Assembly (NCBI GenBank): GCA_023898385.1
Contig: CP060220.1
Span: 1,676,993-1,740,992 of the forward strand
From: Pseudobdellovibrionaceae bacterium
Lineage (GTDB): Bacteria; Bdellovibrionota; Bdellovibrionia; Bdellovibrionales; UBA1609
Direction: 5' to 3'
Length of the DNA stretch: 64,000 nt
In this document: in pieces, positions 1 through 64,000 of the stretch
How positions within the stretch are numbered: position 1 is the first letter of the stretch
Layout of the letters: each line of letters opens with the position of its first letter
The notes under the pieces: generated by a model
The model's input: the letters and a program-made list of their open reading frames with translations, nothing else
What the model was told of the DNA's origin: nothing
Database searches by the model: none
Made by a program: the position numbers and the translations under genes

Positions 1-552
1 GCGGCCGAATATATCGAGCAACTTTCGGATTTACTTGCTGTGGTGCCCTCGCCTCAGTGGGATTCGCACAAACAAATTTACCTTCAAAGAAAACCTGTGA
101 AATTTCATTTCGTCAATTTGGCTGTGGCTCTGGCATTTTCTTCAAACCGAATGACATGTGTACACGACTTCAAACAGATTTCGTCAAATGACCAATCAAA
201 ATGGCTCGAGTGGCTAGTTGCACAAGAACTTTTTCGTCGACAATGCATTCGCGGCGTTGAAAGCCCAGAAGACATTGGATTTTGGGCTTCAAAAGAACAT
301 GAAATTGATTTTGTAGACGCCGAAGGCACATTTATCGAAGTGAAGCTTGGCAAAACAAGCCCATTGGATTTTGCTTGGTTTCCTAAAGTATTTCCTAAAA
401 AGAAACTCTTGGTAGTGAATCAACGTGAGTTTCAAACTGAGCAAATCAAAGGAATCACGGTAGAACAGTTTCTGCTATCCGACGGATTCCCCCACCCGTA
501 TCCCGGAATGGTCGAAGACATAGACATCTACAACAACTACACGCGATTCTAA
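1..552 (+). CDS. C-terminal part of a COG1373-type AAA+ ATPase (DUF4143 / PD-(D/E)xK-like domain); 5' end lies outside the window
   Basis: Frame 1 is open from nt 1 (AAEYIEQLSD...) into the listed 40..552 ORF. The motif EIDFVDAEGTFIEVKLGK parallels AEVDFVLPMDNKVVPVEIKSGK at the C-terminus of the full-length ATPase at 9597..10958. Confidence 0.6.
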   Translation, partial: AAEYIEQLSDLLAVVPSPQWDSHKQIYLQRKPVKFHFVNLAVALAFSSNRMTCVHDFKQISSNDQSKWLEWLVAQELFRRQCIRGVESPEDIGFWASKEHEIDFVDAEGTFIEVKLGKTSPLDFAWFPKVFPKKKLLVVNQREFQTEQIKGITVEQFLLSDGFPHPYPGMVEDIDIYNNYTRF

Positions 553-744
553 TAAAAACCCTCGCAGGTAAATTTATTTTTCGGCCATAAAACTCAAGCA
601 GTTCCCACGATTTTCGAACTTATTAAGGGAACCCATAGATGTTTTACATATATCAAGAGATCCCGTCTGCCTGTAGAACCCTGCCTGTACGCAAAAATCA
701 ACTTTTTAAAAACGAACGTTCTTCGACAAATCGGCTGCGCCGAT

Positions 745-767
745 GTTCGACTCCCGAAGGAGCTTAC
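745..767 (+). other. tRNA 3'-end-like fragment (T-loop to acceptor end), inverted relative to the intact tRNA-Glu
   Basis: GTTCGACTCCCG at 745-756 is the exact reverse complement of 831-842 (T-arm of tRNA-Glu). It continues AAGGAGCTTACA versus TAGGGAACGCCA in the real tRNA. No matching 5' T-stem or anticodon arm lies upstream. Confidence 0.35.
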
Positions 768-818
768 ATCTCTGAACGACTGTGAGTGGTAAAGTCATAG
801 AGTCATCTTCGGACGAAG

Positions 819-894
819 TGGCGTTCCCTACGGGAGTCGAACCCGTGTCTTATCCGTGAAAGGGATATGTCCTAGGCCTCTAGACGAAGGGAAC
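819..894 (-). tRNA. tRNA-Glu (anticodon UUC), CCA encoded
   Basis: The reverse complement reads GTTCCCTTCGTCTAGAGGCCTAGGACATATCC-CTTTCAC-GGATAAGACACGGGTTCGACTCCCGTAGGGAACGCCA. It has a 7-bp acceptor stem, an anticodon loop CUUUCAC and a T-arm ACGGG/CCCGT. Confidence 0.93.
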
Positions 895-903
895 TTAGGA
901 AAT

Positions 904-979
904 TGGTGACCCGCGATGGACTCGAACCATCGACCCTCTCCTTAAAAGGGAGATGCTCTACCAACTGAGCTAGCGGATC
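904..979 (-). tRNA. tRNA-Lys (anticodon UUU), CCA encoded
   Basis: The reverse complement reads GATCCGCTAGCTCAGTTGGTAGAGCATCTCC-CTTTTAA-GGAGAGGGTCGATGGTTCGAGTCCATCGCGGGTCACCA. The cloverleaf folds by hand. Confidence 0.93.
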
Positions 980-1060
980 AACCTGAGCCAGCCAATTTCG
1001 AAGATCTGGGCTTATCTGTCAACTCTCAATTGGAGAAATTTTAACAATCTCTGGCGTAAA

Positions 1061-2359
1061 TCAATTGAAAAGTGGCTTAATCCAGAGGGTTTGGTTGCGC
1101 CCTGGGCCAACTGAGATCACGTCTATGGGTATCCCCAATTCCTCAGAAATGAACTGGACATACTCATGGGCCTGCCGGGGGAGATCATGGGGCGAGTTGA
1201 TTTCATCCACTTGCTCAGACCACCCCTTTAATGTGTGATAAATGGGCTTTACACGACCCAAACTGCCTGGAGTGACCGGGTACTCGGTGATCGACTCGCC
1301 ATCAAGCTCATAGGCTGTACAAACTTTGATTTCATCTAGACCGCTTAATACATCAAGCTTCATCAGTGCAATATTCGTGATTCCGTTGATACGAATGGCA
1401 TACCTTAATGCCACCAAATCCAACCATCCGCAGCGACGCTCTCGACCTGTGGTGGCGCCATATTCTCGCCCCACATCGCGAAGCCGCACTCCCACCTCGT
1501 CAGTGAGCTCTGTGGGAAAAGGACCACTGCCCACGCGAGTGGTGTAAGCCTTAGTAATTCCAATGACCTTGTCCACCATTCGTGGACCAACGCCCGCTCC
1601 CACACAAGCTGATCCCGCAATTGTGGATGAGCTTGTTACGTATGGGTATGTGCCATGCAATAAATCAAGCAACGAGCCCTGAGCACCTTCAAATAGCACC
1701 TTTTTGCCGGCCTTTAAGGACTTATGCACAAGGAGCGAGGTGTCTTTACAGCGATAGGGTGCAAGCTCTTCGGCAAGTTTTTGCACAAACTCAATGACCT
1801 CATCCACATCAACGGGTTTTTCGTTGTACATCTTCTCAAGCAGAAAATTCTTTTCTTTTAAAGACTCTGAGATTTTTTTCTTAAGACCAACCACCTCACC
1901 AAAAAGATCACCAAAAAGAATAGCTTTCCTCGCCGCTCGATCCTCGTAGGCGGGACCAATGCCTTTGCGGGTGGTCCCTATTTTCTCAAGTCCTAATGAA
2001 TTTTCTCGGGCTTGGTCTAAAAGACGATGGTATGGCAGCAATACGGTGGCTCCATCTGATATGAGCAACTGACTGGGATCCTTTAATAATCCATTGGCCT
2101 TAAGAGCGCGAATTTCATCGGCCAGGTTTTCTACGTCCAAAACCACGCCACTACCAATCACACAGGTGGTTTTAGGGTGCAGAACACCCGAAGGCACTAA
2201 ATGTAAAACCGTCTTTTGACCGTCAACAATGAGAGTGTGGCCGGCATTGGCGCCCCCTTGATAGCGGACAACCATATCGGATTGGGCAGAGAAAACGTCA
2301 ACGACCTTTCCCTTTCCCTCATCACCCCACTGTGAACCTACAACAACTATTCCTGGCAT
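1061..2359 (-). CDS. purA: adenylosuccinate synthetase
   Basis: 432 aa. N-terminal VVGSQWGDEGKGKVVD P-loop, GIGPAYEDRAARK and TTRVGSGPFPTE are hallmark PurA motifs. Confidence 0.95.
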   Translation of the reverse strand: MPGIVVVGSQWGDEGKGKVVDVFSAQSDMVVRYQGGANAGHTLIVDGQKTVLHLVPSGVLHPKTTCVIGSGVVLDVENLADEIRALKANGLLKDPSQLLISDGATVLLPYHRLLDQARENSLGLEKIGTTRKGIGPAYEDRAARKAILFGDLFGEVVGLKKKISESLKEKNFLLEKMYNEKPVDVDEVIEFVQKLAEELAPYRCKDTSLLVHKSLKAGKKVLFEGAQGSLLDLLHGTYPYVTSSSTIAGSACVGAGVGPRMVDKVIGITKAYTTRVGSGPFPTELTDEVGVRLRDVGREYGATTGRERRCGWLDLVALRYAIRINGITNIALMKLDVLSGLDEIKVCTAYELDGESITEYPVTPGSLGRVKPIYHTLKGWSEQVDEINSPHDLPRQAHEYVQFISEELGIPIDVISVGPGRNQTLWIKPLFN

Positions 2360-2371
2360 AACCTATAACCC

Positions 2372-3337
2372 TTAGCACAGCGTTTCGTCCTCTGGCCAGC
2401 CCGACCTGCCCTGCTGAAAAAAATTGATGATTTTATCCACGGCCATATCCGATGCCCGCCATTGGGCCTCATGGGTGTACGCCCCAATGTGTGGAGTCAT
2501 GACCACTTGCGGAAAGTCACGCAGCCGAGATCCCGGTGCCAGCGGCTCCTTGACGAATACATCTAATCCCGCACCGGCAAGGCGTTGCTCGTCTAGTGCA
2601 TCAATCAAGTCATTCTCATTCACCACCCGGCCTCGGCTAGCGTTGATCAAAACGGCATCAGCGGCAAAATAAGCCAAGGTCTGCCGGTTAATCAATTCTC
2701 GGGTCTCGTCAGTCAATGGCACATGCAGACTCACCACTTGCGCCTGACGCAGTAGCTCCATAAGTCCGCAACTCTCCACGCCTAGCCGTTCAAAATGACT
2801 CTCTGAAACATAGGGATCGTAGGCCACCACGTGCATATAAAAAGCCTTCGCAAGCTCTGACACTCGCGACCCAATTCGCCCAAGCCCTACAATGCCCAAT
2901 GTCTTTCCCGCAAGTTCATGGCCCACAGAAACCGACGACCGCCATTGTTTCTTGTTTATGGCAACCGCTGCCATCTGCGCCTTTCGCAAAACAGAAAGTA
3001 TCAACCAGATGGTTAGTTCGGCCGCACTTTCGGGATTAGCCATGGGAACAAACCCCACCTGCACGCGATGCTCTTTACAATGTCCTAAATCGATATGATC
3101 AAACCCACTGGTGGCCGTGACCACAACCTTTAACTCTGGAAACTGTTTTAATATTTCTGCATCAACGACCGTACCTGAACGAATTAAAAGGGCCGCCACA
3201 TCTGGACGCTCTCCCACTAAACACGAAGGTTCACATTTTTCTATAATCATCTCTGGAAGCGAAATCTTCAGCCTCGTCAGTGATTCAGCCGTATAGGGGG
3301 CCGCGACCAAAATAGTTTTAACCGGAGGGCTTATCAC
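2372..3337 (-). CDS. D-isomer-specific 2-hydroxyacid dehydrogenase, probably a short-form D-3-phosphoglycerate dehydrogenase
   Basis: NAD-binding motif GIVGLGRIGSRV, plus LINASRGRVV and MTPHIGAYT. It directly follows an aminotransferase gene with no spacer, which resembles a serine-pathway pairing. Confidence 0.8.
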   Translation of the reverse strand: MISPPVKTILVAAPYTAESLTRLKISLPEMIIEKCEPSCLVGERPDVAALLIRSGTVVDAEILKQFPELKVVVTATSGFDHIDLGHCKEHRVQVGFVPMANPESAAELTIWLILSVLRKAQMAAVAINKKQWRSSVSVGHELAGKTLGIVGLGRIGSRVSELAKAFYMHVVAYDPYVSESHFERLGVESCGLMELLRQAQVVSLHVPLTDETRELINRQTLAYFAADAVLINASRGRVVNENDLIDALDEQRLAGAGLDVFVKEPLAPGSRLRDFPQVVMTPHIGAYTHEAQWRASDMAVDKIINFFQQGRSGWPEDETLC

Positions 3338-4510
3338 TTAGATCTCACCTTTGAGCAGCGCTGTTTGCGCACCCTTGACAGCTTCATTTAAGCCCTCAGC
3401 AGTTGGCGTGGCTAGTCCCAAATCTATTAAAGATAGACCCAGTGCCTCGATGGTTGCGACCACATCGTCATCACTAATATTGCCTAAATGTCCCACTCGA
3501 AGAATTTTTCCTGTCAGCATACCCTGCCCGCCCATTACGGTAATATTGTATTTCTCTTCGATGTGTTTTCTTAACTTCTTGCCATCGATCTCTTCTGGCA
3601 GTAGCACTGCCGTCACCGCTGGAGTGGGAGCCTTCGAATAAAGTGCAAGACCCAAAGCCTTCACGCCCGCTCTAAACACATCGGCCATCAACTGACTTCG
3701 TTTGATGGAGCGCTTTAGCCCCTCGTCAGAAAAGAAATCCAGTGCCACATCCAAGGCCCTAATATGACTCACCGCTGAGCTAAAGTGAGTCTGGCCGCTG
3801 GAGTTGGCCTCTTTTTCTGCCGCAAGATCAAAATAATATCGAGGGCAAGTGGAAGTCTTTTGAAACCGCCAGGCTTTTTCTGATAACGCCACAAATGCAA
3901 GTCCCGTGGGAAGCATAAACGCCTTTTGTGAACCCGCCACCACCACATCAATCCCCCATTCATCCATCGGTAAAGGTGTGGACCCGATGGCCGTAATAGC
4001 GTCCACCATAAACAGGGTGTTCTGGTGGGCTTTTACAATTTCTGCGATTTCTTGAATGGGATGCAACACCGCTGTGCTTGTTTCGCTCGCTTGGCAAAGC
4101 ACTGCACGAATCTGTGGACGCGCTTCTAGGGCACTGCGCACCTGAAATGGATCGACGGCCTCACCCCAAGGCACTTCAATAGTGTGGGTTTTCATGTGAT
4201 AAGCCATTGCAATGTCCCGCCAGCGCTCACCAAACTTCCCTGAAACCACACATAGCACCTCATCTCCCGGCGACAGTGTGTTAACAAGGGCCGACTCCAT
4301 TCCGCCAGAGCCCGTTGATACATGCATCATAACTGGCTGTTTTGTTAAAAAAGCTTCTTTTAATTTTTTCAGCACTCGCTCTAAGATTTGCGTGAATTCG
4401 GGAGTTCGATGATGAATCATAGGCTGCCCCATTTGTTCAAGGGCCAGTTGAGGTAATGGAACCGGACCAGGGGTCATCAATCGATAACGCGAAAAATCAG
4501 AAATCGACAT
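3338..4510 (-). CDS. class V PLP-dependent aminotransferase (serine-pyruvate / phosphoserine aminotransferase type)
   Basis: 390 aa. LMTPGPVPLP N-terminus, VVAGSQKAFMLPTGLAF (PLP lysine region), and class V architecture. Confidence 0.8.
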   Translation of the reverse strand: MSISDFSRYRLMTPGPVPLPQLALEQMGQPMIHHRTPEFTQILERVLKKLKEAFLTKQPVMMHVSTGSGGMESALVNTLSPGDEVLCVVSGKFGERWRDIAMAYHMKTHTIEVPWGEAVDPFQVRSALEARPQIRAVLCQASETSTAVLHPIQEIAEIVKAHQNTLFMVDAITAIGSTPLPMDEWGIDVVVAGSQKAFMLPTGLAFVALSEKAWRFQKTSTCPRYYFDLAAEKEANSSGQTHFSSAVSHIRALDVALDFFSDEGLKRSIKRSQLMADVFRAGVKALGLALYSKAPTPAVTAVLLPEEIDGKKLRKHIEEKYNITVMGGQGMLTGKILRVGHLGNISDDDVVATIEALGLSLIDLGLATPTAEGLNEAVKGAQTALLKGEI

Positions 4511-4631
4511 GTCAAGCCTTTCTTTAGCTCACATATTTTGTTGGCAGCCACTGTCATAATCGCAAACGGATTAGCAAGCAACAACCGCTAAATACTTGCC
4601 ACTATTCTGGCTTTAACGGTAGGTTCAATGG

Positions 4632-5216
4632 GTGTTTAGGGTCATGCGGTATTTCATCATTTTAGCACTGAGTCTTTTTTGGGCGGCTTGCGCCTATAGG
4701 TTTGGCTACGGTGATCGAAGTCTGCCAGGTGGTCATCAAAAGGTGGCCATTCCTGTTTTTGAAAATCAAACCTCACTGGTCGGTGCCGAGACTTATTTCA
4801 CCAATGCCATTATTCGCGAGTTTGTTCGATCTAAAGTGGCCGAAGTGACCTCTAAAGACCAATCCCAGGCTGTCATTGAGGGTATTATAACAGAAATTGC
4901 GTATAAGCCTGTGGCACAAAAAAAAGGCGGCGACTCCGAAGACCGCGTGACCCAGCTGCCCAGCGATACTGTTTTGACTACAGAATACCGCATAGAGGTA
5001 TCAGCCACGGTCCGACTTCGTCAAAAAAGCGACAATCAAATTATTTGGCAAGGTGGTTTTAAGAAGGAAAAAACATATTCTGCGCCGCAAATCGGCTTAG
5101 AAGTTGTGAACACGGCCAACCCTCTTTATAATCACAGTGCTCGACATGAGAATATTCGATTAATGGCAAAAGATATGATGGCCGAAGCTTACGGACGTAT
5201 GACGGAGAATTTTTAA
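4632..5216 (+). CDS. lptE: LptE-like LPS-assembly lipoprotein
   Basis: Lipobox LFWAAC at the N-terminus. About 190 aa. Its stop overlaps the holA start, matching the conserved lptE-holA arrangement. The start could be ATG 4644 instead of GTG 4632. Confidence 0.6.
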   Translation: MFRVMRYFIILALSLFWAACAYRFGYGDRSLPGGHQKVAIPVFENQTSLVGAETYFTNAIIREFVRSKVAEVTSKDQSQAVIEGIITEIAYKPVAQKKGGDSEDRVTQLPSDTVLTTEYRIEVSATVRLRQKSDNQIIWQGGFKKEKTYSAPQIGLEVVNTANPLYNHSARHENIRLMAKDMMAEAYGRMTENF

Positions 5217-6214
5217 TGGCAACCTGGGACCTACGGCGACTGCAACAAGCCTTAGACAAGCGCTCGCCGGCTCCTGTGTACCTTATCTTCGGTGAAGAAA
5301 CCTACCTAGTGAACGAAGCCGTAAAATTGGTTCGCGACAAAGTGCTCAGTGAAGGAGCGGCTGACTTTAATTACGACCAATTTTTTGCAGACGAAACCGA
5401 CTTGAGCCAAGTGGCTGACACTATTGAAATGCTTCCAATGATGGCCGAACGGCGGCTCGTTGTTTTAAAAAATACTGAAAGCCTAAAAGATAAAGACTGG
5501 GATAGTTTATTTCATCTACTTGAAAATCCACTAGATACAGCTTGCCTGGTGATGGTGGCTGAAAAAGTGGATAAAAGAAAAAAGTTTTTCAAAAAAACTT
5601 CTGACAACGGCATTGTCGTGGAGCTCAGGCGCCCCTTTGAAAATCAACTGCCGGCTTGGATTGACTATATCGGACACAATCATGATTTAAAGTTCTCACC
5701 CGATGCGCGCACAATGATCTTGCAACTTGTGGGACAAAATCTAAGCGAAATCAACAACGAGACCATGAAGCTTAAGCAATACCTTGGCGACAAAACCGAA
5801 GCCACAATTGATGATGTGCTAAAGGTGGTCTCGCACGCAAGGGTTGATAGTATTTTTGACCTCACTAATGCCATTGGACGCAGAGACCGCAGTGGTGCCC
5901 TTGTCTATTTAGCGCACCTTCTCGAAAATGGACAAAGTGAAGTGGGTGCGCTTTCACTGATTTTACGACACGTTCGAATTTTGGCCGCCCTTCGAGAGGG
6001 ACAGAGCATTGGCCTGACTGGTGCTAAACTGAGTGCTAAAGTGGGGATTCCCAATTTCTTTTTAAAACAATATCAGGAACAGGCCAAAAAGTGGGATGAT
6101 CGCAAGATTACAAAAACTTTAAATGCCCTCCACAAAACAGATCTAGCCTTGAAGTCGTCGCCCGTCTCCTCGCACATATGGCTTGAAAACTTTATTGTTC
6201 AAACTTGCCAATAA
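5216..6214 (+). CDS. holA: DNA polymerase III subunit delta
   Basis: 332 aa. PVYLIFGEETYLVNEA N-terminus and the length are typical of HolA. The start overlaps the preceding gene's stop. Confidence 0.85.
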   Translation: MATWDLRRLQQALDKRSPAPVYLIFGEETYLVNEAVKLVRDKVLSEGAADFNYDQFFADETDLSQVADTIEMLPMMAERRLVVLKNTESLKDKDWDSLFHLLENPLDTACLVMVAEKVDKRKKFFKKTSDNGIVVELRRPFENQLPAWIDYIGHNHDLKFSPDARTMILQLVGQNLSEINNETMKLKQYLGDKTEATIDDVLKVVSHARVDSIFDLTNAIGRRDRSGALVYLAHLLENGQSEVGALSLILRHVRILAALREGQSIGLTGAKLSAKVGIPNFFLKQYQEQAKKWDDRKITKTLNALHKTDLALKSSPVSSHIWLENFIVQTCQ

Positions 6215-6377
6215 AAATGGGGTGAGCGAACCTCTTCGGCAAGACGGATGTGCTCATTGTGAGACACTTTGTCTCAAAGCGAGACAACCCATTAAATTTT
6301 CTTGCCATTTCACTGACAAAATCAACCGAAGCCTAAACAAATATCCAACTAAGACCTTAAGAGTTTTTTTGTAGATT

Positions 6378-6384
6378 CCGATAC
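6378..6384 (+). promoter_or_regulatory. sigma-28 (FliA)-type -10-like element CCGATAC
   Basis: TAAG lies 16 nt upstream (3/4 match to TAAA). The PilZ ATG at 6391 is only 6 nt downstream, so the transcript would be leaderless or nearly so. Confidence 0.35.
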
Positions 6385-6390
6385 CAAGGT

Positions 6391-6747
6391 ATGGGCACAG
6401 ACCAACATTTTTTACGACGAAGGCGCACTCCCAGGCGAGCTATTCGACGCCGCGTGGGCCTTCTTATTAAAGGCAAATATCATATCAACACCGCTGTTGA
6501 AATCGGTGAAGGGGGTATGATGATTTTGTCAGATGTTCCACTGAAGGATGGAGATCGCCTTGTGGTGACCTTTAATATTCCGGGTGTGATACACGTGGTT
6601 ATGGGTGCCACGGTTCGATACCGTATTGAACCCGATAGCGAATTTAGCCAAATTCGCTACGGCCTACACTTTGATCATATTGATTTTAAAACCCGCCGGA
6701 AGATCCGAAACTATGTGGCCTCCCGCGGGATTCATGACGTGGCCTAA
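6391..6747 (+). CDS. single-domain PilZ protein (c-di-GMP receptor type)
   Basis: RRRRTPRRAIRRR arginine motif followed by EIGEGGMMILSD (D/NxSxxG-like). 118 aa. Confidence 0.75.
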   Translation: MGTDQHFLRRRRTPRRAIRRRVGLLIKGKYHINTAVEIGEGGMMILSDVPLKDGDRLVVTFNIPGVIHVVMGATVRYRIEPDSEFSQIRYGLHFDHIDFKTRRKIRNYVASRGIHDVA

Positions 6748-6755
6748 AAGGCCAA

Positions 6756-7022
6756 CTATTTTGAAAGCGCGCTGATTTGTTGGGCTAATCGACCGATCCG
6801 ACGAGCGGCTTTTTTACTATGCACCACACCTTTTTGAGCGGCCTTGCTAACAACGCTAGTGAATTCTCTGAGCAACGACTGTGCCTCATCCACTTTTTTG
6901 GCCTCAATAGCCTTTAAGACCTTTTTTTCAGTGGTACGCACGCTGCTTTTTGTGCGTGAATTTCTCAACTGCCGACGCTCGGTTTGTCGGGCTCTTTTTG
7001 CCGCAGACTTATGGTTTGCCAA
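6756..7022 (-). CDS. rpsT: 30S ribosomal protein S20
   Basis: (L)ANHKSAAKRARQTERRQLRN is the canonical S20 N-terminus. I place the start at the TTG at 7022. The 38-codon upstream extension in the ORF track has no S20 similarity. Confidence 0.9.
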   Translation of the reverse strand: MANHKSAAKRARQTERRQLRNSRTKSSVRTTEKKVLKAIEAKKVDEAQSLLREFTSVVSKAAQKGVVHSKKAARRIGRLAQQISALSK

Positions 7023-7137
7023 CTGCAACCTCCAATGATTAACTAAATGTGTTACCGTAACCGGTGGTGCATAGCATACTGCATTTGCAGGTGCAAGGCC
7101 CAATCCCGCACAAATACTGGCTACAGGAGCCACCAAC

Positions 7138-8748
7138 TTGAAAAAACATCAGCCAAAACAATCAGTTATACGGTCTGCCGCGTTCATGTCTTTAGGCACC
7201 CTAAGCAGTCGCATCTTGGGGTTGGCCCGGGATATCGTGCTGGCCGCCTTTTTCTCACGCACTGTGACTGATGCTTTCGTTGTGGCCTTCCGCCTGCCCA
7301 ATATGTTTCGAAGGCTACTGGGCGAGGGATCGCTGGCGGTGAGTTTTATCCCAGTTTTTGTGGGGCAACTCAACGACGGCCGTGAAGATGGTGAGGCGCG
7401 GGCTCGCCGCTTGAGTGATGCGATTTTTACCTTACTGCTTTCAGCCACTTCGGCATTAAGTGTGGCCGGGTTCGTGTTTATGCAGCCCCTATTATCTTAT
7501 TTGGTGGGTGGCCAGGGCTATATGGCTATTCCTGGTAAATTCGAACAAACGGTGTTTCTAGCGAAAATCATGTTCGCCTATCTTTTCTTGGTCACAGCCT
7601 ATGCCTTTTTTATGGCTTTGATGAATTCACTAAAAAAGTTTTTCTTACCAGCACTGGCTCCCGCCGCATTTAATTTTGTATTGATTCTGTTTGCGCTCAT
7701 ACCGAGCGCTTGGGCTGAAGTGCCGGGCACCTTTTTGGCCTGGGGTGTGATTGCTGGCGGAGTGGCTCAGGTTCTTATCGTTGCCTGGCCGCTATGGCGG
7801 CAAGGCTATCTCCCAACACTTCGCATTGATTTCAAAGCTGAAGGCGTGAAGACCGTATTACAAAATATGGTCCCTGGGCTCATTGGCCTTGGGGTTTTAC
7901 AATTGATGAGTTTGATAAATATTCAGTTTGCCAGTCGTCTTGGCGAAGGGTCTCATTCTTATATTTATTGGGCCGATCGAATTATGGAACTACCTCAATC
8001 TCTCATAGCCGTGAGTCTTGGCGCGGCCCTTCTGCCCACGTTGAGCGAAGTCTGGAGTCAGAGCCGCCATGATGAGGCACGACAGATTACGCAAAGGCAC
8101 ATGCGACTTATCATGTTTTTATCTATCCCAAGTGCGGTGGGTATGTGGTCTCTGGCCCAGCCTATTGTGGAAGTGTTATTTATGCGCGGCCAGTTTTCCG
8201 TTGAAGATGCCGAGCTTACCGCTACCGTAGTGAAGATTTATGCTTTTCTTTTGGTAGCCACCAGTTTTCACAGAGTAATTGTCACTAGTTTTTATGCCAT
8301 TAAAAATACATGGCTTCCGGCGGTGGCTTCGGTGGTCGCCCTTGTAGCCCATGTGATTATTGCCAGCATGTGGGTTGATAAATATGGCCTTGCCGGACTT
8401 GTGGCCTCAACCACCGTTTCTGGTATTCTCAATGTGGGTATTGTGCTTGGTGCCTACCGGTACTTTATTGGGCCCGTGGGCATCTGGCCGCTCGTTAAGT
8501 CTATTTTGCACCTATCACCTGCAGCTATCACCATGGGTATTTCAGTGTTTTGGATTTATAATTTATTGTGGCAGATGATCACTCTACAAAACCTGCCCTC
8601 ATTGGGCCTTGGCCGAGCCGTAGCCCTTTTCACAGCCATTTCTGCCGGCGTTGTCATATATTTTGTTGTGAACAAAGTTATAAAACAACCGGACACGGCA
8701 GCAGTGATTTCTCTCATCAAGAAGCGACGCCAAGCAAGGAGGCCTTAG
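7138..8748 (+). CDS. murJ: lipid II flippase MurJ (MviN)
   Basis: 536 aa polytopic protein. SLGTLSSRILGLARDIVLAAFF and FRLPNMFRRLLGEGSL are MurJ signatures. It is divergent from rpsT. Confidence 0.92.
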   Translation: MKKHQPKQSVIRSAAFMSLGTLSSRILGLARDIVLAAFFSRTVTDAFVVAFRLPNMFRRLLGEGSLAVSFIPVFVGQLNDGREDGEARARRLSDAIFTLLLSATSALSVAGFVFMQPLLSYLVGGQGYMAIPGKFEQTVFLAKIMFAYLFLVTAYAFFMALMNSLKKFFLPALAPAAFNFVLILFALIPSAWAEVPGTFLAWGVIAGGVAQVLIVAWPLWRQGYLPTLRIDFKAEGVKTVLQNMVPGLIGLGVLQLMSLINIQFASRLGEGSHSYIYWADRIMELPQSLIAVSLGAALLPTLSEVWSQSRHDEARQITQRHMRLIMFLSIPSAVGMWSLAQPIVEVLFMRGQFSVEDAELTATVVKIYAFLLVATSFHRVIVTSFYAIKNTWLPAVASVVALVAHVIIASMWVDKYGLAGLVASTTVSGILNVGIVLGAYRYFIGPVGIWPLVKSILHLSPAAITMGISVFWIYNLLWQMITLQNLPSLGLGRAVALFTAISAGVVIYFVVNKVIKQPDTAAVISLIKKRRQARRP

Positions 8749-9176
8749 TGAGTCACAAAAACCCAATCGTTTTGAAAATCATATGGATGTCTTTCTTTTT
8801 GACCCTGTTTATGTATGCCTATGTTGTTGAAATGCAGGTGGGGCCGATGCCGGCGTCATTTGAGATTGATTTGTCAAATCCCGTAGCCATGGCGTTAAGT
8901 GTTGTGTCCCTTGTTATTTTGATGATGAGTTTTGTGATGCCCGCGATACTTTCGCGCGCAGCGCAAACCCCGTCGAAAGAACAAACGCCTGTTCCTCCGT
9001 CGGAATCCGCGCCTAAAGGCAACTCTAATGTGCCCCTAATTATTCGTTGGGCTTTTCTTGAAAGCATTGCAATCAATGGAATGGTGGCGTCTTTTTCATC
9101 TCAACAAAATATGATTTTGCCGTTTTTGGCTGTGTCGGCGGTTGGGTTTCTTTTGAGTTTTCCAAAGGGTCAGTGA
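8748..9176 (+). CDS. small multi-pass membrane protein, function unknown
   Basis: A GTG overlaps the murJ stop (TAGTG). There are about four hydrophobic segments. The 8568 start in the ORF track would overlap murJ by 180 nt and is unlikely. Confidence 0.45.
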   Translation: MSHKNPIVLKIIWMSFFLTLFMYAYVVEMQVGPMPASFEIDLSNPVAMALSVVSLVILMMSFVMPAILSRAAQTPSKEQTPVPPSESAPKGNSNVPLIIRWAFLESIAINGMVASFSSQQNMILPFLAVSAVGFLLSFPKGQ

Positions 9177-9371
9177 AAATCTGCCTTTTTCGTGTTTCGT
9201 ACCGTCACTCCCGACACATCATTCTTTGAGGGTTTCGACCAAAGTAAACACACAACTAAATGGATTGTACCCACTCATTTTTGAGCGCCTGACCGATGCA
9301 CTCCAAGTCCCTGATTCAACTGAAGCCAATCATGTATTCAGCCTTCAATCTGTATGATCTTCTCGAATATT

Positions 9372-9402
9372 ATGCGGACGTACTTGTGGCGCCGTAGTTT
9401 TG
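9372..9402 (+). repeat. 31-bp direct repeat, copy 1 (ATGCGGACGTACTTGTGGCGCCGTAGTTTTG)
   Basis: Identical 31-mer at 11300-11330. The flanks outside the repeat are unrelated. Confidence 0.9.
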
Positions 9403-9596
9403 ATTAAATTTTGCTAGTGATTGTGAATACTCCCGCCTGTGAAGTGTAGACCCGCCACGGCAAGCCAAAGAGAAAAAGTATTTTGCCTCCCCGAAAAAAT
9501 AGATCGAAAAGTAGTGCTTCTTGTCCAATTTGGTTTTCGCAAATATTTCTATTCCACTTCAACATTTGGAAAATTTCTTTTTGATACAACGCCCGG

Positions 9597-10958
9597 TCAT
9601 ATACAATAAAGAGGCAGGCTTTTTAGGCGAAAGGTTACCGACTCATGCGATCCCTGCCAACGGTAGGACACGGTTTCTTCAAGCTGAGTGCGAAACTTTA
9701 AATCATAGCGAATCGCTTGATCCGTGACCTTCTGATGTTCACCCATAAACCGAATCAATGACTTCAGGCTACCGGCTTTTCCAGACTTGATCTCCACAGG
9801 AACCACTTTGTTGTCCATAGGGAGTACAAAATCCACCTCTGCGTTCTCAGGTACCTTATCCCGCAACCAGTAGTAGGTATTTGTTTTTTGTGTCTTAAAG
9901 CTATCTAGATAAAGGTGCTGGGCAGCAAATTGCTCCGCCATGTCGCCTTTGCTAAGAAGCAGATCGGGACTTAGCTCAGCGAGCTCAGACCACTTAAGGC
10001 CCATGAGACAATTATATAAACCTACATCCAGAAAAAATGTCTTAAAGACATTTCGATCTCCGGTTTTGCTTAACGGTAAGCCTGAACAGTTTGAATGAAA
10101 AACCTTTTGGGCCAAAAAGATACCCTCAAAAATGTCCAAGGCTTCCTTAATATACGGTGTTTTTGCTCGTGATAGGCGCGAATAAATTGTTTTTTTGCCT
10201 ATCTCGTAAGGCAATGAATTGAGTACATCGTGCAAGACCTCGCCTTGTTTGCCTGAAGCATACCGCTCAATGTCTTCATGGTAGGACTGCAACAAGTGTT
10301 GCTGCAGCTCACGGGCCGCCACATAGCTCCCATTGCTTTGATTAAAAGCCACTATGGCCTCCGGCATTCCACCCACAAAGAAAAAATCGGTCAGCTGTTT
10401 GACTAGCTCATTATGAATGGACTCGGTCAGTGCCGCAAAATCGCCTTGCCTGAACTGGTCAACAAATTCTGCCAATACATTTTTGCCCCTTGCCTTCAAA
10501 AACTCGTCGAAGGTGAACGGTCCAATGTAAAGATATTCTACTCGGCCCACCGGCGCTTTCAATTTCAATTGCCGCAGCACCACTTCAAGCAGGCTACCGG
10601 CAGCAATCACCGGCAATTCTGGTTTCTTTTCTTTGAAAAAACGCAGCCTGCTATAAGCTTTTTGGCTCTCTTGAATCTCATCAATAAATACTAATGAATT
10701 GGATTTAAGCTTCTTGTTTGCCACAGCCATAATTTCGTTTAGGCAACGATCTACATCGAACGAATCTTGATCGAACTCACTTATGAAGCTTTCCTCTAGG
10801 TTCACCTCCACAAGGTCTAGACCATTCACCGCAGCAAATTGCCTCACCAATTCTGTTTTGCCGACCTGCCGGGCACCCCGAATCACCAAGGGCTTACGCG
10901 AGGCCTTGATGTGCCAATCATTTAGGTGTTGAAGAGCTCCTCGCGCCAGGTAATTCAT
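9597..10958 (-). CDS. COG1373-type AAA+ ATPase with a C-terminal DUF4143 / PD-(D/E)xK-like domain
   Basis: Walker A GARQVGKT, Walker B LVFIDEIQ, and a C-terminal D-x(n)-E-x-K motif (VDFVLP...VPVEIKSGK). I prefer the start at MNYLARG (10958). The listed 11033 start would run into the tandem repeats. Confidence 0.8.
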   Translation of the reverse strand: MNYLARGALQHLNDWHIKASRKPLVIRGARQVGKTELVRQFAAVNGLDLVEVNLEESFISEFDQDSFDVDRCLNEIMAVANKKLKSNSLVFIDEIQESQKAYSRLRFFKEKKPELPVIAAGSLLEVVLRQLKLKAPVGRVEYLYIGPFTFDEFLKARGKNVLAEFVDQFRQGDFAALTESIHNELVKQLTDFFFVGGMPEAIVAFNQSNGSYVAARELQQHLLQSYHEDIERYASGKQGEVLHDVLNSLPYEIGKKTIYSRLSRAKTPYIKEALDIFEGIFLAQKVFHSNCSGLPLSKTGDRNVFKTFFLDVGLYNCLMGLKWSELAELSPDLLLSKGDMAEQFAAQHLYLDSFKTQKTNTYYWLRDKVPENAEVDFVLPMDNKVVPVEIKSGKAGSLKSLIRFMGEHQKVTDQAIRYDLKFRTQLEETVSYRWQGSHESVTFRLKSLPLYCI

Positions 10959-10996
10959 AAAATCCTCTTGTCTATTAACTACTTCATAGACATTAT

Positions 10997-11124
10997 GACG
11001 AAATACCGACCTGTTTTCAACATTTTTGGACAAAATACCGACCTGTTTTCACTATTTTTGCTAAAAAGCCGACCTATTTTAAGGTTTTTTTGTCAAAATT
11101 CCGACCTATTTGCTGTTGCTCAAA
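10997..11124. repeat. four tandem ~32-bp repeats (iteron-like) with core CCGACCT
   Basis: The units begin at 10997, 11029, 11061 and 11093. The CCGACCT cores are at 11006, 11038, 11069 and 11101 (spacing 32, 31, 32). The first two units are nearly identical: GAC(G/A)AAATACCGACCTGTTTTCA(A/C)(C/T)ATTTTTG. Confidence 0.85.
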
Positions 11125-11299
11125 GGTATCGGTAAGATAAACCAAGCCGTCGCAATTTATCTTGCTGGATATTTTCGGCATTTTTGGCAGGTCAATTCAA
11201 TTAGCGGCGAACATCGGGACATTTTTCTTAGAGCTACGAGTTGTATACGCCAAAAGATTTTGATTGAAATTTAGCAATCCACACGCGATGGCAATCTTG

Positions 11300-11330
11300 A
11301 TGCGGACGTACTTGTGGCGCCGTAGTTTTG
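11300..11330 (+). repeat. 31-bp direct repeat, copy 2
   Basis: Exact copy of 9372-9402. Confidence 0.9.
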
Positions 11331-11525
11331 TCGACATTTTTTAAGCCCTTTGATGGTCTTTTTTTTAGGAGGTCATGAATGACATTCAGAAAATACAACG
11401 GGCTTCCCCTAAAAACACTAGGGTGAGGATGTCGCGGTTAAATTTAGGTAACAGTATCGCTGTAAAACAACAGAGCCAGACAAAATTGTCTTAAAATAAG
11501 ACGATTCTGCCCACAAATACTAAAT

Positions 11526-11545
11526 TTTTGCGGTATACCGCAAAA
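11526..11545. promoter_or_regulatory. perfect 20-bp palindrome TTTTGCGGTATACCGCAAAA
   Basis: Read directly from the sequence. It sits 7 nt upstream of the TAAA -35-like element of the FG-GAP gene. It could be an operator or a weak bidirectional terminator. Confidence 0.4.
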
Positions 11546-11551
11546 TAAAGC

Positions 11552-11578
11552 TAAATTAATTTCGAACCCCACCGATAA
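11552..11578 (+). promoter_or_regulatory. sigma-28 (FliA)-type promoter candidate, TAAA-N16-CCGATAA
   Basis: TAAA at 11552-11555 and CCGATAA at 11572-11578. The spacing equals the TAAA-N15-GCCGATAA consensus. It lies 50-70 nt upstream of the FG-GAP start. Confidence 0.5.
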
Positions 11579-11626
11579 GACTTTAGGCTAAGTCACCGGA
11601 TAGGTGGCATTTTTTATCGAACAAGG

Positions 11627-14458
11627 GTGATAACGCAATTGAAAAAAATGATGTTCGGAACGTATTTCAATCAGTCTGTGCTGCTTTACTCTGCAGTTTC
11701 ACTTGTTTTTCTTCTTGGCTGTCAACTGGGTGACAATCAAATCCACGGCCGCATCAGTGGTGCTAGCGGGGCTGGTCAGTTTCAGCCCAGTTTTTTGATC
11801 AATGGCGGTAGCAGCTATGTGTCTGCGACCAGTGTAACTTTGCAAATCGAGCCCGATGGCGCAGTGGAATATTCTGTCCACCAAGACGCCTCTCAATGTG
11901 AGTCTACCCAGAGCTGGGAGCCAATCAGTGCTTCAGCCACAATTCCCCTTGAGCATCTTAATGACCTCGTGTCGGTTTTTATTAAATTTCGCACCGCCGA
12001 CGGCCTTGAATCGACCTGCATTAGTCAATCAATCACTCATGACAGTTTGGAACCCCTTCCGCCAGATACTTTGACGTTCAATTTAAGCTCCAGCTTTGAT
12101 GCGAGCACTACACCTGAACTAAACTTCTCGGCCGCCGCTGACCAAGGCAATGGCGATATTCATCACTACGAAGCTAGAATCGTTGCTGCCGATGGCGTCA
12201 CTGAAGTGGAACCATGGGTCACTGTGGAGACAGGCTATTCATTTTCGGGCCTAACTAGTTTAACACCGGGCGATCGATATCTTGTCGAAGTTCGGTCTGT
12301 GGATAAGGCTGGTAATGTGAGCGCGGGAAATTTATCTGATATTTTCACTGATAAAATCATTGAGTCCCGAATAGAAGGCCTCACTGACGTTGTTCATGCA
12401 ATCACCCCCGTAGATCTTGATGGCGATGGTGATTTGGATATTGTTTTGTCGGCGTACGACCAATACCTTTGGGCGGAAAATCTGGATGGCCTTGGAAAGT
12501 ACAGCACATTTAAGCCTGTGAGCCTATTATCAAAAACTTACGGCGGAGCCGTCACAGTTTACGACTTTAATGGTGACGGCACCAAGGATGTGGTAGCACC
12601 CCTTAAAAACCAAATCGTTTGGTTTCCGAACCAAGTTGCAGCCTATGGTCGATTTTTAATGCCCGTCCAAATAGTCGACCTGCCGGAAGCTCCGTTTGCA
12701 ATAGATATGGGAGACTTTAATGGCGATGGTCAGCCTGACTTTATTTATTTTTTAGCCGTGGCACAGGAACTAGGCTGTGTCCTCTCAAACAGTGACGGCA
12801 GCTATTCCACCCAACCGATCCATACCGGGTTCACGATATTTCCTTATAGCAATCCCATGATTGTGGATTTTGACTCTGATGGTGATTTAGATATTGTCGC
12901 CAATTTAGGATCTGACACCGTCTTGTTTCGCAACTCCGACGGACTTGGCGCCTTCTCGGGACCTGAAGTATTGGTGTCGGGCGCTCTCCAACTGGCCCAC
13001 GGTGATCTCGATGGTGACGGTGACCCTGACTTTATTTCGTCATTGCGAGTTTACAAGAACAACGCCGGCACATTGGTACCTATGGCTGATTACGAAACAG
13101 TTAATACCTATTTTACAAACTATATAAGTCTCGTGGCTGATATGGATAGCGATGGCGATTTAGATTTTGTTACAAAAAGAGCTACGGGCAATAATCAGGT
13201 GCAATGGCATGAAAATACTGATGGCTTAGGCACGTTATCGGCAGGTGTCACTCTGGCCACTGAACTGATGGGCCAAGATATCGATGGCTTTAGTGTTCTT
13301 GATTATGATGGCGACCTGGATCTAGACGTTATAGTCGCTTTTGATGACCCATTTGATTTAGTCATGATTGAAAATACAGATGGCCACGGCGCTTTTGGAC
13401 CGGCTGACTCTGTCACCAACCAACTCACTGGGGTCTATCTTCACGACGTTGTAGATTTTGATGCCGATGGCGACCTGGACATTATTGCATTAACCGGCAC
13501 CAGTGTTGTTTGGGTTGAGAATACCGATGGTCAGGGTAAAATGAATGCCAATCACAATTTGGTATCAGATTATTTGCCGATACAAAAAAACTTGCGGGTT
13601 GTTGACATGGACGGCGACTCCGATTTGGATATCGTGACTGCTAGTACCAGTCAGATTTTTTGGTATGAGAATCTCAACCCTGGTTTCTCTGGCCGGATTG
13701 TTATTACTTCTGCGGTAAACAACCTAAAAGACTTTATCATTGCAGATATTGATAACGACAGCGATCCAGATATTTTTTCAGTTTCAGATGGCGATGAGAA
13801 AACCGCCATGTACCTCAATAATGGCGATGGAACATTTGGCTCGCAAAATGTGATCACCACGTCGTTAATAGACCCACTTTCACTACGACTGGAAGACATT
13901 GATGGCGACTCGGATTTAGATTTGGTTGTGCTAAAATATCACTACGTCAACTTTTCTACCCAACACAGAGGTGTCCATTGGATTGAAAATACCGATGGCG
14001 CAGGCACTTTTGGCACCATTCGCAACATCATGACTGGTCAGTTATGCATCAACAATACCAATATCCCTCACCCCGGATTGGAGTTTGCTGATTTAGACGG
14101 TGACGGCGACCTCGACATGGTTTGCTTTGGACTGGGTGCCAGTACGAATTCTTGGGTGAAAAACACTGACGGTGCTGGAACATTTTCAGCTCCCACGAGT
14201 TTGGGCTTCACCTCAGGGTTTTTAGAATCGTTGGATTTTGACAACGACGGCGACCTCGATTTGGTGGCTTTCAGAGCTTCAGGCCTCAATTGGTATGAGA
14301 ACACTGACGGCCTGGGAACATTCGGAGGCGAAAACCTGATCTCTAGTGGGCTAATATCGTTGTCCTATCCCACCACAGCTGATTTTAACGGCAACGGAAA
14401 ATTGGATCTCCTCGGCGTGGTCGGCAACCTATTCTCGCCCTACATTGTTCTTCGGTAG
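11627..14458 (+). CDS. large FG-GAP/VCBS-repeat lipoprotein (integrin-alpha-like, about 14 Ca-binding blades) with an N-terminal FN3-like region
   Basis: Lipobox FLLGC. Hand count of 14 Dx(D/N)xDGDxD loops (DLDGDGDLDIV, DFDSDGDLDIV and others), each near a W-x-EN-x-DG-x-G-x-F motif. The start is more likely MMFGTYF at 11648. Confidence 0.85.
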   Translation: MITQLKKMMFGTYFNQSVLLYSAVSLVFLLGCQLGDNQIHGRISGASGAGQFQPSFLINGGSSYVSATSVTLQIEPDGAVEYSVHQDASQCESTQSWEPISASATIPLEHLNDLVSVFIKFRTADGLESTCISQSITHDSLEPLPPDTLTFNLSSSFDASTTPELNFSAAADQGNGDIHHYEARIVAADGVTEVEPWVTVETGYSFSGLTSLTPGDRYLVEVRSVDKAGNVSAGNLSDIFTDKIIESRIEGLTDVVHAITPVDLDGDGDLDIVLSAYDQYLWAENLDGLGKYSTFKPVSLLSKTYGGAVTVYDFNGDGTKDVVAPLKNQIVWFPNQVAAYGRFLMPVQIVDLPEAPFAIDMGDFNGDGQPDFIYFLAVAQELGCVLSNSDGSYSTQPIHTGFTIFPYSNPMIVDFDSDGDLDIVANLGSDTVLFRNSDGLGAFSGPEVLVSGALQLAHGDLDGDGDPDFISSLRVYKNNAGTLVPMADYETVNTYFTNYISLVADMDSDGDLDFVTKRATGNNQVQWHENTDGLGTLSAGVTLATELMGQDIDGFSVLDYDGDLDLDVIVAFDDPFDLVMIENTDGHGAFGPADSVTNQLTGVYLHDVVDFDADGDLDIIALTGTSVVWVENTDGQGKMNANHNLVSDYLPIQKNLRVVDMDGDSDLDIVTASTSQIFWYENLNPGFSGRIVITSAVNNLKDFIIADIDNDSDPDIFSVSDGDEKTAMYLNNGDGTFGSQNVITTSLIDPLSLRLEDIDGDSDLDLVVLKYHYVNFSTQHRGVHWIENTDGAGTFGTIRNIMTGQLCINNTNIPHPGLEFADLDGDGDLDMVCFGLGASTNSWVKNTDGAGTFSAPTSLGFTSGFLESLDFDNDGDLDLVAFRASGLNWYENTDGLGTFGGENLISSGLISLSYPTTADFNGNGKLDLLGVVGNLFSPYIVLR

Positions 14459-14690
14459 ACCCTCGAATGATTTTTTACAATCAATATTCTCAAAATGATA
14501 TAAAATGGACCATGACTCAATACCATGAATGTCAGCAGACAACGTGAAATCTCATTAATCTGGTGCCGACTCACCATGTCCACAACTGAATCTCAGTCTA
14601 ATTTGGCTAGTACGTAAATTCTCAATTTAAAACAAAATCAAAAAAATCTCTATCGCACGCCTAAAACCTCTCAAGAAATTCCATATTTTT

Positions 14691-14697
14691 CCGATAA
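14691..14697 (+). promoter_or_regulatory. sigma-28-type -10-like element CCGATAA (extended CCGATAAGACTTACGGCT)
   Basis: The 18-mer matches CCGATAAGACTTTAGGCT at 11572 except at 2 positions. The -35 position reads TCAA (3/4). Confidence 0.4.
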
Positions 14698-14815
14698 GAC
14701 TTACGGCTGATTATTTATTTTACTAATTTTAAAAGGATTGAACTTGAGATGCAGAAATCTTAGATTCTTCACTTCTGAAGCTCAGCTGCCAAAAACTGGC
14801 CGCTGTTACCCAACA

Positions 14816-16630
14816 ATGGTACGTTATGGAGCCCTGGTCCGTCTGCTCTTTTCGATGTTTTTCATTGCATCGACTTCTTGCCGTCTTGGTGACAACCGAA
14901 TCTATGGAGTCATAAGATCGGATTCATTGCCGTCAACTCCGACAACACCTCTAGTTGTTGCAGCAGCACCTGCACAAATGGGGGTCGGAACTACAAATAA
15001 TATCGCGCCTAGCGGTGGAACACCGCCATACACCTATGAAGTGGTTGCTGGACAGGCCACTGTGGATAGCAATGGTACTGTTTCATTGAATTGGGGCCTC
15101 GGTGACGTACAAATACGAATTACCGATAGCAGTGGCAACGAACAATTCTGGAACACAGAAGTGACGGGGGCAAAGCTCCATCCTGACGTGGTGATTGGCG
15201 GCGACCTGGATACCTACTATACGTGTGCCGCAACAAACAAGGTTTACTTTATTGGTGATGTGTATACTGACGGAATCAATGAACTCTTCGAATCTGATCT
15301 CAACGGCGGCAACTTTCGAAAGCTCAATCAGACTCTTGCCCCTGGCCAATCCGTATTACAATTTAGTCTTTCGCCAGACTGCAGCCACATCACTTATTCC
15401 GCCGACGACAATGGCGATGGCTCACGCGATGTGTTCACGCTGGACCTCTCTGGGGGGACGCCCGTAAATGTGAGTGCCTTAACCGGTACAGTTTCCACTT
15501 TTCCGCGATTTGCTGATAGTGGGGCAAAAGTTGTGTTTTTAGCCCAGTATTCAGGGCCCTTAAAATCAGTGGTGATGGCTGCTGTAGTTGGGGATGATGA
15601 TAGCGCCTATGTACTCAATGGCCCGTTAGCGTCAGATAACCCTGGTGTTGATAACATCTTTATGCTGCCTGACGACCAGACGGTTGCCTACTGGGGCACA
15701 CAAGATGACAACGCTAATAAAGAGCTCTTTACTGTGTCTATTAATGGAGGCGCCTACACAAATACCACAGCCCCCGGAACAGGTGATTGGGTTTTTTTCA
15801 CCGGATACTCAGCTGGCGGCAATCGATTGGTCTACGGATCTAGCCAACCGGTGACCAATTGTTATCTTTATGGAGCCACGGCGGGAATCCAAGGCGCGAT
15901 AGATCTCACCTCTCCAAGCGTTAACTATGCCTCACAAGTGGATTTCTCCTGCTCCCAATTTAAAATCAGCTCTGATGGAAATACAGTGATATATTTCGGA
16001 AAAGAATCGCCATCTAACCAATTTGCCCTTTACAAATCATCGACGACATCGACCGGTAGCACCCGCCTCACCCAACTAGAAACGGTGCCTTCATCCTATT
16101 CGGTCAACAGTTACGCATATTCACGGGACCAGTCACATGCCTATTTTGTCGGCAAACTATCAGGCGAGACTATAGGTCAACTGTACAAAGTTCCTTTAGC
16201 AGGAGGACCCTCAACTAAACTTACCAACTATGCATCGGGCACAGGGGTAACAAGTTTTCAGGAGTCAGTTGATCAAACAAAAATCGTCTACAAATTCAAC
16301 ACCGGATCAGGTCAGCACCTTTACTCGATGGATGTCGACGGCGGCTCGAACACGCCATTGATGAGCTCCGGAGACGTTGGTCAGTTGCAGATTACAAGTA
16401 GTAACCGAGTGATATTCTCACATCGACCGTCTACGTCGGGTTCATATGATCTTTATTCAGTGAACCTCGATGGCAGTGATATAAAAAAGATTTCAGGTGA
16501 TGCCACATCAGGGGGGGGAATGCAATGGGGTACGGAATTTACAGTCTCCGCCGACGGGCTAAAGGTTGTTTATAAGTCAGACCAAGAAGTGGATGAGCAA
16601 TACGAGATTTACGTAACTGGCGCTAAATAA
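14816..16630 (+). CDS. exported beta-propeller lipoprotein (PD40/TolB-like repeats) with an N-terminal Ig-like region
   Basis: Signal peptide and lipobox (FFIASTSC) follow Met at 14816. Recurrent motifs are of the type DG..I.Y......G....L(Y/F)....DG (DVFTLDLSGG, LYSMDVDGG, LYSVNLDGSD). The listed 14738 start adds 26 non-signal residues. Confidence 0.7.
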   Translation: MVRYGALVRLLFSMFFIASTSCRLGDNRIYGVIRSDSLPSTPTTPLVVAAAPAQMGVGTTNNIAPSGGTPPYTYEVVAGQATVDSNGTVSLNWGLGDVQIRITDSSGNEQFWNTEVTGAKLHPDVVIGGDLDTYYTCAATNKVYFIGDVYTDGINELFESDLNGGNFRKLNQTLAPGQSVLQFSLSPDCSHITYSADDNGDGSRDVFTLDLSGGTPVNVSALTGTVSTFPRFADSGAKVVFLAQYSGPLKSVVMAAVVGDDDSAYVLNGPLASDNPGVDNIFMLPDDQTVAYWGTQDDNANKELFTVSINGGAYTNTTAPGTGDWVFFTGYSAGGNRLVYGSSQPVTNCYLYGATAGIQGAIDLTSPSVNYASQVDFSCSQFKISSDGNTVIYFGKESPSNQFALYKSSTTSTGSTRLTQLETVPSSYSVNSYAYSRDQSHAYFVGKLSGETIGQLYKVPLAGGPSTKLTNYASGTGVTSFQESVDQTKIVYKFNTGSGQHLYSMDVDGGSNTPLMSSGDVGQLQITSSNRVIFSHRPSTSGSYDLYSVNLDGSDIKKISGDATSGGGMQWGTEFTVSADGLKVVYKSDQEVDEQYEIYVTGAK

Positions 16631-16903
16631 CGAGATCTTTGTAGGCATTCCGACCATTTTTTAGTCGTCGGGCAGACACCTGAATAATCCATTTCTAGTT
16701 TTCGAAAAACCAACGACGCAACCATCAACCGCTATTAATAATTCACAAGGGTTATTGGTGAAACACCGAACCATGGACCCACTTTACACTGCGGCTTAGG
16801 TCCGAATACGAAAATCAAACGTATCGTTACTCAACCTATATCTAGTTTGCCTGGATGGATCCGACCATGGTCTAAATGAAATTTTATTTTATCAGGTTTT
16901 TAT

Positions 16904-16910
16904 CCGATAC
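16904..16910 (+). promoter_or_regulatory. sigma-28-type -10-like element CCGATAC
   Basis: It lies 7 nt upstream of ATG 16918. The -35 position matches poorly (TTAT). Confidence 0.25.
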
Positions 16911-16917
16911 TAAGACT

Positions 16918-17997
16918 ATGAAAAGGTTCTATCTATATATCGCACTTTTTCTAATTTACTTTGTTCCACACGAAGTATTTGCAAAGGTTTGTTCACACCT
17001 AGTGCAGCCCTACGAGCACACAATGCACATACTAAGGGTTTATGGGCATACTAGCCCAAACAAATCTACCCTTGATCAATTTAAAAAGCTCAATCGGGAT
17101 TTAAAAAGCATCAACTACCTCATACCTGGTAAAATCGTGTTCGTTCCGGTAGCGAAAAAGTTTGGCGAAAACTTCCAGTGCTATAGCCGAATATTTGAAA
17201 ATTATCCTGCCGTACAAGTGACTCCAGTTATACATGTGAACCTACCATCAAACGGTTATGGGACGGTGACGGCTCCGCCCCTGGCTAAACACTATGGCTC
17301 TGTGCAACGGCAATCCGCCTCCGCCAGCCCCCTCCCTGCACGCATGGCAGGTCCCATAGACGATTACAAACCCTTGGATTACTCTTTATCTGCCGAGTAC
17401 TACCCCTCATTCGGCACCATCACGTCCATAGCAAAATCAGATAGTTCAAAGGCCACCGCAGTTTCGAACCTTAATCATGGTATTAACGTTACAGCATCAC
17501 TATTCCCAAATGAAGATTTCACATATTCATTTAGCGGAGGGTACCAAGCGCATAGTTATGCTGAGTTCGAAAATCGAATTTTTGAAAATAGAAGTCACCA
17601 ACTCACAAAATTGCACATTGGTGCGAGCTACAAAATCTCTGCCATTCACAGCATCTCAGGCCGTGTGGGAATCAAAACTAGTTTATTTTTAGTCCCAAAT
17701 GACACCACCACCATTACAATGAAAAAGCTGTCTCAAAATGAAATGGTCGTAGGCTATGCCGCGAAATTGGATATTCTTAATGGATCATTTTATAACAATA
17801 TTTTCCTTAAATACGATTTACCAGGGTCATCTGAACTAAATCCTGAAAATGGATTTGGGATAGAGTATAATAATAAATGGATAGGCATCGACCAGCACAT
17901 TTATTTTGGTGGCCTATTCGAATATTTTTCGCAGGAAATTGCCAATTACTCGCAATCGACTGTGAATTACGGATTGTTGGTAGGCTATGAATACTAA
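16918..17997 (+). CDS. outer-membrane beta-barrel protein with an N-terminal LysM-like segment
   Basis: Signal peptide MKRFYLYIALFLIYFVPHEVFA. The C-terminal half has alternating hydrophobic residues and ends in GYEY (aromatic terminus). There is an LysM-like stretch LDQFKKLNRDLKSINYLIPGKIVFVP. Confidence 0.6.
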   Translation: MKRFYLYIALFLIYFVPHEVFAKVCSHLVQPYEHTMHILRVYGHTSPNKSTLDQFKKLNRDLKSINYLIPGKIVFVPVAKKFGENFQCYSRIFENYPAVQVTPVIHVNLPSNGYGTVTAPPLAKHYGSVQRQSASASPLPARMAGPIDDYKPLDYSLSAEYYPSFGTITSIAKSDSSKATAVSNLNHGINVTASLFPNEDFTYSFSGGYQAHSYAEFENRIFENRSHQLTKLHIGASYKISAIHSISGRVGIKTSLFLVPNDTTTITMKKLSQNEMVVGYAAKLDILNGSFYNNIFLKYDLPGSSELNPENGFGIEYNNKWIGIDQHIYFGGLFEYFSQEIANYSQSTVNYGLLVGYEY

Positions 17998-19135
17998 GAC
18001 CGCTATCAAAATCTCACTTATTTTTCTATGGACTCTTTGGACCGGTGCGTGCAATCCAGCCGGCACAGTCAGTACGGCGGATACATCTTATGGATCAAGT
18101 GAGTCTGCCGCACCCACTCCCGAACCACCAGATTACCCTGAACTCACCGGCACCATTGGAATCAGTAGTGACGCAAACAACAAGCAGGCTCCCACAACTG
18201 ATTTTACGTCTCTCATTAATGATGATGCCGATCAGATGAATATCTCTTCTATTGAAATAGCTATCACGACAGAGACGGTCACTCCAAATAGCGATTTATC
18301 TGATGAAACCATTGGCAACGTACTCGATTGGACAGACATTACAAGCTCTCTGAACGGTGGCAACAGTGCAAACAACCACGATCCTGGAGATTGGAGCACC
18401 TTTCAACCTACCGAAGCGGGTCTGAGTCTCGATTTTGACGGCCTCGGCGATGGTACAATTGACGACCTCGCCGCAGGCACAGATTACTACATTTCCATCC
18501 GAGTCACCAACGAAGACGGCCTCACCTCAACCGTATCAACCACCCCCGGCTCTGGCTCCACTTCGAGCGCATGGAGCTTTAGCCCCCTTATTGATGGTCT
18601 AGCCCCTGTTCAGTCTTATGCAGAAAATACCAACTTTGGCACCTGGGCCACAAATACCGATGTTCTTGATCACATCTTTCAAGTCTCCTTCATCACCCCA
18701 GCATCAATGCCGGTATCAAGGACTCTTATTTTTGAATCTGGTGGCTCAGGCAAAGGTCAAGGGCTTTTAGTCGATGCCAGTGGTTACCTGGAGTTTCATT
18801 CAGGATCATCCACAGCTGCTGGATCGCCGCGAGTCACAAGTTCCCAACCCCTTTTACCTAATCAACAATATACAGTGATTATTTTTGTAGATAACGCCGC
18901 TGGGGATATTTTTATGTGGGTATCAACCCTAGCTGATGGCTCCCAGGTCAACCTTCCTGTTGACGTAGAAGATACGACCTATAATCAAACTGACCACTGC
19001 GGTACAGATGGAGGCGCCTATGGCCAAGCCACAAATGGCTCAACAGGCGGCGTCAGCTCTGGCACTTTTGCTGTATTTCCAGCAACCTACACATCAAACC
19101 TATTTATCTATAACGGTCGACCCTCTGGGTACTGA
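17987..19135 (+). CDS. exported lipoprotein, possibly with a C-terminal concanavalin/LamG-like domain
   Basis: Lipobox WTGAC, a Ser/Thr/Asp-rich linker, and a C-terminal LIFESGGSGKGQGLLVDASGYLEFHSG pattern. The start overlaps the upstream gene by 11 nt. Confidence 0.6.
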   Translation: MNTKTAIKISLIFLWTLWTGACNPAGTVSTADTSYGSSESAAPTPEPPDYPELTGTIGISSDANNKQAPTTDFTSLINDDADQMNISSIEIAITTETVTPNSDLSDETIGNVLDWTDITSSLNGGNSANNHDPGDWSTFQPTEAGLSLDFDGLGDGTIDDLAAGTDYYISIRVTNEDGLTSTVSTTPGSGSTSSAWSFSPLIDGLAPVQSYAENTNFGTWATNTDVLDHIFQVSFITPASMPVSRTLIFESGGSGKGQGLLVDASGYLEFHSGSSTAAGSPRVTSSQPLLPNQQYTVIIFVDNAAGDIFMWVSTLADGSQVNLPVDVEDTTYNQTDHCGTDGGAYGQATNGSTGGVSSGTFAVFPATYTSNLFIYNGRPSGY

Positions 19136-19497
19136 TTGTGACAAAATAACCAGAGAGAAAGTTGCCGCCAACAGCGAATCCCCACATCCCCGCAAATCTT
19201 CTCCACCCACTTAAGGCTCTAAGAAGCCACCTTTCCTGGACAACACCAGTCGAAAAATTTAATGCTGGCCTTAGCGCTGCAATACCTAGTAGGAAGGCAC
19301 GCACCCCACAGATCTAGAACGAGAGGGGCCATTTAAGGCTGACAAAAAGTGTCACTTTTTTCTCCATTGGACACTCCCCACAATCCCACTCAATTGAAGG
19401 CCCCACAACATACTCCCGGCTAGGGAACTCTTTTTGCAAAAACCAATGGAAGCTATTAAGAAAGTCCAAATTGGTAATACCGCCCCAGGAGGCCTAA

Positions 19498-21198
19498 GTG
19501 AAATTGACCGCTTTTCGTTGTCTCATATTTGCAGCATCTACTCTGGCGACAAGTGCCGCCTCCCTTAGGGCCATCGCCTCTGACATTACGGCACCCCCCT
19601 ACGACCTCACTGATAAGTCTGCTATTGAACAGAGATTTGACGAAATCCTACCCAGCCATGGTCATGCTGTCGCCCAAATAGATCTCGGCGTTCAGACCGA
19701 AATCGAACTCTTTAATCAATCCCTGGCTTCCATGAAGGTCTTTCGATTGAATGCGCTTAACTTTCTGTCGGATGTAGTAAAAAAAGCGGATGCAGCTGAA
19801 GTGAGTGGTGAAGACTTTGTTCTTGATCAAGAATTTAGCCATCGCCTCATGGCTGGAAGTCGACAGATCTTAAACTATCGCTACGACATTTGGTCAACAA
19901 TCAATAAATACCGTTCAATCAGTGATATACAAAAACATTCTAGACAAAAACTTTATATCAATGAAAAGCCTCCTTGGTTTGGATGGAAGACCGATAAAAA
20001 GTATGTTTTCGACACCAAAACTCCACGTGGAAAGCTTCTAATTAAAGAACTGTCTCTTGGCGTGGCAGCAGCTCTTTCACTTTACGATAATTACTTTTTG
20101 TTGATCGAATCCTTCGAGAACATTGGGTACGTAAGACGTCGACTCAATCATGGCGACCAGTCTTTCTCAATCCCATCGGATCAACTTGATGAAATATCAG
20201 ATGGAATTCGAAGTTTCTCAAATCGGGCTGCGCTTCGCGACACTCTTGAAATGCTTGATTCTTGGGCTCAAGGAAAATCAAAAGAAGAACTTGAGCAAAT
20301 GGGTGTCGCAGAATTAGTTGAAATTATTAATTCATCATTCTCGGCTTCGATTTTTCGAGCGAACCTGTTTGAACGATCAGCCATGATGCTTCAACACAGT
20401 CTTGACAAAGGATTTTTTAATGAATTGCGAGATGGTCGCATTGATTCAACAAATTCAATTACAAATTCTTTAAGCAAACTATTTGGCAACGCTGTCGGCC
20501 TCGTCGAATTCCGAAAAGGAAAACTCTTTAATGACAGCCACGTTACAAGTATGGTTCGCGGAAAACTCAAACCCCTTGATATTTTACTTGAAAAAACCCC
20601 CTTTCGCGTGACAGACCGATTTATACCTGGGCACTGGGGCCATGTGGCCATCTGGATTGGCAGCCTTGATGAACTAAAGAAGGATGGAACCTGGGATCAA
20701 CTCACTAAGACAGAACAATGGCAGAGCATCCCCGCCGATCGCAAACAAACCATTGTTAAGAATTTGCAAGATGGACATGTAATATTAGAAGCGCTTCGCA
20801 CTGGCGTTGAATTAAACTCACTGGAACACTTTCTAAATGTCGACGATTTTGTGGCCCTCAGAGTTAACAACGAAATGACAGAGAGTGATAAAGTTGAAAC
20901 CTTAGCGCGAGCACTATCACATTTTGGCAAAGAGTATGATTTCAACTTCGACATTTCTACGACCAGCAAAATAGTCTGCTCTGAACTGGCCTATCAAACT
21001 TATTTTGGTGTGAAATGGCCTACAGAAAAAACTTTAGGTCGATATAATATTACGCCCGATCATGTGGCTCAGCTAGCCATTGAAGGGGTGCCGTTCTCAG
21101 TGGTTGATTTATGGCATGATGGGCTTCGAGTGTCTGGCACACAGACTGAATTAGACTACGCATTTAACTCATTGATGATCGATAGCACCATTCAATAG
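19498..21198 (+). CDS. exported protein with a C-terminal YiiX/YaeF-type permuted NlpC/P60 (papain-like) domain
   Basis: AGGAGG lies 7 nt before GTG 19498, and there is a signal peptide. The His-then-Cys order (PGHWGHVAIWIG ... ILEALRTGVE ... YDFNFD...KIVCSELAYQTY) fits permuted NlpC/P60. Confidence 0.7.
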   Translation: MKLTAFRCLIFAASTLATSAASLRAIASDITAPPYDLTDKSAIEQRFDEILPSHGHAVAQIDLGVQTEIELFNQSLASMKVFRLNALNFLSDVVKKADAAEVSGEDFVLDQEFSHRLMAGSRQILNYRYDIWSTINKYRSISDIQKHSRQKLYINEKPPWFGWKTDKKYVFDTKTPRGKLLIKELSLGVAAALSLYDNYFLLIESFENIGYVRRRLNHGDQSFSIPSDQLDEISDGIRSFSNRAALRDTLEMLDSWAQGKSKEELEQMGVAELVEIINSSFSASIFRANLFERSAMMLQHSLDKGFFNELRDGRIDSTNSITNSLSKLFGNAVGLVEFRKGKLFNDSHVTSMVRGKLKPLDILLEKTPFRVTDRFIPGHWGHVAIWIGSLDELKKDGTWDQLTKTEQWQSIPADRKQTIVKNLQDGHVILEALRTGVELNSLEHFLNVDDFVALRVNNEMTESDKVETLARALSHFGKEYDFNFDISTTSKIVCSELAYQTYFGVKWPTEKTLGRYNITPDHVAQLAIEGVPFSVVDLWHDGLRVSGTQTELDYAFNSLMIDSTIQ

Positions 21199-21209
21199 AG
21201 GATATCAGA

Positions 21210-22364
21210 ATGACGGTTACAAAAAGAATCTCGTTTTCGCTTTGGAAAACCCTCTTAGCGGCAGGGTGTGCTTTTGTACTCATGCCACTGGCGCAGGCTC
21301 AAACACCTGAGAATGGCTCTTTTAATTTAGCGCCATTAAAAGAGTATTTTCAATTTGATAGCAAAAACAAGTCCATCACATATGATATTGTGCCTGAGTT
21401 CAAAACAAGTCTTGGTGAAGAGTACGCACTACGAAAGACAAAAAAGGCTTTCTCCACGGCCCTCAATCGCACGTTTAGCGAAGGAGCTCTCAATCAATTA
21501 AAAGGGCACCTGCAAAAAGCCTTCATCGAGGAGTTTGTCTACACTTTGCTGGTAATGAAGTTAATAAATAGCCGCACTCAGATTGATTTACATTTTATAC
21601 CCAGGTCCGATTCAGCCAGTGACTTTTCGCCAGAATTAAGTAGCAATGATTTCGTCCACTTTGCCCGCCCCACGAAATTGTCTGAACAGATTAAATCGAA
21701 CGCAAACACAGATTTGGAGACAACATTAAAAGAACTCTCAAAGTCTCACTCTATCAATGGGTACGTGGCTGGCGTGATCTCGCTGCAAGTAGACATTGCT
21801 GATGTAGATTTGTCTAACTTTAAGTCGCTGAAGGATCTTAAACATGGAGCCGTTAAGGGCATGGTGCGATTAAGAAAGTATATCATTGAGAACGCGACAA
21901 CCCAAAGTGTGGATTGGAAACATGGCCATCTTTCTATATCAGAAATTGGCACTTCACCACGATCACTCGATAAAATCAGCACCGTGGATGTTCAATTGAA
22001 TTTTGACTTAGGGCATCTCATACCCAAAGCCTCAACTATTAATGTTTTTCCTGGGCGGCTAGTTCCAGTGGAAACCAAAGAGAATTGGTGGTGGCCCATT
22101 TGGTCTTCATTACCTAAAGGTAAACCACTGTATTTTCAAGGCCATGTTTATGACGGCTTTTCATCAAAAGCCATGGGTGCATATTTAGATATGGTCAGCT
22201 ATGATCTTAGACAAAAAACCGTCTCAACAAAATTGAGATCCTGGGGGCCGCTAGAAGATCAAGACAAACAACAACTACAGGGCCTCATCGAACGACAGAT
22301 CCGACAATTGGGTTCAGAAATACTTGGCCTTGACAACTATCTTCCGTCACTGAGGCAACCATGA
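21210..22364 (+). CDS. exported protein of unknown function
   Basis: Signal peptide (LMPLAQAQ). It is tightly packed between the YiiX-like and PLD genes, with its stop overlapping the next start. I recognise no motif. Confidence 0.65.
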   Translation: MTVTKRISFSLWKTLLAAGCAFVLMPLAQAQTPENGSFNLAPLKEYFQFDSKNKSITYDIVPEFKTSLGEEYALRKTKKAFSTALNRTFSEGALNQLKGHLQKAFIEEFVYTLLVMKLINSRTQIDLHFIPRSDSASDFSPELSSNDFVHFARPTKLSEQIKSNANTDLETTLKELSKSHSINGYVAGVISLQVDIADVDLSNFKSLKDLKHGAVKGMVRLRKYIIENATTQSVDWKHGHLSISEIGTSPRSLDKISTVDVQLNFDLGHLIPKASTINVFPGRLVPVETKENWWWPIWSSLPKGKPLYFQGHVYDGFSSKAMGAYLDMVSYDLRQKTVSTKLRSWGPLEDQDKQQLQGLIERQIRQLGSEILGLDNYLPSLRQP

Positions 22365-24577
22365 AAACATTGAATATTTTTTTATTTTTAAGTATTGCGA
22401 TCTCGTCTTTTACCTCGGCAGCCCAAGTGCCTACGTTCTCGCTGCAAGATAGAATTAAGACTCAAGAATTTTTTAAAAAAAGCCACCCTATTCTATTTGG
22501 AAAGCCCGAGCTGCGAAGTGTAAAAGCATTCCAAGAGGCGCTTAAAATAGAAAAAGGCTTTTTAAAAAAATCGCATTGGTTGCGAGCCATTGCATTGATT
22601 GAAAAACTTGAAGATCGGGTCCCTGAGTCGATCCTACTTCCAATTGTTTACTGGCGCATTATCGAGCCGAGCTCGGCAAATTTAGAAACCACTCTTTCCT
22701 ATTTAATGCTGTCAAAATTATTAATGCTTCGAGACAACATTGACGCACCTAATAGCTCCAGTAAAGCGGAAGCTTTAGCGGCTTTAGTTGAGGCATCGGG
22801 CGACAATCGTATACAAACGGCCAATATTTTTTCTAGAACCATGACCAGCGGTCTTATCCCCCAAATGGCTGCCCGGCTAGCGAAACTGAAAAAGGACGAC
22901 GACTTTACCGATCAGGTGATAAACAATCGAATTGTCGGCTATCCGTTTGAGGACATCGCACCGCACATCACACCTTACTCTCTATCTCATCTGGGATACA
23001 TTCCCGGCAACGAAGTGGAACTGGTCAGCGAAAACGATCAATCTCCAGAACGAGTGCAGTGGTATAATGATCGAATCATGTTTAATGGGGCTCAGCTGGA
23101 CTGGAGCAAGCCTTACATGAAGATGCCCACCAGAGAAGAAATCGCCCGTTATGATCAAATTCCATCTGATTTGCGCCCACACATAGCTTTTGCCAAAGAC
23201 CCAATCTTTATGAAGATTCGCGATATGATTGATTGCGCTGAGGATTCCATTTTTATCGATATATTTCTGTTTGGCGGCACTTTAGGGGGAACACTGGCTA
23301 AATACTTGATCGATGAAACAGTAAAAAAACGCGCTAAAAATCCCAAGTTTCAAACAATCATACTTCATGACTTTGCAACAAACTATAATATGAAAGATGA
23401 AATGATGCCTGTCTTTCGCTACATCCGCGATCGAATTAACGGCAAGTCCGCAGTACCCGGTGAGGCGGTTGTTCCAGCTGGTTCGCTAATTTTACTCCAA
23501 GCAAATATTCAACGGCATACCCCAGGAATACCCTTTGGTCTGTCTGAACTCATTGAAAAAAATGTCGATAATTTTAAAGAAATAGAAAAGAGAAACACCT
23601 ACTACGAATCAAAAATTGACCACAGCAAAGTCATTGTCATTGACGGAAACACCGGGCGTGCAGAGGCCTATTTTGGGTCAAAAAACTGGACTGACCACAG
23701 TGGTGGGTACTATTACGACAACGCCCTTTGGATTAAAGGCCCGGCAGCAACATTGGTACAATACAGCTATTATGATGATATCGATGCTGCTTTGACCACA
23801 GATGAAGCTGAGCAAAAATGGTTTTTCTTTAAAGAAGAGGGCTTCGGCAACGAGAAATATATTGCCCAGAGAGATTCCATCTTAGCCTCTATTCAAATCA
23901 CCTTAGACAATATTAAAACTGCTGGCGAAGATACTGTGCAGCTAACAGAAGCCAACGTCGACGGTCGGATTAAAAATACTCGAAATATGATCATCGACAT
24001 GATCATAAAAGCGAAGTCACACATCTACATGGAGCAGCTGTTTATCTATGATAAATACATCAACGATGCATTTATCAAGGCTAAGATTCAAAACCCCACT
24101 TTGGACGTCCGCATTCTGGCCGACCATAATGGTAATTTTGGCATGAACGGGCTGCCAAATACCATTTTTATGGAAGAGCTCAATAAATATGGTATTCAAA
24201 TCCGAGCTCGTCAAACTCAGACTATTCCAGTGACTTACCCTGATGGCAGCACCGGAAAATATCACCAGGAAAACCATAGGAAAATTATTTCTGTGGATGG
24301 TAAAACTCTGCTGGTTGGGTCTTCGAACATGAATCCAGATACTTTTCAAGGAAGCTTTAGAGAATTTGGCGCCCAAATGTTTAACCAACAACAGATTTCT
24401 AAATTTGAAAGAGACTTTTTGGGTGACTGGCAAGACTCTTCGAAAACCGAACCCTTTGACGTCGCAGGTAGAAAGTTAGTCGTGTTTGGCAAAGAACTCT
24501 CTGAAGAAACATCTTCTTTGATTAACTCCATTTTAGGCCAGATTCTGCGAGTGAAAGACCAACTTGAGTTTCGATAG
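22361..24577 (+). CDS. exported phospholipase D superfamily enzyme (two HKD motifs)
   Basis: HSKVIVIDGNTGRAEAYFGSKNWTDHS and HRKIISVDGKTLLVGSSNMNPDT are both HxK(x)4D(x)6GSxN motifs. N-terminal signal peptide. Confidence 0.85.
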   Translation: MKTLNIFLFLSIAISSFTSAAQVPTFSLQDRIKTQEFFKKSHPILFGKPELRSVKAFQEALKIEKGFLKKSHWLRAIALIEKLEDRVPESILLPIVYWRIIEPSSANLETTLSYLMLSKLLMLRDNIDAPNSSSKAEALAALVEASGDNRIQTANIFSRTMTSGLIPQMAARLAKLKKDDDFTDQVINNRIVGYPFEDIAPHITPYSLSHLGYIPGNEVELVSENDQSPERVQWYNDRIMFNGAQLDWSKPYMKMPTREEIARYDQIPSDLRPHIAFAKDPIFMKIRDMIDCAEDSIFIDIFLFGGTLGGTLAKYLIDETVKKRAKNPKFQTIILHDFATNYNMKDEMMPVFRYIRDRINGKSAVPGEAVVPAGSLILLQANIQRHTPGIPFGLSELIEKNVDNFKEIEKRNTYYESKIDHSKVIVIDGNTGRAEAYFGSKNWTDHSGGYYYDNALWIKGPAATLVQYSYYDDIDAALTTDEAEQKWFFFKEEGFGNEKYIAQRDSILASIQITLDNIKTAGEDTVQLTEANVDGRIKNTRNMIIDMIIKAKSHIYMEQLFIYDKYINDAFIKAKIQNPTLDVRILADHNGNFGMNGLPNTIFMEELNKYGIQIRARQTQTIPVTYPDGSTGKYHQENHRKIISVDGKTLLVGSSNMNPDTFQGSFREFGAQMFNQQQISKFERDFLGDWQDSSKTEPFDVAGRKLVVFGKELSEETSSLINSILGQILRVKDQLEFR

Positions 24578-24665
24578 AAGTGAATATTTGAACATCTCAC
24601 TCTTTTATAATTCGCAGTCTATTACCTGAGGCCATAGTATTTTTCTCTGGCCCTGAGCCCAAACC

Positions 24666-25937
24666 TCACTCCTTGGCTGGCATGCGGGGGGCTTGTTTTT
24701 CGTTTAAGTAGGCACGTAGTATTTTTGCTACTTCCACCGACCGGTCATGACCCTCTGACGCTGACACACCCTCGACTCTCTTGACAACCTGGCCTTCTGC
24801 ATTGAATTCATCTCCCTTCATTATGAGGGCCCGGTAGCTGTTGAGTTTGGTTCGATACCGATAGTCCAATCCCTTTTTGGTGCTTTTGTCGGCTGTGGCC
24901 AGAAGATAGGGCACCAAGATCTTGGGGTCGTTCAGGTGCGGATGCATGGCAATGAGCAATGCCGCCACTCCTGACACAAAAGCCGTGGCTTGAGAAGTAC
25001 CCGTCATGTAGCCATATTGTCCTCCATGCAAAGTGGAGTAAATCTCATTTCCTGGTGCCGCAATATCTACTGTATGTTTTCCGTAGTTGCTTGTTGGCAA
25101 CAATTTACTTTGGTTGTCGATGGCCGTCACTGACAAGATATTGGGTAGATCATAGTCCGCAGGATAAAAGGGTTTGTGGTCTGAATTGCTGGCCTCATTT
25201 CCAGCAGCGGCCACCACCAACACATTTTGATCAGCGGCTTTTTTAAGGGCCTGGTACTCCATTACGGAAGATGTGAGGCCACCACCTGAATAATTGATGA
25301 TGTGGGCCCCCATTTTTATAGCATACTCAATGGCCCTCACCGTATTAAACAGCGTTTGCTGACCCATAGCTTTCGGATCATAGTATTTTAAAATCATTAG
25401 GCTTACATTGGGCGAAACACCACTAACGCCCACACCATTTCCGCCATCGGCGCCGATAATACCTGCGATATGACTGCCATGGCCGTGATGATCTGTAATA
25501 TCACTATTGTTAGAGGCGAAGTTCCAACCATGTACATCATCGACAAAACCGTTTTTATCATCGTCAACTCCATTGGTTTCTTTGTTTCGTCCTTTGGAGT
25601 CCACGCCAGTTTCTCCTGGGTTCTGCCAAAGGTTTTTTCGTAAGTCCACATGCCATGGATCAATACCCGTATCGATTACAGCCACAACCACCCGACGACT
25701 GCCCTGCTGCAACTGCCAAGCTTTGGAAGTCTCAATATCTTTTAGACCCCATTTTAGTGACATGGCAGGATCGCTCTCAATAACTGATACCTGTTTGATT
25801 GATGGTTCTTTTTGGATTTTTGGCGACTCTAACTGAACAGGTCGTTCAATCGCCCTTGCAAATACTGATGTGAAAAGAATAAAGATTGTTCCTCCGACGT
25901 GCCACCGCAAAACTAAAACTCGCGGCAGGCTTTTCAT
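24666..25937 (-). CDS. subtilisin-family (S8) serine protease, exported
   Basis: Catalytic Asp, His and Ser motifs: VAVIDTGID, HGHGSHIAGIIGA and MTGTSQATAFVSG. Signal peptide present. Confidence 0.9.
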   Translation of the reverse strand: MKSLPRVLVLRWHVGGTIFILFTSVFARAIERPVQLESPKIQKEPSIKQVSVIESDPAMSLKWGLKDIETSKAWQLQQGSRRVVVAVIDTGIDPWHVDLRKNLWQNPGETGVDSKGRNKETNGVDDDKNGFVDDVHGWNFASNNSDITDHHGHGSHIAGIIGADGGNGVGVSGVSPNVSLMILKYYDPKAMGQQTLFNTVRAIEYAIKMGAHIINYSGGGLTSSVMEYQALKKAADQNVLVVAAAGNEASNSDHKPFYPADYDLPNILSVTAIDNQSKLLPTSNYGKHTVDIAAPGNEIYSTLHGGQYGYMTGTSQATAFVSGVAALLIAMHPHLNDPKILVPYLLATADKSTKKGLDYRYRTKLNSYRALIMKGDEFNAEGQVVKRVEGVSASEGHDRSVEVAKILRAYLNEKQAPRMPAKE

Positions 25938-25951
25938 AAATAGACCTCCTT

Positions 25952-27004
25952 TTATAGATTGATCATTTTCAATAAACGGGCTGCCGCCTCAAGCTCCCTT
26001 CCCGGCTGAGAACTGAGAATTCCAGAGATTTGCCCGGCCCGATCAAAGGCCACTGAAACTCCAAGCTCTCCTCCGATTAAAGAGACCCTCTGCGGCAGCC
26101 CCACACGAACATCATAAATAGTTTCAATGAGTTCAGTTCCATGTTGCACTCGCGACTTCGATAGTGTCCGCGACTTTGAACCATCAAGCTTGTACCAATA
26201 TTCATGCCGAGACTGACTTATCGGGTGGCTATGGCACATTTTCTTTCGATCAACAAAATGGTGATCCGAGCCACCCCTATGATACTCCAACACCTCTCGG
26301 CACTGGGTCTTTGGGTCTTGAATCTCGATTAACCGATCATGGACCAAATCATAGGTTAATCTTAATTGAGATTCATCCGCCCGGATCACCTCAGTTAAAT
26401 TGTTATATAGGTCATATTTGTATTGAGTTGTTTCCATCGAAGAGTCGGTCACGCCCAACAGTAGATCATTCTTATAGGTGAACTTTCTTACCTGTGATTG
26501 CCATTGAATTTCCATGACCCTATCCAAGTCAGGGTCACGCAGCATTCGAAAGGTATTGCCCTCGCTGTCTTTAACATTTTTCAAATGACCCTTAGTTGTA
26601 AATTGAAACTTAAATTGATTGTTATCTGTGTATAAAAAACCCTGGGCATTGGCTGTCATCACCGCACCATTGACTGGTTTTCCGCACCTGTTAAGTTGGG
26701 GCTTTATGTCTGGCGACAGTTCAATATAAGTGTCTAGCCGAGAACACCATCCGAAACCAAACACTCCTACAAATAACGAACGACTTGAGTAAGTGCGTTC
26801 TATACCGAAATCAGATGACGACTCAGTAAAACTCCCACTTTGATAGTCGACGGAGGCTTGAGATTGAGTGGCCACTGTTAGAAGAAAGAGGCCAGCAAAC
26901 GTTCGGATCAGGTTAGGGTTGGGGGAGGAGAGGCATTTGGGGTGTACTAAAAAATTTTTCATAGTACACTCACCCCTATTGCAAGGGCGAGACCAGCTCT
27001 TCAC
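25952..27004 (-). CDS. small exported YD/RHS-repeat protein
   Basis: YKYDLYNNLTEV, LTYDLVHDRLIEI and FTYKNDLLLGV are YD-type repeats. A signal peptide follows the alternative start at 26962. The gene lies 14 nt upstream of the S8 protease. Confidence 0.6.
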   Translation of the reverse strand: MKSWSRPCNRGECTMKNFLVHPKCLSSPNPNLIRTFAGLFLLTVATQSQASVDYQSGSFTESSSDFGIERTYSSRSLFVGVFGFGWCSRLDTYIELSPDIKPQLNRCGKPVNGAVMTANAQGFLYTDNNQFKFQFTTKGHLKNVKDSEGNTFRMLRDPDLDRVMEIQWQSQVRKFTYKNDLLLGVTDSSMETTQYKYDLYNNLTEVIRADESQLRLTYDLVHDRLIEIQDPKTQCREVLEYHRGGSDHHFVDRKKMCHSHPISQSRHEYWYKLDGSKSRTLSKSRVQHGTELIETIYDVRVGLPQRVSLIGGELGVSVAFDRAGQISGILSSQPGRELEAAARLLKMINL

Positions 27005-27066
27005 TTAAAATTTTGCTTGTAGAGATTTATTGTTTTTTCAGTGCATGTACAAAATTGCGAACTTCA

Positions 27067-27082
27067 AAAATGTGCACATTTT
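27067..27082. promoter_or_regulatory. perfect 16-bp palindrome AAAATGTGCACATTTT
   Basis: Read directly from the sequence. It lies about 60-100 nt upstream (minus strand) of the YD/S8 operon start. Confidence 0.35.
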
Positions 27083-27174
27083 CAAAAAAAATGTTCAAAT
27101 GATTATTTGATTTGCCAAAAGCCCACTCAGAGAACACCTGTTTACCAGGTACACAGGTGTCTCATTTTGATACT

Positions 27175-27244
27175 GCTTTGGTACCAGGTCCTGAACATGG
27201 TACCAAAGCATGATGCCCTGTGACCAGGTTCAGGACCTGGTACC
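27175..27244. repeat. nested, mutually exclusive inverted repeats (17-bp and 11-bp stems)
   Basis: GGTACCAGGTCCTGAAC (27180-27196) pairs with GTTCAGGACCTGGTACC (27228-27244). GCTTTGGTACC (27175-27185) pairs with GGTACCAAAGC (27199-27209). The two stems share GGTACC. The structure starts 3 nt after the GGDEF stop. Confidence 0.7.
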
Positions 27245-27247
27245 CAA

Positions 27248-28357
27248 TCAGGCGGCTCGGTAGCCACCGTATTCGCCCTCGGCTACGGTGAACTTGTTTC
27301 GACCTGAGTTTTTCGACTCATATAGGGCCGCATCGGCTCGCTTCATCCATTGGTCTACGGATTCACTGGATTGTAGCTGAGCAACCCCTACAGACACAGT
27401 AAATGACAGTTTCTGTCCGTCCTGCACAAACACTTCTCCCCTGACTTTTTCTAGAAGCTGCTGTGCCCGCTTCACGGCATGTTCGACCTTATGATCAGGC
27501 AGAATGACGGCAAATTCCTCACCACCGATTCGGGCCACAAAGTCGGCGTCGCGGTGAAAGAGAGCATGTAAAAGCTTAACCAGCTCGACTAAGACAAAGT
27601 CACCAATGGCGTGACCATAGGTATCGTTAAATTTTTTGAAGTGATCAATATCCAACATCAACAAGGATACGGAGTTCTGACTCAATTTGTGGAGCTTGTG
27701 ATGCTGCTGCATCTGCTCGTCAAAACTTTTTCTATTGTAAGCCGACGTTAAATGATCCAAACGCATATTTTGATTGGCTTCAACGAGCTGTTTCTTCACC
27801 AATGATAGATTATCTCTAATACCTTTTATCCGCTGCAAACGGCGCTCGTCTTTCTTAGTCTGATACTCAGTATAAAAATCTATAAACAAGCGAGATTGGG
27901 TCCGAAGAATGTCAATAGAGTTCGCCTCGACGGCCTCCTTGAGTTGGTCGAGACTGGATTTCACTTCGCTGTCCGCGCTTCTTTCGTAGCTCATATCTTC
28001 GCTCAGTTGATCGACAAAGTCCCAGATGATGCTACGAAAATCATCAAAGGTTTTTTGCATGTAGCTGACCTCGTCAATTCGGTAGCTTGAAAAAAACTGA
28101 CGAAATCGAAAAAGTACTCGCTCAAGATTGGCTTGATTGGGTTTAACCAATTCTTTCGCAAACTCATCAAGAGTCTCGCGCACCTTTCTCACTGGATGCT
28201 TATCCACTTCGATAAGGTGTTTATTTAGAATGTCGATGATATAAATCAAAGTAGCGCGCTCTTCATTCATTTCAACACTTACAGGACTGCCCCCCTCTGA
28301 GGTCTCGCGCCAGTCAAAATCAAATTGATCTATGAGTTTTTGCATCCACTGTTTCAA
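27248..28357 (-). CDS. diguanylate cyclase (GGDEF domain) with an N-terminal coiled-coil/sensor region
   Basis: RIGGEEFAVIL active site, upstream LTSAYNRKSFDE and DIDHFKKFNDTYGHAIGD. Confidence 0.88.
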   Translation of the reverse strand: MKQWMQKLIDQFDFDWRETSEGGSPVSVEMNEERATLIYIIDILNKHLIEVDKHPVRKVRETLDEFAKELVKPNQANLERVLFRFRQFFSSYRIDEVSYMQKTFDDFRSIIWDFVDQLSEDMSYERSADSEVKSSLDQLKEAVEANSIDILRTQSRLFIDFYTEYQTKKDERRLQRIKGIRDNLSLVKKQLVEANQNMRLDHLTSAYNRKSFDEQMQQHHKLHKLSQNSVSLLMLDIDHFKKFNDTYGHAIGDFVLVELVKLLHALFHRDADFVARIGGEEFAVILPDHKVEHAVKRAQQLLEKVRGEVFVQDGQKLSFTVSVGVAQLQSSESVDQWMKRADAALYESKNSGRNKFTVAEGEYGGYRAA

Positions 28358-28619
28358 AGGGCCCGCCTCCTGATTGTTGCTTCAAATCCCGTATCGGCGC
28401 CTCTTTTGAGAAATTCAACTGGACCTTAGGGGCACAACCAGTTCACCCCCCGGCATTGCCTTTACATACCGCATCGAATCGAGAAAAAATCACCGTAATT
28501 GATTTCTTAAATGGACAATTGCCAAATCCTATCTAAATTCTATAGCCCCCTTTGTCCGTCGGCTCTAGGGGAAGAGGCTAGACCTCTTTTTGATTTATAA
28601 ACCAAACTCAGGAGAGTTC

Positions 28620-29585
28620 ATGGGACCGATTAGCCAGTTTATTGAAAGTCACTACCACCATTTTAATGCGGCATCTCTTAAACAAGCCGCTCAAGGCTAC
28701 AAGGTTCACGTTGAGTCTGGAAAAAAAATGTTTGTGACCCTTGCCGGTGCCATGAGCACGGCCGAGCTCGGCCGAAGTCTGGCCGAGATGATTCGCCAGG
28801 GCAAAGTCCATGGTATCTCATGCACAGGAGCGAATCTAGAAGAAGACGTGTTTAATTTAGTGGCCCACTCCCACTACGAACTGATTCCCAACTATCGAAA
28901 CCTCTCCGACCAAGCCGAATGGGATTTGAATCAACGCCACCTCAATCGCGTGACGGATACTTGCATCCCTGAACACGAAGCTATTCGTCGAATCGAAGGA
29001 CACATTTTAGAGATGTGGATAGACGCCTCTAACAAGGGCGAAAGCTTTTTTCCGCACCAATATTTTTATAAAGTGCTTCTGGAAGGTAAGCTCAAAGACC
29101 AATATGAAATTGACCCTAAAAACAGTTGGCTATTGGCGGCCGCCGAAGCCAATTTGCCTATTTTTGTTCCGGGCTGGGAAGATTCAACTCTAGGAAACAT
29201 CTTTGCCGCCCGAATAATGGAAGGGCAAATCAAACCCTCTTGCATGAAAACCGGCATAGACTACATGATCGAACTGGCCAAGTGGTACCCTGAAGCCGCT
29301 GGCAATAGTGGCATTGGTTTTTTTCAAATCGGTGGCGGAATAGCCGGAGACTTTCCTATTTGCGTAGTTCCTATGCTTGAACAAGATATGGAAGTAAAAA
29401 CTCCGCGGTGGAGCTACTTCTGCCAAATCAGTGATTCAACCACGAGCTATGGCTCTTATTCTGGCGCCGTACCCAATGAAAAGATCTCCTGGGGCAAACT
29501 AGATATGGATACACCGAAGTTTATAGTCGAATCCGACGCATCAATTGTGGCACCACTGGTTTTTGCCTACGTGCTCGGCTGGTAG
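28620..29585 (+). CDS. deoxyhypusine synthase-like protein
   Basis: ISCTGANLEEDVFNLV matches the TTAGGVEEDLIK region of DHS. About 320 aa. AGGAGA lies 5 nt before ATG 28620. Confidence 0.75.
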   Translation: MGPISQFIESHYHHFNAASLKQAAQGYKVHVESGKKMFVTLAGAMSTAELGRSLAEMIRQGKVHGISCTGANLEEDVFNLVAHSHYELIPNYRNLSDQAEWDLNQRHLNRVTDTCIPEHEAIRRIEGHILEMWIDASNKGESFFPHQYFYKVLLEGKLKDQYEIDPKNSWLLAAAEANLPIFVPGWEDSTLGNIFAARIMEGQIKPSCMKTGIDYMIELAKWYPEAAGNSGIGFFQIGGGIAGDFPICVVPMLEQDMEVKTPRWSYFCQISDSTTSYGSYSGAVPNEKISWGKLDMDTPKFIVESDASIVAPLVFAYVLGW

Positions 29586-29607
29586 TAAAAAATCGCTACG
29601 GTTCAAT

Positions 29608-29631
29608 GCGAGTCAGGTGGACCTGACTCGC
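29608..29631. terminator. 10-bp GC-rich hairpin between convergent genes
   Basis: GCGAGTCAGG-TGGA-CCTGACTCGC, a perfect stem. There is no clear U-tract on either side. Confidence 0.45.
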
Positions 29632-29656
29632 TCCCCGTCGTGCTGATAAAAACAAT

Positions 29657-30070
29657 CTAAGACACCACAGTAAGCATGAGATTTCGAATGTGGGGCTGAT
29701 CGCGGTGCTCCCAAAGGTATATGCCCTGCCAACTTCCTAGCGCCAGTTTGTTTTGATGGATCGGCACATAAAGACTTGTCGCCGTAATTGATGACTTCAT
29801 ATGTGAAGTTGTATCATCTGGCCCCTCAGTCGTGTGCCGATGCCAATCTTGATCTCGCGGAACAATGCGTTCGATAAATTCCTCAAGGTCGGCCTGCGCT
29901 GTTTGATCGGCATTTTCTTGAATGACCAGCGAGGCTGAGGTGTGCTGTACAAAAATGTTTAACAAGCCCGTTTCTGGCAAATCCCCTTTAAGGGCCCCAT
30001 TCACAATTTCAGTTATATGGTAGAGACCTCGTCCATCCGTCGGTACCTCCACACGCGTTTGAAACACCAT
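29657..30070 (-). CDS. YjbQ/UPF0047 family protein (secondary thiamine-phosphate synthase type)
   Basis: HTSASLVIQENADQ, GPDDTTSHMKSS and LGSWQGIYLWEHR are family hallmarks. Start taken at MVFQT. Confidence 0.85.
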   Translation of the reverse strand: MVFQTRVEVPTDGRGLYHITEIVNGALKGDLPETGLLNIFVQHTSASLVIQENADQTAQADLEEFIERIVPRDQDWHRHTTEGPDDTTSHMKSSITATSLYVPIHQNKLALGSWQGIYLWEHRDQPHIRNLMLTVVS

Positions 30071-30215
30071 AGACACCTCCAAAACCTTGCCAATTCAGGC
30101 CTTTAGAACCCTCTCCTACCACGAATGCCCGCTCAAATCCATATCCGCCGGAGAAAGTATCTGGTCTAATTGTCCCTTGCCCCCTGCGGCAATTCATACT
30201 AAACGCAGTGGAACC

Positions 30216-30776
30216 ATGATTCAAAAAATTGCTATTCGCCTTCTTTTTCTGGGGGCTGCTTTTGCCATTAGTATCCTTGCTTTTGCTGAAACTCCTCCAG
30301 CCGAAATTTCAGGGCGCGACCTCGTCACAGGAAAAGATTTTCACTTTGATATCAAACAAAAACCGACGGCTTTGGTATTTTTGTCGGCCCGCTGCCCTTG
30401 TTCAAATAGCCACATTGAGCACATTAATAAATTGGCAAAACAACACCCCTCTGTGCAGTTTGTGGGTGTTCATTCCAATCAAAATGAGTCCGTCTCTGAA
30501 TCCCATGCTTATTTTTCAAAATATCACCTATCGTTTCCTGTCATTCATGATAACGATGCCGCTTTAGCCAATGCCGTCGGGGCTTTGAAAACGCCCCACG
30601 TGTTTGTGTACGATACGACGTTGACTCTACGGTATCGCGGCGGCGTAACCAGCTCTAGCCAAATGGAGAAGGCAAAAAAACTTCACCTTTCTGATTTTTT
30701 ATCTGAATTTGAACGTGGTTCAGCAACTTTGCTCACCGAAGTTCGATCGTTGGGCTGTTATATCAAAAGAAAGTAG
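30216..30776 (+). CDS. exported thioredoxin-fold (TlpA/redoxin-like) protein with a CPCS motif
   Basis: Signal peptide after Met 30216. LVFLSARCPCSNSH matches the position of the thioredoxin CxxC motif, here CxC/CxxS. Confidence 0.65.
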   Translation: MIQKIAIRLLFLGAAFAISILAFAETPPAEISGRDLVTGKDFHFDIKQKPTALVFLSARCPCSNSHIEHINKLAKQHPSVQFVGVHSNQNESVSESHAYFSKYHLSFPVIHDNDAALANAVGALKTPHVFVYDTTLTLRYRGGVTSSSQMEKAKKLHLSDFLSEFERGSATLLTEVRSLGCYIKRK

Positions 30777-30784
30777 GTCAAAAT

Positions 30785-31234
30785 ATGAAGGGGTTTTTCG
30801 TACTGATCGGAATACTTGCGCTTGCTATTAGCGGCTGCCAGGCAAAAGCACCAGTTCAACCCACAAAAACACCGATTTCTGTGAACCAAACATGCGCTTT
30901 GTTTTTTTCAAACTCAGGTTTGTGTGCTGAACTCACCTGGATTGAAAAACCACAGGGGCCGACCAAAGCCACTTTCGAAATTCGCTTTTTTCAGTCGAGC
31001 GATCCTCAACAATTGACCACTTCAATCAACTACAACGTAAATGTTGAATTCCTTATGCCTTCCATGGGGCATGGGTTAGGATCTAGGCCCTTTACAATGA
31101 CTGAAACATCTCCTGGCCTATTCACTGTCACTGATGTTTACTTTTCCATGCCCGGCGACTGGGAAATCACCATTTTATTGATTTCAAACGAACAACAGAT
31201 TGTAGATCAGTCTACCTATGCGTTTATTCTTTAA
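30785..31234 (+). CDS. lipoprotein, YtkA/FixH-like domain (tentative), with a Met/His motif
   Basis: Lipobox AISGC, MPSMGHGLGS motif, and C-terminal MPGDWEITILL. Confidence 0.5.
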   Translation: MKGFFVLIGILALAISGCQAKAPVQPTKTPISVNQTCALFFSNSGLCAELTWIEKPQGPTKATFEIRFFQSSDPQQLTTSINYNVNVEFLMPSMGHGLGSRPFTMTETSPGLFTVTDVYFSMPGDWEITILLISNEQQIVDQSTYAFIL

Positions 31235-32111
31235 GCTTTTACTGATTTTTGCTTCATCCTGTGTGGCAAGCCCTGCATGGTCCGCCTCGTGTTGTGGTGG
31301 CGGCACGAGCTTTCCATCCCTTATCAGTGGCGATTTTGAGTGGCAGTTTTCATCATCCCTCTCTTCATCACAGGTGCTTGCAGACTCGAACATCAGCGGA
31401 ACCACAATTGCCCGTACGGATGATTTTCGTTTGTCATCAAACACTTTGAGCCTAATGGGAAGTTATTTGCTATCGGATCTTTGGCAAGTGGGAATAGTTT
31501 TGCCCGTCACTGAAAACTCGTACAAAGCGTCAACTCATAAACACTATTCATTGGGTGACACTGAAGTTTTTCTTGGTTACGAAGCCCTTCCTGAAACGAC
31601 ATTTTCTCTTTGGAAACCGAGAGCCATTGTTTACCTGCGTATGATTTTGCCCACAGGCCTTTCCATTTACGATTCGGTCAACCCCCTTGAACAGCCTGCA
31701 ACAGGACGAGGATTTTTCACTCCAAGCATGGGGGTTTTTATTTTTAAAACCTGGTCGCACTGGGACCTTCAAGCACTTGCGGCCATTGAGACACCCCTTG
31801 AGCAAAGGTTTAATGAAATTCTGTATCGTCCCCAGTGGAATTATCGCGGATTGATCGGCGCCGGCTATAGCTTTGCCAAGGGACTTCGAATCGGAGCAAG
31901 TGTGGCCCCTTCCTATGTGGGTGGTGTTGAAGTTCCATCACACCATGCCACTTCTAGCTCTTATTTTGATACATCAATAGTAACAAGCTTTATGCCCAAC
32001 CCCAGTTGGTTATTTAGCGCGAGTTACACGGATCAGACCCTACTTCCCTCTTGGAACCAACCCCTGAGCCAGACCTTTAGCCTATTCATACAAAGACGAA
32101 CGATGCTGTAG
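31218..32111 (+). CDS. outer-membrane barrel-like protein with vicinal cysteines at the mature N-terminus
   Basis: Signal peptide ...SPAWS-AS, then SCCGGGTSFPS. The protein is rich in beta strands, and LGDTEVFLGY resembles MetA-pathway/OMP transporter motifs. The family call is tentative. Confidence 0.5.
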   Translation: MRLFFKLLLIFASSCVASPAWSASCCGGGTSFPSLISGDFEWQFSSSLSSSQVLADSNISGTTIARTDDFRLSSNTLSLMGSYLLSDLWQVGIVLPVTENSYKASTHKHYSLGDTEVFLGYEALPETTFSLWKPRAIVYLRMILPTGLSIYDSVNPLEQPATGRGFFTPSMGVFIFKTWSHWDLQALAAIETPLEQRFNEILYRPQWNYRGLIGAGYSFAKGLRIGASVAPSYVGGVEVPSHHATSSSYFDTSIVTSFMPNPSWLFSASYTDQTLLPSWNQPLSQTFSLFIQRRTML

Positions 32112-32200
32112 GCAACATTTTCCCAGTCACGCGCCTAGAACTTTTTTGAAACAAAACTAACTGTGCCCCTCTTGGCGGCTTTATTCGTAAAATAATATAG

Positions 32201-32851
32201 ATGCCAGGTGCTATCTTGAAACGGAATATTTCTATATATGTCCTTTGGATATCTGTGGCTGTTCTTGCCGGAATAGCTTCGCCTGCTTTTGCCCAAAATC
32301 AACAACAAAAGGCTGGAGACTCGCTACAGAGTCGTGTGATTTTCTCACCGGGTTTTTTTATTCGCGATGAATATAAGAAAATGTCTGAGACCACGTACCA
32401 ACAAATCATGATGTGGGATGTACACCTGGGCTATCAGTTTAGCCAACGTTGGTATCTCGGAATGATGTATAGCTACGAGAGAGAGAGGGTGAACGCCGTA
32501 GATTACCCCATCGATGATATCTCGACGAAATACGAATACTCTCGAAGCGCCTATGGCGTCAGCGGCGGTTATATTTATTATTCCTACTACACCCGCCTTC
32601 ACTACCTGTTCAATGCCGAATGGCAAGTGGACGAAAACAACGAGTCACTCACCTATGGTGATGGCTGGGGCATCCAAGCTGATGTAGGAATCAATTTTGA
32701 GTTATTTGGTTTTTTTCTGCTCGGGCCAAAACTTTCTTTTAAGCACATGGTGTACACTTCCCTCAAGCAAGCCACGGGCACATCACAACTGAGCCACGAT
32801 CTTATAAAACAAACTTGGGATCCCTATTTTAACATTTGGGTGGAGTTTTGA
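32201..32851 (+). CDS. small outer-membrane beta-barrel protein
   Basis: Signal peptide (SPAFA-QNQ), alternating aromatic strands, and a C-terminal ...NIWVEF (terminal Phe). Confidence 0.55.
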   Translation: MPGAILKRNISIYVLWISVAVLAGIASPAFAQNQQQKAGDSLQSRVIFSPGFFIRDEYKKMSETTYQQIMMWDVHLGYQFSQRWYLGMMYSYERERVNAVDYPIDDISTKYEYSRSAYGVSGGYIYYSYYTRLHYLFNAEWQVDENNESLTYGDGWGIQADVGINFELFGFFLLGPKLSFKHMVYTSLKQATGTSQLSHDLIKQTWDPYFNIWVEF

Positions 32852-34455
32852 TGGCGGCTCTAATATCAGGACTCCTATTAGTTTTGATTGTGGGATGTGG
32901 ACAGTTCCCTACCGATACGGGTCTTCGGGCGTCGAATGCTCTTTGTAGCGGAGTTAACCCCGTAAAACCCCTTCCTGGCCTGCCAACACTTTTGAACAAC
33001 ATTTTTTATCCCATGGCGGGAATCCAAGACCCCAGCGAAGACTGTGACTTCACCTATCGGCGTACCATCACGTTAGATACTGCCACAGATCAAGACGACA
33101 AACAGGTGAAAATCATAATTGATAGCTCCAACTTTGATTACGCCAATGCACTCAGTGATGGTGCGGACCTTCGCTTTTTGGATCAGTCGTATAATATCTT
33201 CGATCATTGGATCGAAGTTTGGGACACCACGGGTACCTCTATCGTCTGGGTGAGAGTTCCAACGTCTGGCACAGATGAGTTTTTCATGCACTACGGAAAC
33301 ACATCTGCCACCGATGCATCTGATGCAGGTGCCACTTTTAGCTACACCTCAGCCCGCGCCATTTATTGGGAACTGCAAAACAGTGGGACGCACACAAAAA
33401 GTATGGCCAGTTATAGCCAAGCCAATACGGTCACGGTGCAAACATCAGGTGGCCCATCCACTGTGGTCATTGGCAAAAACTCTGTGGGTGCCGTGGCCAG
33501 CGCCATTCAAGGCGCGATCAGTGTTACTGGCGCCATTTCCGGCCGAGCTTTAGATAGCGGTGGTGGTCGCGATACCATTTCTGCACTCACTTTGCGTGGC
33601 CAGATCTTTGGCTATCCCATCTCTCGGGGAACAGATCGCTGGGAAATTCTAAACCCCGGCACCGCAGATGCAAACATCTCGATTACAAATTACAACGGCT
33701 CTGGCGGACTTCTTGGCACAACCAACACGGTCATCACCGCAGGGCAATTGTTAGAAGTCGCAGCTGACGTGACCTTCGGAATTTTAGAGAGTGATCAAAA
33801 TATTCTTGCAGGGTACTCCGTCAATAATGCCACGGACGGAATGACACTGGTACCAGCCTCTACTCAACTCGTAGGGGTTAACTCAAACACGGGATCTCTG
33901 GGTGTGACCCAGGACGGGACCACCGGCACTATTTACTATAGCACGGGAGCCATTGTTCCCTTCTCAGGAGATCGCGGTGACAGTATCACAGTCAATGTTG
34001 GTACTGCCACTCAGGGGCAGGCGGCAGCAGTGAATATCATTGCCAATCAACCCATTGTGGCCGTCGCCCAGGCCGACTCGGATGGAAGCGACACCTGCAG
34101 TTTTTGGCCCCCCTCAGAGTTTAGCCGCGACTATGTGTTACCCGCAGATAGCCAATATATCGCAGCCGCAACTCTCTATGACAGCACCATCACTGTGTAT
34201 AATGCCGACACCACCGTTTATGGAAGCTGTACGGCCACCTCTGATGGACTCACGCCGCACAAATGTTGGTTTGGGCGCACAGGCTCGGGAATAGAATTCA
34301 ACGCCGGTACACGAATTTCTTCAGATAAACCCTTTTACATTTATTACGAGTACTCCGACCAAGATGAAACAAATATACTTGGTCCCAAGCAGGGGCGGCT
34401 TCTTTCAGACATTGAGCCCGTAGCCACTGTGGGGCCCGAGTATGAGGTCTATTAA
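32851..34455 (+). CDS. DUF2341-domain lipoprotein
   Basis: The start overlaps the preceding stop (TGATG). Lipobox LIVGC. FTYRRTITLD...GADLRFLDQ...WIEVWD...VWVRVP...FFMHYGN matches the DUF2341 pattern. Confidence 0.7.
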   Translation: MAALISGLLLVLIVGCGQFPTDTGLRASNALCSGVNPVKPLPGLPTLLNNIFYPMAGIQDPSEDCDFTYRRTITLDTATDQDDKQVKIIIDSSNFDYANALSDGADLRFLDQSYNIFDHWIEVWDTTGTSIVWVRVPTSGTDEFFMHYGNTSATDASDAGATFSYTSARAIYWELQNSGTHTKSMASYSQANTVTVQTSGGPSTVVIGKNSVGAVASAIQGAISVTGAISGRALDSGGGRDTISALTLRGQIFGYPISRGTDRWEILNPGTADANISITNYNGSGGLLGTTNTVITAGQLLEVAADVTFGILESDQNILAGYSVNNATDGMTLVPASTQLVGVNSNTGSLGVTQDGTTGTIYYSTGAIVPFSGDRGDSITVNVGTATQGQAAAVNIIANQPIVAVAQADSDGSDTCSFWPPSEFSRDYVLPADSQYIAAATLYDSTITVYNADTTVYGSCTATSDGLTPHKCWFGRTGSGIEFNAGTRISSDKPFYIYYEYSDQDETNILGPKQGRLLSDIEPVATVGPEYEVY

Positions 34456-34583
34456 CGAGTCTCTGTCTGTCTGAAGGGGTCCGTGGTACTTGTCGCATTG
34501 CATTTAGCCCTTAACAATTCAATTTCCGTTGTCTATAACCGCTGGGCCAGTCCATTTTTGATCGGCACCCAAAGGAGGGTTCC

Positions 34584-35123
34584 ATGGTTCGAAGTCAAGC
34601 GTGGTTAAAATTAGATAGCTGCTCGATTGTGACTCATTTAGCAGTCATCGGTCTCGGCGTGGTTTTTGTCAGTGCCCTGGCACAAGTTAAAATATTTCTT
34701 CCATGGACTCCCGTGCCCATCACCGGCCAAACTTTTGGGGTTTTGAGCCTTGCCCTCTTGCTGGGGCGAAAAAATGCCCTCATCACAACGGGTCTCTATT
34801 TGTTGGCTGGCTTTTTGGGTGCGCCCATATTTGCTGGTGGTGTGGGTGGCTTTTCCGTCGGCCCCACCTTTGGATATTTAGTGGGCATGTTGGCCGCTTC
34901 TATTGTTGTGGGAACACTGGCCGACCGCGGATGGAGTTCTCGCTTTAGCACAGCTCTTGTGGCTACTCTGGTAGGGCACCTTTTGATTTTTGGTTTTGGA
35001 CTTTTGGTGCTAAGCTATTTTGTACCCCGCAGTCATTTGCTTGGTGCGGGTCTATGGCCATTTTTGCCCGGAGCAGGAGTGAAGTCGCTGCTAGCTGCTT
35101 TGATTGTTTCTAGATTTCGTTAA
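34584..35123 (+). CDS. bioY: biotin transporter BioY
   Basis: LPWTPVPITGQTFGVL motif, about 5-6 TM segments, 179 aa. AAGGAGGG precedes the ATG. Confidence 0.85.
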   Translation: MVRSQAWLKLDSCSIVTHLAVIGLGVVFVSALAQVKIFLPWTPVPITGQTFGVLSLALLLGRKNALITTGLYLLAGFLGAPIFAGGVGGFSVGPTFGYLVGMLAASIVVGTLADRGWSSRFSTALVATLVGHLLIFGFGLLVLSYFVPRSHLLGAGLWPFLPGAGVKSLLAALIVSRFR

Positions 35124-35228
35124 TCTATTTTCTAGACTGGGTTATTGATTAAATGGCCCAGCTAAAAGGCGTTGTTTGTCTTACCGGCTTGTCTCTGCGT
35201 TCAAAACAGTGTTAACTTGAAAGCATAT

Positions 35229-35774
35229 ATGGCCATTTCCTTACAAAGTATTTTAGATCAAATAATTAATGGCTCCATATCAATGAGCCAGGTCGACCCA
35301 ATTACGGATCAAACTCTATTTGACCTTATGGCCAGCTTAAACATCAAAAGTCAGGATCTTCTCATTGTCCTTGAAGAACTTTTAATGAACTCGATGGAGC
35401 ATGGCAACAGTTCACCTACTTTTTTTTATTCAACGGGCGAGGTGTTGTTTTTCGTCCTACGTGATAAGGGAATGGGCATCCATGAAAATATCCCTCAGAA
35501 CCCGAGACTGAGTGATACCAAGGGTAAATCTACGACTTCCATTCTAAGACTCGCGTTGGAAGAAGGCATCACTGGCACGGGAACTGTAGGACGAGGTATG
35601 GGTCTTTTTTATCTATCAAAATTTGTGTCTGAACATGACGCCGAGGCCATTGTTGCGAGTAACCAAGGGTACATTCACCAAAATCGACATCAGTTTTTAG
35701 AACACACGACAGCAAACGATACGGGTGGCACTATCGTTATACTGAAGGTAAAGGCGTCTGAGGTGGGACTGTGA
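35229..35774 (+). CDS. small GHKL-type ATPase (RsbW/SpoIIAB-like)
   Basis: N-box LLMNSMEHGN, G1 RDKGMGI, G2 GTGTVGRGMGLFYLSKF. Start taken at MAISLQ. The stop overlaps the next gene's start. Confidence 0.65.
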   Translation: MAISLQSILDQIINGSISMSQVDPITDQTLFDLMASLNIKSQDLLIVLEELLMNSMEHGNSSPTFFYSTGEVLFFVLRDKGMGIHENIPQNPRLSDTKGKSTTSILRLALEEGITGTGTVGRGMGLFYLSKFVSEHDAEAIVASNQGYIHQNRHQFLEHTTANDTGGTIVILKVKASEVGL

Positions 35775-36061
35775 AGATTCGACTGGTTGAAATTGGTGGT
35801 GAATTTTGCACGTCTAGACGATCGCCAGCTCTGGAAAAACTCCGAGCTCTGACAAAGGAATGCCTTGATAAAGGAGAGTACCTTGAAATCTTAACCGAAG
35901 GAGTAAAGATACTGACACCCTCCTTCATAGACGAATGGATTCCGCCGCTGATCATCGAATATGGGGAAGAAACATATCAAAAATTTATTCGTTTTGAGCC
36001 TGCGCTAGAAGGTTATTTAAAAGAGCAGGTTCAAAGAGGTGTCGCTGCCCGATTACCCTAA
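35771..36061 (+). CDS. STAS-like DUF4325 protein
   Basis: 96 aa. The start overlaps the ATPase stop (GTGA). The pattern ...EYLEILTEGVKILTPSFIDEW... is typical of DUF4325, though this call rests on my memory of the family. Confidence 0.5.
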   Translation: MKIRLVEIGGEFCTSRRSPALEKLRALTKECLDKGEYLEILTEGVKILTPSFIDEWIPPLIIEYGEETYQKFIRFEPALEGYLKEQVQRGVAARLP

Positions 36062-36166
36062 GTCCCTGAATAGGAATTTGCTCGGCGGCGCAAGGTCTCT
36101 ATACTTAAAAGTAGTGAATTTGGTTTTGCTCACAGATTTATGGTCCTCTTTCAAGGTCGAAAATTT
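36053..36166 (-). pseudogene. start-less duplicated fragment of the C-terminus of the adjacent 90-aa gene
   Basis: The minus-strand translation LKEDHKSVSKTKFTTFKYRDLAPPSKF aligns with LQQDHAFEGKSKIINFKYRDLAPVSGK of 36173..36445. By hand alignment the two DNA copies are about 70% identical, offset by about 107 nt. The frame has a TAG immediately upstream and no ATG. Confidence 0.5.
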
Positions 36167-36172
36167 TAGACG

Positions 36173-36445
36173 CTAGATTTTTTTACCAGAAACCGGTGCA
36201 AGATCTCTGTACTTGAAATTAATGATCTTGGATTTCCCTTCAAAAGCATGGTCCTGCTGCAAGGCTACCCTAAAACCATCAATGGCCTGGATTTCCTGTA
36301 AGCCATCCACGTGCATTCGTTTGGCCTTAAACTCTTCGTGCGTTTTGATTTTAGATCTAGCTTCTGCAAAAGACTCTGCTGCTACAAAAAAAATTAGCAT
36401 GTGATTCATATAGGCCATCACACACATCCTGATCGTAAAAACCAC
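36173..36445 (-). CDS. small protein, possibly DUF1543-like
   Basis: 90-aa ORF. ...FVAAESFAEARSKIK...HVDGLQEIQAIDGFRV resembles DUF1543, but the recognition is weak. Confidence 0.4.
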   Translation of the reverse strand: MVFTIRMCVMAYMNHMLIFFVAAESFAEARSKIKTHEEFKAKRMHVDGLQEIQAIDGFRVALQQDHAFEGKSKIINFKYRDLAPVSGKKI

Positions 36446-36463
36446 AATGGACTAAATAGAGAT

Positions 36464-36907
36464 TCACTTTTTTCTCTCCTTTCGTGGAGACTTTGCTCCA
36501 GTTTTTTTCTTTTTTCGGGGCTTCGGCACAGAGCCAAATCTTAAATCATTTTGCGATATTTTCTCACCGATACTCATGGCTACTTGTTCAAAATCTTCAT
36601 CCGACGATGGCAGATACAACCACTTGGCCAAAACTTTATGGGGCGATAATTGGGGAAACTCCCGGATCAGCGATTCGTGATGTTCTCGCTCCGTGGGCAG
36701 TAAAATGCCTTGCCAGTTTGGGTCCGAATCATTTTCGGCAAGACACATCACGATTTTTCCTCGCAAATAAGCTGAGCGACACCCAAACATATGACGAGCT
36801 TCAAAAGTCATGTCATCCTCAAAGGGTTCAAATGCCCATTCTGTGTCAAATTTCTTCGCCAAACAGAAGCTCCCTTCTCGAATCTGAAAAAAACCGAAGG
36901 CCAACAC
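36464..36907 (-). CDS. TfoX N-terminal-domain-like protein with a Lys-rich tail
   Basis: ARHMFGCRSAYLRGKIVMCL and KWLYLPSSDEDFEQV fit TfoX_N. The C-terminus is PKPRKKKKTGAKSPRKERKK. The start is uncertain. Confidence 0.45.
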   Translation of the reverse strand: MLAFGFFQIREGSFCLAKKFDTEWAFEPFEDDMTFEARHMFGCRSAYLRGKIVMCLAENDSDPNWQGILLPTEREHHESLIREFPQLSPHKVLAKWLYLPSSDEDFEQVAMSIGEKISQNDLRFGSVPKPRKKKKTGAKSPRKERKK

Positions 36908-36917
36908 CCGTCCGTAT

Positions 36918-37667
36918 TCAAAGGCTCAGTTTTTTGCCTTTAAAAAACACATTGGCTGGCCCCAAAAAACTTCTCTTGTTTCCGTCAATAATCAGGCCAT
37001 GGCCATCGGCACACGCCACCACCGGATATTTTGAGATCAATGAATACATCAACATGGCCTCGTTCATGCGTTTTGAGTTCACATAGTGCGGATAAAATTC
37101 AAAATTAACAAGATTCATCCCTTTCAGATTTTTAAGCCCCACGTCGTTATCATCGACCTCATAGGGGGGAAAGTGCGCCATCTCTATGTTGGGTGTTAAA
37201 ATAATAGCCCCTGCACTCAGACCAGCTAAAACTCCGCCATTTTGCGCAAAACTTTTGAACCTTTTCAACAGCCCTGTTTTTCGCAAATGTTTTAAAAAAT
37301 AAAATGTATTGCCACCAGCCAAGTAAATGACGTCACTGGAAAGGGCTTTTTGCAAAGACTGGTCGGTGATCGGCTGATCTGGCGCCAGGTAGTGAAAGTC
37401 CGTGGCTCCAAATCCTCGATAGCGCCGCTGAAAACGGCTGTAATAAACTGCGGCGCCCTCATGACAGTAAGGGATATAAGTCATGCGGATTTTTCGCTTT
37501 GGACCCACGAGATCCATCAGGCCCTGGTGCAATTGCCGGTTTGCCGCCAATTGCCCGCCTGAATACATTACTAACTTCACCTGATTGGCCACAGTGGATG
37601 CCACCCTTTCTGACTCTGGAGGTCCAGTTTCACCTGGTCCTTTATCCTGTTTCCATAATTTTCCCAA
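36918..37667 (-). CDS. peptidase S51 family (dipeptidase E / cyanophycinase-like)
   Basis: VIYLAGGNTFYFLKHL and GVLAGLSAGAIIL (nucleophile Ser) motifs. Confidence 0.8.
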   Translation of the reverse strand: MGKLWKQDKGPGETGPPESERVASTVANQVKLVMYSGGQLAANRQLHQGLMDLVGPKRKIRMTYIPYCHEGAAVYYSRFQRRYRGFGATDFHYLAPDQPITDQSLQKALSSDVIYLAGGNTFYFLKHLRKTGLLKRFKSFAQNGGVLAGLSAGAIILTPNIEMAHFPPYEVDDNDVGLKNLKGMNLVNFEFYPHYVNSKRMNEAMLMYSLISKYPVVACADGHGLIIDGNKRSFLGPANVFFKGKKLSL

Positions 37668-37690
37668 GTCAATTCACCGAAAAGAACGGT

Positions 37691-38296
37691 ATGACCGACG
37701 AAGCAAAAAAGTTTATCTCCCGCGCGCCCAGGTACTCTCTCCGGCCTGGCGACGACCAGTATTTTAGATATGCCTTTGCCGGCGATCGGACCCACACCTT
37801 TACCACCCGATTTGTGAATATATCGATGTCGGGCCTGGCATTTATCACTGATCTAGAACATTCTCCGCAGATGGGAGATCGAATTAAGGTGGAGTTCCCC
37901 ATCGATACGGGAGAGCATGTGGCTTGGTGGGCTCGAGTCATTCGAATTGAAGAGTACATTGAGAAGAAAAAATTCCCTGACCCTCTGAATGAGGAGCCAC
38001 CTCAGGTCATCGTGGCCGTTACCTTTGATCACCTGCCCGAGGGTCACCACGAGGCCGTTCGCAAATCGGTAGAACATAAATTTGCGGAGATTTCGCGGCG
38101 AGCGCGACAAGAGCGCATGGATCAAGCTTTTGAATATCTCGAAGACAACGGGAAGCAACTTTTTATTATGGTCGCAGCCCTTTTGTTTACAGCCTTCGCC
38201 CTTTGGTGGCTGGCTCAGCCCTCAGACAACTATGACCCCTCTATCGGGACACCGTGGGGCGAGCGCTTTAGGAACTCGCCCAGCGACAACAAATAA
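37691..38296 (+). CDS. PilZ-domain protein with a C-terminal transmembrane helix
   Basis: RAPRYSL...FVNISMSGLAFI are PilZ motifs. There is a TM segment LFIMVAALLFTAFALWWL. The listed 37499 start overlaps the divergent S51 gene and is rejected. Confidence 0.65.
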   Translation: MTDEAKKFISRAPRYSLRPGDDQYFRYAFAGDRTHTFTTRFVNISMSGLAFITDLEHSPQMGDRIKVEFPIDTGEHVAWWARVIRIEEYIEKKKFPDPLNEEPPQVIVAVTFDHLPEGHHEAVRKSVEHKFAEISRRARQERMDQAFEYLEDNGKQLFIMVAALLFTAFALWWLAQPSDNYDPSIGTPWGERFRNSPSDNK

Positions 38297-38308
38297 GCGG
38301 CAAAAGTT

Positions 38309-38908
38309 TTAACCCGCTTTGCTTGTTGGGGCGGCTTTTTTATCTTCGGCCTTTTCAGACACTTTAAATTGCAAAATGATTTCATCTTTAATCACTTTGT
38401 CGGCAGCCAGCTTAAAAAAGTTTGCTGAACCATAAGTGATTCCAAATTTTGTACGGTCAAATTTTAATGTTCCCAAGTAGAGAGATCCATTTTTAGCAAA
38501 TCGAACCACCACGGGTAGGGTTTTGTCTTTTATTGTCATTTGTGCCTGCAAAGTGTTGTCGTTGATTTGCTTTTCAACCACCAGTTTGGCCGTGGGATAT
38601 TTTTCAACTTCGAAAAAGTCACCGCTTTTTACGTGGTCCATAAATTTCTTTTTCCAGTCTCCGGTAAGATCCATCACGGTAAAAGAAGCCATGTCCATCA
38701 CAAACTCCCCACCAACGATTTTGCCATCTTTCACTTTACCGGTGGCCGACTTTAAAAAAATATTTCCAGAGTGACCGTCGCCCACTTTTTTTGAGGCTGA
38801 CCACTTGAAGCTACTTTTTTTAAGATCAAATTCCACAGTCTGCTCGCTGGCAAACACAGTCGACGAAAATAATGCTAAAAATAAAACTGAAACCCATTGA
38901 ATTTTCAT
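38309..38908 (-). CDS. YceI-family periplasmic protein
   Basis: Signal peptide. SSFKWSASKKV..GHSGNI and FGITYG-type YceI pattern. Confidence 0.75.
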   Translation of the reverse strand: MKIQWVSVLFLALFSSTVFASEQTVEFDLKKSSFKWSASKKVGDGHSGNIFLKSATGKVKDGKIVGGEFVMDMASFTVMDLTGDWKKKFMDHVKSGDFFEVEKYPTAKLVVEKQINDNTLQAQMTIKDKTLPVVVRFAKNGSLYLGTLKFDRTKFGITYGSANFFKLAADKVIKDEIILQFKVSEKAEDKKAAPTSKAG

Positions 38909-39597
38909 TGAAGCTCTCCTCTTGCTAATTGAGCCATTATTCTACGGCGTAAATGCCCACGCAAATAAAAAAAGTAATAAAGAATTCCCGTAAATGCACC
39001 CCCAAGGTGCGCACCATGCCCAATGGGCAACCCGCCTCCTTGCGTCTGCTTAAATAATCCATACAAATCCAAAGCCACAAAGGCCATCGCACCAAAAATG
39101 GCTGGCACGGGAATCAACCCAAAAACCAATATGGTCTGGCGAGGAAACACCAGAGAAAACACCAATAACACACCGGCTATGGCGCCGGACGCACCCAGAG
39201 CCGGGAGTGCCGGATTGTCTAAAAAGTAGGTGCTCACAAAGCAGTGACTCAAAGAGCTAATGATGCCAGCCAGCAAGTAGAAAAACATAAAAGACCGGCG
39301 GCCCATCACCTTTTCCATAATTGTGCCGAAACTCACTAACACAAACATATTCAAAAACAAATGCCAGACCATATTGTGGGAGAACACCGAGGTGATCGCG
39401 GTCCACCACAGACCCAATTGAAGGTGGAGTGCGCTGACCAAGAAATTCATTTTCATCAAGTTTTCAGCTCTCGGCGTGGCTGTGGTCGTCCATAAAATAA
39501 ACACCACAATGTTGATGGCCACAATCAACGGTACCAGCTTAAAGCGACGCTTGGGACGCTGGTGTTCTATGGGCTGTCGGTAAGTTACAATTCTCAT
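38905..39597 (-). CDS. rhomboid-family intramembrane serine protease
   Basis: GASGAIAGVL (catalytic Ser) and HGAHLGGAFTG (catalytic His), with 6 TM segments. Confidence 0.88.
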   Translation of the reverse strand: MRIVTYRQPIEHQRPKRRFKLVPLIVAINIVVFILWTTTATPRAENLMKMNFLVSALHLQLGLWWTAITSVFSHNMVWHLFLNMFVLVSFGTIMEKVMGRRSFMFFYLLAGIISSLSHCFVSTYFLDNPALPALGASGAIAGVLLVFSLVFPRQTILVFGLIPVPAIFGAMAFVALDLYGLFKQTQGGGLPIGHGAHLGGAFTGILYYFFYLRGHLRRRIMAQLARGELQ

Positions 39598-39598
39598 A

Positions 39599-40270
39599 TC
39601 ATTTCCATACTATGGGTTTGGCATTTCGCTTACATTCTTCCACCCGGTCGAGATAATCTTCACGGTCGATGTATTTTCCACCCAGCGCTTCAAGATTCGG
39701 TGTGACCATCTGAATGTCCATCCAGCTTAGCCCCTGAGACTGCAAATTGTCTATTATGTGCAACAAACAAATCTTTGAGGCATCTGACTCTGTGTAAAAC
39801 ATGCTTTCACCGCTGAATACACCCGCCACATAAACACCGTACACTCCCCCCACCAATTGATCATCTATCCAAGCTTCCACACTGTGAGCATAGCCGGCTC
39901 GATGAAATTCAATATACGCGCGGATCATCGGTTCGGTGATCCAGGTTCCATCTTGCCCAGGCCGATGGGAGTGGGCACACGCTCTAATGACTGACTCAAA
40001 AGCCCGATTGGTTGTCACCTTTAGGTTTTGCTTTTTTCGTTTTTTTGCAAGGCTTCTTGGAATTTTCAAATCTGCAAAATCCAAGACTCCCCGTGGGTCG
40101 GGACTAAACCATAACAATGGGTATTCTTCATGAGGCCACGGAAAAATCCCAAAACTATAGGCCTCTAACAATATCTCTGTGTCCAGATGGTCCCCGATGG
40201 CCACAATGCCGTCTCGATTAGCCAACCGCGGATCCGGAAAATGCCGACGTTTTTCAGAAAATAACTTCAT
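39599..40270 (-). CDS. aat: leucyl/phenylalanyl-tRNA--protein transferase
   Basis: GIFPWPHEEYPLLWFSPDPRGVL and GESMFY motifs. 223 aa. Confidence 0.9.
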   Translation of the reverse strand: MKLFSEKRRHFPDPRLANRDGIVAIGDHLDTEILLEAYSFGIFPWPHEEYPLLWFSPDPRGVLDFADLKIPRSLAKKRKKQNLKVTTNRAFESVIRACAHSHRPGQDGTWITEPMIRAYIEFHRAGYAHSVEAWIDDQLVGGVYGVYVAGVFSGESMFYTESDASKICLLHIIDNLQSQGLSWMDIQMVTPNLEALGGKYIDREDYLDRVEECKRNAKPIVWK

Positions 40271-41730
40271 TGGCTGCTGGCTCTACAGTTGTCGCAGTGG
40301 CCACAGGGTTTCGCATCGGGCACTCCAAAATAAGTGTATACAAACTGCATCCGGCACTGCGGAGTCTGGGCAAAGCGAACCATCTCTAAAAGTTTTTCGT
40401 TTTGGCGTTTCAAACGGGCCTGAAATAAATCCGGCTGCAGGTATTCCTCTGGCAGCTCACCACATACGCTGAGATGCTTTCGGTTATCATCCGTCCGCGC
40501 CACCGCACCCCAACGCTCTAAAAGATTCACCGATGTTTCCACGCGAAAATCTCGACTATGATAAAAATGCATTTGCTCTCGCAGATAATCAAGGCCGCCA
40601 GCTCTCACCCGATCACCGTGAGTTTCAATGAGCCGATAAATTCGCCGTATGAATTCGGGGTCGGGATTAGCCCACTTTATAAAATCCAGTTGAATTTGCA
40701 CGTCATCTTGATCGTACATCAAAACGCAACCCGCCGGCTGGCCGTCCCTGCCGGCGCGACCAATTTCTTGATAATAAGCTTCAACGGACCCCGGCACTTC
40801 CGCATGCACCACCAAGCGAACATTCGGCTTATCCACGCCAAGGCCAAAAGCGGGAGTAGCCAAAATCAGTGGATTTGCCCCGTCGATGAACTGTTCTTGC
40901 GCCTGTTTTCGGCGACGATCAGGCAATTGTCCGTGATAAATGAGAGGCGAAAGTCCCAAGACCGCTAGCGGTTCAGCGATGGCTTCAAGAGAACTAATCA
41001 ACGAAAAATACACAATGGCGGGACCGGGAAAGTGATGTCTCAGCGCCACAATATTTCGAATTTTTTCATCGCTCCCCACAACGTCGTGGACCTCCACCTC
41101 TAGATTTGGGCGCTCCACGCCCGAAACATAAACAGCGGTCTCGTCCGCTGGCAGGTGTAACTGTGTTAAAATATCCGCTTGCACATCTGGCGTCGCCGTG
41201 GCCGTCAACGCCAGCGTCGGAGGATCGCCCAGTAATTTTCGAATATCCCCAAGCCTCGTGTAATCGGGCCTAAAATCATGGCCCCACTGAGAAATGCAAT
41301 GGGCCTCATCCACCGCCAACAGGGAAATCTGATTTTTCAGTAGGGCCGCTCGAAACTCGTCTTTGCGAAATCTCTCAGGAGTGACGTAGACCAGATCATA
41401 CTGGCTGGCTGCGAGATTGTTATAACGATCTTGACGCTCATCGGCCGACAAAGAGGAGTTGATAAAACAAGCTTTGACCCCCTTCTTTTTAACCGCATCC
41501 ACCTGGTCTTTCATAAGAGCAATTAATGGGGAGATCACCAGCGTCAAACCCGGTAAAAACTGACTGGGCAGTTGATAACAAAGGCTCTTGCCCTGACCGG
41601 TGGGCATGACCACCAGAGCACTGTGTCCTGCCGCAATATGCTCGATCACGGGCTTCTGCACGCCGCGAAATTCATCGAACCCAAAGGTGCTTTTTAGAAT
41701 GCTATAGATTTGACTCTGCACAACCTTCAT
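40267..41730 (-). CDS. recQ: RecQ-family ATP-dependent DNA helicase (short form, no HRDC domain)
   Basis: FRGVQKPVIE, MPTGQGKSLCYQLP, DEAHCISQWGHDFRPDY, and a C-terminal CGHCDNC zinc motif. Confidence 0.85.
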   Translation of the reverse strand: MKVVQSQIYSILKSTFGFDEFRGVQKPVIEHIAAGHSALVVMPTGQGKSLCYQLPSQFLPGLTLVISPLIALMKDQVDAVKKKGVKACFINSSLSADERQDRYNNLAASQYDLVYVTPERFRKDEFRAALLKNQISLLAVDEAHCISQWGHDFRPDYTRLGDIRKLLGDPPTLALTATATPDVQADILTQLHLPADETAVYVSGVERPNLEVEVHDVVGSDEKIRNIVALRHHFPGPAIVYFSLISSLEAIAEPLAVLGLSPLIYHGQLPDRRRKQAQEQFIDGANPLILATPAFGLGVDKPNVRLVVHAEVPGSVEAYYQEIGRAGRDGQPAGCVLMYDQDDVQIQLDFIKWANPDPEFIRRIYRLIETHGDRVRAGGLDYLREQMHFYHSRDFRVETSVNLLERWGAVARTDDNRKHLSVCGELPEEYLQPDLFQARLKRQNEKLLEMVRFAQTPQCRMQFVYTYFGVPDAKPCGHCDNCRASSQ

Positions 41731-41912
41731 TGAGTATCGTTAAGGCGAACAAAATCATAGGATTTTTTCTCCTTTATCGCCGATGGCCAAAATCTTTTTT
41801 TTGCACTTCGGCAGTGATCATGTTAGGGAATCGGACTTGGTAAATCATTGAAAATTGGGGCTGTTTGCGGCCTCTACGCACCCCTTAACTTAACAGACGA
41901 GGAAAAGCACAA

Positions 41913-44021
41913 ATGGCAAAGACATGGGATCTTGATAAGGTTCGCAATATCGGTATTTCCGCCCATATTGATTCGGGAAAAACCACACTCACTGAGCGTA
42001 TTTTGTTTTATGCGGGCCGGATTCACGCCATCCATGACGTCCGTGGCAAAGATGGCGTGGGCGCCAAAATGGACTCCATGGAACTTGAAAAAGAGCGTGG
42101 AATCACCATCCAATCAGCCGCCACAAACGTCCACTGGAATGACATTGAAATCAATATCATCGATACCCCAGGACACGTGGATTTCACAATCGAAGTGGAG
42201 CGATCTCTTCGAGTTCTTGACGGTGCCATTCTCGTCCTTTGCGGTGTGGCTGGCGTGCAATCGCAGTCGATCACTGTGGATCGACAAATGCGCCGGTACA
42301 ACGTTCCACGCGTGGCTTTCGTGAATAAACTGGATCGGCAAGGGGCCAACCCCTTCCGCGTAATGGAAGCCCTTCGTGATAAACTTCGGCACAACGCCGT
42401 TATGGCTCAGATCCCCATCGGCCTTGAAGAGAAACACGAAGGTGTGGTGGATCTTGTGACCATGAAGGCCTACTACTTCAAGGGCGAAAACGGTGAAACC
42501 GTTGAAGAAGCTCCAATTCCAGCTGAACTTATGGAGCAGGCCAAGAAGTACCGACACGAACTGATCGGTAAGGCGGCCGACTTTGACGACGATTTGGGTG
42601 AAAAATTCCTGATGGAAGAGGAGCCCACTGAGGAAGAATTAAAATCGGCCATTCGAAAGGGTGTAGTTTCCCTTCAATTGACTCCTGTTTTTTGCGGCTC
42701 GGCCTACAAAAATCGCGGGGTTCAAAAACTTCTTGATGCCGTTCGTGACTATTTACCAAACCCAAAACAAGTGGAAAACGACGCCCTTGATCAGGACAAT
42801 AACGAAGAAAAGGTTATCTTAACCACAGATCCTGAGGCCCCACTTGTGGCCCTGGCGTTTAAACTAGATCGTGGCCGTTATGGTCAGCTCACGTATATGA
42901 GAATTTACCAAGGTACACTGAAGAAAGGTGAATTCATCTATAACCAAAGCACTGGCGATAAAGTGAAGGTTCCACGAGTGGTTCGTATGCACTCTGAAGA
43001 AATGGAAGATATCGAATCCGCCTCTGCCGGTGACATCGTCGCCCTGTTTGGTGTGGATTGCTCTTCCGGTGACACCTTCACAGATGATCGCGTTCACTAC
43101 ACCATGACCTCTATGCACGTTCCGAATGCTGTGATTTCGCTTGCAGTTCGTCCAAAAGACAAAACTCAAGGCGATAACTTTTCTAAAGCTCTGCAGAAGT
43201 TTATGAAAGAAGATCCCACCTTCCGAGTGGGTCGTGATGAAGAGTCCAACGAAACTATTATCTCCGGAATGGGAGAGCTTCACCTCGATGTTTATATTGA
43301 GCGAATGAAGCGTGAGTTTAAAGTGGATGTCATCGCCGGAGCTCCCCAGGTGGCCTACCGTGAAACCATCGCTGGCACCGGTGAGTTTGACTACACTCAC
43401 AAAAAACAAACGGGTGGTTCTGGACAGTTTGCGAAAGTTGTTGGAACCATTTCGCCACTTCCTGAAGGCAGCGAAAAAACATTCTTATTTCAAGATAACA
43501 TTACCGGTGGCCGAATTCCCCGAGAGTACATCCCTGCTTGTAACAAGGGCTTTGAAGAGGCCGTTGAAAAAGGTACGCTCATTGGGTCTCCCATTGTCGG
43601 CGTAAAAGTGGATCTGAATGATGGTTCTTATCACGAAGTGGACTCGAGCGAGATGGCCTTTAGAATTTGTGCCATTGCCGCCTTCAGACAGGCCTATGAC
43701 CGCGCCACACCCACAGCTCTCGAACCCCTGATGCGCCTTGAAACTTCAGCACCTGAAGAATTCCAAGGTAACGTCATGGGTCAGATCAACCAGCGACGGG
43801 GTATGATTAACGGTACCACGACCATTGAAGGTTATGTGACCGTTGAAGCTGAAGTGCCGTTATCTGAAATGTTCGGGTATTCAACGGACCTTCGATCGGC
43901 CACCCAAGGTAAGGGTGAGTTCACAATGGAATTCTCGCGATACTCTCCCTGTCCACGCAATATTCAAGAAGACCTTGTGAAGAAATATCAAGAAAAGCGT
44001 GCTGAAGAAGCAAAGAAGTAA
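41913..44021 (+). CDS. fusA: elongation factor G (stand-alone paralog, not in an str operon)
   Basis: [33 protein letters not shown]. 702 aa. Confidence 0.92.
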
Positions 44022-44026
44022 CCTCG

Positions 44027-44566
44027 ATGATTCTTTCTGACGTGACCTTAAAAAAGATGCTGGATGCCGGTGATTTAGTGGTGGAGCCCATAAAGGATAA
44101 CTCCATCCAGCCGGCATCTATCGATTGCCACCTCGGCCGCCACTTTTTGGTGGTTGAGGACCGTCAGATGCACACCATCGACATGGACACCGAGATTATT
44201 TATCGCGAAATTGATGAAGAATTCATTACAATTCCGCCCCATTCTTTTTTGCTCGCCACAACAGAGGAATACATCAAACTCCCCGACAACCTGACTGCCT
44301 TTGTGGAAGGCCGAAGCTCCATTGGGCGCATCGGTCTATTCATCGAAAATGCGGGGTGGGTCGATCCTGGCTTTGAAGGGCAAATCACTTTAGAATTGTA
44401 CAATGCCAACTCCCTTCCCATTCGCCTTCAAGCCGGTCGAAGGGTGTGTCAGCTGGTTTTTTGTGCCATGGATCAGGCGGCCTTGAATCCCTACCGGGGC
44501 AAGTATCAAGGACAGCGGGGAACCACCGGAAGTCGAGTCTTTAAAGATAATGAAACCTTACCCTAG
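44027..44566 (+). CDS. dcd: dCTP deaminase
   Basis: IQPASIDCHLG, GRSSIGRIGLFI and GFEGQITLEL motifs. Confidence 0.9.
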   Translation: MILSDVTLKKMLDAGDLVVEPIKDNSIQPASIDCHLGRHFLVVEDRQMHTIDMDTEIIYREIDEEFITIPPHSFLLATTEEYIKLPDNLTAFVEGRSSIGRIGLFIENAGWVDPGFEGQITLELYNANSLPIRLQAGRRVCQLVFCAMDQAALNPYRGKYQGQRGTTGSRVFKDNETLP

Positions 44567-44685
44567 CCGTTGGTGCGGCGCGCCACACATGCGGTGTGGT
44601 AACTCGTACCGCCTATGATATACTGATTGAACATGGACCCCAAGGAACCCCCGTCTCAAATCTTAAAACCCGTTAAATCCAGCCA

Positions 44686-45726
44686 ATGACGCTTTTGATT
44701 GTGTACCTTTTTTTGGCCGTGGTTGTTTCGTTTGGATGCTCACTTTTAGAGTCAGTGATTTTATCCGTAACCCCGGCCTATATTGCCGTCAAAGAACGCG
44801 AAGGACGTCGCAGCGCTTTGGTGCTGGCGAAGCTTCGGCGCAATATTGACCAGGGCCTGGCGGCCATTCTCACTGTGAACACCATTGCAAACGTGATTGG
44901 AGCATCAGGTGTCGGCGCCCAGGTGCTCCGGGTTTACGGCGATGAGCATGTGGCCCTAGCTTCTGGAGTTCTCGCCTTTGTTATTTTGTTTTTTTCTGAA
45001 ATCATACCAAAAACTATTGGGGCCCTTTATTGGAAACGGTTAGCCCCCTTTTGTGCCTACCTTATTGCGGCGTTGGTAAAACTGACCTACCCCATTGTCA
45101 TAATGGCTCGCTATGTGAAACACCTCCTTGGTGCTGACAATTTGCCTCAAACTTCAAGAGAGGAAATGATTGAAACGGCTGAGATCGGAGCGAGTGAAGG
45201 AGTTATCCGCAGAAAAGAGAGCATGGTTATTCGCAACCTGTTGATGTTGGATAAAATTACTGTTGCTGAAATTATGACCCCACGATCAGTGACGAAGGCC
45301 TTTGAGGCCAATCAAACTGTAGAAGCCATCGTGGAAAAAGAAAAACAAATTCGCTTTTCACGATTACCTGTCTTTGAAAAAGATATGGACCATGTTGTGG
45401 GCTTAGTTCACCGCTATAAAATACTTGAAGCCATCTCGCACGACTTAGACACCTTGCCCTTAAAAGAGCTCATGTCCCCTATCCACACGGTACCAGAGAC
45501 AATTTCGGTATCGGCGGCTCTTGATCAATTTATTAAACGAAATGAGCACCTGTTTTTAGTTGTGGATGAATATGGAATCCCTGCTGGGTTAGTGACCCTG
45601 GAAGACGCCATTGAAACCCTACTGGGCGTTGAAATTCTTGATGAATTTGATTCTATTGCCGATATGAGGGCCTACGCCAGAGAACAGTGGCAGGCCAAAA
45701 AAGAAAAAATGAGAGGCCAAGCTTAA
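44686..45726 (+). CDS. CNNM/DUF21 + CBS-pair membrane transporter (HlyC/CorC family without the CorC domain)
   Basis: Four N-terminal TM segments, FFSEIIPKTIG, then a CBS pair (VAEIMTPR...). Confidence 0.8.
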   Translation: MTLLIVYLFLAVVVSFGCSLLESVILSVTPAYIAVKEREGRRSALVLAKLRRNIDQGLAAILTVNTIANVIGASGVGAQVLRVYGDEHVALASGVLAFVILFFSEIIPKTIGALYWKRLAPFCAYLIAALVKLTYPIVIMARYVKHLLGADNLPQTSREEMIETAEIGASEGVIRRKESMVIRNLLMLDKITVAEIMTPRSVTKAFEANQTVEAIVEKEKQIRFSRLPVFEKDMDHVVGLVHRYKILEAISHDLDTLPLKELMSPIHTVPETISVSAALDQFIKRNEHLFLVVDEYGIPAGLVTLEDAIETLLGVEILDEFDSIADMRAYAREQWQAKKEKMRGQA

Positions 45727-45728
45727 TC

Positions 45729-46061
45729 ATGTCGGCGGTGTTTTTATACGTGACTGCACCCCACAAAGACCTTGCCGAACACATAGCCTTGCAGCTGGTG
45801 GACGAAGGCTTGGTGGCTTGCGCCAATATTTTTCCTAAAATGATTTCAATCTACCGTTGGAAAGACAAAGTACAAGAAGGAGAGGAAGTGGTCCTCATCC
45901 TAAAAACTCGAACCGAGCTTATAGAAAGAACATCGACACGAGTAAAGGAGCTTCACTCGTATGAGTGCCCATGTGTGGTTGCTTTGCCAATTGTTGGCGG
46001 CAATGGCGACTTCTTGCAATGGATACAAGAACAGACCGCCTCACCAACGCCGATGAAATAA
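45729..46061 (+). CDS. cutA: divalent-cation tolerance protein CutA
   Basis: LVACANIFPKMISIYRWKDKVQEGEEVVLILKT is the canonical CutA1 core. Start at ATG 45729. Confidence 0.88.
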   Translation: MSAVFLYVTAPHKDLAEHIALQLVDEGLVACANIFPKMISIYRWKDKVQEGEEVVLILKTRTELIERTSTRVKELHSYECPCVVALPIVGGNGDFLQWIQEQTASPTPMK

Positions 46062-46069
46062 ATCCCACC

Positions 46070-46240
46070 CTATCCATGAAACCGCACCAAGACCTTTAAC
46101 AAGGCCACCATTAATAGCGTCAGCACTACAAGTACACCTACCACAAACTGCGGCTTTAATGTTGTCACACTCCTTGCCGCGGCGTCCGTACTGGGCGCCC
46201 TGGGAGCGACATCTTGTTGATTTGACTCTTTCATCGTCAT
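46070..46240 (-). CDS. small tail-anchored membrane protein (hypothetical)
   Basis: GGAGG lies upstream of ATG 46240/46234. The C-terminal TM is FVVGVLVVLTLLMVALLKVLV. No homology recognised. Confidence 0.35.
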   Translation of the reverse strand: MTMKESNQQDVAPRAPSTDAAARSVTTLKPQFVVGVLVVLTLLMVALLKVLVRFHG

Positions 46241-46416
46241 CGACCTCCAAAGAGACAGTTTGGGACCACCTTGTCCCTCATTAGTGAAATAAGCATCTCC
46301 CATGCCAAACCACCAATGACATTCAGTTTGAATTGAGCTATTTAGAGCTGACATTTCGACACCACTTTCAGGACGCAAAGTGCCAAAATCTAACCAGTTT
46401 TCCCTGTGAGGATTCT

Positions 46417-46941
46417 ATGACTCGAGCCGAATTGAACCAAGCCATCTACGAGGCTTCCCATCTCACCGGAGAATTCACTTTGCGCTCTGGCAAAGTTTCA
46501 ACAGAGTATTTCGACAAATATCGATTTGAGGCGCAGCCATCCATTTTAAAAGCCATTGCCAAGTTGTCAGCCCCAATGGTCCCAGCTGACGCCGACTACC
46601 TCGCCGGCCTTGAAATGGGCGGAATTCCCCTGGCCACAGCCCTTTCCCTTGAAACGGGTCGTCCCACTGTTTTTGTACGCAAGGAAGCCAAAACCTATGG
46701 GACCTGCCAATTTGCTGAGGGTAATGATATTGCCGGTAAGAAGCTGTTTATTATTGAAGATGTGATCACTACTGGGGGCCAGGTCTTCGAAAGTGCGGCC
46801 ATGCTTAATAACGCTGGGGCTGAAGTTGTTGGCGTACTCTGTGTGATTTTTAGAGGCGACCAAAGTGTTAAAACTCGATTTGAAAACGAGAACTTACCCC
46901 TGCAGCACCTTTTTACCATGGAAGAGTTAAAGGGATCTTGA
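46417..46941 (+). CDS. pyrE: orotate phosphoribosyltransferase
   Basis: GEFTLRSGKVSTEYFDKY and PRPP loop KKLFIIEDVITTGGQ. Confidence 0.9.
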   Translation: MTRAELNQAIYEASHLTGEFTLRSGKVSTEYFDKYRFEAQPSILKAIAKLSAPMVPADADYLAGLEMGGIPLATALSLETGRPTVFVRKEAKTYGTCQFAEGNDIAGKKLFIIEDVITTGGQVFESAAMLNNAGAEVVGVLCVIFRGDQSVKTRFENENLPLQHLFTMEELKGS

Positions 46942-47091
46942 AGCGCACCTATTTGCCCTTTGGCCATGTTGAGATAAAATCTCTCGCATGGTCGGAATAC
47001 AAACTTTGGTTTAACAACACAGGGTTCAAATCGGTGACCTATCACCAGGGCCTTCCCTTAGACCACGGATATATTGTCGCAAAAAAATAGT

Positions 47092-47946
47092 CTACTTTTC
47101 GGCGATGATGTAGGCCACCCAAGCCTCACACTCTTCGCCCACACTCACGGGTTTGAATTCACCGTCGCCTTCGCCGTCTTTGTCGGTCCCTTCCCAGTAG
47201 ACTTGAACCTTTTTGAAGCCCACCTCTTCGAGCAGATCTCGAATCTCTGGGATCGACCACATTCGCCAATCGTAGGTAAAGACCTTCTGTCGTTTTTTCT
47301 CGCCCTTCACTTTAAAGTGAATATAAAACATCGCATGATTATTTACCGGGTCGAAACTATCTTGATCCCAAAAATAACTAAATTTATCGTGCTCTGTCTC
47401 TTCTTCATTGGGCTCTTGGCACTGACTGCCACCAAAACAATCTAAAAACAACACCCCATCTTTTTTTAATCTGTGGTGGCAACTTTTTAAATAGTCTTTT
47501 AACTGCTGTCTTGTTTTAAAAATAAAATAAGAAAAGTTCAGCCCCGCGATGATATCTGCCTTTGGCAGCTCGGGATTTAAGACATTGTCATTGTATATCG
47601 TCACGCGCTTTTGTTGGTCTTTATTTAGCTCCGACAAATAATGCTGCTTTCCGTATTCAATGGGCTCAGGGTCTAAATCCACACCGATAGCCTTGTTATC
47701 CTTGTGCCTCTTCACCCATGAGCAGGAGTTGGCAAATGTACCACAAAAGTCCTCGCAAAAAACGGTGGCTCGTTTCTTTTTTAATTGCTTGTAGGTGGCC
47801 TCAAAGAACTCCACATCTGTATCTGACGACTGTACAGAAGCATGGTAGTAAAAATACTTGTCGAAGGCTTCTTTCTTTTTGTGCTTTGTATGAATGCCGT
47901 GAGCTTTGTTCTTACTCATTTCTGATCCTACCTTAGTTGTTTCCAT
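47092..47946 (-). CDS. class I SAM-dependent methyltransferase
   Basis: Motif I-like FCEDFCGTFANS, then AIGVDLDPEPIEYG and VLFLDCFGG. Confidence 0.65.
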   Translation of the reverse strand: METTKVGSEMSKNKAHGIHTKHKKKEAFDKYFYYHASVQSSDTDVEFFEATYKQLKKKRATVFCEDFCGTFANSCSWVKRHKDNKAIGVDLDPEPIEYGKQHYLSELNKDQQKRVTIYNDNVLNPELPKADIIAGLNFSYFIFKTRQQLKDYLKSCHHRLKKDGVLFLDCFGGSQCQEPNEEETEHDKFSYFWDQDSFDPVNNHAMFYIHFKVKGEKKRQKVFTYDWRMWSIPEIRDLLEEVGFKKVQVYWEGTDKDGEGDGEFKPVSVGEECEAWVAYIIAEK

Positions 47947-47969
47947 TTTAAGCTTTCCAAATCAAAATT

Positions 47970-49025
47970 TTATGGGACTTCTTCTAAAGTCTCACGAATT
48001 GAAGAAATAATATCGTTCACTTGCGGCACTGAGGCCTCTTCGAGGCTCGCATGCAGACCTATGCCCGGCAAATTCTTACCGGCTACTACTCGAGGTCTCG
48101 CATAGAGATCATAAAACAACTCTTGTACCACTCTATAAACCAAGTGTTCGGCAAAATTTGTAACTTCGGTGTCCTCGTTCACGAAAACCACTCGCTTTGT
48201 TTTGGTCACAGAGGATTTAATGAGCTGCCAATCATAGGGATAGATTGAACGCAGATCAATGACCTCCACCGATACGCCCTCAGAAGAAAGTATATCTGCC
48301 GCCTGATTCGCCATCAAAACATGACGACCGTAAGTGACAACGGTAATGTCTTGGCCCGCCCATGTCACCGCACCTTTACCAATGGGCACTGTGTAGTCTT
48401 CTATCTTTGGCCACTTCGGCTTCCACTTACTACGATCACCCACCGGGGCATCAATCATGGCTTTAAGTGTTTTTTCGTCCTCTGGCTCACCGGGGATCAA
48501 ATCCTCCCCGCGCACTCGCATCAACGCTTTGGGCTTTAAAAACAATACGGGATTGGGGTCTTTAATCGCCGCCAGCAATAGACCATAAGCATCTCTCGGG
48601 TTCGAAGGCATGACCACTTTCCATCCTGGAAGCCTTGATGCCCAAGCATCAAAGCTATGGCTATGGTACACCGATCCCCGAATTCCGGCTCCCACGGGAG
48701 TCATCACAACCATGGGCAAATGGTAATTGCCATTAGTGACCCAATGGGTGTTCCCGGCAATCTTCAATAAATCAATGGTGTTAAATATGTAATCACAAAA
48801 CTGAATCTCAGCCACACACCGGTCCCCTGTCATCGCAATGCCGATGGCAGCACCAATTATGCCTCGTTCGTCTAATGGGCTGTTCCACGCTGTTTTTAAG
48901 CCCTGAGTGGCGGTGAAAACCCCACCCAGAGGGGCACCCACATCTTCACCAAAAATATCTGTCACACCTAGCTGGCTTTCACCATAATGAAGGGCCATAC
49001 GAATAGCTTGCGCCATGTTTGCCAT
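47970..49025 (-). CDS. 2-oxoacid dehydrogenase E1 component, beta subunit
   Basis: FGEDVGAPLGGVFTAT, ERGIIGAAIGIAMTG and transketolase-C-like end. The ATG overlaps the alpha subunit stop (TAATG). Confidence 0.88.
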   Translation of the reverse strand: MANMAQAIRMALHYGESQLGVTDIFGEDVGAPLGGVFTATQGLKTAWNSPLDERGIIGAAIGIAMTGDRCVAEIQFCDYIFNTIDLLKIAGNTHWVTNGNYHLPMVVMTPVGAGIRGSVYHSHSFDAWASRLPGWKVVMPSNPRDAYGLLLAAIKDPNPVLFLKPKALMRVRGEDLIPGEPEDEKTLKAMIDAPVGDRSKWKPKWPKIEDYTVPIGKGAVTWAGQDITVVTYGRHVLMANQAADILSSEGVSVEVIDLRSIYPYDWQLIKSSVTKTKRVVFVNEDTEVTNFAEHLVYRVVQELFYDLYARPRVVAGKNLPGIGLHASLEEASVPQVNDIISSIRETLEEVP

Positions 49026-50116
49026 TAGAACTCCCTCCAATTTCCATTTTCATTATCTACGTAGCAATGATCCCAAACACTATCGGCCGATGGCGATGGT
49101 TCTGTGCGCACAAGTTCTTGCGCCGCCCGAGCCTCTTTTTCAAATGCCTCCCAAGTGGATTGCACATCTTTGGCCGTAATCACACCTGATCGCAACAGTT
49201 GTTCTTCAAAATCAAGTAGGCAATCGGGTTCATCAACGCGATTTGCACCTGACGCCGAGGAGTGTCCGTATAACCGAGAAACATGAGCTTCTAGCAACAC
49301 TGGCTTTCCTGTTTTTCGAATGTACTGCATTTCTTCCTGCAATCGAATGTAAGATTCAACGGGATCATTCCCTTGAATAACAGCTGTTCGAATATTAAAG
49401 GCCTTCCCGCGATCAGCAATGCTGTCTTCACCATGTTGACCTTCATAGGACGTAGAAATACCCCACTTGTTATTCTGAACTGTGATCAACATCGGCAATT
49501 CGTGGCCCTTTCGGCTAGCCCACACTAGACAAGAAGCAAAATCACCCTCTGCCGTTCCTGCATCGCCACCTGTAATGATGGTGATCCCTTTGGCTTTCTT
49601 ACGGTGTTGAGCCCAGGCCGTGCCAATGGCAATGCTGTACTGAACCTCAATAGGCGAAGATACGGGAGTGACATTCCATTCAGGAAAGCAATAGTGGTTT
49701 GAAAAGTTTCGACCACCCGTTGACGGATCTGTGGAGCGATTCATCATCAATCGAATAGAGTCTACCGACGACATACCCATTGCCACCAAGGTGGGCGTGC
49801 ATCGGTAATGTAAATGCAAGTAATCGTGATTGTGACCTTGACCCTTGTTAACCAATAAACCCAATGGAACTCCAAAGGCTTCTTCCCCAGGGGCACCAAT
49901 CCAAAAATAGGACTCCCCACCTTTGTAAATCTTAATCAGTCGCTCTTCGAGAACTCGTGACTTGACCATTAACGAATGTATCTGCCGCAAAAGGTCCTTC
50001 GACAGTGCCGAATGGCTGCTACCTTTTTTAGAACCTTTGTTTTTCGATCTTCCTGACTCTGATGAGGATGAAGATGCGTTGGAAGTTAATCTCGCCATAA
50101 CCCCTCTTATGAACAA
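49025..50116 (-). CDS. 2-oxoacid dehydrogenase E1 component, alpha subunit (TPP-binding), with a Ser/Lys-rich N-terminal extension
   Basis: GGDAGTAEGDFASCL and NNKWGIST TPP-binding region. The N-terminus is SNASSSSSESGRSKNKGSKKGSS. Confidence 0.85.
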   Translation of the reverse strand: MFIRGVMARLTSNASSSSSESGRSKNKGSKKGSSHSALSKDLLRQIHSLMVKSRVLEERLIKIYKGGESYFWIGAPGEEAFGVPLGLLVNKGQGHNHDYLHLHYRCTPTLVAMGMSSVDSIRLMMNRSTDPSTGGRNFSNHYCFPEWNVTPVSSPIEVQYSIAIGTAWAQHRKKAKGITIITGGDAGTAEGDFASCLVWASRKGHELPMLITVQNNKWGISTSYEGQHGEDSIADRGKAFNIRTAVIQGNDPVESYIRLQEEMQYIRKTGKPVLLEAHVSRLYGHSSASGANRVDEPDCLLDFEEQLLRSGVITAKDVQSTWEAFEKEARAAQELVRTEPSPSADSVWDHCYVDNENGNWREF

Positions 50117-50207
50117 TCTACAATGATTACTAAGGGGTACTAACGAGCACAGACAAAGTCAAAAACTAAACCCGTCGGCTCAGCTTAAATTCAGTGGAAT
50201 CAAAGCG

Positions 50208-52256
50208 TTATTGGTCTTCTGATTTTGAACCGACCTTTATGTCAACTTTACCCAGTTCGGCGGCCAAATCAGCTGCAATATTTACGGCTTCTTGAATATC
50301 AGCACGCTCAAGGTATTTTTTCTGTTTTTCTTCTTTTGATAAGATGCGATCAGGGTCCACGCCCTTTTTCTTTTCTTCGGCCCGCTTCTCTTCACGCTCC
50401 TTCAGGATCTCACCAACTACAATAGTGCGACCTTGCTTTTTGGCCTTTTTGATTTCATCTTCAACTTCTTTAAAATCCTTGTTTTTTGCCACTCGTTTTT
50501 TTGAAGCTTGCTTCAAATTGCGGATGATTTTTCCGTCAATGGGATGCCAATACCCCACTCCCGCAGGAACAAACGCCTCTGCCGACAAAAAGGGTTTAAT
50601 GCTCTTAGGTGGCAATGAATAGTCTAGAGTTTTCTCGCCAATTTCATCGGTTGAATAGGGACTTGGAAACTCTATATCTGCATCAACTCCCCGATGCTGG
50701 GTAGAGTTACCCCCTGGAGTAAAAAACATTCCCACCGTCGTCTTTAGCGCGCCAAATGCCCCACCCCTCAAAGGTTGCACAGACTGCACACTGCCCTTAC
50801 CAAAGGTGTGGTCGCCGCCCACAATAATCGCCCGCTTGTAATCCTTAAGGGTGCCAGAAACAATTTCAGAAGCACTGGCAGAAATTCGACTGATCAGCAC
50901 CACAAGTGGGCCTGGCCAATCCACTTTTGGATCTAAATCAGCCAATTCTTGCGCCGGCCGACCGATGTCGCGGCTGGATTGCTTCACCACATTCCCCACT
51001 CTAAAAAACAAACCTGCAATTTTCACAGCATCATCGAGTGATCCACCACCATTAGTTGACAAATCAAAAACTACTGAGTCCACATTCTTATCACGCACTT
51101 CAGCTAGAAGCTTCTTAACGTCACTTGCCGCCGAACGGCCACCCTTTCGCGTATCCGCGTAAAACGATGGAAGATCCAAAAGAGCTATTTTATAGGTCTT
51201 ATCCCCCACCTTACGATCTAAGTAAGTAACCGCAGCGGCTTCGTCCTCCAGATCCACTTTTTGCCGAACCAACGTCACAGTAAGTGTTTCATTCTTCTTG
51301 GCCGATTTTCTTAAAACCCGCAGCCGCACCTTTGAGCCCTTTGGCCCACGAATTCGGCGAACCACATCACGCAATTCCATTTCAATCACATTTTCAAATT
51401 CACCCTGTTCGCCCTGGGCCACTGCGATGATTTTATCTTGTGTTTTTAACTGATTGGATTTGTAAGCCGCCCCACCAGGCAATAAATTTTCGATCAGCGT
51501 AAACCCGTCTTTTGAACTCAGGGTAGCGCCAATTCCCTCTAAGGAAAGATTCATATTGATTAAAAAATCCTCCCAGCTGTCCCGTGAAAAATAACTCGAA
51601 TGAGGATCTAGTGCGTGAGCAAAGGCATCGATATAAGTAGCCCAAAGATCTTCTGTTTCATAAGTGCGCACCCGGCGCTCCACTCGTTCGTAGTTTCGCT
51701 CCACATACTTCTTGGCTTCGGCCATTTCCATATCCGTGGCCAAATAGTTGGCGACTTGAAACTGAAGATACTGCTTCAGAAATTTCTCGGCTTGCGCTTT
51801 ACTCGCTGGATAGGCCCGCTCATCGGCATCCAGGTTTAAAGAGGTTTTTGGATCAAACTTAAAACCCTTATTTAAGTACTGCTTAACAAAAGCCACGCGT
51901 TCAGCCACTCGCTTCACGAGCAAGTCTTGGGCCTCCACAATGGGTGTACACTGCTTATTGGCTGTGGCTTTTACAATCCCTTTTAACTTTCGCTTAAGTA
52001 GAGATACGTCCTTATTTAATAAATAAATCTTTGACCCATCCAATTTTTCAATAAACTGATCAATGGTTCGGTCTTCGATTTCTTTTGACGGCTGATCGTG
52101 AAGAACATGATAGGCCAAAAAACTCCGTTCAATATCCCAAATGTGGTCACAGCTGAGATTACTGGTCGCCGCTTTCTGTGCAAAAGCCTGATATGATATT
52201 AAAAAACCAATAACAATAACTGATAGTCGACTCAAGAAACCTATGGAATACCGCAT
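50208..52256 (-). CDS. S41 carboxy-terminal processing (tail-specific) protease
   Basis: Signal peptide, PDZ region, ISRISASASEIVSGTLKD (nucleophile Ser) and TFGKGSVQS (Lys). Confidence 0.88.
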   Translation of the reverse strand: MRYSIGFLSRLSVIVIGFLISYQAFAQKAATSNLSCDHIWDIERSFLAYHVLHDQPSKEIEDRTIDQFIEKLDGSKIYLLNKDVSLLKRKLKGIVKATANKQCTPIVEAQDLLVKRVAERVAFVKQYLNKGFKFDPKTSLNLDADERAYPASKAQAEKFLKQYLQFQVANYLATDMEMAEAKKYVERNYERVERRVRTYETEDLWATYIDAFAHALDPHSSYFSRDSWEDFLINMNLSLEGIGATLSSKDGFTLIENLLPGGAAYKSNQLKTQDKIIAVAQGEQGEFENVIEMELRDVVRRIRGPKGSKVRLRVLRKSAKKNETLTVTLVRQKVDLEDEAAAVTYLDRKVGDKTYKIALLDLPSFYADTRKGGRSAASDVKKLLAEVRDKNVDSVVFDLSTNGGGSLDDAVKIAGLFFRVGNVVKQSSRDIGRPAQELADLDPKVDWPGPLVVLISRISASASEIVSGTLKDYKRAIIVGGDHTFGKGSVQSVQPLRGGAFGALKTTVGMFFTPGGNSTQHRGVDADIEFPSPYSTDEIGEKTLDYSLPPKSIKPFLSAEAFVPAGVGYWHPIDGKIIRNLKQASKKRVAKNKDFKEVEDEIKKAKKQGRTIVVGEILKEREEKRAEEKKKGVDPDRILSKEEKQKKYLERADIQEAVNIAADLAAELGKVDIKVGSKSEDQ

Positions 52257-52302
52257 GTTGGACCTTTCCCGTTGATCAATCTGGCGTTTCGAATTCTAGA
52301 TC

Positions 52303-52309
52303 TTATCGG
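52303..52309 (-). promoter_or_regulatory. sigma-28-type -10-like element (minus strand GGGCCGATAAGATCTA)
   Basis: It lies about 45 nt upstream of the S41 protease ATG and shares the extended CCGATAAGA motif with the sites at 11572 and 14691. The -35 is TTAA at N15 (3/4). Confidence 0.4.
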
Positions 52310-52351
52310 CCCTAGACTCAAAAATTAAACTCCACTTCAGTCGAGGACTTT

Positions 52352-55114
52352 TCAGTCTGCCGAAGTCGACGCACTACTGCCAGACTTTTCTCCAGCCCGA
52401 CGCCTGATAACTGTAGAACTTTTTGCCGCCTTTTTCTTACCCGGCGCCTTACTCGAGGCCTTTTTTCCAGCCACTTTTTTATTTGCCTTCTTTGCCGCCA
52501 CTTTCTTTTTAGCAGGACCCGATTTTTTCTTAGCTGCCTTTTTCTGTGGCTTCTTCTTGGTCACCTTCGATGCCAACAATTCAATTGCCTGCTCTTTAGT
52601 CACATCTTCAGGCTTAATATCTTCTGGCAAGCTGGCATTTACTTTTCCACATTTGATATACGGACCATACTTGCCCGTGAGTACTTGAATTTCATCTCCC
52701 GAATCCGGATGCGCACCCAGCTCTTTTATGGGCGCCGCTCGTCCACGAACTTTTTTCGGCTGCATGAGCAACTCAATAGCTCGCTCCAAATCCACTTCAA
52801 ATAAGTCGTCCGATTTTGGAATCGAACGGTAATCGCCATCACACACTACGTAGGGGCCAAAACGCCCGAGTCCTTTCTTAATGACTTTTCCAGTTTCTGG
52901 ATGCTCACCCAAAGTTTTAGGCAACTCAAGAAGGCTCAAGGCCTGACCAATAGTTACTGTTTCCGGGTCCATTTGAGGTGGCACTGCAATTCGTTTTGGT
53001 TTTGACTCGGCTCCATCGCCTTCTGCTTCACCCAGCTGCACATAAGGACCATAGCGACCACTCAATACATACACCGGCAAACCGGTTTCTGGGTCTTTCC
53101 CCAGAGCATCGGCTCCATTGATTTTTTGATCAATCAGCTTATTTGCCGATTCCTCTGTCATATCGCCCGGAAAATAATTATCGGGAAGAGAAGCACATAT
53201 CTCTTCTCCCTTTTGTTTTCGGCAAACATAGGCGCCATATCGACCAATTCGAAAGCTTAAACCCTTTAGACCAGGTAGCTCAATATTTCTCGATGTTTCG
53301 TCACTAATCACCGACTCTTGCTTTTCAACTTTTGTTTTTAAACCCGAGTCGCCAAAATATACCGATTTTAAATACTTTTTGTACTCAAGATCACCTTGGG
53401 CGATGTCGTCCAAACGTCGTTCCATATCTGAGGTAAAATCAAGGGCTACGTAATCCGGCAAACTCTCACTCAGTAACTTTGTCACTACCATAGCGGTGAA
53501 CGTGGGCACCAAAGCGTTGCCCACTTTCTTAACATACCCACGATCTTGAATGGTGCTAATAATTACGGCGTATGTTGACGGACGACCAATGCCTTCTTTT
53601 TCCATAAACTGAACCAAAGACGCTTCAGTAAATCGTGCTGGCGGTTTAGTTTCGTGAGGCAAACACTTTAGATCTTTGCATTGAACGACTTCGCCTTTTT
53701 TGAGCTGAGGCAACCGAATTTCACGATCATCCAATGCCGCCTCTGGATCATCTTTACCTTCAACATAAGCCTTTAAAAAACCCGGAAATTCTATAGTCAT
53801 CCCTGATGCACCAAACTCAGCATCGCCCACCCTTATGCGAACGCTCATTTGTTTGTGTTCCGAATTGACCATCTGAGAAGCCACGGTTCGCTTCCAAATT
53901 AAATCGTAAACCTTTAGTTGTTCACCCAACAACCCTGAATCCTCTGGGCGTACAAACTCCGTGCCTGCAGGACGAATGGCTTCGTGCGCCTCTTGCGCGC
54001 CTTTGACCTTTTTCTTGGTGTACGTCCGCGCCTCTGGGGGCAAATAGTTTTTGCCGTACAAACTCGTAATGCAATCGCGGGCCGCTTTAATCGCCTGGTC
54101 AGAAAGTGCGGTGGAATCTGTTCTCATGTAAGTGATAATACCGCGCTCGTAAAGCTTCTGCGCCACTTGCATGGTTTGCTTGGAGCTCATCCCCAATTTT
54201 CTGTTGGCCTCTTGTTGCAATGTGGATGTGATAAAAGGCGGTGCCGGCTTTCGCGATACAGGTCGCTCCTCGACAGAGGAAACCTTCCACTCTTTTTTAT
54301 CAATGCTTTTATAGATTTCTTTGGCATCTGCCTCTTCAAGGTGAAGAACAGTGTCTTTGCGGTCGGCCAGTAGCTTACCCGTTTCGCTGTCAAAATCCTT
54401 GCCAGTTGCAATGCGCTTTTCCTTATAGCTAACAATCTTTGCATCAAACCCCACGGAACTTTTACTCAAAGCACCCACAAGATCCCAATACTCAGCTTTG
54501 TTAAAACGCAATCTCTCTTGCTCTCGTTCAGCAATCAGGCGCACCGCCACTGATTGAACTCGTCCAGCAGAAAGACCGTAGGCCACTTTTTTCCACAACA
54601 AAGGAGAAATTGTATACCCCACCAGACGATCCAGAATTCGGCGGGCTTCTTGCGCTCGGACCAAATCAAGATCCACTTCTCGCACATGTTTAACCGCGTC
54701 CTCGATGGCTTCTTTTGTGATCTCATGAAACACCATGCGCTTCACAGGAACCTTGGGCTTTAACACCTCAACTAAATGCCAACTGATACTCTCCCCTTCG
54801 CGGTCTTCGTCCGTTGCCAGAATCAGCTCGTCGGCATCTTTGAGTTTGTCTTTGAGATCTTTGACAATGCGTACTTTAGTTTTAGGAATACAATATACGG
54901 GCTCAAAACCCTCTTCCACATTCACGCCCAAGTTGGCCCAAGGTTGCTTTTTAAATTTCTCAGGAATATCTTTTGCCGATTGCGGCAAATCGCGAATATG
55001 ACCCATACAGGACTCAACAATGAAGCCTTTGCCTAAAAATTTGCGGATTGTGCGGGCCTTTGTCGGTGACTCCACGATAACGAGCTTGGTTCCACCGCTG
55101 GTATTTTTTGCCAT
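52352..55114 (-). CDS. topA: DNA topoisomerase I with a Lys-rich C-terminal tail
   Basis: KLVIVESPTKARTI (Toprim), ITYMRTDS (catalytic Tyr region), and repeated C-terminal GRYGPY-type zinc-ribbon-like modules. The tail is KKKPQKKAAKKKSGPAKKKVAAKK.... Start at MAKNTSGG (55114). Confidence 0.92.
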   Translation of the reverse strand: MAKNTSGGTKLVIVESPTKARTIRKFLGKGFIVESCMGHIRDLPQSAKDIPEKFKKQPWANLGVNVEEGFEPVYCIPKTKVRIVKDLKDKLKDADELILATDEDREGESISWHLVEVLKPKVPVKRMVFHEITKEAIEDAVKHVREVDLDLVRAQEARRILDRLVGYTISPLLWKKVAYGLSAGRVQSVAVRLIAEREQERLRFNKAEYWDLVGALSKSSVGFDAKIVSYKEKRIATGKDFDSETGKLLADRKDTVLHLEEADAKEIYKSIDKKEWKVSSVEERPVSRKPAPPFITSTLQQEANRKLGMSSKQTMQVAQKLYERGIITYMRTDSTALSDQAIKAARDCITSLYGKNYLPPEARTYTKKKVKGAQEAHEAIRPAGTEFVRPEDSGLLGEQLKVYDLIWKRTVASQMVNSEHKQMSVRIRVGDAEFGASGMTIEFPGFLKAYVEGKDDPEAALDDREIRLPQLKKGEVVQCKDLKCLPHETKPPARFTEASLVQFMEKEGIGRPSTYAVIISTIQDRGYVKKVGNALVPTFTAMVVTKLLSESLPDYVALDFTSDMERRLDDIAQGDLEYKKYLKSVYFGDSGLKTKVEKQESVISDETSRNIELPGLKGLSFRIGRYGAYVCRKQKGEEICASLPDNYFPGDMTEESANKLIDQKINGADALGKDPETGLPVYVLSGRYGPYVQLGEAEGDGAESKPKRIAVPPQMDPETVTIGQALSLLELPKTLGEHPETGKVIKKGLGRFGPYVVCDGDYRSIPKSDDLFEVDLERAIELLMQPKKVRGRAAPIKELGAHPDSGDEIQVLTGKYGPYIKCGKVNASLPEDIKPEDVTKEQAIELLASKVTKKKPQKKAAKKKSGPAKKKVAAKKANKKVAGKKASSKAPGKKKAAKSSTVIRRRAGEKSGSSASTSAD

Positions 55115-55195
55115 ATTGTTATTCCATTCCTGTATTTGACTCGACGCCTCTATTACCACTATGGGCTTCACTGTAGTTTATGATAGAAACAAGGC

Positions 55196-55966
55196 ATGAA
55201 GCCAATCACAAATTTCAAAAACCCTGGAATCAAAGTACTTTTTACTGATATCGACGACACGCTCACACACCAAGGTCGATTGCAAGCTGAGGCCTATGAT
55301 GCCCTTTGGCAATTGCATAATGCGAACATTGCGGTGGTGCCGGTAACGGGTCGACCAGCGGGTTGGTGCGAACTCATTGCCCGCCAGTGGCCCGTAGCGG
55401 GCGTCATTGGCGAAAACGGTGGATTGTATTTCCGGTATCACGAAAAAAAGATGCACAGGCATTATGCATTTCCGGCCACCACACGTAAGGATCATCGAAG
55501 TCGCCTCGAACTCGTAAAGGCGGAAGTTTTGCAACAGGTGCCAGGTGCGGCATTGGCCTCTGATCAGTTTTGTCGCGAAATGGATTTAGCCATCGATTAC
55601 TGTGAAGATGTTGCCCCACTTGACAAAGGCCAGGTGCAAAAAATCGTAGATATCTTTACGAAACATGGAGCCACGGTGAAAGTCAGCTCTATCCACGTCA
55701 ACGGGTGGTTCGGCGACTATGACAAGCTCACCATGTGTAAGGCATTTGCCGAAACCGAACTGCAGATCCGTTTAGATACGCAAGGGTCAATCTGCGCTTT
55801 CGTGGGGGACTCCCCCAATGACGAGCCTTTGTTTGAGTATTTCGAAAACTCCTTTGCCGTAGCGAATGTGAATCGATTTGTGGACGACATGAGTCACTTA
55901 CCCAAATACGTGGCCAAAAAAGAAGGCGGCCTCGGGTTCGCAGAAATTGCCAAGCGAATGTATTAA
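55196..55966 (+). CDS. HAD-IIB family sugar-phosphate phosphatase
   Basis: LFTDIDDTLT (DxD nucleophile), VPVTGRP and GDSPNDEPLF motifs. Confidence 0.8.
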   Translation: MKPITNFKNPGIKVLFTDIDDTLTHQGRLQAEAYDALWQLHNANIAVVPVTGRPAGWCELIARQWPVAGVIGENGGLYFRYHEKKMHRHYAFPATTRKDHRSRLELVKAEVLQQVPGAALASDQFCREMDLAIDYCEDVAPLDKGQVQKIVDIFTKHGATVKVSSIHVNGWFGDYDKLTMCKAFAETELQIRLDTQGSICAFVGDSPNDEPLFEYFENSFAVANVNRFVDDMSHLPKYVAKKEGGLGFAEIAKRMY

Positions 55967-55973
55967 ACATCGG

Positions 55974-56071
55974 CATCCCCAAAAGGTATCGGATTACTTT
56001 TGGTAGCAATAGTGCGTCACCAGAGTGACGCGCCATTGCTACCAAAAGTAATCCGATACCTTTTGGGGATG
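55974..56071. repeat. 98-bp near-perfect palindrome (about 47-bp arms, 4-nt centre)
   Basis: The left arm is CATCCCCAAAAGGTATCGGATTACTTTTGGTAGCAATAGTGCGTCAC, followed by CAGA, then the reverse complement with only two differences. It begins 8 nt after the HAD stop. Confidence 0.9.
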
Positions 56072-56212
56072 TCTTTTCCGGAAAACCATTAACGTAAACT
56101 CTTGCCCTGATATGGCCTTGGACAGAACGAGCCTTTATCACTTTGGTTGACGCAGTGTCGCCACTAAAGGAAGCAGGTACCTATTGCGAACAACACCGGG
56201 TAGCGTTTTTAC

Positions 56213-57076
56213 ATGACCCCTAACGTTCGCACCTATCAGGACTACCGACAGTTTTTGAAGGATTTTGCTGAATATAAGCGCCGGCAGAATTCCCATTGGA
56301 GCTATGGGACCTGGGCCCACTCCTTGGGACTTAAGGCCACCACATCTATATCCATGATCATCAATGGACAGCGGCATCCTGGCGAACAGATCCTTCACTC
56401 TCTGGTTGAATACTTTGGTTTTAGTCCCAATGAGGAGTCTCACTTTCGAAACTTGGTGGCGCTGGCGAAATCCAATGAAACCCATCTAAAAAATATTCTT
56501 AAAAAAGAAGTGCATACATCAAGCCTTAAACAACCTCGTCCACCCATTTCTCGTCATTTGTTTTCACAAATTTTTGAATGGCATTTTATGGCTTTACGGC
56601 AATTGGCCCGTATGGGACGCCTCACTACCAACAGTCAAATCACAAAACGCCAACTTCTCCATCGACTTTCAGAAAAAACCATTCAAATGGCCACAGAAAA
56701 ACTCATCCACCTCAGATTACTTGAACTCGACAGTGAACAAAAACTGGTGGCACCGGCCTCACCCCTGTCTACACAGCAAGACATACCAGATGAGAACATT
56801 CGAGCATTTCATCAACAGATGATTTCCCTGGCCGCGCAGTCTGTCCAACGTGTTTCCGTAAAAGAAAGAGAGATCGTTGGACTCACCATTCCGATCTCTC
56901 GCGCTAAATTGAGACAAGCTAAAGAACTCATTCGAAAATTTGCCTCCGAATTTGACGCGCTAATGGACGACACCCAGGGCGATGCCGTTTATCAATTAAA
57001 TGTGCAGTTTTTTCCGTTAGCCGAAGGCGTCATCAATGATCACGACAAGGAACCATCTAATGAAAAGAATCACTAG
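56213..57076 (+). CDS. TIGR02147/DUF4423 family protein (putative HTH regulator; paralogous family known from Bdellovibrio and Fibrobacter)
   Basis: YQDYRQFLKDFAEYKRRQNSHWSYGTWAHSLGLKATTSISMIINGQR matches the family N-terminus as I remember it. Confidence 0.6.
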   Translation: MTPNVRTYQDYRQFLKDFAEYKRRQNSHWSYGTWAHSLGLKATTSISMIINGQRHPGEQILHSLVEYFGFSPNEESHFRNLVALAKSNETHLKNILKKEVHTSSLKQPRPPISRHLFSQIFEWHFMALRQLARMGRLTTNSQITKRQLLHRLSEKTIQMATEKLIHLRLLELDSEQKLVAPASPLSTQQDIPDENIRAFHQQMISLAAQSVQRVSVKEREIVGLTIPISRAKLRQAKELIRKFASEFDALMDDTQGDAVYQLNVQFFPLAEGVINDHDKEPSNEKNH

Positions 57077-58064
57077 ATCACTTCTCTTTGCATTCACTCT
57101 AACACATTCTTTATTTGCCGCTGCCGGCGGAGACTTCGTAGGTAATGGCGGCGGGCTTGGCGAACAAAACGTCAGCCATGCACTATTGCATCTTAAAACC
57201 ATTCTCCCCCTGTGCTTGGCTTCTGAATTCTGCCTGACCCGAAGCGATCACAAAGATTTAGTTCAGAAAATTCGCGGGCAACTAGACAAACAACTCACTG
57301 CCACGAAGCCACTGGAGTTTCTTTCTGGCCGCGTGCACCCAGAAATTTTTCTCATTAACGGAGAATATAAGACGGCCGTGACCGGCAACCGTGTGGGCGA
57401 CACCATCTATATCAATATTGATTTTCTTTACCGCGATGCTGTTGGCGGAGGACGAATTCCCATGAGTATTGCCTCAGCCATGGGCCTTATTGTGCATGAA
57501 CTCGGCCATCACCAGGGAATCACAGATCATGACTACCTTGATCTTGTGGGAGCCCACGTGAAGGCTTTTGCCCTTTCAACTATGGACATTCTTTATGTCG
57601 ATCGATATCTAGATGGCTACACCACTCGGCCCCCACGTATAGGCCTTACAGCGATCCACTCAAAATCTTCTACGGGCGATGCACTCAAAGGGGCCGAGTC
57701 CACCTTGTTGTTTGCTGATGAATTCAAAGTCAATAACCTCACTCAGAACATCACACGGACGCTGGCCACTTGCCCTGCCACCCACAATTTTCCAGAGGGC
57801 AAAACCATCGGCTATCGCCTCTACAACCTGCATTTTGACGGCTATCGAGACACTAAGGATTTTCGATTTGGTCGATACTACCGCTTGGTGGCATCAGTGG
57901 AGCTTTACTGCGAACACTTTGAGGATAGGTCTTACCCCGTACGATTTGATGTGGGTAGTAAACTCATTGTTGATCTTTATTTACTTTTTGACGGTAACGA
58001 AAACTCATCGGGCTGGATATATAAACCTGAAAAAACAATTATGAAGTTGCTTTTAAGGGACTAG
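57060..58064 (+). CDS. exported putative zinc metalloprotease (HExxH)
   Basis: Signal peptide, then AAGGDFVGNGGG. HELGHH is within GLIVHELGHHQG. The start overlaps the upstream gene by 17 nt. Confidence 0.6.
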   Translation: MKRITRSLLFAFTLTHSLFAAAGGDFVGNGGGLGEQNVSHALLHLKTILPLCLASEFCLTRSDHKDLVQKIRGQLDKQLTATKPLEFLSGRVHPEIFLINGEYKTAVTGNRVGDTIYINIDFLYRDAVGGGRIPMSIASAMGLIVHELGHHQGITDHDYLDLVGAHVKAFALSTMDILYVDRYLDGYTTRPPRIGLTAIHSKSSTGDALKGAESTLLFADEFKVNNLTQNITRTLATCPATHNFPEGKTIGYRLYNLHFDGYRDTKDFRFGRYYRLVASVELYCEHFEDRSYPVRFDVGSKLIVDLYLLFDGNENSSGWIYKPEKTIMKLLLRD

Positions 58065-58764
58065 CATGGCGTTCTCCGAGCTTTCGTGCCGGCACGCCTC
58101 CCCATATTTCCCCTTGCCGAATGTGTTCCCCTTTCCTCACCACAGCATTTGCTGAAATAAGCGCATCATCCTCAATGACCACTCCGGCCAATATGCGGGC
58201 ACCCGTACCCACAGTGACATTGCTGCCCACCTTAATGGGGAAGTGAGCCAACTGTTCATTTTCTATTATATGTGGAGTGAGAAGGGCGCCCTCACCAACG
58301 AGGGTGTTATTGCCAAAAGACACAAACAGGGGATCCAACACCAAACCAGCGCTGTAACTGTTTTCACCAAACTTTGCGCCCAAGGCCTGATAGAAAATTC
58401 TCATGAGTGGCAACGGAAGAAATGCCCCACGCATCACCGGATGAAAAAATATAAGAAAAAATAAAAGGTGCATATGATAAATACACTCTACTCGGGAACC
58501 TTTTTCAATGGTCCCTTCGGGCAATGGATTGATCCATAGACCGATTCGGTAGGTCCCAATTGCAAACGCCTCTATCAACAAAACAGATAAAAACACGGTC
58601 AATAGTGGCCCGTACGCGCCAACCGAAAACACATTTACCAGTTCGATGGCAGCGTATACTCCAAACCCGCAAACGACAGTTGCCATACCTAAAAATACAA
58701 ATATCTGAAACCCCGTAATTTTTCTCATACCTCTATGGTAATGGGGCGAACCTTCAATATCCAA
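58039..58764 (-). CDS. membrane-anchored left-handed beta-helix (hexapeptide-repeat) acyltransferase-like protein
   Basis: N-terminal TM helices, then hexapeptide repeats (VGSNVTVGTGARILAGVVIEDDALISANAVV). Confidence 0.65.
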   Translation of the reverse strand: MDIEGSPHYHRGMRKITGFQIFVFLGMATVVCGFGVYAAIELVNVFSVGAYGPLLTVFLSVLLIEAFAIGTYRIGLWINPLPEGTIEKGSRVECIYHMHLLFFLIFFHPVMRGAFLPLPLMRIFYQALGAKFGENSYSAGLVLDPLFVSFGNNTLVGEGALLTPHIIENEQLAHFPIKVGSNVTVGTGARILAGVVIEDDALISANAVVRKGEHIRQGEIWGGVPARKLGERHASPLKATS

Positions 58765-58777
58765 TTTGAACTGATCC

Positions 58778-58812
58778 TGAAAACGAAGAAGCGTGAGCAG
58801 ACTTGCTCACGC
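58778..58812 (-). terminator. rho-independent terminator downstream of tex
   Basis: The minus strand reads GCGTGAGCA-AGTC-TGCTCACGC (9-bp perfect stem) followed by TTCTTCGTTTTC. Confidence 0.7.
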
Positions 58813-58831
58813 CAAACTCTGATCTAACAAA

Positions 58832-61219
58832 CTATTTTTTAAGGCCCGTCAATGCCGCAAAGGGATTATTAAAAGGCTGAGCCTGAGGTCGCCTTGGTTT
58901 TCCACCTTTTGAAGGACCTCGTCCATCAGGCATTGGACCCTTTTGACCTTTACCACCACGACCTTTGTCTTTGCTGTCTTCTCGCCTGCCCGATAATTTA
59001 CCCTTACCTTGCGACTTACGAACTTTTGCCTGCTTCTTTTCTGTACCCGTCAGCATAGATAAGGAGATCTGATTTTTTTCTTTATCGACCTTTAAGACCT
59101 TCACCTGCACTTGATCACCGGGACTGACCACTAACTTTGGGTCGTCCACAAATTTTGTAGTTAGCTCAGATATGTGAACAAGGCCGTCCTGGTGGACACC
59201 GATATCCACAAAAGCCCCAAAATTGGTGACATTGGTCACTATACCGGGGCAGAGCATACCCTCAGCAAGATCTTTCACTTCATGGATATCCTCACGGTAT
59301 TTAAATACCTTGTAAGGATCTCGAGGATCTCGCCCCGGCTTTTTTAATTCTTCAATAATATCTTCAAAGGTGTACTCACCAATAAGTTGCGACCACTTCG
59401 TTTTGAGTGGCAACAACTTCTGAGCCCCTTCTCCTAAGGCCTGCGACAGCGTCAATCCAGCTTCGTGCAACATGTCTTTCACAGCCGCATAGCGCTCCGG
59501 GTGAATTCCGGTTTTATCAAGAGAAGTTTCTCCACCGAAAATTCTCAAAAAACCTGCGGCTTGTTCAAATGTTTTTGATGAAAACTGACTCACCTTTAAA
59601 AGCTGTGAGCGATCTTTAAACGAACCATGTTCTTTTCGGTAATCTCTGATTTTTTTTGCTGTTGCGGGGCCAATTCCAGCCACGTATTGCAGCAACGACT
59701 CAGAGGCGGTGTTGAGATCCACACCCACTTGGTTCACGCACGACTCCACCACTTCGTGAAGGGAGCGTTTTAAATGACTTTGGTTCACATCATGTTGGTA
59801 CTGACCCACACCAATACTTTTTGGATCTATTTTTACAAGCTCGGCCAAGGGGTCTTGTAAACGCCGAGCAATGGAAATAGCTCCTCTCACTGTCAAATCG
59901 AGCTCAGGAAATTCTTCCCGTGCCACATCAGATGCGGAGTACACACTGGCACCTGCCTCATTCACCATAACAATAGGAGTCTCTATTCCTAGCTCCACAA
60001 AAATCTTGCGAATAAAGGCCTCAGCTTCGCGGCCACCAGTGCCATTACCCACCGCCACGGCCATGATCTTAATTTGCTTAGTCACTTCTGCAAAAAGAGT
60101 TTTTGCGTTTTCTTCAGCCTTTTCGCCCTTTAATTGCAGCACGGTATGAGACACAAAGTTGCCGTTTTGATCAACTAGTGCCACCTTACAGCCGGTTCTA
60201 ATACCAGGGTCGATACCCAAAACAATGTTGGGCCCAAAGGGGCTTGCCATCAAAACCCGTCTGACATTTTCAGCAAACACGTGAATGGCATGTTGGTCAG
60301 CTAGCTCTTTAAGTTTGGCGTGCAGCTCGTTACTCACAGAAGGTTCTGTGTGTACGGTCAACGCCGTCTTAGCACAATCCACCAGAAATTCATTGGCTTG
60401 AGATTTCGAGACCGTGCAGGCTTTTTGCGTATACACAGCCATAAGCTTATCTTCATCTGCGGTGAAGTTGACTTTCAGTTCGCCTTCTTGCCATCCCCGC
60501 CGCAATGCCAGGTAACGATGGGAAGCTTTCGATTGAAAAAGCTTTGTCACATCTTCTGTGTAATCACCATATGTTTCGTATTTTGAATGGGGCTTAAATT
60601 TTGTGGTTTTTGACGAGTGAATTTTAGCACGATTAAAATACTCATCCCTTACAACCAAACGCAACTCAGGGTCGTTTGCCAAACGCTCCACAATAATGTG
60701 ATGCGCTCCCCTTAGTGCTTCTTCATAGGTGGCAAAACCAGCGGTAGGATTAATAAACTCCTTGGCTTTTATCGCAAGCTCCGTGCTGTCGCTGATTTCT
60801 CCATGCCCAATGGCCCAAATCCAATTGGCAAGGGGCTCAAGCCCGGCCTCTTTGGCCATCTTAGCTTTCGTCTTTTTCTTTTTCTTGTACGGACGGTACA
60901 GCTCTTCAAGGGTGCTCAGGTCAAATGTGCCCTCAATCTGACGACGAAGCTCTGTGGTCAGATTTCCCTGTTTTTCAATTTCCTGAAGAATAAACACTCG
61001 GCGGGCCGAGGCCTCTTTCCAGGACTCAAAACAATGAATCACATCTCGCACTTGAACTTCGTCAAGGTTGCCCGTCTTTTCTTTTCGATAGCGGGCAATA
61101 AACGGTACCGTGCCGCCTTCAGCCGAAAGCTCTAGTACCGCACCTACGGAACGGGCAGATATGTTCGATAACTTTTCACTTACGTATTTTTGAAATTCTT
61201 CTGGTAAAGCAAATGCCAT
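58832..61219 (-). CDS. tex: Tex-like transcription accessory protein (YqgF/HhH/S1 domains) with a Lys/Gly-rich tail
   Basis: TVPFIARYRKEKTG N-terminus, ILGIDPGIRTGCK (YqgF), and S1 domain GIVTNVTNFGAFVDIG. The tail is KKQAKVRKSQGKGK...GGKPRRP. Confidence 0.9.
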   Translation of the reverse strand: MAFALPEEFQKYVSEKLSNISARSVGAVLELSAEGGTVPFIARYRKEKTGNLDEVQVRDVIHCFESWKEASARRVFILQEIEKQGNLTTELRRQIEGTFDLSTLEELYRPYKKKKKTKAKMAKEAGLEPLANWIWAIGHGEISDSTELAIKAKEFINPTAGFATYEEALRGAHHIIVERLANDPELRLVVRDEYFNRAKIHSSKTTKFKPHSKYETYGDYTEDVTKLFQSKASHRYLALRRGWQEGELKVNFTADEDKLMAVYTQKACTVSKSQANEFLVDCAKTALTVHTEPSVSNELHAKLKELADQHAIHVFAENVRRVLMASPFGPNIVLGIDPGIRTGCKVALVDQNGNFVSHTVLQLKGEKAEENAKTLFAEVTKQIKIMAVAVGNGTGGREAEAFIRKIFVELGIETPIVMVNEAGASVYSASDVAREEFPELDLTVRGAISIARRLQDPLAELVKIDPKSIGVGQYQHDVNQSHLKRSLHEVVESCVNQVGVDLNTASESLLQYVAGIGPATAKKIRDYRKEHGSFKDRSQLLKVSQFSSKTFEQAAGFLRIFGGETSLDKTGIHPERYAAVKDMLHEAGLTLSQALGEGAQKLLPLKTKWSQLIGEYTFEDIIEELKKPGRDPRDPYKVFKYREDIHEVKDLAEGMLCPGIVTNVTNFGAFVDIGVHQDGLVHISELTTKFVDDPKLVVSPGDQVQVKVLKVDKEKNQISLSMLTGTEKKQAKVRKSQGKGKLSGRREDSKDKGRGGKGQKGPMPDGRGPSKGGKPRRPQAQPFNNPFAALTGLKK

Positions 61220-61237
61220 AAACTAGTGATTAAGCAC

Positions 61238-61456
61238 CTATTTGTGCCGGTACATGATTAATCCATGTGAAGGGTCGTAAGGAGAAACTCCCACCGTCAC
61301 CCGATCACCTACCACCACACGGATGTTAAAACGTCGCATCTTTCCACAAAGCTTGGCTGAAACAGCCACCCCATTGTCCAGTTCCACCTTATACAGGCCT
61401 CCCGCACCTGCATCGACTACTTTTCCTTCTAATTGGGCCAAATCATCTTTTGCCAT
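61238..61456 (-). CDS. infA: translation initiation factor IF-1
   Basis: 72 aa. GKMRRFNIRVVVGDRVTVGVSPYD is the canonical IF-1 S1 fold. Confidence 0.93.
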   Translation of the reverse strand: MAKDDLAQLEGKVVDAGAGGLYKVELDNGVAVSAKLCGKMRRFNIRVVVGDRVTVGVSPYDPSHGLIMYRHK

Positions 61457-61479
61457 AGATTGCCACTTACTCCTGCGGT

Positions 61480-62010
61480 TTATTTATAGTTTGATATCAG
61501 AACTTTTATTCCACTTTCAAACAATACTTCAAGGCGATCGTTTTTATTGCTGAGAATAAAACCCCAGCCCAAAACTTTATGCTCAAGGCCTGTTTGAGCT
61601 TCGTAAGAAGATCTCATGTTATAAGGGGCTGATTTAATTTGCCCGGCTTTTGTATATAGATTTTCCCATTTTTTGTTGAGAACTTCTTGTTCTTCCATGG
61701 CGGCCTGTTGCGCCTTGGTCACCCGCTTTTTCTTTTTCTTGGCCTTCTTTTTTACGGGTTCTGCCCCAGACAAGGTGGCTGGCTTGGCTTTAACTACGGG
61801 AGCCTCTGTTTTTTTCGCTGCTGGCGCGCTGGCCTCAGTGGCCTTCGCTGTGGTCTTAGCTGTGGACTTTTTCACAGCCTTCTTCGCCGCTGCCTTTTTT
61901 TCTACTTTTTTTGCAGTAGGCTTTTTAGTGATCTTCTTTGCGACCTTTTTTGCCGCTTTTTTTGCCACCTTCTTGGCTGCCTTTTTAGCCGTTTTTTTCT
62001 TTGCCGCCAT
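61480..62010 (-). CDS. histone H1-like Lys/Ala-rich protein with a small C-terminal globular (DUF3553/Tudor-like?) domain
   Basis: MAAKKKTAKKAAKKVAKKAAKKVAKK... for about 110 aa, then LEHKVLGWGFILSNKNDRLEVLFESGIKVLISNY. Confidence 0.65.
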   Translation of the reverse strand: MAAKKKTAKKAAKKVAKKAAKKVAKKITKKPTAKKVEKKAAAKKAVKKSTAKTTAKATEASAPAAKKTEAPVVKAKPATLSGAEPVKKKAKKKKKRVTKAQQAAMEEQEVLNKKWENLYTKAGQIKSAPYNMRSSYEAQTGLEHKVLGWGFILSNKNDRLEVLFESGIKVLISNYK

Positions 62011-62101
62011 ATTGACTCCCCTGATCAAAAGAAATTGTATTACATGACAAAGGCGCTTTTGGCTAGATAGAACGCCGATAAACTTTCACTAAGGAGTATT
62101 C

Positions 62102-63193
62102 ATGGGTGTAAGTTGTGCTCAAATTCAATCTCAGTTTCCCGATTTGCTTCAATTTGTCGCCGGCAACAAGGAGGCTGTGGCCCAACTTCCAAGCTCAGTG
62201 GAGTCTTTGCTTCCAAATAGTGTGGTTTTTGTCCCAAAAGCCGACTCGTTCGTGCGGGCCCTTGAAAGCCACGTGGCTATTATTGTGACCCACGAGTCTG
62301 TTGCAGAACATGCCACCTCACACTCTTTGGGTGATAAAGCCGTATTTTCAACTAAAAACGTGTATTTTACCCTCTCACAGGTTTGCTCTAAGCTGTTTCC
62401 GGTCCTTACAGACACCACAAGCGCGGGGTCAGATATACATCCGTCTGCAGTGATCGGGAAACACGTGACTCTAGGTGAAGGCGTAACGGTGGGCCCGCAC
62501 TCGGTGATCGGTGATCATGTGGTGATTGGGACTCACAGTCGCATCGGAGCCAATACCACAATTGAAAGTGGAGCTATCTTGGGCGCATGGTGTCATATTC
62601 ATAGCAATGTTTATGTTTCTGGATACGTCACCGCGGGAGACCGGTGTGAAATCAAGCCTCAGTCGGCCATCGGAACTGAAGGTTTTGGATTTGCCCCGGA
62701 CAGCAAGGGGCTTCACCACCGCATTCCCCATTATGGACGTTTAATTTTGGGCGATGACGTTTCAATTGGATCTAACGTCAACATTGACCGTGGCACTTTT
62801 GATAGCGTGAAAGTGGGTTCCGGCACCAAAATTGATAATCATTGCCACATTGCCCATAACAACAATCTCGGAGAAAACTGCCTGCTTACGGCCGGATTCA
62901 TCTCCGCTGGTTCGACAAACATCGGTGATCGCTGCGCATTTGGTGGCCGCTCGTCAGTGAATGGACACATTAACATCACCAATGATTGTGTTTTTTCTTA
63001 CCCCACGACAGTACACAACGATGTAAACAAACCAGGCCAGTATGGTGGGTTCCCTTTAATGAGCCGGGTGGAGTCAATAAAGACCTATGCTGCATTTTCT
63101 CACTTACCAAAAATAAAACGCACCGTAAGTCGAATTGCCAAACATTTAGGTCTTGATGAAGATGGTCAGAACATAGCCGGAGATAGCCAATGA
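62102..63193 (+). CDS. lpxD: UDP-3-O-acylglucosamine N-acyltransferase
   Basis: [32 protein letters not shown] hexapeptide helix, FGFAPD and HIAHNN motifs. 363 aa. Confidence 0.88.
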
Positions 63194-64000
63194 GTTTTTA
63201 CATCACTACACCCATTTATTACGTCAACGATAAGCCTCATTTGGGCCATGCCTATTGCACAATCACTGCCGATGTACTCAATCGCTACCATCGTCTTTTC
63301 GGTGAGAGCACCTATTTTCTAACGGGAGTCGATGAACATGGTCAGAAATGTGCACAGGCGGCAAAAAAACGTGGCCTAGATCCACAAACCCATTGCGATG
63401 ATATGGCTCCAAGGTTTGTTCATGCCTGGGAAGAGATGCATGTTGAGTATGATCAGTTTTTTAGAACCACATCTCCATTGCACAAGGCGGCTGTGCAAAA
63501 AGCCCTTCAACAGCTCTTTGATTGCGGCGACATTTACCCTGACACCTATGAAGGCTGGTACAGCGTCAGCGAAGAAATCTTCTACACCGAAAAAGACCTC
63601 GTCGATGGAAAAAGTCCCACGGGTAAACCTGTTCAAAAAATTGCCGAGAAAAACTATTTCTTTAAAATGTCCAAGTACCAGGACCAACTTATTCAATATA
63701 TCGAAAAAAATCCCCAATTCATTCAGCCAGACAGCCGACGCAATGAGGTGCTTGGATTTTTGAAAAAACCTTTGGGCGATTTGTGTATCAGCCGTCCCAA
63801 ATCGCGCCTGGAGTGGGGCATTGAAATACCCTTTGATAAAGATTATGTAACATACGTGTGGTTCGACGCACTCCTCAACTACGCCACAGGCGTGGGGTAC
63901 AATCAAGAGGGCCGCGAGCAAGAATTTGATACTTGGTGGAAACAAACAGGATGTACTCACCTTTTAGGTAAAGACATCCTTACCACTCATGCCGTGTATT
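63190..64000 (+). CDS. metG: methionyl-tRNA synthetase, N-terminal part (runs off the window)
   Basis: The ATG overlaps the lpxD stop (ATGA). My translation is [36 protein letters not shown]... with the HLGH (HIGH) motif. The ORF is absent from the track because it is open at the window edge. Confidence 0.9.

What the first reader, a model, noticed from the sequence alone, without database searches (positions are those of the whole stretch)
9372..11330. Perfect 31-bp direct repeats bracket a 1.9-kb cassette whose only gene is a COG1373 ATPase-nuclease
ATGCGGACGTACTTGTGGCGCCGTAGTTTTG occurs identically at 9372-9402 and 11300-11330, and the sequence outside the two copies is unrelated. Between them lie one gene (an AAA+ ATPase fused to a DUF4143/PD-(D/E)xK-like domain), its leader with four iterons, and about 190 nt of 3' flank. 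There is no integrase, transposase or terminal inverted repeat. A 31-bp repeat is far longer than an ordinary target-site duplication and looks more like a duplicated att-type core. This suggests a single-gene cassette moved in trans, or by an uncharacterised mechanism. COG1373-type ATPase-nuclease fusions are patchily distributed and poorly characterised. A self-contained, repeat-bounded copy is the best candidate here for an undescribed mobile or defence-like module.
Basis: partly seen in the sequence, partly recalled or inferred. Interest (0 to 1): 0.7.

Follow-up and report, generated by a model that had tools for sequence, protein, structure and literature searches.

The report
Repeat-flanked single defence-candidate gene islet
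A perfect 31-bp direct repeat really does bracket a 1.9-kb segment holding one gene, but that gene belongs to an already catalogued candidate anti-phage family (PDC-S01). I found no sign that the segment moves; the more interesting result is that this gene family almost always carries a phased array of 32-33-bp repeats in its promoter.

Summary
The 31-mer occurs exactly twice (9372-9402 and 11300-11330), with unrelated flanks. Eight other assemblies cross the left or right junction, so it is not an assembly artefact.

The only gene (9597-10958, minus strand) is AAA_14+DUF4143. It matches PADLOC's candidate defence family PDC-S01 at E=4e-123. Its predicted fold is an ORC/Cdc6-like AAA+ ATPase with a C-terminal PD-(D/E)xK nuclease.

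The four "iterons" are a family hallmark, not a feature of this cassette. Repeats with a 31-34-bp period lie just upstream of 55 of 76 and 31 of 40 homologues, against 2 of 269 control genes. Here the proximal copy sits inside the predicted promoter. I infer an operator array bound by the protein itself.

The 31-bp repeat is specific to this locus. I found no empty site, second copy, recombinase, terminal inverted repeat, dif-like features or foreign composition.

About 10% of homologues elsewhere are also tightly bracketed by direct repeats of 19-179 bp. These repeats differ in sequence and content, which is suggestive but unexplained.

Best reading: a fixed single-gene islet whose repeat is the scar of a one-off integration. 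A duplication-and-deletion remnant is the main rival. Mobility is unproven.

The parts
8748..9176 (+). Left neighbour: 142-aa hypothetical membrane-like protein downstream of murJ. It belongs to the host backbone, not the cassette.
   Evidence: Called gene in L001/L034. The only cluster in 5.8 billion proteins is this species.
9372..9402 (.). Left copy of the 31-bp direct repeat (R).
   Evidence: Exact match. Junction crossed by L032, L035 and L046.
9398..9414 (+). Short motif TTTTGATTAAATTTTGC, overlapping the end of left R. It recurs at 11258-11275.
   Evidence: Local alignment score 24, higher than any of 3000 random 99-nt windows.
9403..9596 (-). 3' flank of the ATPase gene (194 nt), non-coding.
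   Evidence: No match to any fetched locus.
9597..10958 (-). PDC-S01 gene, 453 aa. Predicted ORC/Cdc6-like AAA+ ATPase (Walker A GARQVGKT, Walker B DEIQ), helical lid, winged-helix-like region, and C-terminal PD-(D/E)xK nuclease (D376, E389, K391).
   Evidence: Pfam AAA_14 3e-21 and DUF4143 1.7e-25. PADLOC PDC-S01 4.4e-123. Invariant residues. AF2 pLDDT 90.6. Foldseek hits to 2fna, ORC4/5, Orc1 and RuvB.
10992..11020 (-). Predicted sigma-70 promoter, TTGAAA-17-CATAAT. The proximal repeat core lies in its spacer.
   Evidence: sequence. Consensus match only.
10997..11123 (-). Array of four direct repeats (gene-sense AAAAyAGGTCGG, period 31-32 bp). Inferred operator array for the encoded protein.
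   Evidence: Equivalent arrays upstream of 55 of 76 and 31 of 40 homologues, against 2 of 269 controls.
11124..11299 (.). Distal upstream spacer of the segment. Contains the second copy of the short motif (11258-11275).
11300..11330 (.). Right copy of the 31-bp direct repeat (R).
   Evidence: Exact match. Junction crossed by L001, L045 and L048.
11648..14458 (+). Right neighbour: 936-aa FG-GAP/VCBS repeat protein. Host backbone.
   Evidence: Pfam FG-GAP_3 1.8e-61. Called gene.

Best explanation
The segment is a fixed single-gene islet in the intergenic region between a small membrane-protein gene and an FG-GAP gene of a Pseudobdellovibrionaceae bacterium. Its cargo is a PDC-S01 candidate defence protein: an ORC/Cdc6-like AAA+ ATPase fused to a PD-(D/E)xK nuclease.

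The gene brings its own promoter and four 31-32-bp-phased repeats. I infer that the protein binds these itself, one copy per three helical turns. The proximal copy sits between the -35 and -10 elements, so binding there would repress the gene's own transcription.

The perfect 31-bp direct repeat is most likely the scar of one integration event. In that event a circular or linear copy of 'promoter array + gene' joined the chromosome through a 31-bp identity. This could be an att-type core used by a recombinase encoded elsewhere, or a short-homology Campbell-type crossover.

Shown: the repeat, the junctions, the family membership, the predicted fold, and the family-wide arrays. Inferred: that the protein binds the array, that the repeat marks an insertion, and how that insertion happened. 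Nothing indicates that the segment still moves.
For: - The repeat is exact and unique, and both junctions are seen in independent assemblies.
- The segment is a tight functional unit of promoter, array, gene and short flanks.
- Relatives with a conserved rpsT-murJ pair have no ATPase or FG-GAP gene next to murJ. The ATPase gene is therefore not ancestral to this neighbourhood at family level.
- Family identity: (4.4e-123).
- Fold.
- Arrays: 55 of 76 and 31 of 40 homologue loci have a 10-of-12 match or better at lag 31-34 within 220 nt upstream (the count per single lag peaks sharply at 33, then 32), against 2 of 269 controls at lags 32-33. An Acinetobacter plasmid copy has one too.
- Within a locus the repeat copies stay alike. 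Between loci the sequences fall to background similarity once protein identity drops below about 45%. This fits a binding factor encoded at the locus.
- Similar tight 'repeat - array - gene - repeat' units occur at homologues: L118 (unit 1585 bp), L090 (1427 bp), L063 (1596 bp) and L172 (1629 bp). Flanking repeats are enriched: 8 of 73 versus 4 of 153 controls, Fisher p=0.02.
Against: - No empty site and no second copy of R in genome, metagenome or viral collections, or elsewhere in the window.
- No recombinase in the parts of the window with gene tables.
- R has no inverted sub-sites typical of tyrosine-recombinase cores (sequence inspection; one search lists none).
- GC content and codon usage of the gene are typical of the host. 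No copy with 90% or more identity was seen in another context among the cluster members whose contigs I fetched. A recent arrival from a distant donor is therefore unlikely.
- The closest homologues (L041-L043, 54-58% identity) lack repeats flanking the gene.
- Flanking repeats at other homologues are heterogeneous. They contain a terminator, the array itself, or the gene's own 3' end. They can also be read as decayed tandem duplications.
- Protein binding to the array is untested.
Confidence: 0.45

Rival explanations
1. Remnant of duplication followed by deletion. The 1928-bp unit was tandemly duplicated, as happens often with this family. A later deletion removed all but the first 31 bp of the second copy, along with some downstream DNA. 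The repeat is then not an insertion scar and says nothing about mobility.
For: - Tandem paralogue arrays and partial duplicates are common at homologue loci. L091 has three 440-500-aa ORFs in tandem (not checked for homology). L042 has two genes plus a 140-bp repeat. In L063 the repeat starts inside the gene's own 3' end. In L090 the array is repeated downstream of the gene. In L118 the gene's 3' end recurs 1.5 kb downstream.
- Host-like composition.
- No recombinase, no empty site, no other copies.
Against: - It needs two events.
- No trace of a second gene copy or paralogue in the window.
- The repeat is perfect and sharply bounded.
- The closest homologues show no such remnant.
Confidence: 0.25
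2. The segment is an active non-autonomous mobile cassette. R is a duplicated att core, and the segment is excised and integrated by a recombinase encoded elsewhere in the genome or on a helper element.
For: - A 31-bp perfect repeat is in the size range of identity segments at tyrosine-recombinase att sites (general knowledge).
- A short motif recurs near both ends, like arm-type sites.
- L172 shows a homologous cassette whose 71-bp repeat duplicates the 3' end of a neighbouring gene. That is the classic signature of site-specific integration.
Against: - No empty site, circle junction or second context in any assembly. The cassette is invariant and always at the same locus across at least 8 samples.
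- No recombinase nearby.
- No inverted core sites in R.
- Repeats at homologues share no sequence or structure.
Confidence: 0.12
3. Self-mobilising minimal element. The ORC-like ATPase-nuclease binds its phased repeats and cuts targets with a long stagger of about three helical turns or multiples. It inserts the 'array + gene' unit and leaves long target duplications of variable length.
For: - The protein has a predicted DNA-binding AAA+ fold and conserved nuclease residues.
- The array period of 31-33 bp is close to the 31-bp repeat.
- About 10% of 113 homologue loci are bracketed by repeats of 19-179 bp, with unit sizes of 1.4-1.9 kb.
Against: - The array is on one side only in 42 of 43 loci, so there are no element ends.
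- Repeats at L063 and L090 contain element sequence, not target sequence.
- About 90% of loci have no flanking repeat.
- No multi-copy near-identical cassettes were seen.
- No precedent for a PD-(D/E)xK/AAA+ protein acting alone as a transposase (general knowledge).
Confidence: 0.05
4. The two R copies are functional sites, for example binding sites or RNA elements kept identical by selection or gene conversion. They would be unrelated to how the gene arrived.
For: Perfect identity in non-coding DNA. Both copies lie in intergenic sequence at the edges of a transcription unit.
Against: - No Rfam match and no stable hairpin or terminator at R.
- The two copies are read in different frames by the overlapping short ORFs.
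- R-like sequence is absent from all homologue loci and relatives.
- 31 of 31 identity with abrupt edges is atypical for regulator sites.
Confidence: 0.08
5. Assembly artefact. A de Bruijn graph loop at k=31 was wrongly threaded into the chromosome.
For: The repeat length equals a common k-mer size. Logan k=31 contigs break at R.
Against: - The source contig is 3.33 Mb.
- Both junctions are crossed by independent ENA, JGI and NCBI assemblies from different samples, with up to 8 kb of flank.
- The Logan breakpoints are exactly those a real 31-bp repeat produces.
Confidence: 0.03

Closest known systems
PADLOC PDC-S01 (candidate single-gene defence system; AAA_14 + DUF4143, COG1373)
   Same: Full-length profile match (E=4.4e-123). 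Same domain order, Walker motifs and conserved PD-(D/E)xK residues. The literature describes PDC-S01 as an ATPase fused to a PD-(D/E)xK domain and as very common (PMC12988326; DUF4143 is listed as PD-(D/E)xK in PMC3424549).
   Different: Here the gene sits among housekeeping genes, not in a defence island. Defence activity of the family is unvalidated; one representative gave no protection against T4, T5 or T7 (bioRxiv 10.1101/2024.09.26.614923). I found no mention of the upstream phased repeat array in the papers I searched.
ORC/Cdc6-type initiators and iteron-binding plasmid Rep systems
   Same: The predicted fold matches archaeal AAA+ SSO1545, ORC4/5 and Orc1. Directly repeated sites lie next to the gene at an integral number of helical turns, overlapping its promoter. 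Autoregulated iteron Rep genes are arranged this way (general knowledge).
   Different: No replicon context. The family occurs as cargo on plasmids of 24 kb or more, never as the sole gene of a small plasmid. It carries a nuclease domain that initiators lack. No sequence homology to Rep families.
Integrase-less islets flanked by att-type direct repeats (cis-mobilisable elements, decayed genomic islands)
   Same: Direct repeats of tens of bp bracket a small cargo segment that has no recombinase of its own.
   Different: No tRNA or gene 3' end as target. No helper element, no empty site and no inverted core sites were identified.
Xer-dependent elements (IMEX, pdif modules)
   Same: Recombinase-less cassettes bounded by sites of about 28 bp.
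   Different: R is not an AT-rich imperfect palindrome. GC skew does not switch at the site. pdif modules have inverted, not direct, sites (general knowledge).
Integron gene cassettes
   Same: Single-gene units separated by repeated recombination sites and moved in trans by an integrase.
   Different: R is 31 bp, not palindromic, and lacks the RYYYAAC...GTTRRRY ends. The cassette has its own promoter. No intI and no cassette array here.

Membership tests
PADLOC PDC-S01 | Full-length match to a PDC-S01 profile HMM | tested here: met
   PDLC04788: E=4.4e-123, residues 4-452 against profile positions 2-433 of 448.
PADLOC PDC-S01 | AAA_14 ATPase followed by DUF4143, with Walker A/B and PD-(D/E)xK catalytic residues | tested here: met
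   Pfam. G28-K34, D93/E94, D376, E389 and K391 are invariant in 21 sequences.
PADLOC PDC-S01 | Embedded among other defence genes (the basis on which the candidate was proposed) | tested here: not met
   Neighbours are murJ, rpsT, holA, lptE, purA, and FG-GAP and peptidase genes.
PADLOC PDC-S01 | Confers protection against phage or plasmid | not testable with these tools
   Needs experiment. One family member tested elsewhere was negative (10.1101/2024.09.26.614923).
Site-specific integrative element (att-flanked) | Direct repeats at both ends, equal to the attB/attP identity segment | tested here: met
   31 of 31 identity at 9372 and 11300.
Site-specific integrative element (att-flanked) | Recombinase in the element or nearby | tested here: not met
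   None in the segment. None in gene tables covering about 0.7-24, 30-37 and 42-62 kb. The rest of the genome was not available.
Site-specific integrative element (att-flanked) | Empty site or excised circle exists | tested here: inconclusive
   None found. No close relative lacking the segment was available, and k=31 graphs cannot distinguish the forms.
Site-specific integrative element (att-flanked) | Same element in more than one genomic context | tested here: not met
   All fetched contigs of the 90% cluster are collinear with the window. The only deviation is the probably chimeric tail of L045.
DDE/other transposon with target-site duplication | Terminal inverted repeats, a transposase, and a short fixed-length duplication | tested here: not met
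   No inverted repeats at the ends. No transposase. A 31-bp duplication is far above usual lengths (general knowledge).
Xer/dif-dependent element | dif-like 28-bp imperfect palindrome at the replication terminus | tested here: not met
   Sequence of R. GC skew is negative across the whole window with no switch.
Integron cassette | attC site with inverted core sites; intI or a cassette array nearby | tested here: not met
   R lacks attC structure. No array in the window.
Iteron-type replicon | The gene plus iterons suffices as a replicon (small plasmids built on it) | tested here: not met
   All 61 plasmid records with homologues listed in the output are 24 kb or larger and carry it as cargo.

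The most novel reading that the evidence does not exclude
PDC-S01 genes are the core of a minimal self-propagating cassette. The ORC-like ATPase-nuclease recognises its own phased repeat array and inserts the 'array + gene' unit with long target duplications of variable length (about 30-160 bp). This would explain the family's enormous patchy spread and the roughly 10% of copies that are tightly bracketed by direct repeats.
Probability: 0.06. Interest if true: 0.85.

Novelty: new member of a known kind. Interest (0 to 1): 0.4.

Why it matters
The cassette itself is a modest finding: one more copy of a very common, uncharacterised candidate defence gene, with an insertion-like scar. The broader result matters more. 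PDC-S01 is reported as the fourth most common defence candidate in prokaryotes, and its mechanism is unknown.

Three observations now give concrete experiments: the ORC/Cdc6-like predicted fold, the conserved nuclease residues, and a near-universal promoter-embedded array of 32-33-bp-phased, locus-specific repeats. Together they predict a sequence-specific DNA-binding ATPase-nuclease that controls its own expression. This can be tested by footprinting, reporter assays, and asking whether foreign repeat-bearing DNA triggers the nuclease.

If the excess of repeat-bracketed copies proves to reflect cassette movement, it would also explain how this family spreads.

Tried and rejected
1. **31-mer in public collections.** An exact search found nothing in GTDB representative genomes, JGI metagenomes or IMG/VR. 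The species is evidently absent from the first two. The JGI contig L048, which does carry R, was not in the scanned set.

2. **Empty site through relatives.** 29 MurJ loci were fetched, but the best shares only 54% identity and synteny ends at murJ.

3. **Empty site through exact-protein look-ups.** I looked up both neighbours, the ATPase and cluster variants. Every contig is collinear with the occupied form or ends at R.

4. **Homologues of the 142-aa neighbour.** Only this species has it.

5. **RNA gene as integration target.** No tRNA, tmRNA or Rfam family lies at or near R.

6. **dif/IMEX.** Rejected on sequence and GC skew.

7. **Dispersed repeat.** There are no further copies or partial copies of R or its flanks in the window or in 0.89 Mb of fetched loci.

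8. **Replication-initiator reading of gene plus iterons.** Rejected because the family is never the sole gene of a small plasmid.

9. **Transposon-end reading of the array.** Rejected because the array is one-sided in 42 of 43 loci.

10. **Foreign-composition test.** Negative.

11. **Empty-site searches for repeat-flanked homologues on viral contigs (L172, L160).** None found.

12. **A second '31-bp' case in L004.** This raised the idea of a fixed 31-bp duplication or a k-mer artefact. The length distribution of exact repeats across 0.96 Mb shows no peak at 31, so I treat it as coincidence.

13. **Solved structures by sequence.** None found.
Full report
**1.

The 31-mer ATGCGGACGTACTTGTGGCGCCGTAGTTTTG is present exactly at 9372-9402 and 11300-11330. 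It occurs nowhere else in the window even with three mismatches, and shuffles gave zero matches. Identity ends at the 31-mer.

The interval contains one credible gene on the minus strand, its 194-nt 3' flank, and an upstream region with four direct repeats. There are no terminal inverted repeats.

The true start is the ATG at 10958, which is preceded by AAGAGGA. The homologues and the PADLOC profile start there. The 478-aa TTG version is an over-call.

**2. It is not an assembly artefact**

- An exact-protein look-up found a 99.87%-identical contig of MAG GCA_020434665.1 with both repeat copies.
- ENA contigs from different biosamples cross the left junction (L032, L035, L046).
- L045 (ENA) and L048 (JGI) cross the right junction.
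- Logan contigs, built with k=31, break precisely where a true 31-bp repeat forces them to. The loop unitig L031 is 9373-11329 (1957 bp), L036 ends at 9401, and L040 starts at 11301.
- The neighbouring protein is on record on a 3.33-Mb contig of a Pseudobdellovibrionaceae MAG. This is presumably the source of the window.
- Across all samples the segment is invariant apart from single SNPs.

**3. What the gene is**

- Pfam gives AAA_14 plus DUF4143.
- PADLOC-DB gives PDC-S01 at E=4.4e-123 over the full length.
- Walker A, Walker B and a D...ExK triad (D376, E389, K391) are invariant among 21 homologues.
- DUF4143/COG1373 was classified as PD-(D/E)xK in PMC3424549.
- An AlphaFold model (pLDDT 90.6) matches an archaeal AAA+ ATPase (2fna), then ORC4/ORC5, Orc1/Cdc6 and RuvB. 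This is the initiator-type layout of AAA+ domain, lid and winged helix, followed by a beta-rich nuclease domain.
- PDC-S01 is described as the fourth most common defence candidate in prokaryotes. It remains unvalidated (PMC12988326), and one representative did not protect E. coli against T4, T5 or T7 (10.1101/2024.09.26.614923).

So the gene is a new member of a catalogued but mechanistically unknown family. It is not an undescribed module. Here it lies among housekeeping genes, not in a defence island.

**4. The "iterons" are a family hallmark**

The four repeats have CCGACCT cores at 11006, 11038, 11069 and 11101. The proximal one lies in the spacer of a TTGAAA-17-CATAAT promoter.

| Set | Loci with a 10-of-12 match or better at lag 31-34 within 220 nt upstream |
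|---|---|
| Three closest homologues (54-58% identity) | all three; period 32-33, different but related sequence |
| Metagenome and close-homologue loci | 55 of 76 (per-lag count peaks at 33, then 32; 19 also at lag 66) |
| Viral-contig homologues | 31 of 40 |
| Acinetobacter plasmid copy | present |
| Control upstream regions (lags 32 and 33 only) | 2 of 269 |

Repeat sequences differ completely between distant homologues, yet the copies within one locus stay alike. Between-locus similarity falls to background below about 45% protein identity. The locus-specific repeat is found downstream of the gene in only one of 43 loci, so these are not element ends.

Together with the ORC-like fold, the simplest reading is an operator array bound by the encoded protein, one site per three helical turns, repressing its own promoter. 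This is an inference and nothing here tests binding. I found no mention of this array in the papers that name DUF4143, COG1373 or PDC-S01.

**5. What the 31-bp repeat is**

It is locus-specific. R and its flanks match nothing in 0.89 Mb of fetched loci, nothing else in the window, and nothing in the three public collections.

- No tRNA, tmRNA or Rfam element is at the site.
- R is not dif-like, and GC skew does not switch there.
- No recombinase appears in the gene tables covering most of the window.
- The gene's GC content and codon usage are typical of the host.
- Every fetched contig from its 90% protein cluster sits at this same locus.
- A 17-18-nt motif (TTTTGATT(G)AAATTTwGC) occurs at the inner edge of left R and again 25 nt inside right R. 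Its score is better than any of 3000 random windows. Its meaning is unknown.
- Relatives are too distant to provide an empty site (MurJ 54% or less, no synteny).

The insertion reading therefore rests on geometry alone: a tight promoter-array-gene unit with a perfect, sharply bounded duplication.

**6. A pattern in the family that I cannot fully explain**

Eight of 73 metagenome homologue loci and three of 40 viral-contig loci have significant direct repeats on both sides of the gene. Controls gave 0 of 24 MurJ loci and 4 of 153 ORFs, two of which were flanked by paralogues. Fisher p ranges from 0.02 to 0.002 depending on definition.

The clean cases are tight units:

| Locus | Repeat | What the repeat contains | Unit size |
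|---|---|---|---|
| L118 | about 62 bp | the upstream gene's terminator hairpin | 1585 bp |
| L090 | 76 bp | the two array repeats themselves | 1427 bp |
| L063 | 163 bp | starts inside the ATPase's own 3' end | 1596 bp |
| L172 | 71 bp | the 3' end of a convergent neighbour gene, a classic integration signature | 1629 bp |

The repeats share no sequence and differ in what they contain. Tandem paralogues and partial duplicates are also common at these loci. Some of the repeats may therefore be decayed duplications rather than insertion scars. Empty-site searches for two of these loci failed.

**7. Verdict**

Most likely (0.45): a fixed single-gene PDC-S01 islet whose 31-bp repeat is the scar of one integration through a short identity. 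The mechanism and any helper are unknown.

| Rival | Confidence |
|---|---|
| Remnant of tandem duplication plus deletion | 0.25 |
| Active cassette moved in trans | 0.12 |
| Functional repeated sites | 0.08 |
| Self-mobilising element with long staggered cuts | 0.05 |
| Assembly artefact | 0.03 |

Its interpretation is only partly supported: the gene family is already catalogued, the iterons are regulatory-looking family features, and mobility has no positive evidence. Interest is moderate. It comes mainly from the family-wide promoter array and the ORC-like fold, which make an abundant unknown defence candidate experimentally approachable.

Noticed in passing
window 10997-11123; L041 5864-5959; L042 569-649; L065, L076, L083, L084, L093 and many others (220 nt upstream of each homologue): Arrays of 2-5 direct repeats with a 32-33-bp period lie immediately upstream of most PDC-S01 homologues (55 of 76 and 31 of 40 loci, against 2 of 269 controls). 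Sequences are locus-specific but the copies within a locus stay alike. I found no description of this in the papers searched.
   Followed up: yes
L118 2740-2800/4325-4385; L090 2864-2939/4291-4366; L063 1029-1190/2625-2787; L172 1526-1596/3155-3225; L160 2705-2753/4464-4512: About 10% of homologue loci have the gene tightly bracketed by direct repeats of 19-179 bp. The repeats vary in content: a terminator, the array itself, the gene's own 3' end, or a neighbour gene's 3' end. They are enriched over controls, but their origin is unresolved.
   Followed up: partly
L043 4792-4900 and 5758-5864: A PIN/RHH toxin-antitoxin pair next to a PDC-S01 homologue is itself bracketed by an imperfect direct repeat of about 110 bp (unit about 966 bp). 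The second copy lies just upstream of the ATPase's repeat array.
   Followed up: no
L004 1990-2020 and 4519-4549: Another Bdellovibrionales MAG has a perfect 31-bp direct repeat (CTTCAAAGAGGAGGAGTTTGAGCTCAAACCC). It brackets 2.5 kb holding an unannotatable 648-aa repetitive ORF, about 0.5 kb from rpsT-murJ. The length match with the window's repeat looks coincidental, since there is no peak at 31 in the repeat-length distribution.
   Followed up: partly
L045 2067-2508: An ENA contig follows the window from 11664 down to the ATPase stop codon. It then switches to GC-rich sequence encoding a cupin/cysteine-dioxygenase-like fragment, with only about 8 nt of overlap. It is probably a chimeric contig, though this was not proven.
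   Followed up: partly
window 11526-11545: A perfect 20-bp palindrome, TTTTGCGGTATACCGCAAAA, lies in the intergenic region upstream of the FG-GAP gene. A terminator-like hairpin follows at 11592-11608.
   Followed up: no
window 11376-11495: A 39-codon ORF (MNDIQKIQRASPKNTRV...) with a strong AGGAGG ribosome-binding site lies just right of the right repeat copy. It is too short to have been listed or called.
   Followed up: no
window 1436-2527, 7275-7395, 20043-20050: All 27 differences between the window and the sister MAG contig fall in three tight clusters. This suggests local recombination tracts rather than evenly spread mutation.
   Followed up: no
L042 152-291 and 6069-6208: A 140-bp exact direct repeat spans a 5.9-kb stretch holding two AAA_14/DUF4143 genes next to a HipA toxin gene. 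This looks like a tandem paralogue arrangement in a defence-like neighbourhood.
   Followed up: no

Follow-up and report, generated by a model that had tools for sequence, protein, structure and literature searches.

The ATPase-nuclease gene and the repeats upstream of it

The window, a stretch of 64,000 nucleotides from the genome of a Pseudobdellovibrionaceae bacterium, carries on its minus strand the gene for a 453-residue AAA+ ATPase (9597..10958), in which Pfam finds the domain pair AAA_14 and DUF4143 and PADLOC a member of the PDC-S01 family. Both Pfam matches exceed the cut-offs of that database (PF13173, AAA_14, E 2.7e-21, residues 21-154; PF13635, DUF4143, E 1.6e-25, residues 228-393). 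The PADLOC model of PDC-S01, PDLC04788, is matched by residues 4-452 over profile positions 2-433 of 448 (E 4.4e-123), and the protein is a full-length member of this family (COG1373). Searches of Pfam and NCBIfam gave nothing beyond AAA_14, DUF4143 and a sub-threshold ATPase_2, with no family assigned by NCBIfam, and a search of PHROGs with the ATPase protein returned no match.

The AlphaFold2 model of the protein (pLDDT 86.7, pTM 0.87) is laid out as an AAA+ module (residues 1-160), a lid, a winged helix (~236-310) and a PD-(D/E)xK nuclease-like domain (~340-420). The winged helix is canonical in the model, running alpha1-beta-alpha2-alpha3-beta-wing-beta over residues 236-309, with a recognition helix at 267-279. 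The nearest solved folds are SSO1545, ORC4/5, Orc1/Cdc6 and RuvB, all of them AAA+ proteins with a winged helix; the Foldseek matches comprise 2fna (E 8e-8), ORC subunits and 2qby/1w5t. A profile search of PDB sequences recovered no initiator, its top match being HslU (E 0.0014). The Rep or partition function that the preliminary description had in mind for such arrays is not supported, as Pfam recognizes only AAA_14 and DUF4143 and nothing in the layout of the locus suggests an origin. Among 101 relatives, the Walker residues G28, G33, K34, [ST]35, D93 and E94 are invariant, and the nuclease residues E342, D376, E389 and K391 are 97-100% conserved.

PDC-S01 has been reported to rank fourth in abundance among the candidate defence genes of prokaryotes, with 29,494 bacterial and 9,986 archaeal instances (PMC12988326), and DUF4143 has been listed as a PD-(D/E)XK domain (PMC3424549). 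In E. coli B, a representative of PDC-S01 failed to protect against any of T4, T5 and T7 (10.1101/2024.09.26.614923), and we treat the family as a candidate phage-defence system only. The published accounts consulted deal with PDC-S01 or DUF4143 purely as a gene family (10.1101/2024.01.29.577857, PMC12988326, PMC3424549). Our literature search found no description of upstream repeat arrays or of DNA specificity for DUF4143 or PDC-S01, and no autoregulated AAA+/winged-helix/nuclease protein with direct repeats.

Two lines of evidence support the ATG at 10958-10956 as the start codon. On the same strand, a Shine-Dalgarno-like AAGAGGA of the AAAGAGGA type can be read from the sequence at 10963..10969, 4 nt before the ATG, and the alignments of 80 out of 80 relatives begin within residues 1-12 of the 453-residue product. 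The alternative start that the preliminary description had considered, a TTG at 11033 that would turn the repeats into a coding, low-complexity N-terminal extension, is excluded because the relatives align from residues 1-12 of the product that begins at 10958; the repeats are therefore non-coding.

Upstream of the gene, the minus strand carries a phased array of four direct repeats (10991..11115), delimited by its period, its spacing and its register with the family consensus described below. The units, numbered from the gene outwards, occupy 11020-10991, 11052-11023, 11083-11054 and 11115-11086. Tandem Repeats Finder reports a period of 32 with 3.7 copies and 79% matches over 10996-11111, and a repeat search gives four copies with start-to-start distances of 32, 31 and 32. 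The array first noticed by eye of a model is thus real, with CCGACCT cores starting at 11006, 11038, 11069 and 11101 as originally placed, and so is its gradient: the proximal pair is near-identical (91%) and the distal units have diverged (third versus first, 66%). Read on the gene strand, the unit follows the pattern AAAAYA-GGTCGG-nWTTTy-GnCAn. The first three units are of the form AAAAYA-GGTCGG-(T/C)(A/T)TT(T/C)-; the fourth, CAAATA-GGTCGG-AATTTT, differs from the AAAAYA frame by one base. All four align with the family consensus at an offset of 0. The 12-mer AAAAYAGGTCGG, with at most one mismatch, has four matches in the window, all four within the array, against an expected 0.66, and four matches were reached in only 1 of 100 shuffles. 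The genome-wide search for further arrays that had been proposed was carried out, and paired units occur nowhere else in the 3.33 Mb (3,330,855 bp) of this genome.

The array overlaps a predicted sigma-70-like promoter (10992..11020, minus strand), made up of TTGAAA (11020-11015), a 17-bp spacer and CATAAT (10997-10992). With 10 of 12 matches it is the only good site of its kind upstream of the ATPase gene, as judged by consensus matching in AT-rich DNA, where the scan found 2 sites against 4.4 in shuffles. The spacer between -35 and -10 contains the proximal unit's core (11006..11012), which reads AGGTCGG on the gene strand, and the other three units lie upstream of the predicted promoter. 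We take this to be the promoter in use, in which case transcription would start near 10985 and the leader would measure about 27 nt. The array had been described as part of the leader, downstream of a -10-like element at 11126-11132. That element obtained no score in the promoter scan, and the best predicted promoter, being inside the array, places three of the units upstream of itself.

This placement bears on the idea that the repeats act as RNA, within a 5' leader that is structured or bound by protein and whose transcription begins at a more distant upstream promoter. Such a leader would fit the original position of the array between the putative -10 element and the start, and each unit contains a weak dyad (AAAACA ... 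TRTTTT). We consider it extremely improbable, given that the best promoter is predicted inside the array, that the folding energy of the 166-nt segment is ordinary (z = -0.96, with 38 of 200 shuffles folding equally well or better) and that Rfam returned only noise (lysM-TM7, 23.6 bits against a gathering threshold of 61.5, E 0.34). Moreover, many relatives have a -10-like box directly adjoining the last unit and 6-8 nt ahead of the ATG, an arrangement that would result in leaderless mRNAs.

Repeat arrays among relatives and paralogs

The occurrence of arrays in other genomes was scored as the best self-match in the 200 nt upstream of each relative, using a 20-nt window and lags of 8-60. Taken over four independent sets, the best lag fell at 32-34 bp in 159 of 239 relatives: 54 of 83 genome loci from many phyla, 47 of 71 metagenome loci, 19 of 24 non-redundant viral-contig loci and 39 of 61 non-redundant loci from the same phylum. 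Control regions gave about 5% overall. For the genome set (lag 31-35) the counts were 4/78 downstream, 6/86 in coding sequence and 5/73 far upstream; for the later sets (lag 32-34) they were 3/72 downstream and 2/78, 3/24 and 2/63 in coding sequence. About one third of the relatives have no array under the self-match criterion. The suggestion that orthologs might lack the repeats, which would have spoken against a function, fails because the relatives keep the array in the proportion given above.

Among 135 arrays, 86 have two units, 35 have three, 10 have four, 2 have five and 2 have six. Spacing, determined in a set of 94 arrays, was 33 bp in 104 instances and 32 bp in 28. The consensus over the 135 arrays, TAAAAYAACCTTGTATTTTnnCCA, resolves into a family frame of AAAAYA, a core of 6-7 nt, TATTTT and a variable sub-site, and the array of the window fits this frame. 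The commonest core is (A/T/G)CCTTG, accompanied by many private variants, of which GGTCGG is the one upstream of the gene in the window. The orientation of the array relative to the gene is constant across relatives. The best relative (55% identity, from another family of the order) retains three units, spaced 32 bp, whose core, GAWAACAGGYCRTAWAT, is related, and the shared frame was found in Bacteroidota, Spirochaetota, Acidobacteriota, Omnitrophota and Proteobacteria. A search of 49 loci for further copies of the unit, in either orientation, found none at the 3' end of the gene or anywhere else. The array is a signature of a subfamily of DUF4143 ATPases and has been co-transferred with the gene between phyla. 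We define this subfamily by two or more direct repeats, spaced 32-34 bp, in the 200 nt before the start on the gene strand, and the gene of the window belongs to it.

The units themselves contain -10-like (TAAAAT, TATTTT) and -35-like (TTGTAT, TTGnCn) hexamers at fixed offsets, and in arrays of the CCTTGT type the TTGTAT of one unit is followed, after 17 bp, by the TAAAAT of the next. A fixed offset between promoter and proximal unit was also sought across loci, where the hexamers within the unit itself mask any such offset. For the same reason, the promoter placement described for the window does not generalize to other loci.

The ATPase is not the lone chromosomal gene for which it had been taken. 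The genome encodes 16 full-length DUF4143 paralogs plus one fragment, and phased arrays are the rule for the subfamily. Between -130 and +20 of the start codon, 11 of the 16 paralogs have a repeat or palindrome of their own, defined as an inverted or direct repeat scoring above the 95th percentile of random windows, and the words of these 11 all differ. In the closest paralog, which is 36% identical, three units with the core TAACCCCTAAAA are spaced 33 bp apart. Several paralogs of about 390 residues have instead a palindrome whose left arm holds the -35 (TTGACC) and whose right arm holds the ATG; their geometry, TTGACC-17-TAGAAT-8-ATG, looks leaderless.

Covariation of repeat bases with protein residues and a candidate operator

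The words of the arrays were compared with the proteins encoded alongside. The set comprised 101 non-redundant proteins (<85% identity) with well-registered arrays and 266 variable columns, analysed in a reduced amino-acid alphabet. The top six columns by corrected mutual information fall into two groups: 266, 269 and 268, which covary with unit positions 23-24, and 372, 370 and 369, which covary with positions 12-15. The top value was 0.40, against a maximum of 0.28 over 100 label shuffles. Columns 266, 268 and 269 belong to the N-terminal end of the recognition helix in the winged-helix domain, and columns 369-372 form a loop just ahead of the strand that bears the catalytic E374-x-D376. The helix columns led already in subsets of 49 and 82 proteins. 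Plain mutual information for the 49 gave noise, and corrected mutual information for the 82 indicated the helix, yet with only 3 independent pairs in a tree-aware test; not until the set of 101 proteins did the analysis become informative.

The full set was then examined by sign tests on a tree built without the tested columns. The p-values of these tests are indicative only, because the residue and base classes were picked with the tables in view and more than one test was performed, and they favour the helix: K/R266 goes with C23 (same:other 9.5:0.7, 14 pairs, median p 0.012), R268 with C24 (6.3:0, 8 pairs, median p 0.031) and D/E269 with C24 (6.8:1.5, 13 pairs, median p 0.125). For the nuclease loop, p ranged from 0.07 to 0.45, none reaching 0.05, the pairing of G370 with A15 giving 5.2:0.4 over 14 pairs (median p 0.07). 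Arginine or lysine facing a G:C pair is a standard major-groove contact. The protein of the window has K266 and P268, and its units have C23 in four of four and A24 in three of four, in agreement with the covariation table.

Since the residues of the recognition helix change in step with the bases of the repeat, it is most likely that the ATPase-nuclease docks on and controls its own promoter. A component of the host might instead read the repeats, as tandem weak promoters, as UP-like A-tracts or as phased sites for a nucleoid protein on intrinsically curved DNA. The promoter-like hexamers at fixed offsets within the units are of the kind that this would call for, as are the A and T tracts that can be read from the sequence at roughly helical spacing. 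We give host recognition a very slim chance. The cores are gene-specific, with paralogs in one cell carrying different words; the same frame recurs in five phyla of differing promoter type; and the bases that vary do so in step with residues of the protein that the gene encodes. Private cores and covariation are not what a host factor would produce.

We therefore favour, with a probability of roughly 60%, the reading that the array is the phased operator of the ATPase-nuclease itself, laid over its promoter and bound cooperatively, so that occupancy of the proximal unit occludes the promoter and expression limits itself. As had been surmised, the repeats behave like phased binding sites of the iteron or cooperative-operator type, as far as their sequence can tell. 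We infer that the ATPase binds the array, that it does so cooperatively and that the sign of the regulation is repression. In the mechanism that we propose, each unit of about 23 bp would be bipartite, with the frame AAAAYA...TATTTT around a gene-specific core (GGTCGG here, most commonly CCTTGT) and a second variable sub-site of the GTCCA type one helical turn downstream. Residues 266-269 of the recognition helix would read the downstream sub-site, and the PD-(D/E)xK loop 369-372 would probably read the core. A spacing of 32-33 bp, or three helical turns, would set successive protomers on one face of the DNA, where their AAA+ modules could interact, hence the cooperative binding. Occupancy of the proximal unit should shut the promoter, since that unit fills the -35/-10 spacer. 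Repression of this sort would keep a potentially toxic nuclease low and buffered wherever the one-gene cassette lands. One difficulty for the operator reading is that a nuclease domain placed on the core, if that is where it sits, would need some block on cutting of its own promoter.

The recurrence of the array and its covariation with the protein would serve equally well for a docking or assembly platform, on which an ordered oligomer is parked as a standby form, a sensor or a mark of 'self', with autoregulation as a by-product. Conservation of the Walker A/B and nuclease residues at 97-100% argues that the protein does more than repress; the distal units extend about 95 bp past the promoter, beyond the needs of simple occlusion; and in its fold the protein is close to those of the ORC/Cdc6 type, whose assembly takes place on repeated sites. 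We nevertheless regard a platform as unlikely, and hold the release or activation of the oligomer upon encounter with foreign DNA or a phage factor to be a similarly doubtful proposal. Regulation predicts the position that is regularly seen, with a proximal unit overlapping or adjoining the core promoter or the start, and parking does not need it. In addition, the commonest array has just two units (86 of 135), and the representative assayed against T4, T5 and T7 did not protect (10.1101/2024.09.26.614923).

A further interpretation takes the operator as a read-out of something larger, namely the bipartite word of an ATP-dependent, sequence-specific nuclease whose real target would be foreign DNA with phased copies of that word. 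Loop 369-372 would again lie on the core and residues 266-269 on the sub-site, assembly would take place on words three turns apart, and the copy at the promoter would serve self-control; plasmid or phage origins of the iteron type are examples of possible targets. We think this quite unlikely. If it were true, the DNA just upstream of a gene would allow the target of its product to be predicted, for every member of a family tens of thousands strong. The phased, gene-specific word in any case provides a first concrete hypothesis on what PDC-S01 proteins bind, and the covariation indicates which residues may do the reading. Private words would also explain how many paralogs, 16 here, can coexist in one cell.

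The operator reading has several precedents. Plasmid iterons and their Rep initiators (P1 RepA, F RepE, pPS10 RepA) achieve autorepression through repeats on the initiator's own promoter. The arrangement described here appears similar in its phased direct repeats on the gene's own predicted promoter and in the winged-helix protein encoded alongside. It differs in period, 32-33 bp or three turns against about 22 bp for iterons, and in its protein, an AAA+ ATPase-nuclease fusion in a chromosomal one-gene cassette with no Rep_3-type protein, and no DnaA boxes or other marks of an origin caught the eye around it. Orc1/Cdc6 and DnaA, the latter through the DnaA boxes of dnaA autoregulation, have repeated recognition sites next to their own genes. 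Judging from the model, the present protein shares the succession of AAA+ module, lid and winged helix with Orc1/Cdc6 on its ORB sites and with DnaA, and repeated putative sites next to the own gene are common to both. There is no match to solved initiators at the level of sequence, however, and the present protein has an extra PD-(D/E)xK domain with intact catalytic residues, many paralogs per genome with private words, and no visible link to replication.

Controller (C) proteins of restriction-modification systems and the operators of toxin-antitoxin pairs illustrate how a mobile and dangerous unit brings an operator of its own. By analogy, the logic here may be the same, that of self-limited expression in any new host, with the difference that a single polypeptide appears to act as both regulator and effector. 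The operator of C proteins is a palindrome pair, whereas here it would consist of 2-6 phased direct repeats; many of the ~390-residue paralogs of the source genome use palindromes, like the operators of C proteins. The autoregulatory operator array is thus known as a kind of system. What is new is a putative binder composed of AAA+, winged-helix and nuclease domains, together with the spacing of 33 bp, a unit proposed to be bipartite and a code private to each gene.

A one-gene cassette between direct repeats

The array and the gene are bracketed together by a perfect direct repeat of 31 bp. Its upstream copy, in the orientation of the gene, lies at 11300..11330 (31 of 31 identical, extending to 41 nt at 90%), about 185 nt from the array, and its downstream copy lies at 9372..9402, 194 nt past the stop codon. 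Bracketing duplications were also found around 10 of the 16 paralogs, with lengths from 15 to about 94 bp, compared with 8 of 300 random controls at 14 bp or more, and around 19 of 157 relatives, compared with 0 of 781 controls with mismatched flanks. Across relatives and paralogs the brackets measure 14-94 bp. The array lies within the bracket in 9 of 10 cases, and the enclosed space contains no other gene. The distance between array and duplication ranges from about 20 to more than 300 nt across loci, and in one of them (L079) the cassette begins 91 nt before the ATG. No recombinase is present in the cassette. The flanks of the 31-bp-bracketed cassette, when joined, matched nothing in 40 relatives; because no empty site was found, duplication of the target is inferred rather than shown.

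The distribution of the gene is patchy. At E 1e-40 or better, none of 24 genomes of the same family has a match, and 50 of 401 genomes across the phylum contain the gene. A single gene, patchily distributed, horizontally mobile and matched over its full length is also how PDC-S01 candidates present themselves. Since each word is private, the paralogs have words of their own and the bracket holds nothing but array, promoter and gene, parsimony suggests that the binder of the array must come from the cassette itself. On the operator reading, the array would illustrate how a mobile cassette of a single gene brings along the means of controlling its expression in whatever host it enters.

Restriction-modification units are known to insert with long target duplications of variable length (Furuta, Abe and Kobayashi 2010, PMC2853133). 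The cassette resembles them in having no recombinase and in its long, variable direct duplications of local sequence (31 bp here), and differs in its cargo, a single ATPase-nuclease gene with a putative operator. One could suppose that the array is a cis site for such movement, so that the ATPase-nuclease recognizes one end of its own element, much as transposases do with repeated end sites, and promotes insertion with long target duplications. The direct duplications around array and gene, at this locus and in the paralogs and relatives counted above, the position of the array inside the bracket and the missing recombinase would all suit this proposal. We judge it very unlikely, because the array is one-sided, with no copy of the unit at the 3' end in the 49 loci, and its distance to the bracket is variable. 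The position of the array follows the promoter and the start codon instead. Restriction-modification units that have no array show similar insertion (PMC2853133), and the duplication footprint therefore needs no end site encoded by the element.

The sequence that was duplicated around the cassette belongs to a small family, with about ten further occurrences of the word in the genome, each in the 5' portion of an HNH-like ORF. Because of this recurrence, the target into which the cassette inserted was probably a decayed member of that family.

Direct duplications around proposed operator and gene

In the source genome, 10 of the 16 DUF4143 paralogs have operator and gene placed between long direct duplications of local sequence, ranging from 15 to ~94 bp. 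For the window cassette, the bracketing pair lies at 9372-9402 and 11300-11330; bracketed paralogs elsewhere in the genome are found at positions 152567, 362187, 3010342, 1371013, 3314720, 1488992, 1972509 and 2281025. Long direct duplications enclose operator and gene in 19 of 157 relatives, compared with none of 781 cases in a mismatched-flank control. Of the ten loci that possess both an array and a flanking duplication, the metagenome locus L135 is the only exception: one copy of its 56-bp duplication, at -104 to -48 relative to the start, overlaps the array, and the other copy lies at +12 past the stop. At 3010342, the duplicated 94 bp appear to take in the upstream host gene's 3' end. 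Only 43 nt separate the beginning of the cassette from the ATG there.

The word duplicated at the window cassette

The duplicated word, CAAAACTACGGCGCnACAAG... (it continues beyond the part printed here), spans 9372-9412 and 11300-11340 in the window and occurs about ten times in the genome, with further copies around genome positions 3049, 87212, 511200, 1510740, 1510974, 1665955, 1666072 and 3079586. Some copies are in tandem, spaced 117-234 bp. The word sits within the 5' part of ORFs reading KTTAQQGGLR...IPQSIKRLVYHRDQGRC, which look like an HNH-endonuclease-like family, and the insertion site of the window cassette seems to be a decayed member of this ORF family.

Proposed operator geometry of the ~390-aa paralogs

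Operator geometry differs in the DUF4143 paralogs of ~390 aa, in which it takes the form of a long palindrome, located upstream of 362187(+), 3010342(+), 3314720(+), 1371013(+), 2947234(+) and 2376137(+) in the source genome. The left arm covers the -35 (TTGACC) and the right arm the start codon (ATGGTCAA), while the loop holds the -10, 8 nt upstream of the ATG. This geometry suggests that these paralogs would be expressed from leaderless mRNAs under a dimer-type operator.

Viral relatives and further repeats

The cassette is also carried by phages or prophages, since 55 ATPase relatives (L187-L241) reside on IMG/VR contigs classed as viral and the 32-34 bp array is present in 19 of the 24 non-redundant ones.

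At L099, another locus of a relative, a second array is present 1.1 kb upstream of the gene's own array, at about -1211 to -1145 relative to the start of the gene. It consists of three units spaced 33 bp apart, and its word (AAAATTRCCYTGTAYTTT) is nearly that of the gene's own array. The distance between the two arrays is too small to accommodate a complete second gene on the strand concerned, and the second array may be the remnant of a truncated tandem copy.

Elsewhere in the source genome, a stretch of at least 170 bp (gcccgggcgaagaagcgcaagtccc...) is present in five copies, identical across the portion seen, at 676290, 1754443, 2490448, 2838307 and 3321696; this multi-copy element may be an insertion sequence or belong to a repeated operon.

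Follow-up and report, generated by a model that had tools for sequence, protein, structure and literature searches.

Positions 19498 to 24577 of the window, which is the whole 64,000-nucleotide stretch of Bdellovibrionota DNA analysed here, contain a three-gene operon (P1-P2-P3) for exported lipid-acting enzymes. We put at roughly 0.5 the probability that this trio is a module with which predatory Bdellovibrionota dismantle the lipids of prey membranes. For this prey-attack reading we rely on the domains and catalytic residues of the proteins, the linkage of P2 and P3, the fusions of P1 to P2, and the detection in prey and the timing of the counterparts in Bdellovibrio bacteriovorus HD100; from these we infer which substrates are used, that prey is the target, and what P2 does. 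This is important because little is understood of how Bdellovibrio-type predators breach prey membranes and consume them; the cell-wall enzymes of these predators are well studied, their lipid-acting effectors are not. The features, all on the plus strand, are as follows.

19483..19497, +, AGGAGG ribosome-binding region before the GTG start of P1, read from the sequence
19498..21198, +, P1, 566 aa, predicted exported, helical in its N-terminal part and ending in a permuted papain-like domain of the YiiX/C92 type; counterpart of Bd3605
19660..20577, +, P1 helical region, about aa 55-360, helices in the AlphaFold2 model, no known family
20578..21072, +, P1 C92 domain, aa 361-525, catalytic H382, E431, Y480 and C494, Pfam match
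21210..22364, +, P2, 384 aa, predicted exported partner from an orphan family, predicted alpha/beta fold; counterpart of Bd3604
22361..22364, +, ATGA overlap of P2 stop and P3 start, read from the sequence, indicative of translational coupling
22361..24577, +, P3, 738 aa, predicted Sec-exported two-HKD phospholipase D (PLD) superfamily protein; counterpart of Bd3603
23621..23686, +, first HKD motif of P3, HSKVIVID(x10)GSKN, aa 421-442
24275..24328, +, second HKD motif of P3, HRKIISVD(x6)GSSN, aa 639-656

Gene organization and predicted export

An initial annotation of the sequence had proposed three tightly packed open reading frames, and the coordinates, the 11-nt gap and the ATGA overlap were all recovered. 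P1 starts with GTG preceded by AGGAGG, and at the P1/P2 junction TAG is followed by 11 nt and then ATG. Upstream of P1 lies a 362-nt spacer (19136-19497), in which the promoter is presumably located; a scan for sigma-70 consensus promoters and for terminators gave sites not above the shuffled-sequence expectation. The genes around the trio encode exported propeller proteins, a subtilase and a small YD-repeat protein, and a Pfam scan of these neighbours detected no type VI secretion system (T6SS) domains. Signal peptides had been claimed for all three products, in agreement with our assessment by eye, in which each N-terminus has a basic start, a hydrophobic core of 12-15 residues and an Ala-rich cleavage region. 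No canonical lipobox is present in P1, P2 or P3 of the window; P3 contains no Cys up to residue 60, and a lipobox was found in 0 of the 6 P3 relatives checked.

P3 belongs to the phospholipase D superfamily

Membership of the PLD superfamily was defined by two HxK(x)4D(x)6G(S/G)xN motifs in one chain together with a Pfam match above the gathering cut-off, and P3 shows both. It matches PLDc_2 with 71.1 bits (cut-off 27, E 1.1e-19) and PLDc with 25.5 bits (cut-off 21.9), in line with the two-HKD protein that had been assigned to the third gene. The H, K, G, S and N residues of both motifs are invariant across both PLD clades, while the N-terminal ~280 aa are family-specific. A profile search of the PLD family against PDB sequences returned nothing significant.

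The initial annotation had itself named a housekeeping cardiolipin or phosphatidylserine synthase as an identity that would speak against a toxin-like role. P3 scores far below the cut-offs for cardiolipin synthase (TIGR04265, 37 bits versus 290), ClsB (NF008427, 23.6 bits versus 281) and the phosphatidylserine synthase PssA (NF006946, 21.2 bits versus 314). The genome of the window encodes a separate ClsB-like protein that reaches 188 bits for ClsB, and housekeeping cardiolipin synthesis would, judging from this match, be covered by that gene.

P1 carries a permuted YiiX/C92 domain

Residues 361-525 of P1 match Pfam Peptidase_C92 (PF05708) with an E-value of 5.5e-24 and 85.5 bits (cut-off 27). 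The histidines of the GHWGHVA motif (378-384) precede the CSELAY motif with C494, so that the order of the catalytic residues is permuted; both this match and this order uphold the proposed YiiX-type fold with His before Cys. The permuted His, Glu, Tyr, Cys tetrad (H382, E431, Y480, C494) is invariant in 15 P1 orthologues, which settles the concern that the catalytic residues might not be conserved. In an alignment with Escherichia coli YiiX (2if6), the catalytic residues of which have been defined (PMC3142127), Y480 and C494 fall on its Tyr/Cys pair, and the Tyr-Cys spacing is nearly identical (14 residues in P1 versus 13 in YiiX). However, P1 is not an equivalog of E. coli YiiX, since it reaches 27.5 bits against NCBIfam NF007458, for which the cut-off is 216. 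A fatty acid occupies the pocket of crystallised YiiX (PMC3142127), the permuted NlpC/P60 enzyme Tox-Act1 cleaves PG and PE (PMC12994826), and recent work on permuted NlpC/P60 enzymes identifies lipid acyl chains as their target (PMC12994826, PMC3142127).

The AlphaFold2 model of P1 has a pLDDT of ~90 over the C92 domain and places long helices at residues 55-103, 111-138, 176-206 and 295-329. Two family-invariant motifs, LYDNY (aa 195-199) and FGNxxG (aa 329-334), lie in the helical region. Residues 1-350 match no Pfam or NCBIfam family, and a Foldseek search of the model against the PDB gave a best E-value of 0.08, the top matches (CYRI-B and F-BAR) not being interpretable.

P2 is an orphan-family protein

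Like the N-terminal region of P1, P2 had been described as devoid of recognisable motifs, and it too lacks any match among the Pfam and NCBIfam families. The P2 family comprises 119 clusters among 1.84 billion proteins, and P2 itself was the sole match when 5.8 billion proteins were searched by word index. The assignment of the window protein to the family rests on its match to the family profile (E 1.6e-89) and on the location of its gene, which immediately precedes a clade-1 PLD gene. No recurrent family emerged when all 38 family members were scanned against Pfam, and the family profile gave nothing significant against PDB sequences. The structural model predicts an alpha/beta fold without a PDB match, Foldseek returning nothing below E 0.08 and the top matches (LptD, leukocidin, MHC) not being interpretable. 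Because P2 has neither a fold nor a family match, its role is not indicated by similarity. Partners encoded upstream of PLDs of the second clade aligned to the P2 family with an hhalign probability of 2-4%, and homology between the two is therefore not shown.

P2 relatives have an N-terminal hydrophobic anchor or, in a minority, a lipoprotein signal; predicted lipoproteins account for 9 of 38 P2 orthologues and 10 of 15 P1 orthologues. The P1 and P2 families are otherwise unrelated, but have in common a short R-x-P-A-S tag just after their membrane anchors, which the P2 protein of the window lacks. Across the genome, protein N-termini show no clear enrichment of R-x-P-[AS]-[AS] (0.095 versus 0.069 per 1,000 residues), and the idea that the tag is a general sorting signal of the host organism was dropped for this reason.

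The P2-P3 pair is the constant core

P2 and P3 are adjacent in 45 loci from Bdellovibrio, Bacteriovorax, Halobacteriovorax and Oligoflexia MAGs, and in 30 of these related loci an NTGA sequence at the P2 stop overlaps the P3 start. P1 lies directly upstream of P2 only in Bdellovibrio-like lineages (17 loci), always at a distance of 30 nt or less, or overlapping (17/17). In at least two lineages P1 is fused to P2 (locus L017; separate 50%-identity clusters P0038 and P0074). Since the gene order is repeated in 17 other loci and one fused locus, the arrangement in the window is not due to chance. The trio thus does recur in other genomes, as the initial annotation required of a functional unit, but the conserved unit proved to be the P2-P3 pair, P1 being lineage-specific. 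The PLD almost always occurs with its orphan-fold partner, two Lentisphaeria MAG loci having the PLD without P2. P1 is a later neighbour from a larger multi-copy family, the relatives of which are unlinked outside Bdellovibrio-like lineages.

The module was found in 42 of 301 sampled Bdellovibrionota genomes (14%) and, within the family to which the window belongs, in 1 of 24 other genera, and it is for this reason dispensable for predation as such. A P1-family gene is present in all 42 P2-positive genomes, compared to 33 of the 259 P2-negative genomes.

Counterparts in B. bacteriovorus HD100

The same three families in the same order are encoded in HD100 by Bd3605-Bd3604-Bd3603 (UniProt Q6MHE4, Q6MHE5, Q6MHE6), and the PLDs of B. 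bacteriovorus-type loci are 48-51% identical to P3 of the window. Bd3605 is annotated as C92 (PMC12546842, supplement) and Bd3603 as PLD-like, matching P1 and P3, and the Bd3604 peptide SIPTGQFLVESK matches a B. bacteriovorus-type P2 orthologue exactly. The window differs from this type in that its proteins lack the lipobox of many orthologues, and in that its P2 protein has 384 aa, compared to about 400-450, and no R-x-P-A-S.

Mass spectrometry of prey that had been killed but not invaded revealed Bd3603 and Bd3604, and Bd3603 was listed among candidate secreted prey-damaging enzymes (PMC11003981). Detection in these empty bdelloplasts does not amount to proof of secretion, because the predator housekeeping proteins Lon and LptD were also present (PMC11003981). 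Levels of all three proteins rise from 4 h to 5 h, the time at which progeny attack-phase cells are equipped, and Bd3605 increases by 1.08 on a log2 scale at 6-7 h (FDR about 5e-18); Bd3603, a many-peptide protein in HD100, and Bd3604 are nearly flat across the predation cycle (PMC12546842). None of the three proteins was found in the file with Table 6 of PMC11003981, which lists proteins with genes up at 30 min, and the accessible part of the supplement to the 2013 attack/growth RNA-seq paper holds no entries for Bd3603-Bd3605. In the literature searched, no description of the trio as a unit came up, as had been suggested, although its HD100 genes have been catalogued and the PLD has been flagged as a candidate secreted effector.

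Proposed function and alternatives

In the reading that we prefer, P2 and P3 would almost always be made together through translational coupling, with P1 recruited as a third gene directly upstream in Bdellovibrio-like lineages, including the genome of the window. New attack-phase cells would be loaded with the three proteins, which may then be delivered, in the course of an attack, to the envelope of the prey. At that site, P3 as a PLD-superfamily enzyme would cut or exchange phospholipid head groups, and P1, a phospholipase A-like enzyme or acyltransferase judging from its fold class, would cleave or transfer fatty-acyl chains, so that together they would dismantle or convert the phospholipids of the prey. 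P2 may be a membrane-tethered partner that docks the PLD, presents substrate to it, or restrains it until delivery.

Counting against this prey-attack reading are the housekeeping proteins in the empty bdelloplasts, the nearly flat levels of Bd3603 and Bd3604, the absence of all three proteins from the 30-min list, the presence of the module in a minority of the sampled genomes, and the Lentisphaeria loci that have the PLD without P2. HKD enzymes can also be synthases instead of hydrolases, for which ClsO provides a precedent (PMC12846801). In the main competing explanation, which we consider to be less probable by a clear measure, the predator remodels the lipids of its own envelope. P3 would then be an extracytoplasmic transphosphatidylase that makes outer-membrane cardiolipin or another lipid and is held by the anchored P2 protein, while P1 would re- or deacylate lipids or lipoproteins. 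The exported HKD enzyme ClsO indeed synthesises cardiolipin at the outer membrane (PMC12846801), the best NCBIfam matches of P3, though weak, are cardiolipin synthases, and the YiiX-like relatives LnsA and Lnb N-acylate lipoproteins. The lipoprotein predictions among P1 and P2 orthologues and the many peptides and nearly constant level of Bd3603 also fit this view. However, P3 lacks the lipobox that defines ClsO, it scores about 8-fold or more under every Cls cut-off, and Bd3603 and Bd3604 peptides occur in dead prey that was never invaded. Moreover, the patchy distribution of the module (14%) is more in keeping with an accessory weapon than with envelope maintenance.

A second alternative, which appears unlikely, is that P2 and P3 form a toxin-immunity pair in which P2 is not an adaptor or activator but an immunity protein or inhibitor, tethered to the membrane in the periplasm, that shields the predator's membranes from the exported PLD. 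This would agree with the strict adjacency and translational coupling of P2 to the PLD, with the N-terminal anchor or lipobox of its family, with the membrane association typical of immunity proteins against lipid toxins (PMC12994826), and with its faster evolution, P2 proteins of related loci being 17-27% identical to the window protein and the PLDs 39-74%. On the other hand, it would be odd for an immunity protein to be fused to an enzyme, as P2 is to P1 in at least two lineages, Bd3604 was found together with Bd3603 in prey ghosts, the two Lentisphaeria loci have the PLD without P2, and the P2 gene lies upstream rather than downstream of the enzyme gene.

A more elaborate version of the attack on prey lipids is at best speculative, and we regard it as a shade less probable still: P2 would be a tethered subunit with a new fold that licenses the exported PLD and couples it to the YiiX-type acyl-hydrolase in a predator-specific phospholipid-dismantling complex, with R-x-P-A-S serving specifically as a signal for the release, modification or transfer of predator-to-prey cargo.

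[quoted passage not shown] This kinship, the Pfam/MEROPS name 'Peptidase_C92' and the lysine bound in the active site of a Bacillus cereus YiiX-like protein (PMC3142127) could point to P1 as a peptidoglycan amidase or peptidase, the operon then pairing attacks on cell wall and membrane, but this is very improbable, as the S1 pocket of permuted members is hydrophobic, those characterised so far act on acyl chains, and a Pfam scan detected no peptidoglycan-binding domain in P1.

An attack on prey lipids would make the module a new antibacterial enzyme set, and remodelling of the predator's own envelope would extend the recent idea of phospholipid chemistry outside the cytoplasm. Three uncharacterised B. 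bacteriovorus proteins that had been seen in predation proteomes are now tied into one conserved operon, and testable roles and catalytic residues are available for them.

Comparison with known systems

The T6SS effectors Tle5 (PldA/PldB) act against other bacteria and are accompanied by Tli5 immunity proteins. The trio resembles them in that a two-HKD lipid enzyme is encoded beside a small envelope-located partner. The likeness to Tle5 suggested by the initial annotation extends to the shared HKD superfamily but no further: Tle5-type effectors adjoin vgrG, hcp or PAAR genes and have no Sec signal, whereas P3 has a predicted Sec signal, T6SS genes are absent nearby, and its partner gene lies upstream and belongs to no catalogued family. 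Pfam, NCBIfam and PDB sequence searches revealed no specific similarity of P3 to Tle5.

ClsO of Acinetobacter baumannii (PMC12846801) is, like P3, an extracytoplasmic two-HKD enzyme for envelope phospholipids. It is, however, ClsC-like and itself a lipoprotein, whereas P3 has a plain signal peptide with no lipoprotein signal and Cls scores far below the cut-offs; in the P3 system, only the partners are lipid- or membrane-anchored. The Streptomyces PLDs (PDB 1f0i, 1v0r) share with P3 the Sec export and the two HKD motifs in one chain, and are its best PDB sequence matches, but only weakly so (E 8e-4) and over the second HKD region alone. Unlike them, P3 has an extra N-terminal region of ~280 aa and a near-constant partner gene.

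P1 is comparable to Tox-Act1/TseH (PMC12994826) and E. coli YiiX (2if6), with which it shares the permuted His-then-Cys core and the conserved Tyr and Glu. It belongs to the YiiX/C92 Pfam family and not to Tox-Act1 or DUF4105, and it is predicted to be Sec-exported rather than delivered by a T6SS as Tox-Act1/TseH are. P1 differs from these proteins by an extra family-specific helical region of ~350 aa, and has in common with them a fold class that targets lipid acyl linkages.

Organization and setting of the operon

The three genes described in the initial annotation at 19498-24577 were located exactly there, all on the forward strand, and both the 11-nt gap and the ATGA overlap were read:

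19498-21198, + strand: P1, C92 protein, 566 aa, GTG start preceded by AGGAGG
21210-22364, + strand: P2, orphan-family protein, 384 aa, 11 nt after P1
22361-24577, + strand: P3, phospholipase D (PLD), 738 aa, start overlapping the P2 end by ATGA
P3 aa 421-442: HKD motif 1
P3 aa 639-656: HKD motif 2

The signal peptides proposed for all three products agree with their N-termini, which are Sec-like as judged by eye, and inspection of these N-termini revealed no canonical lipobox in P1, P2 or P3. A promoter and terminator consensus scan returned no more sites than shuffled sequence. The operon lies inside a run of exported-protein genes (window 11627-27004) for propeller lipoproteins, a barrel-like protein, an S8 subtilase and a small YD-repeat protein; its flanking genes are not kept beside the trio in other genomes. 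The source genome is complete (3.33 Mb). The G+C content across the operon (window 20001-24000) is 42.2-42.5% versus about 45-47% in the flanks; this difference and the patchy occurrence within the family would both fit horizontal acquisition.

Domains and catalytic residues of P1 and P3

Residues 361-525 of P1 match Pfam Peptidase_C92 (E 5.5e-24), which is the YaeF/YiiX permuted papain fold that had been recognized in the sequence. The His/Glu/Tyr/Cys tetrad described in YiiX and BcPPNE has its equivalents in H382, E431, Y480 and C494, and alignment of 15 orthologues showed all four to be invariant. Residues 1-350, in which no motif had been recognized, indeed have no match in Pfam or NCBIfam; in the structure model an extended helical region precedes the C92 domain, which is modelled with confidence. 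Since Bacteriovoracaceae paralogues usually share just the profile positions from about 180 onward, the core of the P1 family consists of the C92 domain and the helical subdomain that carries LYDNY and FGNxxG.

P3 matches PLDc_2, and the two full HKD motifs claimed for it are both present and complete. The idea that P3 is a housekeeping lipid synthase, which the initial annotation had named as a possible refutation, was rejected because the scores were far below the cut-offs for both cardiolipin synthase (37 bits versus 290) and the phosphatidylserine synthase PssA (21 bits versus 314). The source genome has a separate ClsB-like gene (188 bits). Outside the window, at G000:C1:3025663-3027702, it has one more gene of this kind, whose 679-aa product contains two NucT-like HKD domains and apparently begins with a signal sequence.

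P2 is a rare orphan protein

The middle protein, P2, was likewise without a match in Pfam or NCBIfam, as its lack of a recognizable motif had indicated; Pfam scans of the family member by member and a profile search against PDB sequences were also empty. An AlphaFold2 model built from a 38-sequence alignment was usable (pLDDT 73.9, pTM 0.73) and has helices packing against long antiparallel strands; Foldseek found nothing in the PDB below E 0.27 for it. Across the family, five residues do not vary: P131, N146, R222, T258 and D260. An exhaustive HMMER search identified just 119 relatives among 1.84 billion cluster representatives, two of which are P1-P2 fusions (952 aa and 882 aa) with the C92 domain N-terminal. 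These two (clusters P0038 and P0074) and a third in locus L017 are natural single-chain fusions of 882-952 aa, the P1 part comprising the helical region and C92.

Distribution and history of the linkage

A PLD pattern scan in which each species was represented by a single genome yielded 80 PLD loci, in each of which ORFs were called and searched with P1, P2 and P3. By PLD similarity, the relatives of the source genome are Bdellovibrio, Bacteriovorax, Halobacteriovorax and Oligoflexia genomes. The P2 gene lies immediately 5' of the PLD gene in 45 loci, all with a P3-type (clade-1) PLD, and in 30 of these the P2 stop codon is overlapped by an NTGA start. The PLDs of these loci are 39-74% identical to P3, and P2 orthologues 17-27% identical to the window P2. 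The trio treated as a unit in the initial annotation does co-occur elsewhere: P1 is immediately 5' of P2 in 17 loci (gap of at most 30 nt, or overlapping), and in one additional locus, L017 (Oligoflexia MAG JAMPXJ01, 3158-5914, 918-aa ORF), P1 is fused to P2, the REPAS motif being kept at the junction and the P2 signal peptide gone. Within the window's own family, 1 of 24 other genera (genome G011) has the trio, in identical order with overlapping genes. In Bacteriovoracia-type loci the P2-PLD pair comes instead after def, trmO or other housekeeping genes.

In a maximum-likelihood tree of the PLDs, read with a second, distant clade as the root, P2-only Bacteriovoracaceae loci are basal and P1-linked loci fall in the derived part, so the P2-PLD pair probably represents the ancestral state, to which P1 was added afterwards. 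The second Bdellovibrionota clade (L067-L095, L012-L015; about 800 aa, 25-30% identical) likewise comes with a partner gene (400-510 aa) that lies upstream and overlaps it, in each of the 27 loci with the upstream flank present; comparison did not demonstrate homology of this partner to P2. In L013 of that clade, an alpha/beta-hydrolase gene comes next. In two Lentisphaeria MAGs (L052, L053) a clade-1 PLD gene is accompanied by neither P2 nor P1, and the nesting of both PLDs within Bdellovibrionota sequences suggests horizontal transfer or mis-binning. Decay or replacement seems to be under way at the locus on the B. bacteriovorus strain kdesi chromosome (L060), where just 332 aa from the C-terminal end of the PLD are left, without P2 or P1, downstream of an unrelated ORF of 709 aa.

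Profile searches covered 301 evenly sampled Bdellovibrionota genomes, which are related, so that counts are not independent. P2 matched 42 genomes, including 9/18 of one Bdellovibrio-type genus and 27/67 of family f22, which we take to be Bacteriovoracaceae. P1 matched 75, among them all 42 P2-positive ones, its genes being frequently unlinked and multi-copy. Several f22 genomes (e.g. G093, G101, G163, G272) carry at least four P1 paralogues each (about 500-600 aa; helical subdomain plus C92), mostly away from PLD genes.

A motif common to P1 and P2

The otherwise unrelated P1 and P2 families have in common an R-x-P-[AS]-[AS] motif a short way past the lipobox or the hydrophobic stretch at the N-terminus, as compared in orthologues from loci L018-L066. 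It occurs in 8/18 P1 and 28/44 P2 proteins (36/62 together), in 0/80 P3 proteins and in 3/1,182 other ORFs of the same loci. In all but one of the P1 lipoproteins it lies 7-10 residues past the lipobox Cys; unlinked P1 orthologues carry R-x-[IV]-[AS]-S instead. The window P1 has RAIAS (19564-19578), and the window P2 is without the motif. The motif might serve as a site for processing, glycosylation or docking.

Counterparts in B. bacteriovorus HD100

The HD100 counterparts of P1, P2 and P3 are Bd3605 (annotated as C92), Bd3604 and Bd3603 (PLD-like; PMC12546842). Mass spectrometry of 'empty bdelloplasts', i.e. prey killed by a non-invading mutant, identified Bd3603 and Bd3604 in a sample that likewise contained predator housekeeping proteins, and Bd3603 was listed among candidate secreted prey-damaging enzymes (PMC11003981). 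The Bd3604 peptide SIPTGQFLVESK has an exact match in the P2 orthologue from a locus of the B. bacteriovorus type. None of the three was found in the file carrying the 30-min up-regulated table of PMC11003981. All were detected in a quantitative predation proteome (with 36, 24 and 59 peptides) and increase from 4 h to 5 h, as progeny attack-phase cells form; Bd3605 is at +1.08 log2 at 6-7 h versus the starting attack-phase sample (PMC12546842). The literature searchable here holds no treatment of the three genes as a unit and no test of any of them.

Proposed function and comparison with known systems

Permuted NlpC/P60 enzymes have a hydrophobic pocket, and the characterised ones cleave or transfer lipid acyl chains. 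They include Tox-Act1, a phospholipase acting on PG and PE (PMC12994826), the lipoprotein N-acyltransferases LnsA and Lnb, and YiiX, crystallised with a fatty acid bound (PMC3142127). With an enzyme of this class encoded beside an exported PLD, the simplest reading, to which we give a probability of about one half, is a module that would be loaded into attack-phase cells and would dismantle or convert phospholipids of the prey envelope. P2 would be tethered and act as partner to the PLD, and also to P1 in those loci that link or fuse the P1 and P2 genes. The main rival, in which the predator would remodel its own outer membrane in the manner of ClsO, is in keeping with the frequent lipid-anchoring of the partners of P3, but P3 itself does not share the lipoprotein nature of ClsO, and we consider this rival unlikely. 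P2 may be an adaptor or activator or, less probably, an immunity protein or inhibitor: its fast evolution and its anchoring would favour an immunity role, but pure immunity sits poorly with the existence of P1-P2 fusions and with Bd3604 having been detected in prey. Among solved structures, the secreted Streptomyces PLDs come nearest to P3, with a weak match (E 8e-4).

Follow-up and report, generated by a model that had tools for sequence, protein, structure and literature searches.

The palindrome behind the HAD gene

In the window, by which we mean the whole stretch of 64,000 nucleotides that was analysed, a HAD-IIB family hydrolase gene is followed by a co-directional gene of the TIGR02147 / DUF4423 family, and the 246-nt gap between the two contains an inverted doublet of one repeat, which we call REP1, and a singlet of another, REP2 (Table 1). 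The doublet is a 98-bp palindrome with the letters CATCCCCAAAAGGTATCGGATTACTTTTGGTAGCAATAGTGCGTCAC-CAGA-GTGACGCGCCATTGCTACCAAAAGTAATCCGATACCTTTTGGGGATG. A repeat search returned its arms at 55974-56020 and 56025-56071, each 47 nt long, 96% complementary and 4 nt apart, and together with the sequence itself this confirms the near-perfect palindrome with a CAGA centre that the first-pass annotation had placed immediately after the HAD gene. That annotation had also counted two differences between the arms, one U-G and one A-C, and these are T56013 against G56032 (U·G on the plus-strand RNA) and A56011 against C56034 (A·C).

The left REP1 unit is laid out as a small hairpin with a 7-bp stem followed by an invariant GGTAGC tag, and the conserved left arm as a whole continues to 56020 (…AATAGTGCGTCAC). 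In the central hairpin, which the two arms form together, each strand reads 5'-GTAG and then a stem-loop, and this resembles the canonical REP format when compared with Table 1 of PMC2817692. As RNA the palindrome folds with -88.1 kcal/mol (z = -17.9), a value equalled by 0 of 200 shuffles, and the minus-strand RNA reaches -86 kcal/mol. As single-stranded DNA the whole palindrome gives -53.4 kcal/mol (z = -21) and the central hairpin -17.5 kcal/mol (z = -9.3); the small hairpin of a single arm is weak (-6.5 and -4.8 kcal/mol, again as single-stranded DNA).

The CTTTT and the second small palindrome that had been described after the long stem are indeed there (TTTTCCGGAAAA, 56074-56085); perfect palindromes of 12 nt are expected about 16 times by chance in 64 kb. 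A scan of 55850-56300 for terminator and sigma-70-like motifs found none on either strand. On the 3' side of the palindrome the plus strand has only TCTTTTCC, and the minus strand is without a T run. An intrinsic (Rho-independent) terminator was therefore rejected, there being no U-tract directly after the stem. In an Rfam scan of 55000-57000 (E <= 10) nothing matched at gathering score, and the sub-threshold matches, to eukaryotic miRNA precursors and OxyS, were set aside as generic long hairpins; the best of the miRNA-precursor matches reached 36.5 bits where the gathering score is 95. The octamer CCGATACC, which the first-pass annotation had seen in both arms and had connected with sigma-28-like sites, is present in both arms as described; the connection itself is not supported, because the count of the octamer in the window is barely above chance and the other three sites (6378, 11125 and 45507) are without REP1 context.

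Table 1. Features at the locus (window coordinates) and of the REP/RAYT systems (genome coordinates).
Feature	Coordinates	Strand	Remarks
HAD-IIB family hydrolase gene	window 55196-55966	+	upstream; stop codon 7 nt before palindrome
Palindrome, inverted REP1 doublet (probable REPIN-type element)	window 55974-56071	.	98 bp; one of 10 doublets in the genome
Extension CATCC	window 55974-55978	.	pairs with GGATG 56067-56071; 5 bp outside the 88-bp conserved core
Left REP1 unit CCAAAAGGTATCGGATTACTTTTGGTAGC	window 55979-56007	+	29 nt; 0 mismatches to family unit
Central hairpin GGTAGC-AATAGTGCGTCAC-CAGA-GTGACGCGCCATT-GCTACC	window 56002-56043	.	holds 56011/56034 A·C and 56013/56032 T·G
Loop CAGA	window 56021-56024	.	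4 nt; among copies CAGA, CAAA, TTGA, TTAA
Right REP1 unit	window 56038-56066	-	reverse complement of left unit; whole arm from 56025
REP2 singlet TGTCGCCACTAAAGGAAGCAGGTAC	window 56156-56180	-	1 mismatch; 85 bp downstream of palindrome
TIGR02147 / DUF4423 family gene	window 56213-57076	+	downstream, co-directional; palindrome 141 nt upstream
REP3 unit	window 27212-27247		
R1 RAYT gene	genome 1588076-1588708	-	211 aa from first ATG of ORF
REP1 units left of R1	genome 1587525, 1587625	+	two units
REP1 units right of R1	genome 1588940, 1589022, 1589063	-	three units
R2 RAYT gene	genome 1974117-1974743	+	flanked by GTACCTGCTTCCTTTTGTGGCGACA (REP2), 29 units dispersed
R3 RAYT gene	genome 20670-21278	-	flanked by TTGGGTTCCAGGTCCTAAACCTGATCACACAGCGTC (REP3), 17 units dispersed
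R4 RAYT gene	genome 3055824-3056426	-	flanked by GCAACGCAAAAAGGAAAGGGATACCTTTTCA (REP4), 45 units dispersed

The REP1 family in the genome

The check that proved decisive is the one that the first-pass annotation had itself proposed, to look for one arm of the palindrome elsewhere in the genome. The genome, 3,330,855 bp in one contig with 46% G+C, returned 59 matches to the element, which merge into 10 full-length copies and a number of partial ones; the nearest of the other matches lie outside the window, in agreement with the earlier remark that the window holds no second copy. All full copies have in common an 88-bp core, CCAAAAGGTATCGGATT[A/C]C[T/C]TTTGGTAGCAAT..GTGCGTCAC, followed by the loop and then the complement. 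In an exhaustive Hamming scan the REP1 unit CCAAAAGGTATCGGATTACTTTTGGTAGC has 33 genome copies at <=5 mismatches, and ten shuffled versions of it, scanned as controls, gave 0 matches. Twenty of the 33 units sit in the 10 inverted doublets. When all 16-mers are counted, the family to which the REP1 16-mer (33 copies) belongs is among the four commonest in the genome. The palindrome thus belongs to a dispersed family.

Our alignment of nine of the 10 doublets indicates how the two arms vary together. Standard pairs are found in 95.5% of cells, as against 35-41% when the partners are slid by 1-3 columns, and in a 'CCC' subfamily of three copies two pairs of the core have changed in both partners, one from A-T and one from T-A, each to C-G. 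Columns 53/76, in the central hairpin, are a mismatch hot spot common to 5 of the 9 copies. The GGTAGC tag is invariant in 9/9 aligned copies; the CCAAAAG/CTTTTGG hairpin has it on its 3' side, and the only hairpin that has it on its 5' side is the central one, with a 13-bp stem, that the doublet forms. The head motif is likewise invariant in all aligned copies, and the polarity of the doublets is constant, the GTAGC ends pointing inward in all 10. Measured against the 29-nt family unit, doublet units have on average 0.85 mismatches and isolated singlets 3.5, the latter value coming from four singlets only. Moreover, the differences between the arms of our palindrome (AATAGTG / AATGGCG) reappear, flipped, in the copies 173704 and 158798, from which we infer that a doublet is copied as a unit and not assembled twice.

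Outside the core, five of the 10 doublets carry palindromic extensions of 5-12 bp that are specific to the copy (at random sites, P(>=5 bp) = 0.001). In three of these five the extension repeats part of the REP head (…AAAGGTATCNN); the palindrome behind the HAD gene has CATCC/GGATG. Extensions of this kind could come from insertion into small pre-existing palindromes, from iteration of the head motif or from copying of the flank.

We inspected the 50-nt flanks of all 10 doublets and found no direct duplication, the flanks being either unrelated or inverted-complementary. MITEs (Correia, ERIC, RUP and others) have terminal inverted repeats that match those of DDE-type IS, and target-site duplications. 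REP1 doublets are like MITEs in that they are small, non-coding, hairpin-forming and intergenic, and MITEs, too, can affect neighbouring transcripts. However, the enzyme associated with REP1 is a Y1/HUH transposase, and no target-site duplication was seen at any of the 10 doublets inspected, which sets them apart from MITEs. A CRISPR reading of the 29-nt unit was rejected, since a regular repeat-spacer array is lacking and the units that cluster do so in inverted groups on the two sides of a transposase gene.

Could the palindrome be an artefact of assembly, or a chimera, as the first-pass annotation had allowed? The exact HAD protein is also encoded on contigs of ten other public assemblies, all of them 100% identical to the window over the shared length, which implies that they represent the same clone in different samples. 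Seven of these ten contigs, from short reads, stop inside the palindrome. Such ends speak for an artefact and show that the palindrome is hard to assemble. However, the 246-nt gap is bridged in three independent assemblies, one an NCBI MAG and two from ENA metagenomes, which have the palindrome in identical form, and the closed, single-contig genome has ten loci of the same design. When metagenomes were scanned for the REP1 unit, one separate contig with another copy came up, matching the locus of copy 158798. We therefore give an artefact practically no credence.

Presence/absence polymorphism among relatives, which had been suggested as a further line of evidence, did not emerge. In 40 relatives, all of other genera, only the coding part of the HAD gene was recovered, at ~70% identity, and the element is absent from each of them; the public contigs described above are all identical. 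At the HAD loci of those relatives the TIGR02147 gene did not turn up in flanks of ~1.5 kb, and no empty site was found.

Placement of the doublets was scored against stop-to-stop ORFs of at least 110 aa, a proxy for genes and not a curated annotation. By this measure all 10 doublets are placed in the gaps between long ORFs. Eight of them follow the stop codon of such an ORF at 0-14 nt, several of these between convergent ORFs, and the position of two is 5' or divergent. REPs are usually extragenic and downstream of ORFs (PMC3733652), and they can influence mRNA stability and termination (background in PMC3733652 and PMC3479197). One could argue that the host has selected the structure for what it does in RNA or DNA, be it to stabilise the 3' ends of mRNAs, to provide a site for RNase III or to bar transcription in both directions, that it was recruited at gene ends for this, and that its repetition is secondary. 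The positions just past stop codons, the extreme stability of the RNA stem on both strands, the toleration of G·U at one pair and the known effects of REPs all speak for this proposal. However, there is no U-tract or terminator-like site, two copies are 5' or divergent, one stem position is mismatched in 5/9 copies, none of the 40 relatives searched has the family, and the arms bracket a transposase gene. As an account of the origin of the element we consider selection by the host distinctly unlikely; as a side effect it is compatible with our main reading, that of a REPIN-type element. One opposing case that the first-pass annotation had named, an efficient terminator with no other copies, is contradicted by the many copies and by the lack of a terminator-like U-tract.

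The R1 transposase and its relatives

Five REP1 units are clustered at genome 1587525-1589091 around a minus-strand ORF (1588073-1588771), and the innermost unit on the left and the outermost on the right extend to inverted arms of 44 nt that are 95% identical. The protein encoded there, R1, matches Pfam Y1_Tnp with 27.6 bits (cut-off 23) and NCBIfam NF047646 REP_Tyr_transpos with E 7.9e-17 over model positions 2-146 of 146; its score on NF047646, 61.5 bits, does not reach the 80 bits of the equivalog cut-off. Among PDB structures R1 has one significant match, 4er8, E. coli TnpA-REP (E = 7e-6). In this alignment NHFHL (HUH) and the Tyr of YKYVYRNPV fall on H59-M-H61 and Y115 of 4er8, and the roles of H59/H61 and Y115 in TnpA-REP are described in PMC3479197. 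A RAYT gene with inverted flanking REPs is termed a REPtron (PMC2817692; PMC3733652). R1 is single-copy in the sense expected of a RAYT, without near-identical duplicates, and has such inverted REP flanks. Because the same arms bracket the gene in inverted orientation, the R1 RAYT is, judged from sequence, most likely the cognate enzyme of REP1. A second REP1 cluster, at genome 1144080-1144568, was searched for a RAYT remnant and gave no RAYT match.

The genome encodes three paralogues of R1, namely R2, R3 and R4, which are 38-49% identical to it and each of which has its own inverted flanking repeat (Table 1). REP2, REP3 and REP4 also build inverted doublets, and shuffled controls gave 0 or 1 match. 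The catalytic motifs are kept in 4/4 paralogues, and a C-terminal extension of ~70 aa is conserved in these RAYTs. NF047646 is the best or only NCBIfam match for all four, with 47-71 bits; as these scores all lie below the equivalog cut-off of 80, the RAYT clade is a divergent one. With the IS200 model R2 scores 20.5 bits, and the others are without a match at E <= 0.01 (R1) or 0.001 (R3 and R4). Four REP/RAYT systems coexist in this one 3.3-Mb genome. Repeat-specific REPtrons are known from genomes in which several REP families coexist, among them those of P. fluorescens and S. maltophilia (PMC3733652).

Elsewhere in the Bdellovibrionales, 13 of 15 RAYT homologues are bracketed by inverted repeats of their own, of 14-73 nt. 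Many of these repeats begin with an AAAGGT(N)CC-type head, and a related AAAGGTNCC head recurs in RAYT-flanking repeats across the order. A further comparison comes from a genome of another family of the order, in which the RAYT is 50% identical to R1 and the flanking repeat is AAAAGGTTCCAGGTTCTTTTTGGTAAATATTCCGCGTCAA. This repeat has the layout of the REP1 arm, that is, a hairpin, GGTA(A/G), a spacer and GCGTCA, and it occurs in 36 copies (0 for the control), including tight inverted doublets and a pair around the RAYT. The layout that this cognate repeat shares with REP1 suggests that RAYT and repeat have been associated over a long period.

Heads that recur in this way could also be read as binding sites, the doublets then forming an array of inverted sites for a sequence-specific protein, nucleoid-associated or regulatory, that recognises CCAAAAGGTATCGG. 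The head motif is invariant, it occurs in addition as tandem 18-mers at genome 1793709-1793774, and the AAAGGTNCC head is found across the order, all of which would fit. However, no candidate regulator is linked to the repeats, the copies lie at the 3' ends of genes and not at promoters, conservation extends over the whole 88 bp including tag and tail, and a recurrent head is more simply explained as the recognition end of the transposase. We regard an array of binding sites as highly improbable.

Comparison with known REP systems and a possible mechanism

REPINs were defined in P. fluorescens SBW25 as pairs of inverted REP units that fold into a hairpin, vary less than single units do, change in their two arms in a compensatory way and lie beside RAYTs (PMC3116915). 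The REP1 doublets are like these in each respect: inverted units with a short spacer are predicted to form one long hairpin, the copies are dispersed and extragenic, doublets are better conserved than singlets, changes in the arms are compensatory, and REP1 units flank a single-copy RAYT. In SBW25, as here, several RAYT/REP families are found per genome. There are also differences. REP1 has 10 doublets, whereas in Pseudomonas a family has about a hundred or more; REP1 is almost without a spacer (a 4-nt loop); its arm is a composite of small hairpin, GGTAGC tag and GCGTCAC tail; and the RAYT is divergent and has the C-terminal extension of ~70 aa. Finally, the host is a member of the Bdellovibrionales, whereas the well-studied REPIN-RAYT systems are those of Pseudomonas and Enterobacteria.

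A second comparison is with E. coli. R1 is like TnpA-REP (4er8; PMC3479197) in being a Y1/HUH transposase with HUH and a catalytic Tyr, its locus is like the E. coli REPtrons (PMC2817692) in having several inverted REP units, two variants of which alternate as y and z REPs do, and the REP1 hairpin is adjoined by an invariant GTAG as in E. coli REP. R1 is, however, only ~25-30% identical to TnpA-REP, and in the alignment it has Ala where TnpA-REP has H123 of its metal site. Moreover, in E. coli GTAG lies 5' of the foot of the REP hairpin (PMC3479197; Table 1 of PMC2817692), whereas in REP1, on the strand that reads GTAG, it follows the small hairpin and precedes only the central one (GGTAGC-AATGGTGCGTCAC-loop-…-GCTACC), which is peculiar to the doublet, and the REP1 stem is AT-rich (CCAAAAG) where that of E. 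coli REP is GC-rich.

The GTAG and CGTC palindromic repeats surveyed in PMC3733652 offer a third comparison. As in that survey, head-to-head dimers predominate, copies are downstream of ORFs, families of 20-100 units are common, and REPtrons are repeat-specific where several families coexist. The REP1 arm differs in having both GTAG and, 13 nt further in, CGTC (GCGTCAC). No transposase was found with CGTC repeats (PMC3733652); here REP3 ends in CGTC and flanks a RAYT.

Taken together, our analysis makes it very probable that the palindrome is a REPIN-type element, one member of a dispersed non-coding family that has the R1 RAYT as its cognate. The 'foldback MITE or REP-like element' of the first-pass annotation is thereby made specific, as an inverted REP doublet whose family flanks a RAYT gene. 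Of the other options then listed, a cruciform binding site and a single-strand origin found no support, and an RNase III-processed or mRNA-stabilising hairpin is possible as a side effect of the position 7 nt after the stop codon. Several observations count against the REPIN reading. No sign of movement appeared in the ten public contigs, all identical at this locus, and none of the 40 relatives has the element; the RAYT scores lie under the equivalog cut-off; the position of GTAG relative to the small hairpin differs from that in E. coli; the copy number is low (10 doublets, as against hundreds in Pseudomonas); and half of the copies have complementary, copy-specific flanks, which are not predicted by the standard REPIN model. 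The kind of element is well known. In the literature searched we met with no description of the family, of the layout of its arm or of its occurrence in this host lineage, and with no paper linking REP, RAYT or REPIN elements to Bdellovibrio.

How could such an element work and spread? In the model that we favour, the element is made up of two REP1 units of ~42 nt, joined tail to tail around the 4-nt loop and each consisting of the small hairpin CCAAAAG…CTTTTGG, the invariant GGTAGC tag and a tail ending in GCGTCAC. By analogy with E. coli TnpA-REP and with IS200/IS605, R1 would bind single-stranded DNA, such as that at a replication fork, where it would recognise the folded REP hairpin together with the GTAG-type tag. 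By cutting and rejoining this strand the enzyme would excise whole doublets or copy them to new intergenic sites. That R1 acts on REP1, the chemistry of the reaction and the mobility of the element, now or formerly, are all inferred in this model. A plausible secondary effect concerns the HAD gene itself: the 47-bp stem at the 3' end of its mRNA would stop 3'-5' exonucleases, serve as a substrate of double-strand-specific RNases or lower the read-through into TIGR02147.

The genome contains further long hairpins. The two most abundant unassigned 16-mer families (47-49 and 38-40 copies) together make up the conserved apex, of ~77 nt, of long foldbacks of 176-253 bp, with folding energies of about -190 to -220 kcal/mol. 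The boundaries of these X/Y-core foldbacks were set by folding, and the core is an imperfect hairpin. In about 14 of the 47 long foldbacks the outermost arms are of REP2 or REP3 type, and the others have fully copy-specific arms. The apex, ATTGCGTCAC-TTTG-GTGCCGCAA, resembles that of REP1, GGTGCGTCAC-TTTG-GTGACGCACC. We take the resemblance between REP1 and the foldbacks as a partial link and not as an explanation of the foldbacks.

The palindromes might also arise without a direct part for the RAYT, by hairpin-templated 'snap-back' synthesis that copies one arm together with some of the host flank, and the long foldbacks likewise. The complementary copy-specific flanks of 5-12 bp in 5/10 REP1 doublets would follow from such synthesis, as would the copy-specific and perfectly paired stems of the long X/Y-core foldbacks, and the REP1 apex TGCGTCAC-TTTG-GTG is like the X/Y apex. 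However, in three of the five long extensions one finds part of the REP head motif repeated (AAAGGTATC…) instead of arbitrary host sequence, and every copy has the same arms, which are also found singly on either side of the RAYT. As a replacement for the REPIN-type reading we find snap-back synthesis very unlikely. A combination of the two is more speculative in kind: REP1 doublets and X/Y-core foldbacks may be products of one propagation mechanism of this divergent, C-terminally extended RAYT clade, in which a single arm would integrate and would then, together with the adjacent host DNA, serve as the template for snap-back synthesis of the second. The similar apices, the REP2/REP3 ends of foldbacks, the copy-specific flanks of REP1 and the copy-specific paired stems of the foldbacks are what lead us to propose this, although we think it rather unlikely to be correct.

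More generally, our results turn the puzzle of a 'giant terminator' into a concrete annotation, that of a probable REPIN-type repeat with its cognate RAYT, one of four such pairs. Palindromes of this kind break short-read assemblies, as they did in the seven public contigs, and, lying a few nucleotides from stop codons, they could alter the fate of mRNAs. The REP arm layout common to two families of the order provides a handle on the co-evolution of RAYTs and their repeats, and the partial link to the foldbacks may help to explain the long foldbacks of this genome. How REPINs are copied is described as still unclear in the REPIN/RAYT papers that we consulted. If the shared mechanism were true, this lineage would expose how that copying takes place.

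The palindrome as a genomic repeat

Short-read assemblies of this organism are systematically broken by the REP1 palindrome repeat: of the ten public contigs that carry the HAD gene, seven short-read contigs (L062-L068) stop 13-92 nt past its stop codon, within the palindrome. We placed the replication origin at approximately 2.55 Mb and the terminus at approximately 0.82 Mb from cumulative GC skew over the whole genome, and none of the 10 REP1 doublets is closer than 0.73 Mb to this inferred origin, a post-hoc observation on small numbers. The small palindrome that the first-pass annotation described 3' of the element is indeed real; perfect palindromes of 12 nt are expected by chance about 16 times per 64 kb, and we found no sign of this one being part of the REP1 element.

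REP1 also occurs in other arrangements (see table). In the four-unit cluster each unit is joined to a repeated segment of about 105-135 nt, and there is no RAYT-like ORF between the units; two possible readings of the locus are a cluster of REPINs and a REPtron (a RAYT gene flanked by inverted REPs) whose gene has been lost. The tandem copies of the REP1 head show that this motif can be iterated by itself. Elsewhere two REP1 doublets flank a 605-codon ORF, one of them 3 nt beyond the stop codon and the other in the 5' region.

Features of the REP families in the window and the genome
Feature	Coordinates	Strand	Detail
Small palindrome	window 56074-56085		TTTTCCGGAAAA, 12 nt
REP2 singlet	window 56156-56180	-	unit match, 1 mismatch
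Diverged REP3 unit	window 27212-27247	-	unit match, 6 mismatches/36
RAYT R1	genome 1588076-1588708
RAYT R2	genome 1974117-1974743		bordered by REP2
RAYT R3	genome 20670-21278		bordered by REP3, a 36-nt repeat
RAYT R4	genome 3055824-3056426
Second REP1 cluster	genome 1144080-1144568 (L022:1053-1541)		four units, two forward and two reverse
Tandem REP1 head	genome 1793709-1793774		CCCAAAAGGT[C/A]TCGGATT, three 18-nt copies, then CCCTTTGGGAAT
REP1 doublet pair	genome 943392-943479 (L005), 945174-945261 (L006)
605-codon ORF	genome 943483-945300	-
Foldbacks, REP2 arms (examples)	genome 146477-146718, 1546239-1546466, 3214520-3214749
Foldbacks, REP3 arms (examples)	genome 872917-873141, 2168724-2168944

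RAYT paralogues and other REP families

All four RAYT paralogues have in common a conserved C-terminal extension of about 70 aa (…DDTLF…L.WLNQ.P……AL.R..FK…), which reaches past the end of both the NCBIfam RAYT model (146 positions) and the E. coli TnpA-REP chain (4er8, 165 residues). Units of two further families fall inside the window, and the REP2 singlet shares an intergenic region with the palindrome, 85 bp 3' of it.

Long foldbacks

The foldbacks of 210-253 bp are built of three layers, with REP2 or REP3 arms outermost, then a GC-rich stem that is perfectly paired and specific to each copy, and innermost the conserved apex of about 77 nt. Such arms are present in about 14 of the 47 apex copies of this genome, the remaining copies being 176-200 bp long with wholly copy-specific arms. 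Through the REP2 and REP3 arms, then, the foldback families of the genome are tied to the RAYT systems only in part.
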